Positions 1-64,000 of a DNA stretch of 64,000 nt are shown here, piece by piece. Position numbers and translations under genes: made by a program. The notes below the pieces were generated by a model. It was not told the origin of the DNA, made no database searches, and saw only the letters and a program-made list of their open reading frames with translations. The stretch is taken from the NCBI GenBank assembly GCA_002269645.1, contig NIVC01000372.1:1-64000 (forward strand), given 5' to 3'. The stretch comes from Macrostomum lignano (taxonomy: Eukaryota). Within the stretch, counting starts at the first letter, position 1, and each line of letters opens with the position of its first letter.

Positions 1-57
1 TGTTGGCGCGCGGCGCCCTGACCAGCCGGGTTGCGCTTGGCCGGCTACGAGAGTCGC

Positions 58-219
58 TAGGCCGAGCTGGAGGCCGGCCAGCAGGCGCTGTTGAACGGCG
101 GCGACGGTTGTCGGCTGTCCGAGTGGGCCGAGCGCTGCCTGGACAGCATGCGCGAGCGGCACCGGCGTTCCTACGTTAGAAGCGGCGCGCCTGGTCAGTG
201 TTTAGCTGCTGTCTTATGA
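58..219 (+). other. Possible GC-rich coding exon fragment at the window edge (unassigned)
   Basis: After TAG at 58-60 (possible acceptor), frame 1 reads AELEAGQQALLNGGDGCRLSEWAERCLDSMRERHRRSYVRSGAPG..., ending at TGA 217-219. No family recognised. Confidence 0.25.
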
Positions 220-318
220 AATCCATGTTCGTCTACAGATATGGTCTACTTCTAAAACAAGAAAATAATTTAAACACCCCTCAATAATATTAAATAATAA
301 AAAAGAAATCTTTATAAA

Positions 319-461
319 CATGCATGCGCAACCCCCCCCCCCTGATTTACACTGGCCATACGACTTACTTTTTTTTATAAAAAATGCGACTTGGTCCACC
401 TGGTCCACCACAATTTACGGTGGCCGGATCGGCCAGGTTGGCCAGCAGTTGCGCATGTATG
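319..461 (+). mobile_element. Short MITE-like element, family B copy 1 (ends CATGCATGCGCAAC...GTTGCGCATGTATG)
   Basis: Short terminal inverted repeat. Internal sequence is shared with 46266-46478 (+) and 47454-47718 (-). Confidence 0.6.
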
Positions 462-550
462 AATATGAATGCATTGGCGAGATAAGAAGTTTTCAGTTTT
501 TCTGCACTGAATTCCCAATACCTCACCTGCTGGACTTCCGAATTGCAGAT

Positions 551-826
551 GAAGCCAGCAGGTGTTTTCTCCGAGGGGCGCTCACAAGTTTTTTTCAAGA
601 GAAAAAGTTTAAAAAATCATTGGAGAGCTTTTCTAAACGACTGCAGAGATTTGGTTTTTTACATACATAAAACTATGCAGGTTTTTACCATAGACAAATC
701 CGTCCTGCAGAGACAGGAGCAGCTGGAATTTCGCCGCAACTTTGCTTGCTTGCCGGTCTCGGCAGCAGTTAAAAAAACAGCTTGATAAACTTGTGAGCGC
801 AGCTCGACGAAACACCTGCTGGCTTC
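551..826. repeat. ~40-bp imperfect inverted repeat pair (551-591 and 787-826)
   Basis: GAAGCCAGCAGGTGTTTTCTCCGAGGGGCGCTCACAAGTTT versus the reverse complement of AAACTTGTGAGCGCAGCTCGACGAAACACCTGCTGGCTTC. Confidence 0.7.
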
Positions 827-919
827 AGTCCAGCGTCCTTCTGCCTTGGTTGTCCATAGCGCAAGACCCTGGGTCCTGTTTGATGCTTTGGTCTTGAAGG
901 TAACGCCACGCACTGCGCA

Positions 920-3900
920 ATGAAATGCTTCGATGCACCATCTCATCCCAGCTGCACAGAGTCGTCCAGTCACATCAGCCGCCGCCGCGGTCGACAGCGA
1001 CTCCGATTTGAGCAGAGCGCGACCGCCGCTTCAACAGTGGGACGGGGCTGCAAAAAGCCTAACCAAGCTGTCGGAACAAAGGAGAAGAGAGAGGGAGAAG
1101 ACAGAAGCGGAGGTCCCAGTGGCAGTAGCAGCGGCGGTAGCCACGATAACGATTGCCTGGAGGTACCGGGTTCGCGTCCTATCACAGACCAGCTGATGCG
1201 GAACTACAGGCGCAGCCGGATCAACGAGCCTGACTACTGTCTGGCCTGCGGCGGCTCGGCCGCCAGCGACCCGGCTATCCAGCATCCCGTATTCGCTGGC
1301 CAGCTGTGTCAGCCCTGCAGCCGCCGGGTAAATGACGCCCTTGCCGCTGCCGTCATCGGCGTGGGCGCCCGCGCCTGCTCTGTGTGCGCGATGCGCTGCG
1401 GCGTGCAGGCGGCCACTTGCACAGGCTGCAAACGACTGTTCTGCCAGGTATTACCGGCTTCATGGCTTCATCCGCAATCCTCTGATCTTGTCCGCATCCT
1501 CTCTGATCTTGTCCGCATCCTCTCTGATCTTGTCCGCATCCTCTCTGATCTTGTCCGCATCCTCTCTGATCTTGTCCGCATCCTCTCTGATCTTGTCTGC
1601 ATCCTCTCTGATCTTGTCCGCATCCTCTCTGATCTTGTCTGCATCCTCTGATCTTGTCCGCATCCTCTCAGATCTTGTCCGCATCCTCTCTGATCTTGTC
1701 CGCATCCTCTCAGATCTTGCCTACATTATCTGATCTTGTCCGCATCCTCTCTGACTTTGTCCGCATCCTCTCTGATCTTGTCCGCATCCACTCTGATCCT
1801 GTCCGCATCCACTCTGATCCTGTCCGCATCCACTCTGATCCTGTCCGCATCCTCTCTGATCTTGTCCGCATCCTCTCAGATCTTGCCTACATTATCTGAT
1901 CTTGTCCGCATCCTCTCTGATCTTGTCCGCATCCTCTCTGATCTTGTCCGCATCCGCTCTGATCTTGTCCGCATCCGCTCTGATCTTGTCCGTATCCTCT
2001 CTGATCTTGTCCGCATCCACTCTGATCCTGTCCGCATCCTCTCTGATCTTGTCCGCATCCACTCTGATCTTGTCCGTATCCTATCTGATCTTGTCTGCAT
2101 CCTCTCTGATCTTGTCCGCATCCTCTCTGATCTTGTCCGCATCCTCTCTGATCTTGTCCGCATCCACTCTGATCCTGTCCGCATCCTCTCTGATCTTGTC
2201 CGCATCCACTCTGATCCTGTCCGCATCCTCTCTGATCTTGTCTGCATCCTCTCTGATCTTGTCCGCATCCTCTCAGATCTTGCCTACATTATCTGATCTT
2301 GTCCGCATCCTCTCTGATCTTGTCCGCATCCTCTCTGATCTTGTCTGCATCCTCTCTGATCTTGTCTGCATCCTCTCTGATCTTGTCTGCATCCGCTCTG
2401 ATCCTGTCCGCATCCTCTCTGATCTTGTCTGCATCCTATCTGATCTTGTCCACATCCCGATGACTGTCATCAGCCGTATCCGTGTTCCCGCAGGCCTGTC
2501 TCACCCTTCTTGTCGGCCCGGCCGCCTGGGCCCTGGCCACCTACTTGGAGCCTGACGCTACTGACTGGATTTGCTGTCTGTGCATGTCCGCTCCGATGGG
2601 CCTGCTGCGACCCGCTGGTCGGTAAGGACAGATCAGACTTGTTTTGCACTGTGTTTAGTAACAGTTTTGTTATTGCCTGCGTCCTGACAGGCCAGGCTAC
2701 TGACGTCATTCAGTTATGATCCCCCCAATCCTATTTAGTATTGACGTATTGATTCCTCAGGTGGGAATGTTCCCCATCAGTCCTGACACACTGATCTCTC
2801 AGGTGGGAATATTTCCCATCCGTGTTGATATTGATTCCTCAGGTGGGAATATTCCCCATCAGTATTGACATATTGATCCCTCAGGTGGGAATATTCCCCA
2901 TCAGTCTTGACATATTGATCCCTCAGGTGGGAATATTCCCCATCAGTCTTGACATATTGATCCCTCAGGTGGGAATATTTCCCATCCGTGTTGATATATT
3001 GATCCCTCAGGTGGGAATATTTCCCATCCGTGTTGATATATTAATCCCTCAGGTGGGAATATTTCCCATCCGTGTTGATATATTGATCCCTCAGGTGGGA
3101 ATATTCACCATCAGTCTTGACGTCTTGATCCCTCAGGTGGGAATATTCACCATCAGTCTTGACATATTGATCCCTCAGGTGGGAATATTCCCCATCAGTC
3201 TTGACATATTGATCCCTCAGGTGGGAATATTCACCATCCGTGTTGATACACTGATCCCTCAGGTGGGAATATTCCTCATCAGTCTTGACATATTGATCCC
3301 TCAGGTGGGAATTTTTCCCATCCGTGTAGATGTATTGATCCCTCAGGTGGGAATATTCCCCATCAGTCTTGACAAACTCAGATACTTCAGTTCGGACCAC
3401 TGGTTACCGACGGGCTTAAGCCTCAGCCACACCGTGTACCCACCCCCTCAGGCCTCAGCTCGATCGCGAATCTAGCCCAACTCGCCTGCTGCGCGTCCTG
3501 GTGCTGTTCGACCAGCAGGGGCTCAGCTTAAAGCTGCTGCAGGCAGCTGGGCTCACCTTCACTTTGCTGATGGCCTCTAGTCTGTCGGCAAAATCAACAG
3601 CGTCTATCAACAACGACAGCCAAGTTGTCAATCTCGGTGATGTAGAACTGCTGGAAGACGACCGTCTCGGTGCCGCCCTGCCGATTGACCTGCTGCTGGC
3701 GCCGTCTGCGCCCTCGCCCGACGACCTGGGCTTCTTCGAGTTCCACCGCTGCCTGTCGTCGGTGCGCAAGCTGTCGGCCAGCTTGCAGTGCCGTTTCTAC
3801 TGGCTGTACAGGCCCGAATCGGCTGTGCAGGGGGATGCTAAGAAGCGAGTGACCCGGTTTCTGGAATGCGCTCCTATGAACGACAGCGTATGGGCCGAGT

Positions 3901-4208
3901 TGCCAGCGCCAGATAAAAATTCCAGTGTTATTGAGGCACCGGTTGCTACGGGACCAGCTCAGGAGAATTCGTTGGTTGCTAAGGAGAATACGTTAGCTAC
4001 TGAAGAAAAGAAGCCTATTGCTAAGACAAACTCGTCGGTTGCTAAGGACTCGTCGGTTGCTAAGGACTCGTCGGTTGCTAAGGCCTCGCCAGTTGCTAAG
4101 GACAACTCATCTGTTGCCAAGGTGGACACATCGCAGCTCAGCGATGACGATTTCAAACTAGTGAAGATGCTGCGCAGTCTGCACTTAGTTGTAGCCAAAA
4201 ATTCGTGA
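920..4208 (+). CDS. DNMT3-family protein: ADD zinc-finger domain plus degenerate (inactive) C5-methyltransferase fold, DNMT3L-like architecture; 3 exons
   Basis: Exons 920-1447, 2494-2621 and 3452-4208, with GT-AG introns in phases 0 and 2 that join in frame. ADD: CLAC..HPVFAGQLCQPC..CSVC..CTGCKRLFCQ|ACLTLLVGPAAW..WICCLC..GLLRP (DNMT3A: CISC..HPLFVGGMCQNC..FCVECVDLLVGPGAA..WNCYMC..GLLRR). MTase fold: LRVLVLFD, NLGDVE, PIDLL, FFEFHRCL, FYWLY, VTRFLE (DNMT3A: IRVLSLFD, YVGDVR, PFDLV, FFEFYRLL, FFWLF, ISRFLE). The 5' start is uncertain. Confidence 0.85.
1469..2457. repeat. 21-bp minisatellite (CTCTGATCTTGTCCGCATCCT)n filling intron 1 of the DNMT3-like gene
   Basis: Direct tandem repeats between donor 1448 and acceptor 2493. 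Confidence 0.95.
2745..3372. repeat. 42-bp minisatellite filling intron 2 of the DNMT3-like gene
   Basis: Unit ATTGATCCCTCAGGTGGGAATATTCCCCATCAGTCTTGACAT, repeated in tandem. Confidence 0.95.
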
Positions 4209-4687
4209 ACTTAATAATTTGGCAGAGCAAATTCCCCTGCTAGACTACAACGGTTTTATGACTAATATGAAGCATTTTAATCACGGCTTTGTGGTTTTTA
4301 TAACTCAATAAGCCCTTTATTTGTATGGTTTGTTTGCATTTCTGCATTGAGCTTTACTTGAGTTGTCCACTCAAGAAATGCACTCTCGGTGTTACTTTGA
4401 ACTGCAGCTAAATAATTTCTCTGCTATAATGCACCAATGAAGAACTTTCCTGCGTTTCAATTCTCCAAGTTTCTTGAGTTTAAAAGTTACCTGTTATTGG
4501 ATTAGGTGTATTGTAAACTGCATTTCAGTGTGATGCAGCTAACTGGATACACACTTTGTACTTTAAAGCCTGTCTAAGAAATGAAGGTCACACGTTTCTC
4601 AGGATGGCGCGTTCTGGGAAATTTTTAAAGGAACTGTACTCTTCAGTCCACCGATCAGTCCACCTTGACACCTTGAGCTGTTTAGTG

Positions 4688-7600
4688 TCAGAATCCACCG
4701 CAGCAGCTCCTGCTAGGCTCCAGGTGCTGCCAGAACACCTGCTCCAGAGTTGCTGCTTCATCTTGCTGTTGCAGCTTCCGCTGCCGCCGCTGCCGTCGCT
4801 GCCGTCGCCGCTGCTTCTCTCCATCGTCTGCGCACTTTGCCGGCGATTCGACGGGCGCCGTCGCCGAAGATGACGACAAGTTTTGCGTTGAAGTTGATGA
4901 CGACTCTGACAGTCGCGAAAACTTTGCCAAATCGAGCCAAGTCTCGCCGAGGTGCGCCGGCTGCTGGACAAGTGAGCGCGGCGTCCCGTCTTCCTGATCT
5001 TCCGCTGCCAGCCGCACCGCCACCCGCAGCTGCCAGCTGGCTAGCAGGCCCGGGAACTGCACAAATTTGAACGCGTATCGCCAGTTGGGTTGACCTGAAT
5101 TGAACTCAGCTGGCGGAGTCTGGAAGGTGTCGTTGAACTCTTGGTGGCGGCTACCTTGCGGCGGTAGGATCTGCAACAGCGCTTGAACCTGCTGCGGCGG
5201 CTTTTGGTTTGGAGGCAGCTGCAGATTTGCCGCTTGCAGCAGCGCCACAGTCAGGAACCGGTGCCGTCTGTCGTACCGTATGCCCAGCTGGATTTGGCCT
5301 AGGCCCGCATCCGTGCCTGTGGGAAGGGAGCAAAGAGTAGGGGCGGACGGTCATATCACTATGACTGGGATGGGGAGTGAGTGGCAACAACCCAATGACT
5401 GGGAGAGTCTGGAAACACAACCCAATGACTGGGAGAGTCTGGTAATACACCAATGACTGGGAGAGTCTGGAAACACACCCCAATGACTGGGAGAGTCTGG
5501 TAATACACCCCAATGACTGGGAGAGTCTGGAAACATAACCCAATGACTGGGAGAGTCTGGTAATACACCCCAATGACTGGGAGAGTCTGGAAACACCCCA
5601 ATGACTGGGAGAGTCTGGAAACACCCCAATGACTGGGAGAGTCTGGAAACATAACCCAATGACTGGGAGAGTCTGGTAATACACCCCAATGACTGGGAGA
5701 GTCTGGAAACACCCCAATGACTGGGAGAGTCTGGAAACACCCCAATGACTGGGAGAGTCTGGAAACATAACCCAATGACTGGGAGAGTCTGGTAATACAC
5801 CCCAATGACTGGGAGAGTCTGGAAACACCCCAATGACTGGGAGAGTCTGGAAACACACCCCAATGACTGGGAGAGTCTGGTAATACACCCCAATGACTGG
5901 GAGAGTCTGGAAACACAACCCAATGACTGGAAGAGTCTGGTAATACACCAATGACTGGAAAAGTTTGGCAACACCCCAATGACTGGAAGAGTCTGGTAAT
6001 ACACCAATGACTGGGAAAGTTTGGCAACACCCCAATGACTGGGAGAGTTTGGAACTACACCAATGAATGCAGGGAGAGTCTGGAACTACACCAATGAATG
6101 CAGGGAGAGCCTGGCACTACACCAATGAATGCAGGGAGAGTTTGGAACTACACCAATGAATGCAGGGAGAGTCTGGAACTACACCAATGAATGCAGGGAG
6201 AGTCTGGAACTACACCAATGAATGCAGGGAGAGTCTGGAACTACACCAATGAATGCAGGGAGAGTCTGGCACTACATCAATGAATGCAGGGAGAGTCTGG
6301 AACTACACCAATGAATGCAGGGAGAGTCTGGAACTACACCAATGAATGCAGGGAGAGTCTGGAACTACACCAATGAATGCAGGGAGAGTCTGGAACTACA
6401 CCAATGAATGCAGGGAGAGTCTGGCACTACACCAATGAATGCAGGGAGAGTCTGGAACTACACCAATGAATGCAGGGAGAGTCTGGAACTACACCAATGA
6501 ATGCAGGGAGAGTCTGGAACTACACCAATGAATGCAGGGAGAGTCTGGAAACACACCCCAATGACTGGGAGAGTCTGGAAACACACTCCAATGACTGGGA
6601 GAGTCTGGAAACACACCCCAATGACTGGGAGAGTCTGGAAACACACTCCAATGACTGGGAGAGTCTGGAAACACACCCCAATGACTGGGAGAGTCTGGAA
6701 ACACACTCCAATGACTGGGAGAGTCTGGAAACACACCCCAATGACTGGGAGAGTCTGGAAACACACCCCAATGACTGGGAGAGTCTGGAAACACACCCCA
6801 ATGACTGGGAGAGTCTGGAAACACACCCCAATGACTGGGAAAGTCTCTGAGAGAGAAATCTTGACCAACCCAAACTACAGTGGTCTACGCTGACAAGCGT
6901 ACCTTGCTGGCAAGTTTGAGAAGCAAAAAACCTGAGATGATGCAGCATTTGAGGGATATAAATCCGGGAAAAGTGAGCACATCTTGGATTTGGCCAGTTG
7001 TAAACCCTCCGCCTAGCTCTCTGCGCCCTAGCTCTCTGCTCTCTGCGCCTGAGGTATAGCCTGGCACGCTCTATTCATTGTAGTCTCAACCCTATCTTAT
7101 TCATTACTGGTAAATCTATTTTTAGCTGGCTTTGTAGTCTTGAGCAAATACTTGTCTAACAGTCATTGGAGTCTAATATAATTCGTTTCCTTTTCAAAGC
7201 GTGGTCGGATCCTTATTTAAGTCGAATTTTTCGGTCTATCGGAATCAGATGATTTTAAGTATTTTTGTGAATCCAAGTCCTGCAGCAGACTGCAGCTAGC
7301 TATACTTTACACTGCAGCCTTGCATTCTTGCCTTCAATAGCATCGCTCGTCGCAGATCGCTTCACCCAGCTGTCTGTATGTGGCAGCTGCTCTGGCGCTT
7401 TCTGCTCATCCTTCCTCCGCTCCGCATCCTGCCAGCACATGTATGAAGGCCTCCGCGCTGATCGATGCTGCTTAGACTTCTGCCTGCGCTGCTCAGACGG
7501 CAGCTGCTGCAGCACTGTTGAGACCATCCGCATCAGCTTCGGAGCTGACGCTGCCTTCGGTGCGGCCAGCCGCCTGCCCGCTCGGTTTGCCTTATGAGTC

Positions 7601-8029
7601 AGTTTCCTGCATTGCGGTTTGAGGGTTCGGTCTGGATTAGCGGTCTATCTATCGGTCTATCTATCTGTCTGTCTATCTATCTGTCTATCTATCCATATAT
7701 CTGTAAACGCTTAAGTGTCCTCCTTCAGTAGAGCCTTCCACCTTGTTTTAGGTACCGTTAATCAAACCACTAGCAATGTCCCTGTATCAGTCTATCCACT
7801 CCACCAGCAAAAGTCACCTGACTGTCGTTCTTGTACTCTTGGCCTCCTCGCCCAGCCGGTCAAACAGGCGAGCTCGGGTCTTGCGCTTCCTCCGCCAGCA
7901 GCAGACGCAGCCCAGAGCGCACAGCGCCACCAGGCCCAGCGTCGGCAACGAGATGGCCAACGCTAGCGAATGAACCGACGACGGCAGGATTTCGGGTGTT
8001 TTTGCTGAGACTGCTATTGGTCTTGGCAT
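4688..8029 (-). CDS. Synaptotagmin-like protein: N-terminal TM anchor and a single C2 domain
   Basis: Exon 8029-7818 encodes a TM helix, a Cys cluster and a basic stretch (LALAISLPTLGLVALCALGCVCCWRRKRK). It joins in phase 2 to an exon starting at 7606. The last exon, 5316-4688, starts at a CCACAG acceptor and encodes GLGQIQLGIRYDRRHRFLTVALLQAANL...FQTP...LRVAV...LGETWLDL (C2 fold). The middle junctions (about 7300-6900) are unresolved. Confidence 0.65.
5383..6845. repeat. 30/31-bp minisatellite in A-B-A block arrangement (intronic)
   Basis: Unit A CCAATGACTGGGAGAGTCTGGAAACACACC; unit B CCAATGAATGCAGGGAGAGTCTGGAACTACA (about 6058-6545). Confidence 0.95.
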
Positions 8030-8726
8030 CGCTAATCTCTCTAAGCTGTCTTATCCTATGATCCTCTGGTTGCTCTTTTTATTGCACAGTTTGGTTAGCG
8101 CTGATTCTCCTGAGCCCAGCTGTTATTGGCTGCATTCTTATTGCTATTTTTAGCTTTCTTAGCGAGGAGCTCCCGTCGTACTTTCCTCATTACCCATTCG
8201 TTACACGTTACTGCTGGGGTATATAGTAGCATCTCGCGCATTTGTTACCTGCTTAGCTTCGATTTTTAAAGTCACTTTTTAACCGTTTTTTCTACAATAG
8301 TTGCTTTTTGGTATGCAATTTTTAAGCCGAAATTTATTGCATTTATCAAATATCTTTTTTGTAAATCTAAGAAACATGTTACACAATAGAATTTCAACTC
8401 GATCTGTTCAATTCGAGGCCAGCTTTACGTGAGAAGAACATATAAAATATCTAACTAATCTCCGCTTCGATGGAACTGACATTGAATGTCGCTACTAATG
8501 GAAACTACTCAAACTAAGACAGCTCAGTGAGAGAGAGAGAGAGAGAGAGAGAAACACAGTAACCATCAGCCAACCGCTTCAAGCCAGTTCATTTCTTAGA
8601 AAAAACTGGTTTTCCGCTCCCTCGGTTACTTAATGGTGACAATAATTCGAGCCCCAGCCTCCAAGCGACCTGTCCTGGGACCCCTCAATTCAGCGTCCAT
8701 CAATCAATCTTGGCCAGTCCGCCATC

Positions 8727-9857
8727 ATGCGCCGCGAGTCGCAGTTCGCCATCATGCGCATGCGAGGCTACGACAGGCTGGTGATGAAGAACGGCAAGTG
8801 CAACGTCGTCCATAGCAACGTGCGGAAGCGGAAGCGCCGCTACTTTGGCGACATCTTCACCACCCTGGTGGACATGAAGTGGCGCTACTGCCTAGCCGTG
8901 TTCTTCTCCGCCTTCTTCAGCTGCTGGCTGCTCTTCACCTTCTTCTGGTGGGCGCTCAGCTACGGCCATGGAGACTACCTGACCACCCCGCCGCCGGGGT
9001 TCGAGCCCTGCCTACTCAACGTGAACTCCTTCCTGGCCACGCTGCTGTTCTCCATGGAGACGCAGATCACCATCGGCTACGGGTCGCGGTCGCCGTCGGA
9101 CAAGTGCCCGATTGCGGTGCTGCTGGTGACGCTGCAGTCCTACGGCAACCTCATCATCACGACGCTGATGACTGGTGCGGTGCTGGCCAAGCTGACGAAG
9201 TCGAAGAACCGGACAGGCACGCTGCTGTTCAGCAAAAATGCGGCAATCTGCAGCCGCGACGGGCATCTCGTGCTGCTCTGCCGCGTTGGCGACGCTCGCC
9301 ATTCTCACCTCATCGACTGCAGCGTGCGCGGCGTCCTGGTGAAGCGGCGACTCACCGCTGAAGGCGAGACGCTCTTACTGGAGCAGCAGGTCATCAACAT
9401 GGGCCTGGACGGCGGCGATGCCCGCCTCTTCCTCGGTTGGCCGGTGGTTGTCCAGCACAGAATCGACAGCGGCTCGCCATTTTGGAACATGTCCGCCAAG
9501 GACCTCTACGCGGCCGACTTTGAGCTGCTGGTCTTCATGAACGGCGTCGTGATCTCGACGGGCGCCACCACGGAGGCCCGGACCAGCTACCTGCCAACGG
9601 AGATCCGCTGGGGACACCGCTTCGAGGACCTCAGCATCTTGCCAACGGACACAGGCGAATGCGTCATCGACTACGAGGGCTTCCACGACACGGTGACCGT
9701 GCCCGGCTTTCCCCGCTGCTCCGCCCTGGAGCTGGCCAGGACCGGCCTGCTCGACGGCGAGGCTTCCGAACGGGAGGGGGGCTCGAACCACGGACTACCG
9801 GCTGCAGTGGAGTCGGCTGAAATGCAACGCCAGAAAGACGTGTCAATCAAGTTCTGA
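8727..9857 (+). CDS. Inward-rectifier potassium channel (Kir family), intronless
   Basis: RLVMKNGKCNV, YFGDIFTTLVDMKWRY, FLATLLFSMETQITIGYGSR (GYG filter), LLFSKNAAI, HRIDSGSPFW, FELLV, RTSYLPTEIRWGHRF. Confidence 0.95.
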   Translation: MRRESQFAIMRMRGYDRLVMKNGKCNVVHSNVRKRKRRYFGDIFTTLVDMKWRYCLAVFFSAFFSCWLLFTFFWWALSYGHGDYLTTPPPGFEPCLLNVNSFLATLLFSMETQITIGYGSRSPSDKCPIAVLLVTLQSYGNLIITTLMTGAVLAKLTKSKNRTGTLLFSKNAAICSRDGHLVLLCRVGDARHSHLIDCSVRGVLVKRRLTAEGETLLLEQQVINMGLDGGDARLFLGWPVVVQHRIDSGSPFWNMSAKDLYAADFELLVFMNGVVISTGATTEARTSYLPTEIRWGHRFEDLSILPTDTGECVIDYEGFHDTVTVPGFPRCSALELARTGLLDGEASEREGGSNHGLPAAVESAEMQRQKDVSIKF

Positions 9858-12800
9858 TGAGAAGGAAAGGAATTATTCGAAAATGAGGCTTACACAGGTG
9901 CATATCTATCGCAACCGTTTTGATAAGAAATATTCGTTAAATTTGCTATCAACAATTCACAAGCTTCACTTGATATTTATTTATTTACCAGCTCTAATTG
10001 TCTTCTTTTTCTTAGCAACTGTCCACTTGAGCTCGTATTTAAACATTTTTACGGCTTGTACTTTGTTAGAGTTCAGTGCGCAGGCTCTCGTTCTCCAACT
10101 CTTTCTCTCTACATTTTACCTTTTTATTTCACTATCGTGTGTGCTTCCTCATTTATATATTTTCAACTTTGATATGCAATAAACATATTATACCAGTTGA
10201 TATTAACTCGTGAAATTAACCATTAATTTGTTAATCCGGCTATGCGAGCATTAACGAGGCTCGTTTATTTGTGCCAGGCAAACGCAGAATCCTGACAAAT
10301 TTCCAGAGAGCAAACAATATTTAAATTGACACGCGCATCAGAATTGCGTTGCTTGCGCAATTGCCATTAGTAGCAACAGGAAACTTCCAGTGGCACCGAA
10401 GGCTAGATTTCGCTACAAAATTAAGCTTTAATAAGCGCTGTAGGCCAGCACGCACTCATAAATTCCTAAAACCAATGAGACGATATAAAATTAACATCCA
10501 GAATCCTAATTTTAATTTCCAAACAAAAAGCTTTATAAATATCAATAGAGCTATATAAGAAAGGCAAGATATATCAAACGATTTACACTGGGATTCCCTT
10601 CTATCAAAAGCAATAACAATTTTTGTGCTGTACAAATGAACACAGCTCCTACCTCCGTATAAAAAACCTGCCTCCTAAAATTTTCCAAGAAAACATAGTA
10701 CACAATCCGCCCTAACTGAGTGGCCGCACACTAAATTCGTGGCGGGACCGTGGGACGCGTTTTAGCACTGAGCTTTTCATGCTCTTCCCACTAACTTGAC
10801 GCGTTTCGGCCTCCTAAACCATTAAGGTAAATGTTTTTGATAATGGTTTACCCAATATATGACGCTACGACCTTTTAGCGTGCTCTCATGCACTCGCCTT
10901 TGCTAAACTCGCGTCTATGCAGACTCCAACCCCCATCATCAGAATTATTTCAACAGCGAGTTCTCACGCCACCAATCCTGTAGTCTACAATGCAAGCTGC
11001 TAGAGAAAACATTGAAAACTTTCGCTGTCGGCGGCGGGAGGGGCGGAGCGGCTGTTCGAGTCCGCGTGTGTGTTCCCACGCGCTCATCCAATATTTTGAA
11101 GACGCGGAAACATCGTGTACTGCACGGCTATGCATGTATAAGTAGTTTAAGTATGGCAATGGCAACGCAATTCTGCCACATATGTATTTATGCTGCAGAC
11201 TGCATTACGCAGGGTTTAGTATAGCTTATTGAGTTGTTTGTTTGCACAAGTTCTGCATGGCGAGGGAGCTGGGGGCGGTAACACTGGGTAACTGAGAAAC
11301 TTTCAAAGGCATGCAGTCGGCTCCGCCCCACCCCCCGTGAGGGCCGATTTGCCCACTTATGGCTACTGCGCTAATTGCCTGCTTTCACTAAATGGGCCAG
11401 TGAAAGTGAAAAAAAACAGACAGATGCATTATGAGAGTGCCTTGTCCACTTCAGACAGGAGAATCGCCAGTTAATTGTTGCTTTATCAAGCTAGATTTAC
11501 GGATTAATAGACATTCAATTAATAAAGATGCATTTAATCGAATGAAAATTATATTTGAGTGAAAAAAATCGAAACGAAAGGTTAGGGTCATTTTGTACCT
11601 ATCAACTAGCCATCAACTCCATATGCGACTGCGGATATACATGTACAAAAGAAGGAAAATTTATGTAAAAGTGTCTGTTTGTGCAGCCGAATTCATGCAC
11701 GGTGAAATGTATTCATTGCATGTATTTAAAAACACTGCAATTATGCACGGTGCGTGTATCATGTACTCTCGAAGTGTATACATACTAGTGTAAATACTTT
11801 GGACATTGTTCACTCGATGTTACGACCTTCAGTCAGTCTATGGCATCATCGATCTTGATATTGTACCATCGGACTACTATTGGGCGGCCTGAAATTACAC
11901 GATTACCATCGACGATTACATTTTGGCTAGCAAAGGCCGGGTCGAAAATGTTAATATCAACCAAAACAGTTTTCAGCTAATCTTGTATTTTTTGTATAAA
12001 ACATGAATTTGCTTTTAGACAATTTTACCAATATACGCTCGTATTGCGTGGTCTATTTTCAACTTTAGCTACATCTCCCTCTAATGCTCACATGTAGATG
12101 AGACAGGGAAGGGGAGAGAAGTAAGGGGAGAAAGATTAGGAGGGAAGGGAATTGTTAGGGGAGATCGGGCAAGGGGAGCTAGAGGTAGGGGAGAGGGTAG
12201 GGAGAGAGGGAGAGGGCTGACTATCGCTCCAATCTGGCTCGCCAACTGTCGGGAGTAGCCGGGGCTCAACATGCCAGTGTGCATCATACTCGTGTTCGGC
12301 ATTGGTAGTCAATACATATTGCGAAACAGCTGGAACCTAGTGCATAAGTGCATTAAATGCCTGCAATTCTGACAGCTAAGGGCATGTCAGCTTAGTTGAG
12401 GATAGATGAGAATTGCGTGCGGGAAGTTTTCCCGCCGAGGTTTGCCCTCGCGCTTGCCCTTTCCTTTTTTAAGGACAGTGGGGGATTCTGCTCTTGCCAT
12501 CTTGTCAAGCTTGTGCGCAACTGCCTGAGTTGTTACGGCGTGCTTGTGAAAGGCGACACAGCGAATTGAATGGCGATACATGTACATGTACATAGAACAG
12601 CTGCATGCTGTGCAGGAATCTGAGTCGCTACGCATTGCGAATTGACTAATTACCGACAAGCATGCATGTTCACCAACGGAAGCGGCACAAAATGCGTGTT
12701 AGCTATAGCAGCAGAGACTTTTAGCTTGTCAAAAGCCATGCAATGCTACTGCTAGAATTTCTCAGATCGCTAGAGCGGCCAGTTGCTGATGCAACTTCTG

Positions 12801-13672
12801 AGTTTATTCGTGTCGTGGACATGCACACTATTCCGATATTTTCAATTCGAGGTGAGCACCTGGACCTGCTGGGACTCTAGTTGTTATAGATTTACATAGA
12901 AGCACTCTTCATCTGTTTTCATCAGATCGAGACTCTTGTTGCAGCAACGGTTTGAGCTGCAATTTCTACTTGTCTGCTGCGAGGCAGCGATTGATGAAAA
13001 TCACCGCGTTACGGACTTCTAAAGATTATCGCCGAGCGCGAATAAAAGCTCCTCCAATACAGTTAGAGTCGTTTAAAGTTTATAATTTCTTACTAAAAGT
13101 AGTGACTATACTAGAACTGACAGCTATTAGTTAAATATGTCTATTGTTTTTGTCAACAGAATTTAGTGCTGCCTCTGAATTTCCGTGTGTGTAAATATTT
13201 TCTGTTTTCTTTGGCTGTCTGCTATTGTTCTTCACATCTTGTTTTCTTAGTATGGAACGAGTCTTGTATATACACTGCAAAACAGAACGTATCAACGTAT
13301 TGTATCATTTAATTAGATTTAGATTCAGGTGAATCTTATGAATTGACCTAAATGTATACAGAGGGACGCAGATTGAATTTTTGCTCAAAGCCTTGCATGA
13401 TTTTCTAATGGCATTATAGATCCAGTATGTTTTCACTCCAGGATGCTAATTATAGAACTCCTTGGCTCGAATAAATTAAAGCAAATATAAACAGCTGTCG
13501 CTTAGTCTATGGCACCTAGCTAGGCTTTGAAGGCGGATAATAAAGGCTACGGAGCCCTCTTGATTTCTCATTACCGCCCTTAAAGCCTAGGTACTTGTAT
13601 ACAATACTCGAAATCACATTGTTTGTTGTGAACGCCCGGCAGTTATTAGAAGAGACCCATTAGTCCGCTGGA

Positions 13673-14852
13673 ATGAACCCACTAGATGAAACCCACAGTT
13701 CAACGGAGAGCTCAACCGAGAGCTTCACCGAAGAGCGACTCACCCTGGCCAGCGTTGGCCCGTTGAAGTCGCTGGCACCCGGCGACGCCGCCTCCGAAGC
13801 GAAGCCGGCCAGAAAGGCGCACAGCCGCAGACGGATTTCCAATCTGATGCGCCACACGACTGCCACAGCCGACAGCAGCCAGGGGAAGGACCTGGCCGAG
13901 AACTGCGGCACTCGGTCCGAAGCGGTCGGCGAAGCCCAACAGGGCCAAACCAATGAGTGAGACGGAAATGGGGAATGTCTGATAGTGCTGGTGAGTGTCT
14001 GATGGTGCTGGTGAGTGTCTGATGGTGCCATGCCAGCACTGGTGAGTGTCTGATGGTGCCATGCCAGCACTGGTGAGTGTCTGATGGTGCCATGCCAGCA
14101 CTGGTGAGTGTCTGACAGTGCCATGTCAGCACTGGTGAGAGTCTGACAGTGCCATGTCAGCACTGGTGAGAGTCTGACAGTGCCATGTCAGCACTGGTGA
14201 GAGTCTGACAGTGCCATGTCAGCACTGGTGAGTGTCTGATGGTGCCATGCCAGCACTGGTGAGTGTCTGACAGTGTCATGCCAGCACTGGTGAGTGTCTG
14301 ACAGTGCCATGCCAGCACTGGTGAGTGTCTGACAGTGCCATGCCAGCACTGGTGAGTGTCTGAGAGTGCATGTCAGCACTGGTGAGTGTCTGAGAGTGCG
14401 ATGCTTGTAACCTGGTGAATTTTTGATATCGATTGATTGATTTTGACTATGCAACTGGTCAATATTCAATCATTTCCTGCAACAGAAAGCCAGCCAAGAC
14501 AGAGCGACCAAAGAGCAACTCGGTGCCGAAGTGCGCCTGTCTAGGAGCGCTATTCCTAGCGCTGGCCATCCTAGGCGACACGCTACGCATTGTGGACGAA
14601 TGGTACGCGTTTGAATACGACAAGCATAGCTTTGACGTATCCGCCAAGGTCAGCTACACTAGTCTAGTGTTCTGCCTGTCAATCGCCTCCTGCCTGTCAG
14701 TTATTGGCGTGCTGGGCCTAGTGCTGCTGTTCCTATTGGCTGTGCAGGTGGCTTACATCAGCAAAGTGCTGCTGAGCCCGAGCATCTCGCTGCTGCGCAC
14801 GATGACAGCTGACGAATGTAAAGTGGTTGAAATGCTGCTAACTGACGAATAA
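13673..14852 (+). CDS. Hypothetical membrane protein, 2 exons (13673-13956, 14486-14852)
   Basis: Phase-2 GT-AG intron filled with a minisatellite joins the frames. Ser/Thr-rich N-terminus, then 2-3 hydrophobic segments. No family recognised. Confidence 0.6.
13975..14400. repeat. 31-bp intronic minisatellite (GTCTGACAGTGCCATGCCAGCACTGGTGAGT)n
   Basis: Tandem direct repeats. Confidence 0.95.
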
Positions 14853-15033
14853 TATGCTGATGAAGAAGTTGAATTGCTCCAATATGCGCACAGATTTTCG
14901 TGTTGTTTTAAATAATATTGTGTTGATTGCTTGTTCTCAATGATTAGTTGTTATAAGACTATTAAGTTATATACAGACTACAGTAAATATATATTTATAT
15001 ATTTATTTAACGGTAGAACGAACATATCCAACC

Positions 15034-15453
15034 CACAGATACTAAAATAACTAGATTAGCTACTTATTAAAACAGCTTTCTACTTTCAGTTCAGTAGCAA
15101 AGAAGAATACATAAGCTATTTTATAAAAAATAAAGACAGCTGAAACGACTCCGATAAGTTTAGAAGCCCAAGCTTGCAGGCGTAAACAACTTGCTAATTG
15201 GTTCAGCAATAATGTACATTAGCCAGTCCACTGAAATGTACATGGCAGCTTTGGGCTGGAATTCCGAGAAAGGCAAAAATTGGGATGGGGCGGGGGTAGT
15301 GTGGAAAGGCGCGGTTGGACGGTTTAATCTGGGGGGTAAGAGCCAATAAAATAAGCCCTGGCTTAAAAAATACATTAAAATGCTTCCGTTTAACTTACTA
15401 CTGAACTGAAAGTAGTTTGCACGCAAATGTGCTGAGTGGCCCGTCTGGTTATT
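15034..15453 (+). mobile_element. ~420-bp MITE family A, copy 1
   Basis: Termini CAGATACTA(A/G)AATAACTAGAT...ATCTGGTTATTCT and subterminal inverted CTACTTTCAGTTCAGTAG / CTACTGAACTGAAAGTAG. The left TIR is partly deleted. Five similar copies occur in the window. Confidence 0.8.
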
Positions 15454-15647
15454 CTAGTAATCCAACCAGAATTTTTTTACTGCGCCTTCTTCTCTACAAC
15501 ATGCATGAGCACTTCATTTGCCATTCGGAAGTTCGGTGAGATATTGGGAATTCAGTTAGGCCAGGCTGAAAAAACTGAAAACTCCCATCTCGCAAGTGCA
15601 TTTCGCAGCGAAAACCGCAGGATTTGCGAGTGCAGCGCCCTTCTGCT

Positions 15648-16217
15648 TCAGCTGTCCACGACTTCAGCTGTCACTGATTGCTCTGCTGCAGCTGGCGAGC
15701 AGCGAACCAGCGGCTCCAGTAGTTTAGGCCAATCGGACAGCGAAGGCGCCAGGATGCATAGGTAGCCCTGGCCGACTGGCTCAGTCACAGCCAGGCTAGG
15801 CTCAGCAGCCAATCGCGGATTGACTTCGATCAGTTTGCCGCTAACCGGACAGCGGACTGGCTGATGCGCCGAGCCGGACAACCGGAGCTCGCACACCTGC
15901 CCGCCCTGCCGCAGAAACTGGCCGCCACGTTTCCGTTTACCGCTGACCCGAGAATCGGCGCGCTGGCCGAAATCGACTGCTGTTAGGCCGGCTGGCCCGG
16001 CCGTCACAACCGGGTGCTTCAGTCCCAGGCAGAGCACCAGCAGCCGGTTGGAGTGGACCAGCACTGTCACGTGACCATCGGCGGTCTCGTAGCGGGTGTA
16101 GTACCGGCTGACAGGGTCCGTGGCCAGCATGCCGTCCAGATAGTCGGCACAGCAGCCGGGCCCGTGCGGCCCATTCACGGCCTGACCGCGGCCTGGAGCA
16201 AATTCTGCAGTCGACAT
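15648..16217 (-). CDS. ABITRAM: Abitram/Simiate (FAM206A) homolog, GCV-H-like fold, intronless
   Basis: RYYTRY, VLVHSNRLLVLCLG..HPV, VSGKRKRGGQ, VRCPVSGKLIEVNPRL..P.L, GYLCILAP. Confidence 0.88.
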   Translation of the reverse strand: MSTAEFAPGRGQAVNGPHGPGCCADYLDGMLATDPVSRYYTRYETADGHVTVLVHSNRLLVLCLGLKHPVVTAGPAGLTAVDFGQRADSRVSGKRKRGGQFLRQGGQVCELRLSGSAHQPVRCPVSGKLIEVNPRLAAEPSLAVTEPVGQGYLCILAPSLSDWPKLLEPLVRCSPAAAEQSVTAEVVDS

Positions 16218-16463
16218 GCTTTATACACTACTTTTCTACGCGAGAGAGTAGATATTTAAGGATGTGCAATGCTGAAATTGATCAAATTTATGAGAAATTG
16301 TCATTTACATAGTACTGATAGGCTATTTTCCGCCCAAGGCTGATCCTCAAAAACTCAGATACGCACACGCTCACACAGGGTGTACAACGGCCTGCCTTTC
16401 TTATTGTCAGACATGCAGGGTTTTGTCAGGGTTTTAATTAGCTGGGAGCTTTTTGTCTCTGGT

Positions 16464-16893
16464 ACAGATACTAGAATAACTAGATAGGCCACTCAGGCAT
16501 ACACTTAGTAAAACAGCTTTCTACTTTCAGTTCAGTAGCAAAGAAGAATACATAAGCTATTTTATAAAAAAAGCCAGCTGAAACGACTTTGATAAGTTTA
16601 GAAGCCCAAGCTTGCAGGCGTAAACAGCTTGCTAATTGGTTCAGCAATAATGTACATTGGCCAGTCCACTGAAATGTACATGGCAGCTTTAGGCTGGAAT
16701 TCAGAGAAAGGCAATAAAAATTGGGGTGGGGCGGGGGGTAGTGTGAAAAGGCGCGGTTGGAGGGTTTAGCTAGAGGGTAAGAGCCAATAAAATGAGCCTT
16801 GGCTTTAAAAATGCTTCAGTTTAACTTACTACTGAACTGAAAGTAGTTGCATGCAAATGTGCTGAGTGGCCCATCTGGTTATTCTCGTATCTG
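16464..16893 (+). mobile_element. MITE family A, copy 2 (most complete TIRs)
   Basis: ACAGATACTAGAATAACTAGATAGGCCACTCAG...CTGAGTGGCCCATCTGGTTATTCTCGTATCTGT. Confidence 0.85.
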
Positions 16894-17318
16894 TGGTCCG
16901 TGGCCAGCATCTCCCGGGTCGGATTAAGCCAGGGACAGACTTGCTGTCGCTTTTTCACAGCGAAACTTCTGTATAAATGTCTACAGATAAAATCTACAGA
17001 TGTTTGTCTTTTGGAGAAAGGAATAACCAACAGAAACGGACGAATGCAAGCAAATAAGTATTGTAGAATATCTTACTGCTAGCGCGCAGCAGGAACGCGC
17101 TCGATGTATGTTTTTGTATTTTTTTCTTAGACAATAACGACAACAATAATAAGAAATAATAATTAAGAACTTTTCTTAATTCTTTGTAATTGTAGTATTT
17201 TGAGTACCAGAGGATGATAGAACGTGCCCCTAAAAATGAATACCTCAGACAGTTGTGTGTGTATGTGTGTGTGTGCTTTTAGGAATGCCTGACAAATAGC
17301 AGCAATATCGCATTCTGC

Positions 17319-19378
17319 TACACCTTTTTGCGTTCTATTTCGATAAAAATGCATTCAATTTCGGCAAACTGGCTTTCATTTTCGGCATCAGCAACGGCCG
17401 CACATCCAAACTGCATTCGAATTCGACAAACCGAGAAACAGTTTCGGCAAACTGCACTCAATTTCGGCAAACTGTATTCAATTTCGGCAAACTGTATTCA
17501 ATTTCGGCAAACTGTATTCAATTTCGGCAAACTGTATTCAATTTCGGCAAACTGCACTCAATTTCGGCAAACTGTATTCAATTTCGGCAAACTGCACTCA
17601 ATTTCGGCAAACTGTATTCAATTTCGGCAAACTGTATTCAATTTCGGCAAACTGTATTCAATTTCGGCAAACTGCATTCAATTTCGGCAAACTGTATTCA
17701 ATTTCGGCAAACTGTATTCAATTTCGGCAAACTGTATTCAATTTCGGCAAACTGTATTCAATTTCGGCAAACTGTATTCAATTTCGGCAAACTGCATTCA
17801 ATTTCGGCAAACTGTATTCAATTTCGGCAAACTGCACTCAATTTCGGCAAACTGTATTCAATTTCGGCAAACTGTATTCAATTTCGGCAAACTGTATTCA
17901 ATTTCGGCAAACTGTATTCAATTTCGGCAAACTGCATTCAATTTCGGCAAACTGCACTCAATTTCGGCAAACTGCACTCAATTTCGGCAAACTGCACTCA
18001 ATTTCGGCAAACTGCATTCAATTTCGGCAAACTGCACTCAATTTCGGCAAACTGTATTCAATTTCGGCAAACTGTATTCAATTTCGGCAAACTGCACTCA
18101 ATTTCGGCAAACTGTATTCAATTTCGGCAAACTGTATTCAATTTCGGCAAACTGTATTCAATTTCGGCAAACTGTATTCAATTTCGGCAAACTGTATTCA
18201 ATTTCGGCAAACTGTACTCAATTTCGGCAAACTGCACTCAATTTCGGCAAACTGTATTCAATTTCGGCAAACTGTATTCAATTTCGGCAAACTGTATTCA
18301 ATTTCGGCAAACTGTATTCAATTTCGGCAAACTGCATTCAATTTCGGCAAACTGCACTCAATTTCGGCAAACTGCACTCAATTTCGGCAAACTGCACTCA
18401 ATTTCGGCAAACTGCATTCAATTTCGGCAAACTGCACTCAATTTCGGCAAACTGTATTCAATTTCGGCAAACTGTATTCAATTTCGGCAAACTGCACTCA
18501 ATTTCGGCAAACTGCACTCAATTTCGGCAAACTGTATTCAATTTCGGCAAACTGCATTCAATTTCGGCAAACTGCACTCAATTTCGGCAAACTGCACTCA
18601 ATTTCGGCAAACTGCACTCAATTTCGGCAAACTGCATTCAATTTCGGCAAACTGCACTCAATTTCGGCAAACTGTATTCAATTTCGGCAAACTGTATTCA
18701 ATTTCGGCAAACTGCACTCAATTTCGGCAAACTGTATTCAATTTCGGCAAACTGTATTCAATTTCGGCAAACTGTATTCAATTTCGGCAAACTGTATTCA
18801 ATTTCGGCAAACTGTATTCAATTTCGGCAAACTGTACTCAATTTCGGCAAACTGCACTCAATTTCGGCAAACTGTATTCAATTTCGGCAAACTGTATTCA
18901 ATTTCGGCAAACTGTATTCAATTTCGGCAAACTGTATTCAATTTCGGCAAACTGCATTCAATTTCGGCAAACTGCACTCAATTTCGGCAAACTGCACTCA
19001 ATTTCGGCAAACTGCACTCAATTTCGGCAAACTGCATTCAATTTCGGCAAACTGCACTCAATTTCGGCAAACTGTATTCAATTTCGGCAAACTGTATTCA
19101 ATTTCGGCAAACTGCACTCAATTTCGGCAAACTGCACTCAATTTCGGCAAACTGTATTCAATTTCGGCAAACTGCATTCAATTTCGGCAAACTGCACTCA
19201 ATTTCGACAGCGCCAATCTAAGCAGTTTGCCGAAATTGAATGCAGCTTGCCGAAATTGAATACAGTTTGCCGAAATTTCAAATGCAGTTTGGATGTGCGG
19301 CCGTAGCTGATGCCGAAAATGAAAGCCAGTTTGCCGAAATTGAATGCAGTTTAATCGAAATAGAACGCAAAAGGTGTA
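17319..19378. mobile_element. Foldback-type element with long TIRs and an internal 20-bp satellite array
   Basis: 17319-17420 is the reverse complement of about 19275-19378 (TA-CACC...GGTG-TA). (CAATTTCGGCAAACTGYAYT)n runs about 17440-19205 in the left arm; only a few inverted units occur in the right arm. Confidence 0.8.
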
Positions 19379-19874
19379 TCATCGACCCCTCCCCCTTGCA
19401 ATATGAGATATCAATTAAAACTTGGCATAGCAGCAAGCAAATATCAATAAACTAGACGCACGGAGATACGCTGAGGTTAGTAAATGTGTACAGAGACTAC
19501 CGGGGTTACACTGACAAAGACAAAATTTCTACAAATACGCAATGCCACTAATCTCTTTAGACAGCGATAACTCAAAACATAAGTCTAAGAACTACTGACC
19601 GAATTGTATAATTGCATAATATTTGTATATATAGCTCTACTGATGAAATTCAATCAATCATCAATTATTTATAACCGAATTTGTCAAATTGTATAATAAT
19701 ATTGACAAATATTAGTACATGACAATAATTAATAGTGCTAAAAGGATATGGTGACTGTGACCTGCAACTGTCTGACAACAATCATTACATATTACTAGTT
19801 AGTAGTTATATATTTAGTGAATACAAAGAAAACTGATGAAATTAACAAGCGGTTTGCCAGTTTAACACACAATA

Positions 19875-20312
19875 AATAACTAGATGGCCCACTCAGCAAA
19901 TTTGCATGCTAGCTACTTTCAGTTCAGCAGTAAGTAGTTAAACAGAAGCATTTTAATGTATTTTTAAAGCCAAGGCTTATTTTATTGGCTCTTACCCTCA
20001 AGCTAAACCCTCCAACCGCGCCTTTCCACACTACCCCCCTTCGCCCCGCCCCAATTTTATTGCCTTTTTCGGAATTCCAGCCTAAAAGCTGCCATGTACA
20101 TTTCAGTGGACTGGCCAATGTACATTATTGCTGAACCAATTAGCAAGCTGTTTACGCCTGCAAGCTTGGCTTCTAAACTTATCAAAGTCATTTCAGCTGT
20201 CTGTTTATAAAATAGCTTAAGCATTCTTTTTTGCTACTGAACTGAGAGTAGAAAGCTGATGTACCAAGTATATATTCCTGAGTGCCCCATCTAGCTATTT
20301 TAGTTTTCTGTG
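19875..20312 (-). mobile_element. MITE family A, copy 3
   Basis: Reverse-complement match to copies 1 and 2. Confidence 0.8.
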
Positions 20313-20812
20313 GTTTAATAAAAATAAAAAAGCTTCACAATTTTGCCGAATAATCAACATAAAAGCGAGAGAAACTTGCGAGAAAAAAAGCGACGAACAT
20401 TCACAAATTAAGCCTACAGGCATTTCTACTATACTACTGACTACCAAAATTTAAGCGAAGTAGCATGAGTAGCGCGTAGAAAAGTTGAATTTAATAATTG
20501 GCGAGAAAAACCCATCGAAATTAGCTCTTGGAATCAGTGTTATTCAATATTATCTTGAGAAACATGCTCTGATTATTTGGGAACTATTTATATTATCAAA
20601 AGCTCCGTATGCATTTGCCCGCTGCGCATTGAAGCCTGCCGGTGTCTCCGTGCGCACACGCAATAAACAATAAAAATAGGCATCAGCATAATATATATAC
20701 CTAATGTAAAAAGAAGCGACTCGCGGTCGGGTCTGACATGGCTAGAGGGGCGGCGGCGGTGCTTATATGGTAGTAGGGAGGGAGGGAGGGGGATTAAGCG
20801 ACACACAGGCTG

Positions 20813-21598
20813 CTAAACTGACAGGCAGTTGATTTCCACATCCTCCTCCTGGTATTTGATTGGCAGGCATTCGCCGACATTGCGTGATCCGTCGCGGCCT
20901 TGCAGCCGGGCGACCCGCTCACGCAGCAGCCAGCGCCGGCGCCGAACCAGCTCAGCCAGGCTGCTGTTCGCTTTGGCGTCCGTCCGGGCCGAGCTCGAGG
21001 ATTGGACGCAGGCGCCGCCGCAGCTGCCAGAGCCGAGCTGCCCGATGCCCGGGCCGCGGCGTCGACAGCGGAGCCGGCCAGATTCAGCGTCGGGCAGGGT
21101 CAGGGCCGACGTCAGCAACATCTGGTTGAGCAGCTCCGAGTCCGGATCGTTGATGGCGGAGATCAGCGACTGGTCGGAGGCCATCATGAGGTCGAGGGCG
21201 GCCACCAGCGAAGTAGTCTCGTCATCCAGGCTGAAGGCGGCAGCGGCGGCCGCGGCGGCAGCCGAACTCACATCGTCATCACCGTCGTTGGCGCCGCAGG
21301 CTCCGTCGGCGGCCCCGGCCGTGTGGTCGACGCCGACGCCAGTAGGCAGGCCGATCAGCGAGGCGACGTCGCCGGGCACCTGGCCGGACAGGTGGTCAGC
21401 GAAATGGCTCTTGAAATCCGGCAGATTGTCGAACGACAGCGGGCAGTCGGTAACGGGACAGCAGTACACCAGCTGCTGCTGCTGTTCAGGTTGCTGCTGC
21501 TGCTGCTGCTGCTGTAATGATGGAGGCGACGGAGTCTGGACCGAAGAATCAGCCGATACAGCTGCCGCTGGCGACGAAGCCGAGGATGCGCCGCGATT

Positions 21599-21629
<31 letters not shown>

Positions 21630-24600
21630 ACTGACAGGCAGCAACAGGGCTCGCTGGCCAGCCGGCGCGGTGTCGGGCGGTGCATCGGCGGCGCTCCGCC
21701 ACTGCCAGTCAGGCCGCTGATGCAGCTGCCGCTGGCGCTCAGACAAGGTGCGCTAGCGTCCCCGCCATTGCTTTGGTAATCACCGCCAAGTGAGCGACGA
21801 TTGACAACAACAGGGCAGTCGGCCATCGGGCAGTCGGGCGAGGAGGGACTCTCCGCCAGATTGACAGACTGGCAAAGCATGCGGGAAAAGGTAATTTGAA
21901 TTACTTGCCAAACGCATGCAATGGATTGCTCTAAAATGTACACTAGTGTTTTGTAAGGTCTATCTGTGAGAGTTGTCAGAGTGACCTGAGGATCTGGGAG
22001 AGTTGTCAGATTGACCTGAGGATCTGTGAGAGTTGTCAGAGTGACCTGAGGATCTGGGAGAGTTGTCAGAGTGACCTGAGGATCTGTGAGAGTTATCAGA
22101 TTGACCTGAGGATCTGTGAGAGTTGTCAGATTGACCTGAGGATCTGGGAGAATTATCAGACTGACCTGAGGATCTGTGAGAGTTTTCAGATTGACCTGAG
22201 GATCTGTGAGAGTTGTCAGACTGACCTGAGGATCTGTGAGAGTTGTCAGACTGACCTGAGGATCTGTGAGAGTTGTCAGACTGACCTGAGGATCTGGGAG
22301 AGTTGTCAGATTGACCTGAGGATCTGTGAGAGTTGTCAGATTGACCTACGCAATCTGAGAATCTGGGAGTCGACAACTCAATCTGAGGATGAGGGAGATA
22401 ACCAAAGGCAGGATTAACACACTCACAGATGTCTCGGCTAGACTAGCAGCAGCCAGGTGCATTCTCTGATGGCTGGCCAGGGCTCGCCGGCTGGGAAAGT
22501 GCCGATCGCACTGGGCACAGTCGTGCCGCCTAGAGTGACAGTCTGTGTGCCGGCGCAGGGCGTGCTGATGATTAGTAGTGAAGGGGCACAGTGGACAGGA
22601 CAGCTGGGCCTTGGGCGTGTTGCTATGCCGGTCAGCAACGTGACGCGCCCGTTCGGCTTTGGAGGCGAACAGCTCCGTACAGGCGGCGTGCGGGCACATC
22701 CAGCGCCGGTGGCCGTGCAACAGATGCCGTTCGAAATGGGTCCGACTGCCGCTGTACCGGGCCGAGCAGAGCGGGCAAGTTAGCGGCTTCGAGTGCTGAC
22801 AATTCACGTGCCTGTTGAGGCCTTTGCGACTGCGGAAGGCGCGGCCGCAGCCGGGCCAGTCGCAGAACAGATAGTCGTGAACATTGAGCTGATGCTCGCG
22901 AAGCTGCTCAGCATTGGGAAATGCGACAGCCGACGTTAAGCAGGCGGGATGATCGCAGAATAGCAGGGTTGCGTCGGCGTCTTCAATCAGCGATGCCGCC
23001 GATTTGACGGCGGCCTCCTTGGAAGCCGGCGGTGCAACTGCCGACGTGTTGGCAATATCGGTGGCTACCAGATCAAGGACAACGGAGTCGGCTGACGCTG
23101 ACGCCACCGCGGCCACCGTCGCCTGAGTTGGCGTCTCCGGTGTCGGCGTTGGCGCTTGCGACTCGAAAAAACTCGCAGCGGAGGAAGCGACAAACACGGA
23201 GGTCGGCGGAGGCGGTGGCTGCTGCGTTGCTTGCGGCTGCTGCTGCTGCTGCTGAGACTTGTTCGGTTCAATCAGCAGCCGTCGACTGATGGGGCACTCA
23301 GAGAGCGGCCGCTTCAACAGCGGAGCCGCAACCGCGCCACCCGCTGAGGTAGCTGGAGAAGAGACGGCGGCAGCGGCGGCGGCTGCAGAGGACTCCTGGT
23401 CAAACGAAGTGAGCCTGTCCGTCTGACAAACAATGGGTAATGAAGACACATGTAAGTAGAATGATACTTGTAAAATAGTTGATTCTCACTATTGATCTAT
23501 AGTCCCAGCAGATCTATAATCCCAGCAGATCTATAATCCCAGCAGATCTATATAATACCAGCAGATCTATAATCCCAGCAGATCTATATAATCCCAGCAG
23601 ATCTATAATCCCAGCAGATCTATATAATCCCAGCAGATCTAAAATCCCAGCAGATCTATAATCCCAGCAGATCTATAATCCCAGCAGATCTATATAATCC
23701 CAGCAGATCTATAATCCCAGCAGATCTAAAATCCCAGCAGATCTATAATCCCAGTAGATCTACTCGTACAATCCTAGCAGATCTAAAATCCCAGCAGATC
23801 TAAAATCCCAGCAGATCTATAATCCTAGCAGATCTAAAATCCCAGCAGATCTATAATCCCAGCAGATCTAAAATCCCAGCAGATCTAAAATCCCAGCAGA
23901 TCTATAGTCCCAGCAAATCTAAATCCTATGGATCCACGCACCGGATGAAAGCAGGGCAAGTCACGGCTAAAGCTGGCATCAAGTGACAGATTGCGACTCC
24001 GCGACTGCTGCATAGAGGAGGAGGATGCAGCAGCCGCGGCCGCCGGCGCCCGACGATCCCTGTGGACTCCGGCAGCTGCCACTGCGTCGCCGTCCTCGCT
24101 GCAGACGTAGCCGACGCCGCCGCCGCCGACTCGCCAAGCGAACAACGGAGCAGAAGTGGCGCTTGCGTAGGAGCGCGACTCGCTAGTAGGGAAGGACAAC
24201 GCCGACGAGGTCGACTCGCCGTCGCCTTCGGTGTCGCCGCCGCCGCCTCCGGCTATTGAGGAAGGCCGATAGCAGCGCAGCATCATAGGCTGATGGAAGC
24301 AACCACCTAGATCGCCTTGGGCGTGCACCTGCGGCCTGGGCAGGATAAGGTTGACAGGATCTAATCGGCGCAGCTGGGTGTCGAAAGCCGGCGCGGTCAG
24401 CTGGGCGCAGCTGGCCAGACTGGGATTGCCGAACAGCACGGAGCCGCCAGACGGGAACGGGGCGTCGATGAGCGAGTCGACTAGCACGGACTCGCCTAGG
24501 CCGGCGAACGGGTCAAACATAGCCCATTGCGGCGCGGCTGGACGCTGGCTACTAACTTGCGGAGATTGCGGCGGCTCTGGCTGATCGTGAGCGGCGCAGC

Positions 24601-25027
24601 ACAGCACGTCTTGAACATCCAGTGCGCTGAAGTTGGGCAACTCTATGCTGGGGTCGAGCAGGGAGCTCAGCGAGCCGCAGCGTTGCAACGGGCGCGGCGA
24701 CTGCTGCGGCGACGGGTTCAGCGAGCGACTGCCGCCGTAAGAAATCAGACAATCGGCCGGGACGTGACCTAATTGCTGCTGCTGCAGGTGTTGCTGCATC
24801 TGCTGCTGCTGCTGGAATTGCTGCTGCTGTTGGTGCTGCATCATGCCGGGATTCTGAAGCCACATCAAGGAGTTAGTAGAGGAGTAATCACCGGGAGGCG
24901 GTGATACGCAGCGTCTGGCGCGGCCTGCCAGCACAGCAGCCGGCTGCGGCGGCCTCTGCACTGCGGCTGACGAATTGTGCTGCTGCTGCTGCTGGTGGCG
25001 GAAGCGGTTTGTAACAGGAAAGGTCAT
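20813..25027 (-). CDS. C2H2 zinc-finger protein with Gln/Ala/Ser low-complexity regions, 3 exons
   Basis: Exons about 25027(or 25036)-23942, 23422-22427 and 21868-20813, all phase-0 GT-AG. Six C2H2 fingers in exon 2 (e.g. CDWPGCGRAFRSRKGLNRHVNCQH, CAQCDRHFPSRRALASHQRMH) and one in exon 3 (CPVTDC..FKSHFADH). The start is uncertain. Confidence 0.82.
21962..22347. repeat. 30-bp intronic minisatellite
   Basis: (GAGAGTTGTCAGATTGACCTGAGGATCTGT)n. Confidence 0.95.
23490..23915. repeat. 17-19-bp intronic minisatellite
   Basis: (CCCAGCAGATCTATAAT)n. Confidence 0.95.
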
Positions 25028-25069
25028 TGATGTAGACTGTAGAGTTTGCAAATTAACTCTGAACATATG

Positions 25070-25310
25070 AACACCCGCTATCTCCCTCACTGAATACCCG
25101 CTATCTCCCTCACTGAATACCCACTATCTCCCTCACTGAATACCCACTATCTCCCTCCTTGAATACCCACTATCTGCCTCCCTGAACACCCACTATCGCC
25201 CTCACTGAATACCCACATCTCCCTCACTGAATACCCACATCTCCCTCACTGAATACCCACTATCTCCCTCACTGATTACTCCCATCTTCTTCACTGAACA
25301 CCCACTATCT
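25070..25310. repeat. ~23-bp minisatellite between the photolyase and zinc-finger genes
   Basis: (CCCTCACTGAATACCCACTATCT)n. Confidence 0.85.
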
Positions 25311-25697
25311 ACCTTGTCAAACACCCTTTAGTCTCCTTTCTAAGTAAGCAATATTTCTACAAAAACAAGAATAGAAAAACAAAGACAAACGCATATTTAT
25401 TTGAAATTAAAAAGTGCAAACAAAACAAAAAACATACGCAATGTTTACATACGCATACAAACGCACGAGATTAACTGCAAATGAATAGGTGTTAAACATT
25501 GAAGTTAGCAAGGTGCACAACTGGCACAGTCAATGCTATATTTAACAATGCATTTGGAGATTGCTTAGAGTAGTAATAAAAATTGTCTTTGTAGCTCGCA
25601 AAATAAACAGAAAATGCATCACTAGCATTTTAATAGAAATAATAAATCGCATGTAGTACTACTGATTACGAGTAGTAGTCAGCTTCGATTTTTGCAA

Positions 25698-28600
25698 TCA
25701 GCGCTTCTTATTTTTAGGCTTGGACAAATACTTGAGCAGTGTAGATTGCTGCTTCTTGTCGCCAGCTTTGCTAGTAGATGGCCGGGAAGACCCCGCGGCC
25801 GGGCCAGCTCCGCAGTAGAGGGTGCTGAATTTCTCTACGTCAAATTTGCGCTTGCAGCCATCGTAGTTCATGTAGCGAATCTTGCCAAACACGGCCCGCT
25901 CACCCCAGCCCTGATCGTGCACGCCGCAGATTGACCACATGCAGCCTGCGGGGTGGGTTTATTGGATAGCTTCACTCCAGCATTAATATACCCGACTGGT
26001 CATAGTGTCTGACTACCCTAATGGTCATAGTGACTGACTACCCTAATGGTCATAGTGACTGACTACCCTAATGGTCATAGTGACTACCCGACTGGTCATA
26101 GTAGCTGACTACCCTAATGGTCATAGTGACTGACTACCCTAATGGTCATAGTGTCTGACTACCCTAATGGTCATAGTGACTGACTACCCTAATGGTCATA
26201 GTGACTGACTACTCTAATGGTCATAGTGACTGACTACTCTAATGGTCATAGTGTCTGCCCGACTGGTCATAGTAGCTGACTACCCTAATGCTCATAGTGT
26301 CTGCCTACCCTAATGGTCATAGTGTCTACCCGACTGGTCATAGTAGCTGACTACCCTAATGCTCATAGTGTCTGCCTACCCTAATGGTCATAGTGTCTAC
26401 CCGACTGGTCATAGTGACTGACTACCCTAATGGTCATAGTGACTGACTACCCTAATGGTCATAGTGTCTACCCGACTGGTCATAGTAGCTGACTAACACT
26501 AATGGTCATAGTGACTGACTACCCTAATGGTCATAGTGACTGACTAACACTAATGGTCATAGTGACTGACTACCCTAATGGTCATAGTGACTGACTACCC
26601 TAATGGTCATAGTGACTGACTACCCTAATGGTCATAGTGACTGACTACCCTAATGGTCATAGTGACTGACTACCCTAATGGTCATAGTGACTGACTACCC
26701 TAATGGTCATAGTGACTGACTACCCTATGGTCATAGTGACTGACTACCCTAATGCTCATAGTGACTGAATACCCTAGTGGTCATAGTGACTGACTACCCT
26801 AATGGTCATAGTGACTGAATACCCAAATGGTCATAGTGACTGACTACCCTAATGCTCATAGTGACTGAATACCCTAGTGGTCATAGTGACTGACTACCCT
26901 AATGGTCATAGTGACTGAATACCCAAATGGTCATAGTGACTACCCAAGTGCCCATAATGAACATAGGACTGGTAGTAGTGAATAATAAAACTGCTTATAA
27001 CATGCAATGAGCCATAATAAATTTGCACTAACCAACGTAGCCATTAGGATCTCGGCCATCCAAATTGTACTTGTCATTCAAGTAGATAGAAATAGACAGC
27101 GCCTCGGCGGGCGACTCCGTCCACTCCAGAATCTTCTTGGCCCAGTACATGCGCAAGTAGCCGTGCATTTTGGCCTCGCGAACCATCTGCAGCTGGGCGG
27201 CGTTCCACAGCCGGTCGTGAGTCCGGCCCTCCTCCAGCTCCTGACGGGTGTACAGGTAGGGCCGTGCGTCCCTGGAGTGGCGCTGCAGAGTTTCGCGCGC
27301 CCAATCATAGGCGCCTTCAAGTGAATCGTAGTTGGAATTGTGCAGACAGAAATTGTCAGCTAATTCGCGTCGGACAACGGACTCTTCGATGAAGGCGTCC
27401 ACTGATTCTTTGTGGGACGGGCGGAACTGGCGGTGAAGGAAGGGGGAGAGGATCAAATACCGTTTGTATATGGGTTTCATTTAGTAGTACCGACTTTTCA
27501 TTTCACTTCTTTAAAGAAGAGAATGTCTCCAAGATCTCTCCAAGAAGAAAAGGTGGCAGATCCTAAAAAAGGTGACAGATCTCAAAGAACAGGTGACAGA
27601 TATCAAAGAACAGGTGACGGATCTCTAAGAACAGGTCACAGATCTCAAAGAACAGATGACGGATCTCTAAGAACAGGTGACAGATCTCAAAGAACAGAGA
27701 CGGATCTCAAAGAACAGGTGACGGATCTCTAAGAACAGGTGACAGATCTCTAAGAACAGGTGACAGATCTCAAAGAACAGGTGACAGATCTCTAAGAACA
27801 GGTGACGGATCTCTAAGAACAGGTGACGGATCTCGAAGAACAGGTGACAGATCTCAAAGAACAGGTGACAGATCTCAAAGAACAGATGACTGATCTCAAA
27901 GAACAGGTGACGGATCTCAAAGAACAGGTGACGGATCTCAAAGAACAGGTGACTGATCTCAAAGAACAGGTGACGGATCTCAAAGAACAGGTGACAGATC
28001 TCAAAGAACAGATGACTGATCTCAAAGAACAGGTGACGGATCTCAAAGAACAGGTGACTGATCTCAAAGAACAGGTGACGGATCTCAAAGAACAGGTGAC
28101 GGATCTCAAAGAACAGGTGACAGATCTCAAAGAACAGATGACTGATCTCAAAGAACAGGTGACGGATCTCAAAGAACAGGTGACTGATCTCAAAGAACAG
28201 GTGACTGATCTCAAAGAACAGGTGACGGATCTCAAAGAACAGGTGACAGATCTCAAAGAACAGATGACTGATCTCAAAGAACAGGTGACGGATCTCAAAG
28301 AACAGGTGACAGATCTCAAAGAACAGATGAAGGATCTCTAAGAACAGGTGACAGATCTCAAAGAACAGGTGACGGATCTCTAAGAACAGGTGACGGATCT
28401 CTAAGAACAGGTGACAGATCTCAAAGAACAGGTGACAGATCTCTAAGAACAGGTGAAAGATCTCTAAGAACAGGTGACGGATCTCTAAGAACAGGTGACG
28501 GATCTCTAAGAACAGATGACGGATCTCTAAGAACAGATGACGGATCTCTCCAATCCGACTCACTTTCTTAGCTTCGAAAGCGCAACGCTGAGCGCTGATT

Positions 28601-30980
28601 TGGCCAAAGTGCAGCCATGGCGACAGGTTGCTAAGCGCGGCCACATTCGGATCGTTGCGGCCGGTGGCAAACAATCGAAGCCGACGCTGCAAAAATTCCG
28701 CAAGGGTCCGGCTGGCCCCGACTGGGCCAGGCTCGGCCCACTTCACTGGCAGCACCGACATGTTCACCTGGGCATGAGGATAGAGAGGTGGGGGCAGAGC
28801 AGCTTAGCATAACCCAAATATCTTGCGTTCGATTCCATGGGCGGCCACATTCATCTTGTGTGATTGGGCATGACTGTTTGGTTCCTCGCTGGCTGTGTCA
28901 ACAATTTTGTTCATGTACAGTGATGACAAAAACTATACGCTTGCGCCCCACGAGTAAATGGCTCCCTACTCCCAAATTCATATCTCATATAATGGGTTTT
29001 CTGGATTATCACGGAGCCAATTGGCATCTGAATAGAAAATATTTATGACAGGAAGGTAGGTAGGTAAGTAAGTAGAATAGGGAGGGGTAGGAGTAGGTGG
29101 GTAGGTGGGTAGGTGGTAGGTAGATAAGTAAGTAGGTAAGTAGATACGAATATGTAGGTAGGTAGGTACAATAGGTAAGTAGGTAGGTAGGTAGGTAAGT
29201 AGGCAATCGCCACAAGCCAATGGACAAATGGATATATAGGATCAGTATAAAAGCAGCATAACTGCTCCGGTTTTACACTGCCGTAACGCTTTTGTTAACT
29301 GCCCCACACAGTAGCCCAGCATCGGCACATTTCTGGCCAATCTATCAGACTTATTAGTAGATAAAATGGCAGATGAAAGTGTAATGGGGCTGTTGATGCA
29401 GAATATTGAGCACCAACCTCCAGACTGTCTCTGGCAGCTTTCCAATTAACCGGCTTGGCCCGGTCGGCCTCCGGCAGCCGATACGGATGCCGTTCAATGC
29501 GCGGGAATTCGGTCAGATATTCGCCCAGGTAGCGATGAATCTTGGGCCGTATAGTTCTAGCCGCGTATTCGAGCTTGTCCGAGGCTAGCCAGACTGGCAC
29601 AATATTGTGCGCATCCACCTGGTACATCGGCACCCCGGTCGGCAGTTTAGCGGCTACAGAATTCGCCCAGTTGAGCGGCACGCGCAGCGGGCTGAAATCA
29701 GCGACCAGAGCGGCAGCTGACAGGTCGCGAACCATTCGAGGCAGATTATCGACTGGCTGGCCGGTCAGCAGGCGGAAGTCGATGTCCAGCCGTCGGCATT
29801 CGGTCTCGACGTGTTCAAGGCCGCGCAGCAGGAAGTCGAATTGGCGAATTGTGGCGTCGAGAAACTTCGGCACCAAGTTGAAAGCGACGCACAAAGGCAG
29901 TCGTGAGCGCAGGGCCAGTCGTTGGGCGTGGATTAGAGCCCAGTTGTCTGCGGGGATAAGCGGATATGTTTCAACCTCTATAAGAACATAATATCTATCT
30001 TTAGATGCTATTAATAGAACTCCATGGGTTAAAACAAAGCCTGAGAAGATATCTCAAAAGCCCATCCAGCCGGCGCGGTCGGCAAACCTATGTAATTTAA
30101 GGGCCGGATATAGAATCAAGCGCATGACTGCGGGAGACAGAGGGGAGAGAAGAGAGGCAATCAAGAGAGAGAAGAGGAGAGAAGGGGAGAGAGGAGAGAG
30201 GGAGATGAGAGAGAAGTGAGATAAGGGGAGAGGAGGGGAGAGGAGGGGAGGGGAGAGGAGGGGAGGGAGGGAGATGGGGGAGATGAGAGAGGAGAGTGAA
30301 AAGAGGTGAGGGGAGAGAGGGGAGAGAAGAGAGTGCTCCGGCAGCTTGAAGGAAAAGAATGCTTGAATAAATCCTAAAGATCTCAAATGCACTGTTGATA
30401 AAAACACTACTTGATTTTGAAATAGGCTTTGATTATTGATTATTTGCATTTTTGATTCGGCTATAAATCACTTAAAACGCTAATAAGCTACTGTTTAATT
30501 CAGTAGTATTACTTCCTATTGGCTTATTTTCATCTGCGCATTGTATATGCTCCCCCACCATTGCTAGCAAATGTTTCTGTGTACTGATAATAACACTGTC
30601 ACGTGACACAGAATGCTTCAATTCAATTTACCTTGAACGCGCTGATCTCGCGACATCCAATAGATGACGCACCGGCCATCGGGCAGCAAATCTTTCACTT
30701 TTTTAGTCAACAAACGGACTCGCTTGTCGGCAAAACGAAACTCTTCAACTGAAGCCGACGCGTAGCTGAATTCCATCAGCGGTTGGGTTGGCGATGTCGA
30801 AGTTGACGAAGATGGCTCGGCGCTAGAGCCAGCGCTATCCAAGCGCTGCTTCTTTTTTGGCTGCTGCTCTGGTTCGGCGCTCGAATTGGCGCTATCCAAG
30901 TGCTGCTTCTTTTTTGGCTGCTGCTCTGGTTCGGCGCTCGAATTGGCGCTATCCAAGCGTCGCTTCGTTTTTGGTAGCTG
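25698..30980 (-). CDS. phr: Class II CPD photolyase, 5 exons
   Basis: Exons about 30980-30632, 29947-29418, 28767-28564, 27426-27033 and 25945-25698, phases consistent. Motifs [10 protein letters not shown]|[81 protein letters not shown]|[31 protein letters not shown]. Confidence 0.96.
25990..26945. repeat. 25-bp intronic minisatellite
   Basis: (CTACCCTAATGGTCATAGTGACTGA)n. Confidence 0.95.
27555..28548. repeat. 21-bp intronic minisatellite
   Basis: (AAGAACAGGTGACGGATCTCA)n inside photolyase intron 27427-28563. Confidence 0.95.
29050..29205. repeat. (AGGT)n-like microsatellite, intronic
   Basis: Degenerate AGGT repeats. Confidence 0.8.
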
Positions 30981-31039
30981 CTCCAGTTTGAATTTGGATT
31001 GACAGAAAAGGAAACATAGGAAAATTTTACTTCTACGAG

Positions 31040-31347
31040 AAGGCAAAAAAGTATAGCTTAGTTAGGGTTGGCTGGGGTGGGGTTAGGGTTGGCTGGGGTT
31101 GGGGTTGGCTGGGGTGGGGTTAGGGTTGGCTGGGGTTGGGGTTGGCTGGGGTGGGGTTAGGGTTGGCTGGGGTGGGGTTAGGGTTGGCTGGGGTGGGGTT
31201 AGGGTTGGCTGGGGTTGGGGTTGGCTGGGGTGGGGTTAGGGTTGGCTGGGGTTGGGGTTGGCTGGGGTGGGGTTAGGGTTGGCTGGGGTTGGGGTTGGCT
31301 GGGGTGGGGTTAGGGTTGGCTGGGGTTGGGGTTGGCTGGGGTGGGGT
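31040..31347 (+). repeat. G-rich tandem repeat (GGGGTTAGGGTTGGCTGGGGT)n with G-quadruplex potential
   Basis: Continuous G3-G4 runs with short loops; includes TTAGGG. Confidence 0.9.
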
Positions 31348-32469
31348 GTCGGCAGTTAAAAATGTTTGGCATCCAATTGTAGAGCCTTACTAAAATCGAT
31401 TTTTTACCTATCGATAGTCGATAATAATAAACATAAGAAAGACGATTTACCAACGATATTTAATTTTGTTAATGCATTTTTTATACCGGGTGCACCACAG
31501 GAATACACAAGCACTAGATAAAAATTATAATATTAAATACTACATATAGAAATGATAACAACTAGCGATGTAGATATAAAAAACGCACATATGCGGCATC
31601 CACTTATTAAATTAATTATAAAGTTTGCGACACTATGCAAAACCTTTAGGGCGATGAAATCAGTCAAGTACATAAAATAAATACATTAAGAAGCGGTTAC
31701 AGCAGAAAAAACACAACACAAATTGATACAACACAGCAACAGAGGAAATTCCAATCCAGAGCTGCGTATCAAAGCAAAAGAAATGCCCGATCAATTGCAA
31801 ATTTGGATCGGCAAAGGGAGATAAGGTGAACAGTTCAGAGAGTGGGACAGAGGTTGATAAAGCGAATATGGTATGGAATTTGGTACGTAGTAGGCATATA
31901 TACGTATTTATAGATGAGCACATTCAGTAGTTAAAATTAGGGGGGAAATTTTGATAGTCTACTAAAGCTAATGCTTATCTTAATAATTTGTGTGTTAGTG
32001 TCATGAGAGAGAAACAGAAAATAAAATAAAAATAGGTCACCAGGACCCTTGCCAATGGGATAGTAACTGGACAAGAATTCCGGGAAAGCAAACACGACGA
32101 CCAATAACGTGACTAAGGAAAACTTTGCGAAGACTAAGAAAGGGTACGAGAGAGTAAGAAAATATAAGACGTAATATAAGTACTGTAATATAAGTACAAA
32201 ATATAAGACGCTTTTTTCAATGTGTCACTGCCTAATCTTTCGCGAATATTTATTTACTTACTAAGTTTCATCTTTGCTGATAAATACATGAAAATGCTTC
32301 TTTAAGGCTTTCTACAAGCAGACCCATCAAATTAGCATCTTTACTCTGTTTGAAGCTGCACCCCAAATTAAGTACGTGAGCGTAGCGAGCAAGAGAAAAG
32401 GGGTGGCGCCCAAGTCCCCAGCCAGGTCAAGAAAGCCAGGCCGGCTTTCCTCTTGACCGCTTGTGTCTG

Positions 32470-33590
32470 ACTTTGACCTCTCTCCTTAAGTGCTCTCTCA
32501 TTGGCTGAGCTAGATTGGGCCTGCTCCCTAGACAGAGTTTCGTCCTCTTGACTTTGACCTCTCTCCTTGCTGCTCTCTCATTGGCTGAGCTAGATTGGGC
32601 CTGCTCCCTAGACAGAGTTTCGTCCTCTTGACTTTGACCTCTCTCCTTGCTGCTCTCTCATTGGCTGAGCTAGATTGGGCCTGCTCCCTAGACAGAGTTT
32701 CGTCCTCTTGACTTTGACCTCTCTCCTTGCTGCTCTCTCATTGGCTGAGCTAGATTGGGCCTGCTCCCTAGACAGAGTTTCGTCCTCTTGACTTTGACCT
32801 CTCTCCTTGCTGCTCTCTCATTGGCTGAGCTAGATTGGGCCTGCTCCCTAGACAGAGTTTCGTCCTTTTGAATTTGACCTCTCTCCTTACTGCTCTCTCA
32901 CTGGCTGAGCTAGATTGGGGCCTGTCCCCTAGGCGGAGTTTCGTCCTCTTGACTTTGACCTCTCTCCTTGCTGCTCTCTCATTGGCTGAGCTAGATTGGG
33001 TCTGCTCCCTAGACAGAGTTTCGTCCTTTTGAATTTGACCTCTCTCCTTACTGCTCTCTCACTGGCTGAGCTAGATTGGGGCCTGTCCCCTAGGCGGAGT
33101 TTCGTCCTCTTGACTTTGACCTCTCTCCTTGCTGCTCTCTCATTGGCTGAGCTAGATTGGGCCTGCTCCCTAGACAGAGTTTCGTCCTCTTGACTTTGAC
33201 CTCTCTCCTTGCTGCTCTCTCATTGGCTGAGCTAGATTGGGCCTGCTCCCTAGACAGAGTTTCGTCCTCTTGACTTTGACCTCTCTCCTTGCTGCTCTCT
33301 CATTGGCTGAGCTAGATTGGGTCTGCTCCCTAGACAGAGTTTCGTCCTTTTGAATTTGACCTCTCTCCTTACTGCTCTCTCACTGGCTGAGCTAGATTGG
33401 GGCCTGTCCCCTAGGCGGAGTTTCGTCCTCTTGACTTTGACCTCTCTCCTTGCTGCTCTCTCATTGGCTGAGCTAGATTGGGCCTGCTCCCTAGACAGAG
33501 TTTCGTCCTCTTGACTTTGACCTCTCTCCTTGCTGCTCTCTCATTGGCTGAGCTAGATTGGGGCCTGTCCCCTAGGCGGAGTTTCGTCCG
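32470..33590. repeat. 80/81-bp tandem repeat between CNOT10 and photolyase
   Basis: About 14 units of TTGGCTGAGCTAGATTGGGCCTGCTCCCTAGACAGAGTTTCGTCCTCTTGACTTTGACCTCTCTCCTTGCTGCTCTCTCA, with a 161-bp higher-order alternation. Confidence 0.95.
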
Positions 33591-34076
33591 TCTCTGCTAA
33601 AGTATCTGCTAAATTAAGTTTAGGCGACACTGCGCAGACAAACTACCGAAAAAGAGTAGACGCACTGATTTTTTCACAACCTTACTTGCGAGTGACACAA
33701 TAGTTAGTCTTGATCTGTGTTCATGACTAAGTTAAGATGACATTTTTGAAAAAAGCTTATTATAAATTTTATATCGTCAAAACAATAAACGATTAGCGAT
33801 TGGTCTATAAAACTGTATGCTATTGAAGGCCAATAAGAAATTTTCTCACCTCTACTGATAGTAGTAGTCTAAACAAAATAATTTTTAATTAAAAAAACAA
33901 GCTACAAAATGATTATACATAAATACTATTAGAGACAACTGGTGTTTTTTATAAATCTCTGAAGGATTATTGAAATTCATTAAAATTACTCAATTCTGCA
34001 TTACGGACGGGGATGGTTGTGTTAATTCTCACTGATTTGCTAAAGAAGCAAAAAAGAGCTTTTAGTAGAAGACAGC

Positions 34077-37000
34077 TTATTGCTGCGGCAGAGCTCCCTG
34101 TGGCGGCTGCACAGCGGAGGCATCCGGTGGCGCCACAGCGGGGGCGGCGGCGGCCGGCTTAGAGCGCCAATTAGGCGGATTAGGCGTCAGATGACCGAAG
34201 GTTTCTTTTAAGAGCAGTTGAGCAAAACTGCGCCTGCCCTGCATCAGGTCCAAGTAGAGCTTAAAAAAGTAGAAATGGGCCGGGAATGGCGGCGACATGC
34301 CCTGGCCTTTAGGATTGTACACAACATCCTGCAGGTGCTGCCTAGCCAAATCGAAGTCGCCTTTGATAGCGTAAACAACGGACAAGTTGTACTTCATAAT
34401 GTTCTGCGCCTCCAGCACGTTGTCGGGCGTCCATTGGCTGACGGACGGCGCCGGAGACTCTTTGCGCTTCGGCCAGTCGTCCGGACAAGGCGGCTGTGCA
34501 GGCAGAACATCGACTCGAGTGACAGAGGCCGGGTTCAATAGCTGAACAGCGTCGTTTAGATAGTCCTTGGAAATGTGCTCCGGCACCTGGGTGGTTTGGT
34601 GGTACGAATTTAAGCTGTCTTACAGTAAGATGAGACGGGAGAAATCCCTTTGGAAGATGCGAAAAACTCCCACAGGGATGCGGGAAAATCTTGTGAGTAA
34701 GATAGAGGAATCTCACGCTGGGATGCGGAGAAATCTCATGAGTAAGTTGGAGGAATCTCAGACTGAGATGTGCAGAAATCTCACGAGTAAGATGGAGGAA
34801 TCCCACGCTGAGATGCGGAGGAATCTCACGCTGAGATGAGGAGGAATCTCACGCCGAGATAAGGAGGAATCTCACGCCGAGATGAGGAGGAATCTCATGC
34901 TGAGCTGAGGAGGAATCTCACGCTGAGATGCGGAAGAATCTCACGCTGAGATGAGGAATCTCACACTGAGATGCAGAGGAATCCCAGGCTGAGATGCGGA
35001 GGAATCTCACGCTGAGATGCGGAGAAATTTCACGCTGAGAGCTAATTTATTAGCATCTCCATCTTCCACCTTTAAACTCCCAAGCCAATGAATGACACTC
35101 ACCTGCAAGTTGACTTTAGCCTCGGCCAAGTACATTTTGCCCAGATAGAGTTGACAGTCAGACAGTGCAGGCTGACTCAGCAGCTGGTTGCAGTAGCGCA
35201 GGGCCTGCAGATGATCGCACAGGCACAGGGCGATATAAGCCGCCGAGGTGAGCACGGAGGCGCGGAATTGGATCAATTGAACTCCGCGAAGGAATCCGGC
35301 CGGACTAAGCGGCAAGCAGAGGGTCTCGGCCCAGCGCAACACGTGACCGTGATAGTCGGTATCGCCATGCGGAAACGGCGGCTCCTGCGGCAGCAATAGC
35401 AAAGCATTTCTAACGCACAGGGAAGCGAATTCCAATGTAGGAGTGGGCATGGCCGCGGACTCTTCCCACGGCTTTTTTATTTCCTGCACCCCGGTGCCAA
35501 GCAGCAGCTTGCGGTGCCGGCCGGAACCGACAACGCCTTTGACGGCTCGTTGGCGGATGCGAAATTCGCGATCGGCGCTGTTGCTAAGCCGCTGGTACTT
35601 GATGGAGCACTCGGCTAGGCGGAGCCACAGGCGGGGATTGCGCGGATAGACGTTAATTACTTCGAGCAGGTAGTCAAACGCTTGCACCGGCTTGCCGCTG
35701 TAGGTTCGAAAAAATTGTAAGTTTCTCTGTACTTTATAGGGCCTTTCAATAACCCCCCCCGAGTATGGGAGACTAATTTCATACATCAGACGAGACACTA
35801 ATCCCCTGATTATAAGACACTAATCCCATACCTCAGGGACACTAATCTCCTGATTATAGGAGACTAATCCCATACCTCAGGGACACTAATCTCCTGATTA
35901 TAAGAGACTAATCCCATACCTCAAGGACAATAACCCACTGATTATGGGAGACTAATCTCATACCTCAAGGACACTAACCCACTGATTATGGGAGACTAAT
36001 CTCCTACCTTGGAGACACAAATCTCCTGATTATTGGAGACTAATCCCATACCTCAGGGACACTAATCTCCTGATTATAAGACACTAATCCCATACCTCAG
36101 GGACACTAATCTCCTGATTATGGGAGACTAATCCCATACCTCAGGGACACTAATCTCCTGATTATAAGAGACTGATCCCATACCTCAAGGACACTAATTC
36201 ACTGATTATGGGAGACTAATCTCATACCTCAAGGACACTAACCCACTGATTATGGGAGACTAATCTCATACCTCAAGGACACTAACCCACTGATTATGGG
36301 AGACTAATCTCATACCTTAGACACCAATTTCTTGATTATGGGAGACTAATCTCATAACTCCGAGACACTAATCTCCTGATTATAAGAGACTAATCTCATA
36401 CCTCAGACACTAATTTCTTGATTATGGGAGACTAATCTCATACCCCAGAGACACTAATCTCCTGATTATGGGAGACTAATCTCGTACTTTAGAGACACAA
36501 ATTCCCTGGTTTTAATTAATATAGTACAACTTTAATTATTAGGAATAATGAATAGTTAAATCAACCCGCAGAAGCCAGGAAGGAAGCAGTCACACCTCAT
36601 TTTTCTGACCCCTGAGCACAGGCACACACAGGCAAATGCTCACCTGAAAAGCAGCTCCAAACCCAGATTGTGCAACAGTTCGTAGTGCCTGCTAATAGAA
36701 TAGGCTCGCAGCGGTATCTGATGGTGCAACACGTGGCTACCCTTGCCATTAGCTTTCTTAGCTTGGTAATCTGAGCAGGCTTTCTCATTCTCTTTAATAG
36801 CCCGTTTCAGATAGAAAGCGCCCAGATTGTGCTTGCCAAGGTGAAAGTGAACGCAGGCTAAATTGTTCCACTGCATTACCGCCTCACATTCGCCCGTGTC
36901 TGTTGGACTACGCGGCGTCCCAGGTATGTCGTGCATCAGGCGCAACGCTTTGCGCAAATTGCCAGCTAGATAGGCTAAATGGGCCCGGTGGAACTGAAGA

Positions 37001-40000
37001 GTACGAGTGAAATCAGCTGACGGATGTTGCCGATTAGCTTTAATTAGCTGCTTAGCGGAGCCCAGATCCCGGCGCATTAGCAGGGCGGCTATGCGGATCA
37101 GACACAGGTCCGACTTGGCTCTCTCCAAACCGCCTGCCCCTCTGCCTCTGCCGGGGTCTCCGCCGTCAGATTCAACGGCGGACGCCGACAGAGCGGAATC
37201 GGCTTCGTCGGCCTGGCTGACGACTTTCTCGCCGTCCGCTAGGAGCTGGATGGCATCCTCCGGGCATTGAAGCTTCAGAAAAGTGTCAAGTAGCAGCATG
37301 ACTAGCGCCCTGTAGAAGGCCGGCTCCAGCAGTTCGGACAGCGGCAGCATCGCCTGGGAGTGAGCCAATGAAGTTTGGGTGGATGGGTGAAATGGGCTGT
37401 CTAGGAAGCGGTCTCTGGAGGCCATTCGTCCGGGTGGTTTGGGGCGATTCTTTCTGGTGGTTTGGGGCGACTCTTCCAGGTGGTTTGGGGCGATTCTTCC
37501 GGGTGGTTTGGGGCGATTCTTTCTGGTGGTTTGGAGCGACTCTTCCAGGTGGTTTGGGGCGATTCTTCCGGGTGGTTTGGGGCGATTCTTTCTGGTGGTT
37601 TGGGGCGACTCTTCCAGGTGGTTTGGGGCGATTCTTCCGGGTGGTTTGGGGCGATTCTTACAAACGTTTTGGGGGGCGATTCTTCCGGGTGGTTTGAGGC
37701 AATTTTTCCGGGTGGTTTGAGGCAATTCTTCCGGGTGGTTTGGGGCGATTCTTACAAACGTTTTGGGGGGGCGATTCTTCCGTGTGGTTTGAGGCGATTC
37801 GTCCGGGTGGTTTGGGACGATTCTTACAAACGTTTTGGGGGGCGATTCTTCCGGGTGGTTTGAGGTGATTCGTCCGGGTGGTTTGGGGCGATTCTTCCGG
37901 GTGGTTTGGGACGATTCTTACAAACGTTTTGGGGGCGATTCTTCCGGGTGGTTTGGGGCGATTCTCCCGGGTGGTTTGGGGCGATTCTTACAAACTTTTT
38001 GGGGGCGATTCTTCCGGGTGGTTTGGGGCGATTCTTACAAACGTTTTGGGGGGCGATTCTTCCGGGTGGTTTGAGGCAATTTTTCCGGGTGGTTTGAGGC
38101 AATTCTTTCGGGTGGTTTGGGGCGATTCTTACAAATGTTTTGGGGGGCGATTCTTCCGGGTGGTTTGGGGCGATTCTTCCGGGTGGTTTGGTGCGATTCT
38201 TCTGGGTGGTTTGGGGGCGATTCTCCCGGGTGGTTTGGGGCGATTCTTACAAACGTTTTGGGGGCGATTCTTCCGGGTGGTTTGGGGCGATTCTTCCGGG
38301 TGGTTTGGGGCGATTCTTCCGGGTGGTTTGGGGCGATTCTTCCCGGCGTTTTGGGGGCGATTCTTCCGGGTGGTTTGGGGGCGATTCTTCCCGGCGTTTT
38401 GGGGGCGATTCTTCCGGGTGGTTTGGGGGCGATTCTTCTGACTGGCTTCAGCGTAATTTTTGAATGGTCATCGGACAAATTTCTAGTTTGTTAGGCTAGT
38501 CAGTCCGGAAGGCAGAATTCTAATGTGAAACAAAACAACTACCTTTAGAATCCGCCTGGCTTCCAGATGCTGCCGCTGGTAGAAGTTCAACAGGGCCAGA
38601 TTATAGAACAGCACGGCACTGTCCGGCTCTTCAATCTGGTCGCAAGCATCGATTGAAAATTTGGCCGTCGATGCCACGTTAAACAGCGTTTGACGAAATT
38701 CTTCGGTTCGAAAATAAGCCGAGCGCACGTAATCGGCAACGGCGCGGTTCTGCTGGGCAGCCCAGTCTGCTGGATGGGCGCTGCACAGCTGCTTCACCTG
38801 TTTAGGTTTGGTTGGTCTCTGATTAGCTGACTGTGGCTTTCATTGCACTGGGTCACGGCTGTCACCTGATCTCTGTGGATCACAACTGTCACCTGGTCTC
38901 TCTGTGGATCACAGTTGTCACCTGATCATACAATGGGTCACAGCTGTCACCTGATCTCTCAGTGGGTCACAGCTAGCACCTGATCTCTCAGTAGGTCACA
39001 GCTGGCACCTGATCTCTCAGTAGGTTACAGCTAGCACCTGATCTCTCAGTAGGTCACAGCTGTCACCTGATCTCTCAGTAAGTTACAGCTAGCACCTGAT
39101 CTTTCAGTAGGTTACAGCTAGCACCTGATCTCTCAGTAGGTTACAGCTGTCACCTGATCTCTCAGTAGGTTACAGCTAGCACCTGATCTCTCAGTAGGTT
39201 ACAGCTAGCACCTGATCTCTCAGTAGGTTACAGCTAGCACCTGATCTCTCAGTAGGTTACAGCTAGCACCTGATCTCTCAGTAGGTTACAGCTAGCACCT
39301 GATCTCTCAGTAGGTCACAGCTGGCACCTGATCTCTCAGGTCACAGCTGTCACCTGATCTCTCAGTAGGTCACAGCTGTCACCTGATCTCTCAGTAGGTT
39401 ACAGCTAGCACCTGATCTCTCAGTAGGTTACAGCTAGCACCTGATCTCTCAGTAGGTCACAGCTGGCACCTGATCTCTCAGGTCACAGCTGGCACCTGAT
39501 CTCTCAGGTTACAGCTAGCACCTGATCTCTCAGTAGGTCACAGCTAGCACCTGATCTCTCAGTAGGTCACAGCTGTCACCTGATCTCTCAGTAGGTCACA
39601 GCTGTCACCTGATCTCTCAGTAGGTTACAGCTAGCACCTGATCTCTCAGTAGGTTACAGCTAGCACCTGATCTCTCAGTAGGTCACAGCTGGCACCTGAT
39701 CTCTCAGGTCACAGCTAGCAACTGATCTCTCAGTAGGTCACAGCTGTCACCTAATCTCTCAGTGGGTCACAGCTGGCACCTGATCTCTCAGTAGGTCACA
39801 GCTAGCACCTGATCTATCAGTAGGTTACAGCTAGCACCTGATCTCTCAGTAGGTTACAGCTAGCACCTGATCTCTCAGTAGGTCACAGCTGGCACCTGAT
39901 CTCTCAGGTCACAGCTAGCAACTGATCTCTCAGTAGGTCACAGCTGTCACCTAATCTCTCAGTGGGTCACAGCTGGCACCTGATCTCTCAGTAGGTCACA

Positions 40001-40403
40001 GCTAGCACCTGATCTATCAGTAGGTTACAGCTAGCACCTGATCTCTCAGTACGTGGGTCAGAGCTAGCACCTAATCATCTAATGGGTCACAGCTATCACC
40101 TGATCTTTCAATGGGTCACAGCTGTCACCTGAACCTCCAAAATGCCCCCCAAATTTATGAAAAATTTATCGAAAAGTTTATCGAACAAACCAGCTGCAAG
40201 CAGTCCTCCAGATTCCCCTGCTGAAAGTGTTCAGCGGCGCGCTGGGCCATCTGCCTCTCCTCAGCCGTGTACTGCTCAACTGGCGGGGTGGGGGCCGCCG
40301 CGGACGCGGACGCTCCGTCGCCAACAGCGACATCGTCGCCAACGCCGGAAGAAGACGAAGAAGTTTGCTGCATTGCTGCAGCGGCTTTATCAAAATCCGA
40401 CAT
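34077..40403 (-). CDS. CNOT10: CCR4-NOT complex subunit 10, 5 exons
   Basis: Exons 40403-40191, 38797-38543, 37353-36644, 35697-35103 and 34586-34077, phases 0/0/2/0 consistent. Motifs VLFYNLAL, WNNLACVHFHLGKHNLGAFYLKRA, YELLHNLGLELLFSGKP..AFDYL, YPRNPRLWLRLAEC, VVGSGRHRKLLL, YLAEA, YNLSVVYAIKGDF. Confidence 0.93.
34640..35040. repeat. ~23-bp intronic minisatellite
   Basis: (GAGATGCGGAGGAATCTCACGCT)n. Confidence 0.9.
35770..36500. repeat. ~41-bp intronic minisatellite
   Basis: (GAGACTAATCCCATACCTCAGGGACACTAATCTCCTGATTAT)n. Confidence 0.9.
37432..38445. repeat. Composite intronic minisatellite
   Basis: GGGCGATTCTTCCGGGTGGTTTG units interspersed with TTACAAACGTTTTGG units. Confidence 0.9.
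38855..40135. repeat. 29-bp intronic minisatellite
   Basis: (CACCTGATCTCTCAGTAGGTTACAGCTAG)n. Confidence 0.95.
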
Positions 40404-40856
40404 ACTTGGTTAATCTAAGGCTGAGTTTTTGGATTTATATGAGCTGCAAAGTTAGGGTTTGAAGTAACATTTTTATCCAGCGACTACTACAAACAAGTAG
40501 TCTTTTTTCTCTAATTTTTTCTCTAGTCGGAGCTCACAAGTCGATGCAAATAAGAGCCCGACAATAATTTGAGGGGTTTTAGAGGAGAGAAGACAAGACC
40601 CAGTCAAAATCCTGCATCTACTAGCTACTAATTACCTGCTAACTATTGTACTAGTACCTTGTTATATACTTGCACTGGGGCACTATGCAATCGATAGAAA
40701 ACTCAAATAAGGAGTAAGCAGATTAGGAGGCAGGGAAATTGAATTAGTATTGTCAAAGCAAGGAGGAATGCTGCCTACTAACTAGGCCTTTGAATATAAT
40801 ATATCACAAAGCTGTGCCTCACGCATCTGCAGCACAGCACGCGACATTCGATAGTA

Positions 40857-41285
40857 CACAGATAGTAGAATAACTAGATGGGCTACTCAGCACATTTGCG
40901 TGTAAACTACTTTCAGTTCAGTAGTAAGTCAATCAAAAGCATTTTAATGTATTTTTATGGACAAGGCTCATTTGTTAGTTCTTACCCTAGCTTATAAATC
41001 CTTGACCGGGTCTTTCCACACCAAACCTCTACACCCGCCCAATTTTATTGCCCTTATTGGTAAAATATACCCTGTACGTTTTAGTGGCGCTGGCCAATGT
41101 ACTTTATGACTGAACCAATAAGCAAGTTGTTTACGTCTGCAAGCTTTGGCTTCTAAGCTTAGCAAAGTCATTTCAGCTGCTTGATAAAGTTGGTTTTTAT
41201 AAAATAGCTTATTTGTTCTTCCTTGCTACTGAACTGGAAGTAGAAATCTGTTTTTCTAATAATATATGCCTAAGTTGACCCGTTT
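40857..41285 (-). mobile_element. MITE family A, copy 4 (diverged)
   Basis: Reverse-complement match to the family A consensus. Confidence 0.75.
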
Positions 41286-41306
41286 AATAATAGATTGGGC
41301 AAAGTC

Positions 41307-41735
41307 ACATACTAAAATAACCTAAATGGGCCACTCAGGCATATACTTAGTAAAACAGCTTTCTACTTTCAGTTCAGTAGCAAAGAAGAATACATAAGCT
41401 ATTTTATAAAAATAAAGCCAGCTGAAACGAGTTTGATAAGTTTAGAAGCCCAAGCTTGCAGGCTTAGCTTGCTAATTGGTTCAGCAATAATGTACATTAG
41501 CCAGTCCACTGAAATGTACATGGCAGCTTTAGGCTGGAATTCAGAGAAAGGCAATAAAAATTGATGCGGGGCGAGGGGGGTAGTGTGGAAAGGCGCGGTT
41601 GGACGGTTTAAGCTGGGGGGTAAGAGCCAATAAAATGAGCCCTGGCTTAAAAATACATTAAAATGCTTCTGTTTAACTAGCTACTGAACTGAAAGTAGTT
41701 ACACGCAAATGTGCTGAGTGGTGTGGCCTATCTAA
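41307..41735 (+). mobile_element. MITE family A, copy 5
   Basis: Direct match to copies 1 and 2. Confidence 0.8.
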
Positions 41736-41984
41736 TAGTTACTATTGGGCATAGCTAAGAAAAAAAGTTCAATAAATTTCTAATCAGTTTATCTTACAAA
41801 GCTGGCAGTTGAAAAAAAAGTAAGACAAAACAATTCAGAAATATTGTAACATAAGTTACTTATCTTTATAATAATAAATATTTTAAAAAGTCGATTACAA
41901 AGAAAGCCTTACTGTAAATACAAGAATATAAGTACATGCATAGTCAGAATCGAAATGCAACAATGTCATAGCAACAGAGCTCTA

Positions 41985-42443
41985 CTAACAGCTGGCAGCC
42001 TCTGCAGCGGAAACTGCAGAATCGGCCGTGCCCTCGTCAAGCACCATCGGTCCTGTCCCTCCCGCTGAATCCCCGCCGCCGTTATCTCGGCTTTTCTTGC
42101 GTCGACCGCCGCCGCCGCCGCCGCCTCCAAGCGTCAGCAAGTGGCGCAATAGCTGAGGATTACGCCTAGCGCACAGTCTGACATCGTCAATGCCAACTGT
42201 GCTCCGCTTGGCGTGCCTAGCAAAGGATTCTAAATCTAAGGAATAGGTCTGCGCTAGGCGGTGCACAGACTCGGCTATGGCCGCTACAACTTCTGGAGAG
42301 AATTTGCACTGCTGCTGGGTGGCTACGGAGTCGCATAGCTTGTCTACAGCGTAATGCAGGCTAATCTTGTAGTCGCGAGACGGCTCCGACACGCTGATGC
42401 CGGTGCCGCTAGCTGAGACTGCAGGCGCCGATTTTGAAGTTGC
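41985..42443 (-). CDS. CENPS: Centromere protein S (MHF1/APITD1), histone fold
   Basis: LHYAVDKLC, FSPEVVAAIAE, DLESFARHAKRSTVGIDDVRLCARRN. The ORF extends in frame to a TTTTCAG acceptor at 42444-42446, with no ATG before the fold. Confidence 0.9.
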   Translation of the reverse strand, partial: ATSKSAPAVSASGTGISVSEPSRDYKISLHYAVDKLCDSVATQQQCKFSPEVVAAIAESVHRLAQTYSLDLESFARHAKRSTVGIDDVRLCARRNPQLLRHLLTLGGGGGGGGRRKKSRDNGGGDSAGGTGPMVLDEGTADSAVSAAEAASC

Positions 42444-42869
42444 CTGAAAAAATGTGTTTAAATAGCTCTAGATAGCTCTAAATAAACACTAGAGATAAGA
42501 ACAAAAATTAGTGCAATATAATTATTAAGTTTATTAACTTGCATCACGTGAACATCTTAGATTTCACTAGAAGTAGAAGGCTATAGGTTAAAGAGGAAAA
42601 GGAAAGACACGAGGACTGATCTCGGGGAAAACAGCAAATCGAAGGCCCGAACATAGGGAGGGTAAGCTAAGAGGCAGCAGGTGCGGAGCATGAGGTAGGG
42701 AAATTAGACCCTTGATATGCGAGCCTCTGCGCCGGAATAGCGGAAGAGACGCCGGCGAGAGCTTTAAAACAACAAAGCAAATTGACAACAGCGCTTCATA
42801 AGAATAATAAAAGAGCATATTGAAGGAATAGAATGATTAAGGATGAATGAAAGGAAAGGATAACGTCTG

Positions 42870-43452
42870 GATATGTCCTGGCTATGACTGGGGAATTAGA
42901 AATGCCCTGGAAAGGATGAGGGAATTAGACATGTCATGGCTAGGATAAGGGAATTAGAAATGTCCTGGCTAGGACAGGGGAATTAGACATGCCCTGGAAA
43001 GGATAGGGGAATTAGACATGCTCTGGAAAGGATAGGGGAATTAGATATGCTCTGGCTAGGACTGGGAAATTAGACATGCCCTGGAAAGGATGAAGGAATT
43101 AGACATGTCCTGGCTAGGATAGGGGAATTAGACAGTCCTGGCTAGGACAGGGGAATTAGACATGCTCTGGAAAGGATCAGGGAATTAGACATGTCCTGGC
43201 TAGGATAGGGGAATTAGACAGTCCTGGCTAGGACTGGGGAATTAGACATGCCCTGGAAAGGATAAGGGAACTAGACATGTCCTGGCTAGGATAGGGGAAT
43301 TAGACAGTCCTGGCTAGGACTGGGGAATTAGACATGCTCTGGAAAGGATAAGGGAATTAGACATGTCCTGGCTAGGGCAGGGGAATTAGACATGCCCTGG
43401 AAAGGATAGGGGAATTGGACATGTCCTGGCAAGGATAGGGGAATTAGACATG
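42870..43452. repeat. ~30-bp minisatellite between MTU1 and CENP-S
   Basis: (GGGAATTAGACATGTCCTGGCTAGGATAG)n. Confidence 0.9.
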
Positions 43453-43728
43453 AAGATACGAGTAGAAATACTAGGTAACTATAAAAATCTAGCTAAATAG
43501 AGCTAGACTTAGACTTGAAAAGTTGGATCAGACAGAACTGGATGAATCAGAGTTGCCCAGATAAAGATAATTTGAAATCCGTGATACTAAACTAAAAAAT
43601 CAGTTTAAAAAACAGCACCAACGGATAAAAGTATCAATCACGATTCAAGATATAAGTCAAATAAGAATTAAGTTTATATTTAAATGCATAAAATCAAGCT
43701 ATCATTAAAAAGTATTTAAAGCGACTCA

Positions 43729-44931
43729 TCAAGCAGATAGGGCAACAGAATCTGGATATCGCACTAGAAAATCGTCCGTGTTCCAATGCACCGGTTCTCG
43801 ACCGCCCTCGTCCCACAGGCTACGCGAGGCCAATATCCTAGCGCTACCCAAGCACTCATTGTCGCGATAGAACACGGCGTATTGACCGGCCGACACGCAG
43901 CGCATCGGCTCGGCCAGGGTGACCCGCAAGCCGGCGCCATCTTTAGCCAGATGGCAGTCGATCGGGCGCCATTTGTTCTGCCATCTGAGCTGGCAGTGCA
44001 GCTGGTCAGTGGCGGCCAGTTCAGGCGGCTCCGAGTGAATCCAGTGCGCCGGCTCACAGCGCATATCTCTGTGGTACAGAGACGGGTGGCTGACGCCGTC
44101 AACTAGATAAACTGTCCGACTGTTCGGGCACAGCTTGGCAACAAAGTAGCGCCGATGATCAATAGCTAAGCGCGGCCGCTGGCCAAGAGTGTAATGATGT
44201 ACGCCATCGTGCTGACCGAGCTCTTTGCCAGTCTCCAGGTGTACAAATCTGCCTGGCCGACGTTCAACGTACTGGTCAATAAAATCGGAAAAATTTCGCT
44301 TGCCAATAAAACAAATTCCGGCGCTCTCCCGTCTGGTTGCTATGCTAGACAGGCCGATGTTTGAGCACAGGCGTTTGACATCCGGCTTCATCAGGCTGCC
44401 AATAGGGAAAGCAGCCCGGCGCAGAGCCTCCTGCGGCACCTGGCACAGCCAGAATGTCTGATCCTTAACCGGATCGGCTGAGCACAGCAGGCGGACACTC
44501 TCGCCCGGTTGGCGGTGCTCAAGAAAATCGCCAAACGACGTCCTAGCATAGTGGCCAGTAGCCAGAGCATCGAATTTCAATTCGTCAATGCAATACTTGT
44601 ACAAGCAGTCGAATTTAATGTGCCTATTGCACAGCACATCCGGATTGGGAGTTCGGCCGGACTCGTACTCGCCCAGGGTGTGCTGAAACACCCGAGTCCA
44701 ATACTCCTTGGTGAAGTTCAGACGCAGGAATGGCAGGCCGAGCTGCTTACTGACTAGCTGGGCATCGCGAAGGTCCCGCTCGCCGGAGCAGTGGCCAGTC
44801 TCGTCCAGTTCGTCCCAGTTGGCCATGTGTACGCAGGTGACTTGAAAGCCGCGCTGCCTGAGCAGGTAGGCCGAAACGGCACTGTCAACGCCGCCAGACA
44901 GGGCGCAGGCTACTCGACAGATGGCGGATGA
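43729..44931 (-). CDS. TRMU: Mitochondrial tRNA-specific 2-thiouridylase (MnmA/MTU1)
   Basis: VACALSGGVDSAVSAYLL (PP-loop, upstream of the listed ORF start), GRTPNPDVLCNRHIKF, ATGHYAR, KDQTFWL, RRESAGICFIG, YTLGQR, GQYAVFY..CLG. The exon starts at acceptor CCAG|TCA (44931). Confidence 0.95.
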   Translation of the reverse strand, partial: SSAICRVACALSGGVDSAVSAYLLRQRGFQVTCVHMANWDELDETGHCSGERDLRDAQLVSKQLGLPFLRLNFTKEYWTRVFQHTLGEYESGRTPNPDVLCNRHIKFDCLYKYCIDELKFDALATGHYARTSFGDFLEHRQPGESVRLLCSADPVKDQTFWLCQVPQEALRRAAFPIGSLMKPDVKRLCSNIGLSSIATRRESAGICFIGKRNFSDFIDQYVERRPGRFVHLETGKELGQHDGVHHYTLGQRPRLAIDHRRYFVAKLCPNSRTVYLVDGVSHPSLYHRDMRCEPAHWIHSEPPELAATDQLHCQLRWQNKWRPIDCHLAKDGAGLRVTLAEPMRCVSAGQYAVFYRDNECLGSARILASRSLWDEGGREPVHWNTDDFLVRYPDSVALSA

Positions 44932-46265
44932 CTGGCGCGAATGAAAGTAAATTAGAAAGTGTCAACTGGAAACTGGCCCAGAGCATCACTGTGAGCTCTA
45001 TTACAGAGCCGTAAATTTATTTGACAAGTAATCACCATTTCATCCAGCTTAACCTCCTGGTAGCAAAAAGGGAGAGTTCTAGATAGAATAGATTAGTTAT
45101 CCTAATAATCTAATCTACAAGCTAATAACTTCTAGTTAATTTTCAGTTCTGAAGCTTTTATTTACATTTTTATTACAGACAGGGGGCTGTGTGCACCCTG
45201 GCGCACTTTAAGGCGACATAGGCACACAACCGGCAAAAGGCATTACTGCCCATTCCACCAACTCCCCTGAGCAAGCACACATGTGCATAGATATGTACAG
45301 TCATATGCACAGGCACAGTGGCACACACTCACACAGGAGTGTACAGTAGCCCTAACTTTATTTATCATTAGGCATGTACACTTCAATATGCCTTATGGAT
45401 TGGCCCTCAAGGCTGTTAATTGCATGAGCAGACTTAGAGCCAAGCTGAGATTCTAATTTAGCCCCAAATCATATGTCAGTGGCCTAATCTAATTTAGGCC
45501 ACTGACATATGCTGTGCTTTAGTTTCCATGGCTACTATAGACTATATAGTAGCATTTAAGTTGAAATTTCTCTTTTTTGTACCTATATTTATTTGTATTA
45601 TATCAGAGTAAAATAGAAACATAAAAAATTAAGTCTAAAAATTGAGCAGACAATATAAAATTTCTTAGAAGAAAAAACTGTCTAGACAAAAAAATTAAAA
45701 CCAAGGGAAAGCCAAATAATAAGCACTTTTCAGCACTATAAGGGGTATCCAAAAGTCTTAGGACTTATTCATGTTTCTTTTTAATAGACAGCTAGAGTAA
45801 CAGCAACAAATTTGTATCATAGTTGCTTTATTTACAAATGACACAAGTGAAAGAATTTTGAAAATATTACCAACTTTTTAGAAGTTATGGCTCCTTAACT
45901 ATAGTAGGATAACTACATCTGCTATATGGATTTGGTTCAAAGCTTAAGGCCTTAATCAAAAAGGAGTTTGAAGCTTAGTAAAATATAGAGTTAGATTTTA
46001 ATTTAGCAACTATTAAAAAAACTTTTCTAGAGACACATTAGATTATGATCTTTAGAAAACCTATGGCCATTTTAAATTTAAATGCCCAATGTTAAGCAAT
46101 TAGCCTATTTATATAAACCTATGGTGTATCTATCAATAAGCTATTAATAAGCTTAGGAAAATCTATCAATTTATTTTTTATAACAATTAGACTAGTAAAA
46201 ATTTTATTAATATAGGAATCAATAAATTTTCATTAAAAATCTCTATTGGAAATAAGCTGTAACTA

Positions 46266-46478
46266 CATACATGCATAACCCTTGAATTTACACTGGCCAT
46301 GCAACTTACTTTTTGATCAAAAATGCAACTTACTTTTTGATCAAAAATGCAACTTACCTGTAAAAGAAACCTTAGCAAAAATTAATGTAATTTTAGGTAA
46401 ATGGCTGGAGTAACTATGACTATATTGTTGAGGCCAAATGCCAGATTGGCTAGCTTAGCTAGGTGTTGCACATGTATA
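46266..46478 (+). mobile_element. MITE family B, copy 2 (CpG-decayed)
   Basis: CATACATGCATAACC...GATTTACACTGGCCATGCAACTTAC...GTTGCACATGTAT; matches 319-461. Confidence 0.6.
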
Positions 46479-47453
46479 TATAACTAGCTAAGGGAAACTA
46501 ATCTGCTAGCATATAGAAACTTATTACTAAATGCTTATACATTGCATAGTTATGCAATTTAAATCAAGTCTGGTGCTATATGCTTCCACATTGTATTTTA
46601 ATTATCTTGCCAATAGGATACATATAGCTATGTATATATTGTAGCAAATTATTTTACCAATAAATTGGCTTTGACATAATCATTAAAATTGGTTGTGGAG
46701 TCTCTTTTTACATGCATGCACATATTGAATGAATCTGGCTTAGATGCAATTACATTAAAAAGCCTATCTAAAATAGTTTTATGAATAGTTAATCACTTTA
46801 GCAATGAGTTGGAGCTTATTAAAAATATGTATACCAATTCAAGCATATTTGTCATTTTTTCAATGAAGGAATAATGTCATTCTTTTCTAAAAAAGAACCA
46901 TATTTGAAAAGATATTGAAAATGTAAGAAAGTTCTTGCATGGAAATAATCTAGATCTATACAAATTTTGGCATAGTTGGTTTAGGTTATATATGCCACTT
47001 TGAATGTTATATTCTAATTTGTTCTAATTAAGGATTTTAATGTTCAAATATTGTTACTATTTTAGGCTTTTTTAATTTCAGATATATGAATTATTTGGAA
47101 TTATCCATTTTGTAAGAATATAAAAAGTTGCATATAGATAAGTATATGATTAAAAAAGTGGTTTTATCATAGTTTGGTCATATCATTATATGCTTTATAC
47201 TTTTTGCATTGGATAGACAGCCGCCATACATATAATTAAAACACTAGGTGGATGGCTGCTATGCATGCAAGTATTTTAGGCCCTATATATCTAAAGCTTT
47301 GGTTGCAATCATAAATCAAACTTAAAGACTTGTTACCAAATTTGTTTTCACTAAATTTGTCTACATTCAATTGTTATTGCCAAATTTGTTTATTGCCCAT
47401 TTTGCATGCATCTAATAGACCTAGGCAAAAAACTTAAACAAAAGTATTAAAAA

Positions 47454-47718
47454 CATACATGTGCAACTGCTAGCCAACCTAGCCAATCTGGCCACTGTAA
47501 ATTGTGGTGGACCAGGGATAAGTCACAAAAATGGCCAGCCTAAAGAATACAGATGTAGTACTAATTAGATGATGAGGCATTTAGCCCTTAAAGACAGTCA
47601 AAGTTAATCCTGCCATTTACCCAAAATTGCAATAGGGTTTCTTTCACAGGTAAGTCGCATTTTAGGTCAAAAAGTAAGTTGCATGGCCAATGTAAATCAA
47701 TGGGGTTGCGCATGTATG
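47454..47718 (-). mobile_element. MITE family B, copy 3
   Basis: Both ends match 319-461 and 46266-46478 in reverse complement. Confidence 0.65.
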
Positions 47719-50700
47719 ATTAAAAATTATGATAAAAAGGCTTTGCAACTTTTTGCCACTATATGCATTTTTTATTATCTAACCAATTTTTAGAATATAA
47801 GTGTGTATAACTTTTATTCTAGAGTCTAGGCATCTAGCAAATTAGATTTGTCACATTAGACACTTGTAAAAAAATAAAAAATATACTTGACTTTTAAAAT
47901 CTTAGAGCTCTCTTCTACCAACTATACTAGGCCTAGGCTACTAATACTGAGTAATATATTATACTTAACTTAGGTAACTTAGGCCTTAATTAGCTAAAAA
48001 TTTCAATTTATACTAGACAAAATAATTTGTACACAGACAGACATACAGAGTTTTCATTTTTATAGGTATAGATATTTTACCATGTTCTAAAAATATTATC
48101 AGCAGGTATAGGCCTAATTACCCAGTTTTAGTTTGTATTTTGATTTTTTATAAATGCTAACCCTTTTGATCTTATATCTACAGTTTTTAGTTAAGCCTAC
48201 TATTAAGGCTAGGCCTAAGCCTTATTTAACTTGAGTACAAATTTATATCCTAACTTCAACAAAATATAAATAGCAATATATGCCACTAGCTTAGACATAA
48301 TACTGGATAGGCCGATAATGTACACACTAGGCTAGGCCATAGGCCTAAGATAAGAAGGGTGATGGTGTGCTTGTATTGTGTCAAAAACTCAATGATCTAA
48401 GATTTAGGTAATTTTATTTTTTTAAATCTTGATTATTGTTAATTCGAAACGATCTACAGAATACTTCAAAGACTTACAATACACAATACTTAGCTCTTTG
48501 CTAAAAATAGTTTGGTTTCTGGACTCTGGTCTCGAGGACCTCAATCCCCGTTTTTTATTCAAATTCAATGTTTTTTGCAATTAAGAATAGTTATAGTGTG
48601 AAAAAACAAATAAGCATTTATTTTATGCCTTTTATTCGCAAACAATTTTAAGACCTGCGATGAAAATAAAGCTACTGTGTTTGATTTGTTAATCACATTA
48701 CTTAAAAGTTTATAAATAAAGCAGGTACCCGGGAATTTTATTTGCAAAATTCTTGCGATTACGTCCGACGCCGGGCAAGCAGTTTTTAGGCTAGAAAGAG
48801 ACCAAGATCGACTTGGCAGAGAACAGACGATCGTGGAAACTCTTCGATCTCTTCTTCTTTATCGCTAGCCGTCATGGCCGTGGGCGCACCCATTCAGGCA
48901 CAAGCTCCGGTCACCACTGCAGGCCCTCTCCTTCGCTGCTCTTCTTAACTTCTCAATTGTTAAAATTCTCCATTACATCTGTCCTATATGACCAATTTCT
49001 GCTTCTTTGACCCTCTTTGTCTTTCGATGCTACCATATTCTACGCTTTTATAATCTCGCTAATGGACTCCTAAACGGTAAGTCGTAGAAAGATGGGACTT
49101 GGTCTAGACACGAATTTTTCCGGGGAGTGCCTCCGGCTAATAAAAAATGGAGGTCCTAACTAAAGAAATAGCTAAAAATGGCCCAAAAACCTGTTTTTTA
49201 CTATCTCAGTAATGTATTTTTTCTCGCAGGGACTAAAAGCTATGTCTATGGCCGATTTCCCTCTGGCTGAGGCTAAGAAATCGCATCTTAATCGCCTTGT
49301 AAAACTCGACCTCCTCGGGTTATCGATGTCGAGGAGGAAAACAGGACGCTAAAAGAAACGACTTACAGAAAAACAGACTGACCTTGAAAAACTGCAAGAG
49401 GAATTCGACAACAGCCTTCTAAATTCAGTAGACCTGAGCGGCATCGACAGCAATTAACAAAGACTTGAGCAGTGGCAGTGGCGAAGGAGTGGCGAGTCAG
49501 CACACAGAAGAAGCGGATGCGTCGGAGAAGCTAAGTCAGGATTCGGAAAGTAATTAACATGACTGCATAACACCCACCGATATATACTGCTTTTTGTATT
49601 TGTTATGTCATTCGATTAAATAATTATTATTAAACCTAGAAATGAACCCATTGATAGTTAAAATGCTCATTCAAACTCTATCAGTAATAGAGTTTGTTCC
49701 GTTTGATAGTGATAGAGCCTATACTTGAAAAAACGGTATTAAATAAACATTCATAGCGTGCAATGTAAAAAATCCTATTTATCGCAACTTAAACTCCGTT
49801 GTCTGTATGTATTTACGTATGTAAAAGTGTGTATTTACGTATGTCCTGCTACTTGCAAATTCTAACACGAAATGCACATTCTACTTATCCCTAACAATAA
49901 TTTACTGCACTGCAAATTGTTTACACCTTTACCCTGCATCCTATTCCATGCAATTCCAATTCCAAAAAGAGAGGAGAGAGAATTGAGGAATAGGAGAGAA
50001 GAGAGAGGAGAGAAGAAGGAAAAGAGTAGAAAGGAGAGAGGAGTGATAGAAAAGTGGAGATGGATAAGAAGAGTGAGGAGAGGAGAGAAGTTTTAAAGGC
50101 CTCAAATCTTAATTTGATACACATTTACTCCAATTTTTGTTTACCTCCATCCCCACTACTTACAAGTGTTTTTTTGAGTATGACTTTAGATTTAAAAATG
50201 CATGCAAGAACAGTTCCGGGGATTGGAATTCAGCGGGTTCAAAATCCGCGGGTTTCAACAGCTCATTCTTCTAATAAATTGCACTCATGTGAACCCTGGC
50301 CATGTACGAGAGTACATGTACACGACTATAATGGTCTGAATTGTCTTTTTTTAATATCGTACATGTACTAATGCCTGAACCCTGAAAACTTTCAATGCTC
50401 AGAAATCAAAGTCCAAGTAGCTCACATCTGTTTTCATTTTGAGTTTTTTTACCGAAGTTTCTTATCGAGCGACAGCCAAGGAAGCAAAAACCAATTTAAT
50501 ATTGAACTGTTTCGTAAACAAGGTTATAACGCGCAACACAAAAAGACTTGCTTGCCGAATGAAAATTGCATGGTTAAAATGTTTTAAAAGCACAGAAATA
50601 GTTGGAAAATATCGCTTAACGACACCAACAGAAGACGAATGAATAGGAGAAAGATAACTAAATTAATTTTCGACTAGATCAGGCAAACTATAGACGACAC

Positions 50701-51844
50701 TAAGCCTGCGGCAATTTTCACAAACAAAATCATATCCATAAAATTGATTTGACTCGGAATAAAATATCGAATGTTAAACGTACACTGTAAAAAGGCCATC
50801 TACTCGTTCTGTAAAGCCAATTTAATAATGTCATCTAAATTTGCTCATAATCAATCTGAAAAGCTATAATTTTCATAACTCTGTAAAGAAAAACAAGAAT
50901 TCGACAAAAGCAGAAAATTTAAAATAAGTAATTCATAAAAGACAGACTAAACAGAACGCGCAACAGTTGCTTCTGTTCTCTAAAATACTAAAACGGCTTC
51001 TGAATAGACAAATCGAGCCACAGTAAAAATACCCCAATACCTTTGAAATATAGATATAGAGAAATATAAAATTAGTGAGATATTTTAGAGAATAAAGATT
51101 CCAATTCGAGAAAGTGAGAAGGAATATTGTTCGGTCTCGCATGATAATGCATCAAACATTGCTTTAAAGTACAACTATGCGAACACACGTCATTAGTATA
51201 TTGAATAGAATCCCAACCACCAAAAACTCAGCGAGTGAGATTAAACTGAAAGTACAACAGAAAAATACAGCATACACTGTATTAAAATTAACGGCACAGA
51301 ATGCAAACTTCAATCAAGGACAGGTGTACCACCTTGCTATAGTTCAATTGCTTTCACGACTGCAAGTAGTATATATTGGCACATAGACAAATTTATTATC
51401 TCAAACGATGGAAGTTCGAGACGGCGGCAACTGCAGCATCAGACCCAGTAGCAACCACACAATATTTTCCGATTTCCCCGAAAAATGTAAAAGCAAAATT
51501 AGACTACATGGATACTAAATACTCGAGATCAAGGTTCGGCAAACTCCGCCCCTCGGGTCTGTGAAGCTTTACAATAGCAATCGCGCACTGGCCGTGGTCT
51601 AGGCGTTGCTGCACTAACAAGCCGTGAGCCATCTCCCCACTGACAACTGCCGTGATGCCAAAAATTGAGCTACTAATTTCAAACTTTTGCAAGTATGTGG
51701 CCCCAAAAATCAATTTATACATATGCAAATACTTGCAAATAAAACATTGGAATCCCTTTTTCCCCAACACAGCTATGACGAAGTGCACATCTAAGGGCCA
51801 TCTATGCTCTGTTCTAGTAGCCCGTGGCCTATGAATCGATAGTT

Positions 51845-52264
51845 TCAAGCACTTTTGGGGTCTTCAGTCTTGCGCTGGGAGGCAACGAATTCCGAGTAAT
51901 CAATGTAGCCGTCCCCGTTGGCGTCCTCGTCCTTCAGCACCTCGTTGATGGCCTGCTCCAGTGCGGTGTCCGACATAACCTGCTTACCTTCGTCGTGGTC
52001 CAGCATCGACTTCATCAGCTCCAATCCGTCCAGTTTGTTGTTGTTATCAAAGTCGTGCATTTTGAAATAATAATATTCCTGCTCAGCCTCGCTGAGCTCT
52101 TTGCCATCCTTCGGCTTGATGCTCAGGTGCTCCATATGGGAGAACATGTGCGCCGAGTCGTGCACGTGCATTGGGTCGCCGCCACTCGCTACCGCTGTTG
52201 GCAAAGCGTAGCTTGCCAGCGCAAGCAGTATTAGCGTCCATGGCAACGAAGTTAAATGAGACAT
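51845..52264 (-). CDS. MCFD2: Multiple coagulation factor deficiency protein 2 (EF-hand ER cargo receptor), intronless
   Basis: Signal peptide; YYYFKMHDFDNNNKLDGLEL and DEDANGDGYIDYSEF. Confidence 0.93.
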   Translation of the reverse strand: MSHLTSLPWTLILLALASYALPTAVASGGDPMHVHDSAHMFSHMEHLSIKPKDGKELSEAEQEYYYFKMHDFDNNNKLDGLELMKSMLDHDEGKQVMSDTALEQAINEVLKDEDANGDGYIDYSEFVASQRKTEDPKSA

Positions 52265-52304
52265 TGCTTTGTATTAGCATGAATTGTTGCCAGTGAGAGT
52301 GAAT

Positions 52305-52433
<129 letters not shown>

Positions 52434-52861
52434 TCGTTTATGCAATAATTCATACTGTAAAGTTCAAGTGTAAAAAAAGTACACTAAAAAACAAAAGAAA
52501 CATTAAGACATTACTAATTTATTTTAAAAATAATTGCAGGTAAAATATAATAGACCGGAAACGATTAATGTAGTTAAAATGCGCATTAGCATACTATAAA
52601 TATAATTAATAGACCAGTTAAACAGAGGCCATTAAAACATACTAGCCAAGTTTCAGAATCAAAGTTTCAATTTAAAAAAATCTGGTATTGAAAAGACGCA
52701 ATGGGATAAATCTTAACACTTAACATAAATTTAATCTGTATATTGTACTAAACATGTATCGTAAAAGCATTTCAATTTCATTTAGAAAGAGCTGCATGCA
52801 GATTGAAAATAGGTTAAAAGTACATGTATTTAATTAGCTGATTGTTTAGTCTTGATCAATA

Positions 52862-53027
52862 GCTAAGCAATGGTGACACCATGCATTCAGGCTATTCAGG
52901 CAATGGTGACACCATGCATTCAGGCTATTCAGGCAATGGTGACACCATGCATTCAGGCTATTCAGGCAATGGTGACACCATGCATTCAGGCTATTCAGGA
53001 AATGGTGACACCATGCATTCAGGCTAG
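52862..53027. repeat. 33-bp tandem repeat (about 5 units) between the nucleoside hydrolase and MCFD2
   Basis: (GCAATGGTGACACCATGCATTCAGGCTATTCAG)n. Confidence 0.92.
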
Positions 53028-53191
53028 TTACCAACATGAACGGAAAGTATTGCATATTCCGACTTTAAATTGCATAGTAACTAACTAAAGCAACATGATT
53101 ATTGAGGCAAAATTAACAATTCATTTTTCTGTATTAAGTTGATAACCCGAGACTGCAGAGCTGCATAGTCAATAATTGGCAGTGAAAAAGC

Positions 53192-55426
53192 CTATTCTCC
53201 CAGAGTCTCAACCAGCAGTTCCCGGTAGGCATCCAGTGCGACTTTGGTCACAAACCTGGCTGACACGGTGGCCACTTTGCTGAGCCCGCGGTCCGCCTTG
53301 TCGAACCAATCAACCGCCAGCTGACCTCTGGTGACGCCGCCGGCCAGTTCAATAGTGCAACGCTTCTCCAGTACGTCTGAGGCTACGCTGGGCAGCAGGC
53401 AGATGCTGGCCGCCAGCAGGTCGCAGCTGCGATAGGCCAACGGCTGGGCCAGGGTGAGCGCGAACGTCTGAAATCATAATAATCTGAATTCATAGGTGCC
53501 TACTCTTAGTAGATAGTACGTAGCTATCCTATACTGTGTGAAAGTGAGACCGGTACACATGCTGATTAGCCTAAATAACTTTAATACAGGAAGCACTGTC
53601 TGTTGTGACACACTAAAAGTGGGGATCGAACCTCGGCGCAGGCACGCAGGCAGACCAAGACCGGTTTCTGGATTGTTGGCCTTCGTCAGTCAGCCATGGC
53701 CACACGCCAACCACACCCAGTGTGCACAGACGGTTTCTTTTATATGCTGCCGTTTCTAATGGCGACATTTTCGGGCTAGGTGAGAGATTTTACGATTCAA
53801 GTCTTTATTCGTCTACTTTTCTCAGTAGTCTTAGTTGAAATCTCTCACCTTCAGGATGCTATAATCACAGTCATGATGGCAAACTCAGTCATGCCAGAAT
53901 CAAATTTATGATGCCAGAATCAAAGTTATGATGCCAGAATCAAAGTTATGATGCCAGAATCAAAGTTATGATGCCAGAATCAAATTTATGATGCCAGAAT
54001 CAAATTTATGATGCCAGAATCAAAGTTATGATGCCAGAATCAAAGTTATGATGCCAGAATCAAAGTTATGATGCCAGAATCAAAGTTATGATGCCAGAAT
54101 CAAAGTTATGATGCCAGAATCAAAGTCAGGATGCCAGAATCAAAGTCTGGATGCCAGAATCAAAGTCTGGATGCCAGAATCAAATTCAGGATGCCAGAAT
54201 CAAATTCAGGATGCCAGAATCAAAGTCAGGATGCCAGAATCAAAGTCAGGATGCCAGAATCAAAGTCAGGATGCCAGAATCAAATTCAGGATGCCAGAAT
54301 CAAAGTCAGGATGCCAGAATCAAAGTCAGGATGCCAGAATCAAAGTCAGGATGCCAGAATCAAAGTTATGATGCCAGAATCAAAGTCAGGATGCCAGAAT
54401 CAAAGTTATGATGCCAGAATCAAAGTTATGATGCCAGAATCAAAGTCAGGATGCCAGAATCAAAGTTATGATGCCAGAATCAAAGTCAGGATGCCAGAAT
54501 CAAAGTTATGATGCCAGAATCAAAGTTATGATGCCAGAATCAAAGTCAGGATGTCAAAAACAAAGTCCTGATGCCAAAATCAAACTCAAGATGTCAAAAA
54601 CCAAGGCTGAAACAGGTTAAAACAAAGAACAATCCTGAACACTGACCTGACCACGCTGCATCAGGCACTGGTGAGACACAATCAGCTCATGGAGACGACG
54701 CCACAAGGGCTTAGGCTCGTCAGCAGCGTTACCACCAGCGGCCCAGGTAATCGCCCAATCAAACGGCAGGCTGCTCTCCAAGCAGGCTTCGTAAGGGACG
54801 ATCAGCCTGGGACAGGGCAGCATCTCGTGCAGCACAAGGCGCGCCGCCTCCGGATCGTGTACAAAGTTGAATTCGGCGCTAAGATGGCGCTCATTATTGC
54901 CCATAGACTGATAGGCGCCGCCCATGACTACTAGGCTTCTCAACCAGGTGCCAAGGCGCGGCTCGAGGCGCAGCGCCAGCGCAATGTTGGTCAATGGAGC
55001 CAGGGCCAGCAGGGTGACCTCGCCTTTGTTCTGCGACACCAGCTCAATCAGGCCCAGGGCGGCGTGCATGGATTCCACTGGCACAGAGTTCACCGCGGCC
55101 TCCACTTCTGACTTTGTTGAGTCGCTAGAGGTGAGCTTCTCCCAGGCGCCGGCAATGCCATCGCTGCCGTGATAATGCGTCGCTCGGATCTCTCCATCGC
55201 CGTCTGACACCAGCGGCCGACTGCAGCCAGCAAACACGCGTGGCGCTGGCTGTCCGGGCCAGTTAGCAGCTGCCACCACTAGGCGGGTGTTGCGAACTAC
55301 TAGGTCCAGAGGAACATTGCCGCCAATGCAGGTGACAGCCAGGACCTGGGCTTGGGGACTGCGGAGCGCCAGCAACAATGCCTGAGCATCGTCCATGCCT
55401 GTGTCTACATCAATTATGAGCTTCAT
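53192..55426 (-). CDS. Inosine-uridine-preferring nucleoside hydrolase family protein, 2 exons (55426-54647, 53467-53192)
   Basis: IIDVDTGMDDAQAL (DxDxxxDD), GNV, YHGSDG, LAPLTNIAL, MGG, AEFNFVHDPEAA; after a phase-0 intron, SCDLLAA, IELAGGVTRGQLAVDW. Confidence 0.92.
53885..54600. repeat. 20-bp intronic minisatellite
   Basis: (ATGCCAGAATCAAAGTTATG / ATGCCAGAATCAAAGTCAGG)n. Confidence 0.95.
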
Positions 55427-55486
55427 GCTTGGCTGTAAGGTGGGATCAACTTTAACTTATGAAATATGCTTCTTTGGCAGCTCATG

Positions 55487-55740
55487 TCTTATGCGAGGCC
55501 AAGAAAGAAAAGTACCAATACAATTATTTTTAAAAGGCATGAGAGCAATCAACTCCCAGTCTGTCTGGCTGGCTAAGTGCACCCCAAACCCCAAGCTAGG
55601 CTAGTGCAGCTCATGTCTTATGCGAGGCCAAGAAAGAAAAGTACCAATACAATTATTTTTAAAAGGCATGAGAGCAATCAACCCCCAGCCTGTCTGGCTG
55701 GCTAAGTGCACCCCAAACCCCAAGCTAGGCTAGTGCATTT
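55487..55740. repeat. ~125-bp tandem duplication
   Basis: GCAGCTCATGTCTTATGCGAGGCC...CTAGGCTAGTGCA is present twice. Confidence 0.85.
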
Positions 55741-56849
55741 GCATTGCTCAAATGAATGACTGGCAGGCTTATATTATTAAGAGCCTATTATAATAAAGAA
55801 AATATATTTCTTTTACCAAGAAATACAAAATAGTTTTCTTTTTTGCATAGGTTTAATAGGTTTATGGCTTATTATATTAAAATTATAGTTTGAACCTTTA
55901 GTAGAATAAATAGGGGTCTTGATAAATAGTGTCTAATGCACTTTTGAAAAATTGAATATATGGCCCCATAAAAAGTGTGTATGCATTACACACAATGTAT
56001 ACTACACTCTAGATCATATAGTATGCCCAAAAATATAGGTATGCATTGGCCTTGCAAGCCAAAAGTTAGGCATGCATAATTGGCATGCATGACTCCTAAG
56101 AAAATAGTGTCTATATACCTAGTATGCACTTTATAAAACTATATGAAACCCTGCTGCATTGGAATAAATATTGAAAACTTATGGATGTGCACTTTAGAAT
56201 AGAGTCAAATTATTTTACTGCATTTTAGCATATTAGATGTTCTAAAAAAGCATTTTCTGTAACATATCAAATTGGCTAATTTTCTTAAATTAAAAATTAA
56301 ATTTACCAAAATCAAAATTTAGAAAAACAAAGTTTAGTATGACTAACATTCACTTTTTTTACTTTTTATTTACTATTTAAACAAAACAAAAAAATATACA
56401 TTTATATGTAGCAGAAATTAGTTTTGCAGAAATTAGTTTATTTTTAGCCACTTTTTTCAACATTTCCAAAATTTTACCTTCAGAATTTTTTCAAAATTTT
56501 TAAAACAATACGTAACATTATAAATGACACATGTATAGGCCCTTTCCACAGAGGCATCAGGCCCCCTTCTATATATATTTACAAGCTGTTGAAACCTGCA
56601 GATTTTGAACCCGGGGAACTCCATTCCCTAGAATTATTTTTGCATGTATTCTAAAATCTGAGGTCAAACTCAAACAAAAACTTGTTTATAGTTAGGACAG
56701 AGTTAAACATAAAATAGAGTACATTCGTTTAAAATTAGGATTTGAGGCAAACATTTATATTGTTGGCTGGATGCAGCGCAGAATGTCAGGCAAACTCTGG
56801 CTACTATCTCTGCCTCTCCCTAAATCCCTTGGATACTTTGAAACTTCTA

Positions 56850-58380
<1,531 letters not shown>

Positions 58381-58782
58381 CCATGAGCTTGATTCTTTAT
58401 CTGGCCTTTGACATAAAAATCTGCCGATCCTTGCTTCGAAAGCCAGTTTGTGGGACATAGTACTATCATGGTTGTTATCATTTCTCACGCTTTAATAACG
58501 TCATCTTTCTGGCCAATTAGCAGCCCTGAGATGAAGTTGTGTAACTCCAGCTCTACCACAGTCTGCAGCAGTTTAACAACCAAGGAAATACGCATTTCTT
58601 AGGAGCCATTTAAATTTTAAAGTACCTTATGCTAACTTAATATTGAACTTTTCATGGTATGCGTAACTAATTTAGTAGGATTGCATTGTAATCAGTTATT
58701 AATTATTTTTTTGCTATTTTTACAAACCATCCATATCGCCTTGATTTGCCAATTGCCATCAACTATTAAACTGCTGCAGACT

Positions 58783-59607
58783 ATCTATACAGAGGACATT
58801 GGTTTGAATCTCTCGCTAAACTGTCTCTCCTCTCCACACCCCTCCACTCGCAAGGTGCAGAGAAGGCTATTAAAGTGATTCCAAAACACTGTACATTCGC
58901 TATGTACATTGAGCCCTATTGCCTGACCCTTCGTCTGGGCTGGGGGAATGAGTGAGTGAGCGCCGCTGCGCCACAAACAACAGAAAAAGCAGACAAATTT
59001 CACATGCTTACAGTTTCTGTTCTGTTTGAGTTGAGTTACAGAGTTGAGACTTTACATTTAGACAGAGAATAAGTCAATGCAGAATTGTGTCAAGTTTGAA
59101 GTTAATCGCTTCCTATGGAGCAAACTTATGGCAGCTGAAAGTTAGTCAATTTTAAAACCCCTTTTACACATCTCTCCAGATAAGGGAAAGAGAGGCAGGC
59201 AGACAGAGGTTGGGGTGGCTGTCTCGCTGAAAAAAGCAGCCTAACTTTAAAAGTGCACAGTGCCATTTAGGATCAACTTTGAAACTGAAAATTTTACACG
59301 ATTGTGTTAAAATAGTTGAAGATTACCTGTGTCAAATTTGAAGAGAATCAGTAGAAGTGGAGCGCCGCTATGGAGGATTTAATGAAAAAATCGCGCATTT
59401 TAAGCAGTTTTATGCACTTTAAGGTGGGAAGACTCAAATTTAGGAAATTTAAAAGTAGCCTAAGACATTCTCTGTAGCCATTTTAGGGTGGGTGTAAAAT
59501 TTGGTGTCATTTGGTTGAGTGGTTTAGGAGTCTATAGCGATCAAATTTGTACATAGATACACACACACATACACACAGACAGAGTTTTGATTTTTATAGG
59601 TAGAGAT
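58783..59607 (+). mobile_element. Possible Helitron/HINE-like non-autonomous element
   Basis: Starts ATCTATACAG and ends (ACAC)n-AGACAGAGTTTTGATTTTTATAGGTAGAGAT. A similar terminus occurs at about 48030-48073. Family assignment is by recollected end motifs only. Confidence 0.3.
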
Positions 59608-60381
59608 TTGCTGGAGCAGTAGCCAGTAGGAAAAGGCAGTACTATGCTTTAGAAAAAATTCAGAAGTATACCAAATGCCATCTGCAATTTTACAACTTTT
59701 TCTATATAGGCATAGAAAAGTTAAGTGTAAAATAGAAAAAAGATTGAAAAGTCATCTATTTTTATAAGACTAATCTAGATTTGAGAGTATAGATAGGCCT
59801 ATGCACTCATTTTTTGGCATGTATATTTGTAACTATTTGATTTTATTTGGGCATGGACCTAGTATAATCTAGACTATAAATGGAATGTACAATATAATAT
59901 TCTAACTTAGGCCTAAATCTAATGACTAATTAATTACTTCTTTAGACTGTTAGGCATTGGCAAAATGTACCAACATTATTATTTTTATATAGCTATTATA
60001 TTATGTGATTTTTTAAGTATGAATATATACAAAAATAATCTTCTAAACTTTAACTTTCTAACATAAAACTTTTTATCCATGTCTAGCCTTCTTATAGTTA
60101 GGAAGTTGGCATAGGCCTAGTATGTGACAGAATATTTTTTGGAAATAAATCTATACTAGGCGCTATCTACGTGCTAAATAATAATAGACCCTATGCCTAA
60201 GGCTATGGCTATAATAAAAATTTATAAGGCATCCACAAATTTTAGGATATATGCTCTTGCCTCTATACAAGGGGGCCTATATGGCTTAAAACATATCTAA
60301 CATACTAAAATGGTTTGGCTAGGTAGGTATTAAGGCCTAGTCTTCAATCTAGCCCTCAAGTCACTTTTTTGTTAGTTAGGG

Positions 60382-62384
60382 TAGGGACTCCAGTGAGGTT
60401 ACCGTAAAGCTGATAATTACACGAAAAATCGTACAATAATGTTTTTTAAAAATGAAATTGCCATGCATAGAAAATGTTTATAGTAAAAACAAAATATACA
60501 TGTTAAAGAAGAGTTTCTATTCTTTTTAATGAGATAAAGAAACAAAAAATATATACATTGTATGCCGAGTAATGTCCCACTGAACTTCGTCTTTTTTTTA
60601 ATACACTCGTTTTGTTGCCAAAAAAAGTGACTTTCGAAAGTTCGTTTTTTTGTTGGAAAGCAATTATTTTAACAAAATATAACTATTTATTGATACAAAC
60701 AACTATATTTACAAACATTTTTGACATTTTAAGAAGAAATTTTTTTCTTTTCTCCTTATTTAGACAGTATAAAAAAATTAAAGTTGAATAAAAATCGTAC
60801 CCGTATTTCCGAAGCTTAGTAAAACCCGGAAATGAATGCTACTCCGTAATATGATTACATTAAAAAAAACCGCACATGTCTATCTACATCTGCCAAAAAG
60901 TTATTGAAGCCTGTTTTTTGCCTATCTCTTCAGTGTAAAATAGACGGATAAAACAGAAAATTTAAAATTTTTTCTAGCAGTAATTTCCGAAGACTATTCT
61001 TCTACTGCATTTAATAGAGGAACTTATAGGAATTCTTCACAGCACTTTTATATCTTTCCACATACATCCGCCGAGGAGCAGCAGCAATGTTTGCTTTTTA
61101 GTAGCGATACTACTTACATACTACTTATATAAAAAGTGGCTTATTATGGCTTTTCTTAACCAAAAAGAAGACGTTTTACCATTGCAAATTAGTTTTGAAG
61201 GCAAAATAATACAAATAAATGTATGCTTTAGCTTATTGAGCTATAGCAATTGCAATCCCAATAAATGACCCCTTGAATGCACGTAACCTTGGTCTGCAAT
61301 TCAAACTCCCATAAAAATGAACTGAATTTCATAAGAAATTGTGTTTATTCCATTTGTAAGTTTAATAAGCAACTTCACAATATACAATTTTAAGTACAAT
61401 ATATTTTTAAATACTTCTTTACACTTGTTTACAGAAATGTTCATCGGTAACTTTATTCACAATATACAATTTTACAATAAGGATAGGCTCAATCAAAAAA
61501 TATACAAGACAATAGTATCAACAATTATTTACCTATATGTTTTACAGTTAAAAAGCAAAGCAGACAATATACATTATGTGTGTAAAGACAATAAGCATTA
61601 AATATATGCTAACTTCAGTCTTCAGTTGCAGCTACTCAACAAGCAATAATATTGGAAAAAAAAGAACAAGAGCTTTTAAATAAACCAAAGTACACAAAAA
61701 ACATTTTCATATGTTTTTCATTAAAAAAACAAATCAAACTTTATATATATTCATTAGTCTAAAAAATATAATCATTCAAAGTTGAAAAATGTGCAATTTT
61801 AAGATATGCTATCAAGTTCCAGTAGCAAAAAAGTCACAAAATTGGTGAATTTTTTAACCTTTGTCAATATATAGGAAAAAATGGTATAAAAATATATACT
61901 TTTATATGTTGTGGAGTAAACAAATAAAAAAGATTTCAGAAAAAGCAATTAACTTTTAAATAATAGTCATTTGAAATTTTAATTTTGCTCTATTTTTGAT
62001 GTGCATTTTTCACTTTTTTAAAAATTCAAATGCAAACCCTAAGAAAGATACATTAGAAAGAATAAAAACAATTTGTTAATCTTATGTAGAACTGCTTGGT
62101 CTTTAAAATGATACCAGACTCAATATTGTATGTTGAATAGCAAAAAAGAAATGACAACAAAAAGTGAAAAATTTTGTTTTCGTACATCTAATGGCAACAA
62201 TCTATAATGTATTTTTCCTATCTAAAAAACGTAATTTTTTGGGCACAAAAAATGCTATAACTTTTTTATTACTCAACCAAATTTAATAAGTGAAGCCATT
62301 TTGTGATGCTGTTATTGTCCTCTATCAGATACATATCTGAAAATATATAAATTTTAAAGTTTCAAAATCTCACTGGAGTCCCTA
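60382..62384. mobile_element. ~2-kb non-autonomous DNA transposon with 16-bp TIRs and a 7-bp TSD
   Basis: TAGGGACTCCAGTGAG (60382-60397) / CTCACTGGAGTCCCTA (62369-62384); GTTAGGG flanks both sides (60375-60381, 62385-62391). Confidence 0.75.
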
Positions 62385-62926
62385 GTTAGGGCTAGGCTAG
62401 CAAACGCGATATATATAAAAAATATATAGGCCTATAACGTTTTTTACAAATTCTTTGCTTTTTAAATTCAGTTAGTAGTAGTAAATTTGGCTCAGGCTTA
62501 AGGAGCCTGTTATGCCAGTATGATCCGATTTATTTATTCAAAAGGTTAAATTTTACACGGTCGCTGAAAACGAGTACTACACGATATTTGTATTAAGTAA
62601 GGTCATTTGAAAGGGCGTTAAGAATTTTTTACGGTTTTTTTAGCCGATTAACGACTAACGACGGAAGCAGCAAGAATCTAAGCAGGGAAAAATAGAAAAT
62701 CGATGTTGTATATATATGACCTTAATGTTTGAAACGATTCTTCTAAAATGCGATTCAGAAAAGGTAGTTAAATATTATTTTGTCAATATAACAAATATCT
62801 AGTATAATTGAGGATTGTTCTCAATAATAGGCGATTTTTGTAAAAAAGATATAGTATTTTTGAAAGCGCGTGATACAGTATCGCAATGAAATATCGAATT
62901 AAAAAGGAAATTAAAAAGACAGTAAA

Positions 62927-63030
62927 TGAATAAACAACTGAAAAGCGGATTTATTACACTGCTGATATATCTGTTTCAATGAATAAACAACTGAAAAGCG
63001 GATTTATTACACTGCTGATATATCTGTTTC
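62927..63030. repeat. ~52-bp tandem duplication
   Basis: AATGAATAAACAACTGAAAAGCGGATTTATTACACTGCTGATATATCTGTTTC occurs twice. Confidence 0.85.
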
Positions 63031-64000
63031 AGTTTGCATAACTGTTTTAGCTATACATGACTTCATATATTTTAGCTACACCAGTGAGCTCTTTTCTGAC
63101 TCTTTTTTCATTTGTAGCATATCCAGTTATAGTTAATTCAGTTCAATTTAACACGCGGAAAATTAAACCTTACATTTAAACAAAAATGAAAGTACTATCA
63201 AATTCAGTGTGACTCAATGATCAAACAGAGCACAAATTAAGTGACTGTTTTTTTTAATTGTGTGGTAAAATGATCCCAAAATAATAAAATTACGAAATTA
63301 TACATCAGCTTGGTTGCAAATTCTGGGTGATTTAAATTTTAAACGCTTATTAAAGTACACGTGTACAAAGGACCAAGCTGCGTGTACACTGTAGACAAAG
63401 TCGAGGAAAAAAGGCAAAAATCTTAGGGACAAAACATTTAGGGCATTCAGAAGTGCCAATATAGTTTTAATGTTGCCATATGTAGACAGTGAATTAAGTC
63501 AGATAATCACGATTATTCCTATTATTGATGACGTTGCAATCCAAACCAAAAGAAGGACAAACCATATCCTGGAATTGCATGAATATGCCCGCACCAAAAT
63601 ATAGGAATTACGAAACATGTACATAATAGAAACTAATTCATAACAGCAGTCTTTTCATAATATTTCATAATAGCAATTCATAATAGCAGTATCTATGTAG
63701 AAGGGACTATGCATAAAGTACATGTACATGCATGCATGCTTGTTACTCTATCCTATATGGAAAATTGTTTATGTATTTGTGACATAAATGAAATTTTCTT
63801 GATCTGCAGCTCGTCTCTTCACAGTGTGTTTATCCTGCTATGTCGCAGCGTTGGTACGAGTAGTTTGTTATTTAAAGTTATAAATTTGTATAGAAATTCG
63901 TCTGATGTTACACAGCTTCATTAGGTATATTTTTCAATGTAAATACGTGGGAAAAAGTAAATATGTAATAATAATAGCTCGTTTGGTGTCTAAGCAAGCG

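Follow-up and report, generated by a model that had tools for sequence, protein, structure and literature searches.

An intriguing question raised by the start of the window, that is, the whole stretch of 64,000 nucleotides analysed here, is what a DNMT3-family gene may be for once its catalytic core has degenerated. We found that positions 1-4208 (+ strand) hold a spliced gene of the DNMT3 family from Macrostomum lignano, belonging to transcript cluster Mlig004102, which comprises three near-identical genomic copies and has a product of around 664 aa. The sole close database protein is M. lignano BOX15_Mlig004102g2 (P0001), and its locus (L001) is 96.5% identical to the window over the aligned 6.5 kb, repeats counted, in agreement with the initial annotation, which had guessed at a flatworm host. 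The non-repeat stretches compared between the two are ~99% identical or better, the differences being mostly 1-nt indels, and there are 2 substitutions within the gene, too few to gauge selection. An exhaustive HMMER search of 1.8 billion proteins linked the spliced product to an M. lignano DNMT3 (E=7e-18), and neither this search nor a word-index protein search, which returned P0001 only, found orthologs in other species. An exact protein look-up through the neighbouring IRK protein found no further genomic copies, the window has no tRNA or Rfam matches, and the name Mlig004102 is absent from the main texts searched and from the Brand 2020 supplements.

The protein had been proposed to emerge only after splicing across repeat-filled introns, and both parts of this proposal stand: the segments 920/952-1447, 2494-2621 and 3452-4208 form a single ORF with similarity to DNMT3s far above chance, and two of the introns are occupied by minisatellites. 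The proposed start codon, ATG 920, has to be given up, given that it falls inside intron 1 and that the true frame differs upstream of 1007. The complete exon 1 spans 10001-10614 in L001, and its start lies ~421 nt upstream of the window. The GenBank model of this sister copy (P0001) is RNA-seq guided and has the same two junctions as the window; it shares the exon 1 donor (CCTG/gtcagt at 193/194) and the intron 3 acceptor (ccccctcag/G at 3451/3452). The gene is organised as follows.

1..193, + strand: 3' end of coding exon 1, with the PWWP helical tail and a linker; aligned to L001 10422-10614.
194..951, + strand: intron 1 (GT..AG); P0001 reads YVRSGAP/AAQSRPVTS across 193/952.
550-827, + strand: MITE-like element of 278 bp in intron 1, with inverted repeats at 550-591 and 787-827.
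952..1447, + strand: coding exon 2, encoding a linker rich in Ser and Gly, the GATA-like finger of the ADD and the first half of its PHD finger.
1232-1255 (DYCLACGG) and 1283-1318 (HPVFAGQLCQPC), + strand: ADD GATA-like finger in exon 2, from Pfam PF17980 (E=9e-7) and alignments.
1343-1447, + strand: first half of the ADD PHD finger in exon 2, from alignments.
1448..2493, + strand: intron 2 (GT..AG), with a 21-bp minisatellite in 47 copies (1480-2457); junction used by P0001.
2494..2621, + strand: coding exon 3, end of the ADD PHD finger (CLTLLVGP...WICCLC, 2566-2583); identical in L001.
2622..3451, + strand: intron 3 (GT..AG), carrying 15 copies of a 42-bp minisatellite (2737-3374).
3391..3458, + strand: relic of formerly coding DNA (3' end of intron 3), reading RSDHWLPTGLSLSHTVYPPPQ in the frame of exon 3.
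3452..4208, + strand: last coding exon, which encodes the dead MTase-like domain and the tail and ends in the stop codon TGA (4206-4208).

A convergent gene on the minus strand starts ~500 nt downstream of this stop.

Over 523 codons the coding frame is free of stops, 8-32 stops occur in each of the other five frames, and every one of 2000 shuffles contained at least one. The assembled copies carry small lesions of their own. Compared with L001, the window copy has an additional G at 59/60 and lacks a C at 1007, with a stop at 177-179 between them, while L001 has one coding frameshift, at the position equivalent to 1400; the sole public protein model, P0001, is translated out of frame and conceals the MTase-like domain. 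If these 1-nt indels were real, neither of the assembled copies compared (window and L001) would encode the full protein. Most likely, however, they are long-read assembly errors. Over positions 1-1470, the window and L001 differ by 7 one-nt indels and 1 substitution, and the M. lignano assembly was made from PacBio reads with Canu and Pilon polishing and contains 180 Mb of duplicated blocks of at least 95% identity.

Another lesion is found at the end of intron 3. The relic begins at an upstream acceptor (cttcag/T, 3390/3391), and a 7-nt near-tandem duplication within it (CCCTCAG 3445-3451, GCCTCAG 3452-3458) shifts the frame into a stop at 3473-3475. When one 7-mer is taken out, the ORF becomes continuous and runs collinear with the active paralog's linker (RSDWRQRLQTEPHSLHPPPPPELQRS...LRVLSLFDG); the global alignment then scores 78, as opposed to 56 in the current form. 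The acceptor at 3452 bypasses the duplication, and the 250 codons downstream stay open. Ahead of the acceptor in use, VYPPP can be read in frame; this stretch was considered as a sign of pseudogenisation and rejected, as it belongs to the relic that this acceptor bypasses.

Three domains can be recognised in the product, and the first of them had been reported missing. Exon 1, most of which lies upstream of the window, encodes a PWWP domain, which was overlooked because the window boundary cuts off this exon. Its product matches DNMT3A/B PWWP structures at E=3e-10 to 1e-6 (phmmer), the AF2 model has a barrel with pLDDT 92-96, and the best 28 Foldseek matches of this model are all DNMT3A/B entries, chiefly PWWP domains; the Pfam scan did not report a PWWP entry for it. 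Three residues of the PWWP cage are substituted (F to A, W to Y and D to E). The architecture is thus PWWP-ADD-dead MTase. Residues 94-361 of the spliced ORF match human DNMT3L at E=2.7e-14 (phmmer against the PDB), which is the best PDB sequence match over both domains, and in the AF2 model most 10-residue blocks of ADD and MTase have a pLDDT of 74-95, with dips at two loops.

The ADD domain reaches 29.2 bits for Pfam ADD_DNMT3 (PF17980, cut-off 26), and in the same scan PF21255 stays at 12.6 bits, below its cut-off of 27. The domain retains 15-16 of 16 ADD positions that are invariant in the family, 12 of them cysteines, and the lone mismatching invariant cysteine is an alignment slip at a loop-length change. 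At the positions of DNMT3A D529/D531/Q534, which form the acidic H3K4me0 pocket in ADD-H3 structures, the flatworm protein has V/G/A, and only 3 residues, instead of 8, make up the strand between its second and third PHD cysteines. Therefore, the description of the ADD as intact holds for the zinc-ligand cysteines, all of which are present, and fails for this presumed pocket and the PHD strand; the alignment indicates that the H3K4me0 pocket has been lost from a domain that kept its zinc ligands.

The MTase-like domain has changed much more. Only 21 of the 55 MTase family-invariant positions (38%) are kept, and the unevenness relative to the ADD domain is significant (Fisher p=1e-4). The domain nevertheless matches DNMT3C (E=4e-5) and DNMT3A (E=3e-4) across motifs I-VI with phmmer, and all 50 Foldseek matches listed are DNMT3A, 3B or 3L structures, with E down to 2e-16; Pfam PF00145 has no match in the product. 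The AF2 model has a single pLDDT dip in this domain, to 54. Its features are given below.

Within 3486-3527, + strand: motif I remnant LFDQQG (FDG to FDQ; FDQQGLS), from the invariant-column table.
3570-3581, + strand: motif II, E to S, from the same table.
3630-3644, + strand: motif III, GDV kept, from the same table.
Within 3681-3725, + strand: motif IV, GGSPCN to APSAPS, from the alignment.
3729..3755, + strand: helix GFFEFHRCL, aligned with DNMT3A L730-L738; the second F is the F732 equivalent (FF interface).
Within 3792-3827, + strand: motif VI, ENV to RPE, from the alignment.
3843..3875, + strand: helix KRVTRFLECAP, aligned with DNMT3A RDISRFLESNP; the F is the F772 equivalent (FF interface).
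3885-3911, + strand: motif VIII, VWAELPAP, RxR absent, from the alignment.
3912..4142, + strand: low-complexity tail replacing the TRD and motif IX; pLDDT ~35 (AF2).
4030-4103, + strand: KDSSVA repeat of 18 bp (6 codons) found by TRF, in frame, with 4 copies in the window and 5 in L001.
4143..4205, + strand: C-terminal helix DDDFKLVKMLRSLHLVVAKNS, aligned in the MSA with the terminal helix of DNMT3/DNMT3L, e.g. LVKNCFLPLREYF.

The catalytic loop at motif IV has a deletion of ~14 residues. Motifs I, II, IV, VI and VIII, which serve AdoMet binding and catalysis, are gone in the alignment, and the product presumably cannot methylate DNA. The dead motifs of the initial annotation (FDQ, APSAPS and RPE) and the register of its two FF helices with those of DNMT3A F732/F772 were both reproduced. 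It had also proposed that the KDSSVA repeat replaces motifs IX and X and the RD region, and this needs qualification: a disordered, low-complexity tail does replace the TRD (target-recognition domain) and motif IX, but motif X is probably kept in part as the C-terminal helix (model residues 366-377, pLDDT ~75-80 in AF2). Given that the degenerate motifs sit in register and collinear within one continuous exon, no hidden exon can supply the PC and ENV motifs.

Several observations indicate that the gene is transcribed in a regulated manner. In Supplementary Table 2 of Grudniewska 2018, Mlig004102.g1-g3 are entered as TRANSSPLICED; the transcript is trans-spliced, irradiation-sensitive and classed as “Neoblast, stringent”, and the germline column is empty. 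The logFC is 2.0 for G2/M vs G1 and -0.99/-1.24/-1.94 after irradiation, with FDR down to 9e-25, values that take the three copies together. The neoblast gene list of the same study names the cluster “DNMT3A”. Thus, a spliced mRNA is on record, as had been anticipated, but the germline role that had been expected is at odds with a somatic stringent-neoblast assignment.

A possible partner of the active type is also encoded in the genome, as the initial reading needed. P0002 (UniProt A0A1I8IPI0) is an active-type M. lignano DNMT3 with FDG, GGSPCS, ENV, RRARLFWGN and GRSW, and together with P0019 and P0159, likewise active-type M. lignano DNMT3s, it carries FFEFHR and SRFL. By score, P0002 is the closest relative (E=7e-18), with 40% identity by phmmer and 32% by BLASTP; it has a linker collinear with that of the dead paralog and LPIDLL, FFEFHR and CLTLL(V/I)G in common with it. 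Unlike the latter, it has every catalytic motif, a normal TRD and, where the H3K4 pocket lies, GDDG. The rare residues that the dead copy shares with the M. lignano active DNMT3 number 9, compared with 6-8 for others, which is nonsignificant.

As for its origin, in an NJ tree with 200 bootstraps, the vertebrate DNMT3s enclose the DNMT3L clade (shark, bat and desman), with which the flatworm protein groups in 20/200 bootstraps, a weak result with long branches. The tree points to a flatworm protein that is not an ortholog of vertebrate DNMT3L and whose likeness to it is convergent, since the DNMT3L clade lies within the vertebrate DNMT3s and the flatworm protein so rarely joins it. The claim of independent evolution is thereby upheld, as far as a tree dominated by long-branch attraction to insect dead copies allows, while the accompanying view of DNMT3L as an amniote innovation is shaky, as sharks carry proteins named DNMT3L.

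The comparison with known systems is instructive. Like vertebrate DNMT3L, the flatworm protein combines an ADD with an MTase-like fold without PC/ENV, lacks the TRD and motif IX, keeps a C-terminal helix and the FF phenylalanines (DNMT3L F261/F301 = DNMT3A F732/F772), and coexists with active DNMT3s in the same genome. It is not of the same design, contrary to what had been stated, as it has a PWWP domain and V/G/A at the presumed H3K4me0 pocket; moreover, it has a disordered repeat of ~75 residues where DNMT3L has a short linker, and its gene is enriched in somatic stem cells, whereas DNMT3L is germline-restricted. The PWWP-ADD-dead MTase arrangement is shared with DNMT3B3 and other inactive DNMT3B isoforms. 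DNMT3B3 is also inactivated by loss of part of the TRD/motif IX region and acts as an accessory subunit at the FF interface of DNMT3A2/3B3 complexes, structures of which are among the Foldseek matches. However, DNMT3B3 is produced as a splice isoform by an active gene and still has motifs I-VI, while the flatworm protein comes from a separate gene in which all motifs are degenerate.

Among invertebrates, a dead DNMT3 paralog already has a published precedent. Daphnia magna DNMT3.1 is without 5/6 MTase motifs, exists beside an active DNMT3.2 and has been explicitly likened to DNMT3L (PMC8016896). It is starvation-induced and affects life history, and is not known to have a link to stem cells. 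It belongs to another phylum and probably has an independent origin, and we liken it to the flatworm protein by description. In addition, paralogs from Gryllus (P0063), Thrips palmi (P0081) and Blattella germanica (P0076) keep the ADD and have lost PC/ENV, and those of Gryllus and Thrips also end after motif VIII. They group with the flatworm protein in the NJ tree on long branches, with 78 and 51/200 bootstraps, which leaves the grouping unsupported, and they share no rare residues with it beyond background. As far as the literature searched shows, these insect paralogs are known only from databases.

Taken together, these observations favour a transcribed DNMT3 pseudoenzyme paralog that acts as a non-catalytic subunit or regulator and arose independently of DNMT3L, a reading to which we give about an even chance. 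The gene probably regulates rather than performs methylation because every catalytic motif is lost and the chromatin-binding and dimerisation parts are kept. The protein would have originated as a DNMT3 duplicate, separately from vertebrate DNMT3L, and would most likely dock through its FF helices onto an active DNMT3, by analogy with DNMT3L and DNMT3B3 on DNMT3A/B; chromatin targeting would come from the PWWP and not from an H3K4me0-reading ADD. We infer this cofactor role wholly from such comparisons, and the FF phenylalanines are weak evidence for docking because they are fold-core residues conserved in most DNMT3s. A more specific version, which is possible although rather doubtful, is that of a neoblast-specific, PWWP-guided subunit that docks by FF on the active DNMT3 and sets the sites of de novo methylation, or decides if it takes place at all, in pluripotent somatic stem cells, as one of several independent TRD-less inventions of the DNMT3L type (vertebrates, Daphnia, crickets, thrips and cockroaches).

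Reviews give M. lignano merely as a flatworm that retained DNMT1 and DNMT3. If its stem-cell-enriched “DNMT3A” is a pseudoenzyme beside a separate active DNMT3, its methylation toolkit would need to be reread, and dead DNMT3 partners, which have evolved repeatedly, would gain a spiralian example; if the docking reading is true, active DNMT3s repeatedly recruit dead copies of themselves. The advance is incremental, as the principle was already set by DNMT3L, DNMT3B3 and Daphnia DNMT3.1. The cofactor hypothesis is directly testable in M. lignano, since RNAi works and transgenesis is established in this species.

A somewhat unlikely alternative is a methylation-independent chromatin factor, a PWWP/ADD reader or scaffold in stem cells that does not dock on active DNMT3. 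Both DNMT3.1 of Daphnia and catalytically inactive DNMT3B have been suggested to act in this way. The retained PWWP and ADD folds and the neoblast enrichment agree with it, but the maintenance of the MTase-like fold and of both FF helices is harder to explain if the reader domains alone mattered, and the substituted H3K4me0 positions also count against an ADD reader. Its further appeal comes from Daphnia, in which the DNMT3.1 mutant shows altered expression of 2770 genes and the protein plays little part in methylation (PMC8016896), and from the low 5mC reported in M. lignano (PMC11292947).

We consider it unlikely that the gene is a transcribed, decaying pseudogene, that is, a functionless DNMT3 duplicate with an ORF that is a mere relic. 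Copy-specific frameshifts, the 7-nt duplication that shifts the frame of the ancestral exon, loss of all catalytic motifs, the failure to detect orthologs in the searches above and an out-of-frame public model would suit decay, with which the V/G/A pocket, the altered PWWP cage and the low-complexity TRD are also compatible. Nevertheless, the frame is free of stops despite ~32-40% identity to the closest paralog, the retention is strongly uneven (zinc ligands ~100%, MTase invariants 38%), the AF2 models are confident, and the mRNA is trans-spliced and expressed in a regulated, stem-cell-specific way. The copy-specific frameshifts come with an indel:substitution ratio of 7:1, typical of assembly error rather than mutation, and splicing to the acceptor in use skips the 7-nt lesion.

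Finally, a still active methyltransferase, produced through an alternative isoform or an unseen catalytic exon, is highly improbable, as we found no points in its favour and it is contradicted by the lack of a PF00145 match, by the collinearity of degenerate motifs I, IV, VI and VIII in one exon, and by the stop at 4206-4208, beyond which the convergent gene soon begins.

The gene on the forward strand at window 1-4208 (cluster Mlig004102) is a real, expressed and catalytically dead DNMT3 paralog. The window as a whole is eukaryotic in character: exons in it are GC-rich, and introns are dense with minisatellites. Among 5.8 billion protein clusters, a single close protein was found, P0001 ([quoted passage not shown]), which is encoded by L001, a near-identical second copy of the locus (NIVC01000352.1, assembly Mlig_3_7) that is collinear with window 1-12928. 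The initial annotation had supposed a flatworm host, and both the protein and its locus are indeed from M. lignano.

The two repeat-filled introns that had been proposed are real. Those at 1448-2493 and 2622-3451 are both GT..AG and contain minisatellites (21 bp x 47 and 42 bp x 15, respectively), and their junctions are crossed exactly by the annotated coding sequence of P0001; their removal leaves one ORF that ends with a TGA at 4206-4208. Given that this annotation derives from genome-guided assembly of RNA-seq data with StringTie, TACO and TBONE (PMC5730564), the splicing is supported by transcripts. The ATG at 920 was mistaken for the start of the gene: P0001 begins 421 nt 5′ of window position 1, and its exon 1 ends at window 193 (CCTG/gtcagt) and is joined to window 952 (catcccag/CTGCAC), so that this ATG lies inside intron 1. 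With the upstream exon borrowed from L001, the reconstructed protein has 664 aa. Intron 1 also holds a 278-bp MITE-like element (window 550-827) whose two ends, 550-591 and 787-827, are imperfect inverted repeats some 42 nt long.

The MTase-like domain aligns in register with DNMT3A, 3C and 3L, and essentially none of the catalytic and cofactor residues is retained.

State of the MTase-like domain relative to the DNMT3 family
Motif I: FDGIATG replaced by FDQQGLS
Motif II: Glu replaced by Ser
Motif III: GDV retained
Motif IV and catalytic loop: shortened from 26 to 12 residues, no PC
Motif VI: ENV replaced by RPE
Motif VIII: RxR lost, VWAELPAP left
TRD and motif IX: about 75 low-complexity residues instead, including the KDSSVA repeat (AF2 pLDDT about 35)
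C-terminal helix: aligned to that of DNMT3/DNMT3L and modelled at pLDDT 75-80

In the same alignment, the segments GFFEFHRCL and VTRFLE contain the residues that correspond to DNMT3A F732 and F772, the FF interface through which DNMT3 subunits dock, under a numbering that we take to be set by C710, E756 and R736 of the aligned human protein.

The protein had been thought to lack a PWWP, which is incorrect. DNMT3A/B PWWP structures are matched by its N-terminus (E=3e-10 to 1e-6), with barrel and helical bundle both covered by the alignment, AF2 models the fold with a barrel pLDDT of 92-96, and the top 28 Foldseek matches of this model are all DNMT3A/B entries, chiefly PWWP domains. The cage residues F236/W239/W263/D266 of DNMT3B align to A/Y/W/E here, and comparable "WLAE" variants are found in active tick DNMT3s. 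The ADD is detected above threshold (Pfam PF17980) and keeps 15 of 16 family-invariant positions, 12 of them cysteines, the sole mismatch (a cysteine) being an alignment slip at a loop of changed length. The description of this domain as intact nevertheless applies to the zinc scaffold only, since the residues aligned to DNMT3A D529/D531/Q534, which read unmethylated H3K4 in ADD-H3 structures, are V/G/A, and the stretch from the second to the third PHD cysteine is reduced from 8 to 3 residues. The active M. lignano paralog, P0002, retains GDDG at the pocket positions.

This paralog (UniProt A0A1I8IPI0) is also the top non-self match in an exhaustive HMMER search (E=7e-18), and it carries FDG, GGSPCS, ENV, RRARLFWGN and GRSW, together with FFEFHR and SRFL. 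Further copies of active-type DNMT3 exist (P0019 and P0159), so the dead protein does not want for a candidate active-type partner in its own genome. Another M. lignano protein, P0184 (UniProt A0A1I8F4V2, named "USP domain-containing protein"), is 51% identical to the active DNMT3 at 66% query coverage and is probably a fused or mis-modelled extra copy.

As for expression, the transcript cluster MligTCv3c-10395.0 (Mlig004102.g1, g2 and g3) appears in Supplementary Table 2 of Grudniewska et al. 2018, where it is trans-spliced, enriched in S/G2/M (logFC 2.0 in intact, 1.5 in cut and 1.9 in juvenile worms) and depleted after irradiation (logFC -0.99, -1.24 and -1.94 at 12, 24 and 72 h; FDR 7e-8 to 9e-25). 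It is classed as "Neoblast, stringent", with the germline column empty, and labelled "DNMT3A" on a best human match of only 87 bits (PMC5816591), a score that fits a protein without an intact MTase domain.

The proposed analogy with DNMT3L stands in part. The dead MTase fold, the FF helices and the presence of an active-type candidate partner in the genome agree with it, whereas the presence of a PWWP, the loss of the H3K4me0 pocket and expression in stem cells rather than the germline do not. DNMT3L shares with the flatworm protein a dead, TRD-less MTase fold and the FF phenylalanines, while DNMT3B3 and Daphnia DNMT3.1 share the retained PWWP and ADD, and by this comparison the protein would most resemble non-catalytic DNMT3 subunits in function. 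A cofactor mechanism is a plausible hypothesis, and a methylation-independent chromatin role is a live alternative.

Recent pseudogenisation is also a live alternative to a maintained dead DNMT3, and several observations bear on it. The 61 nt 5′ of the current acceptor (3391-3451) read RSDHWLPTGLSLSHTVYPPPQ, in frame with exon 3 and collinear both with the active paralog's linker and with the family-conserved R-x-D-W ... Y-P-P-x-P, until a 7-nt near-tandem duplication at 3445-3458 causes a frameshift. Splicing to the RNA-supported acceptor at 3452, on this pyrimidine-rich stretch, bypasses the lesion, and the 250 codons downstream stay open. All 523 codons of the coding frame are free of stops, whereas the other five frames have 8-32 and shuffled sequences 15.7 on average (0 of 2000 stop-free). 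Invariant residues are kept unevenly (ADD 15/16 vs MTase domain 21/55; Fisher p=1e-4), a pattern that uniform decay would not produce. AF2 gives confident models for the ADD and MTase-like domains, and Foldseek returned DNMT3A, 3B and 3L only, among the matches listed.

Over positions 1-1470, seven 1-nt indels and a single substitution separate the window from L001; in exons 3 and 4, the differences are a single substitution and one unit of the 18-bp repeat. Three of the seven indels are in coding sequence: the window copy has an extra G at 59/60 and lacks a C at 1007, which puts about 63 codons off frame with a stop at 177-179, and L001 lacks a G at the equivalent of 1400, owing to which the P0001 translation makes no sense beyond about residue 355. 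Every coding lesion is unique to one copy, and the frame is open if the undamaged variant is taken at each site. Assembly errors are the likelier reading, given the 7:1 ratio of indels to substitutions, which is unlike real divergence (beyond about 7.7 kb, substitutions between these loci far outnumber indel events, 105 to 22), and a PacBio/Canu assembly, polished with Pilon, that has 180 Mb in blocks duplicated at at least 95% identity (PMC5730564). P0001 (L001 10001-13950) is the sole public protein of this gene, and because of the 1-nt deletion the public annotation shows the ADD only and hides the MTase-like domain. No hidden exon could supply PC and ENV or restore catalysis, since the degenerate motifs share one exon and a convergent gene lies about 500 nt past the stop.

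In a neighbor-joining tree with 200 bootstraps, the dead copy joins other long branches with low support (Gryllus in 78/200, Thrips in 51/200), and it groups with the active M. lignano DNMT3 and with the DNMT3L clade in 20/200 each; rare shared residues do not discriminate among these candidate relatives. The DNMT3L clade sits inside the vertebrate DNMT3s, and the flatworm gene is thus not a DNMT3L ortholog. Among invertebrates there is already a published precedent, Daphnia DNMT3.1, for which the comparison to DNMT3L was made explicitly (PMC8016896). DNMT3-like proteins without PC/ENV occur in Gryllus (P0063), Thrips palmi (P0081) and Blattella germanica (P0076), two of the three ending after motif VIII, as DNMT3L does, and they suggest that dead DNMT3 copies evolved recurrently; the literature records DNMT3 loss for Orthoptera and Thysanoptera. 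Sharks (Pristiophorus and Heptranchias; P0036 and its cluster) have DNMT3L-named proteins that possess an ADD and a 3L-like C-terminus but lack PC/ENV, and these cluster with mammalian DNMT3L in the tree, so DNMT3L seems to predate amniotes. In view of the Daphnia, insect and shark cases, calling DNMT3L an amniote innovation, as the initial annotation did, or the flatworm gene an invertebrate first, is too strong. Our literature search found no paper calling the M. lignano gene a pseudoenzyme, and reviews mention for this species retention of DNMT1 and DNMT3 and a low level of 5mC, and nothing further.

Downstream, L001 and the window share a minus-strand hypothetical gene and then an inward-rectifier K+ channel, and none of the seven neighbours identified with Pfam is related to DNA methylation.

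Neighbouring genes in the window (Pfam)
8727-9857, forward strand, inward-rectifier K+ channel
22346-23449, reverse strand, C2H2 zinc-finger protein
about 27000-31050, reverse strand, DNA photolyase split by minisatellite introns
41985-42392, reverse strand, CENP-S
43729-44826, reverse strand, TRMU/MnmA-type tRNA 2-thiouridylase
51845-52264, reverse strand, EF-hand protein
54617-55426, reverse strand, inosine-uridine nucleoside hydrolase

Between window 1-12928 and L001 10422-23040, divergence rises abruptly near 7.7 kb. The non-repeat sequence compared on the left side has many 1-nt indels but just 2 substitutions; the right side has 105 substitutions (about 1.7%) and 22 indel events, with 8 substitutions and no indels in the K+ channel coding sequence. 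Such a step resembles a mosaic of haplotypes or homeologs, gene conversion or a chimeric assembly.

Minisatellites with units of 17-80 bp, reaching about 1.8 kb, are spread over the whole window; those that were checked are intronic, and many show up in the ORF track as spurious ORFs of great length.

Minisatellite tracts in the window
1480-2457
2737-3374
5387-6846
17442-19206
25989-26941
27545-28548
32468-33589
37420-38438
38851-40132
53891-54593

A G-rich tandem repeat at 31061-31348, with TTAGGG-like units (GTTAGGGTTGGCTGGGGTGGG) and periods of 21, 37 and 58, adjoins the 5′ end of the photolyase-like gene.
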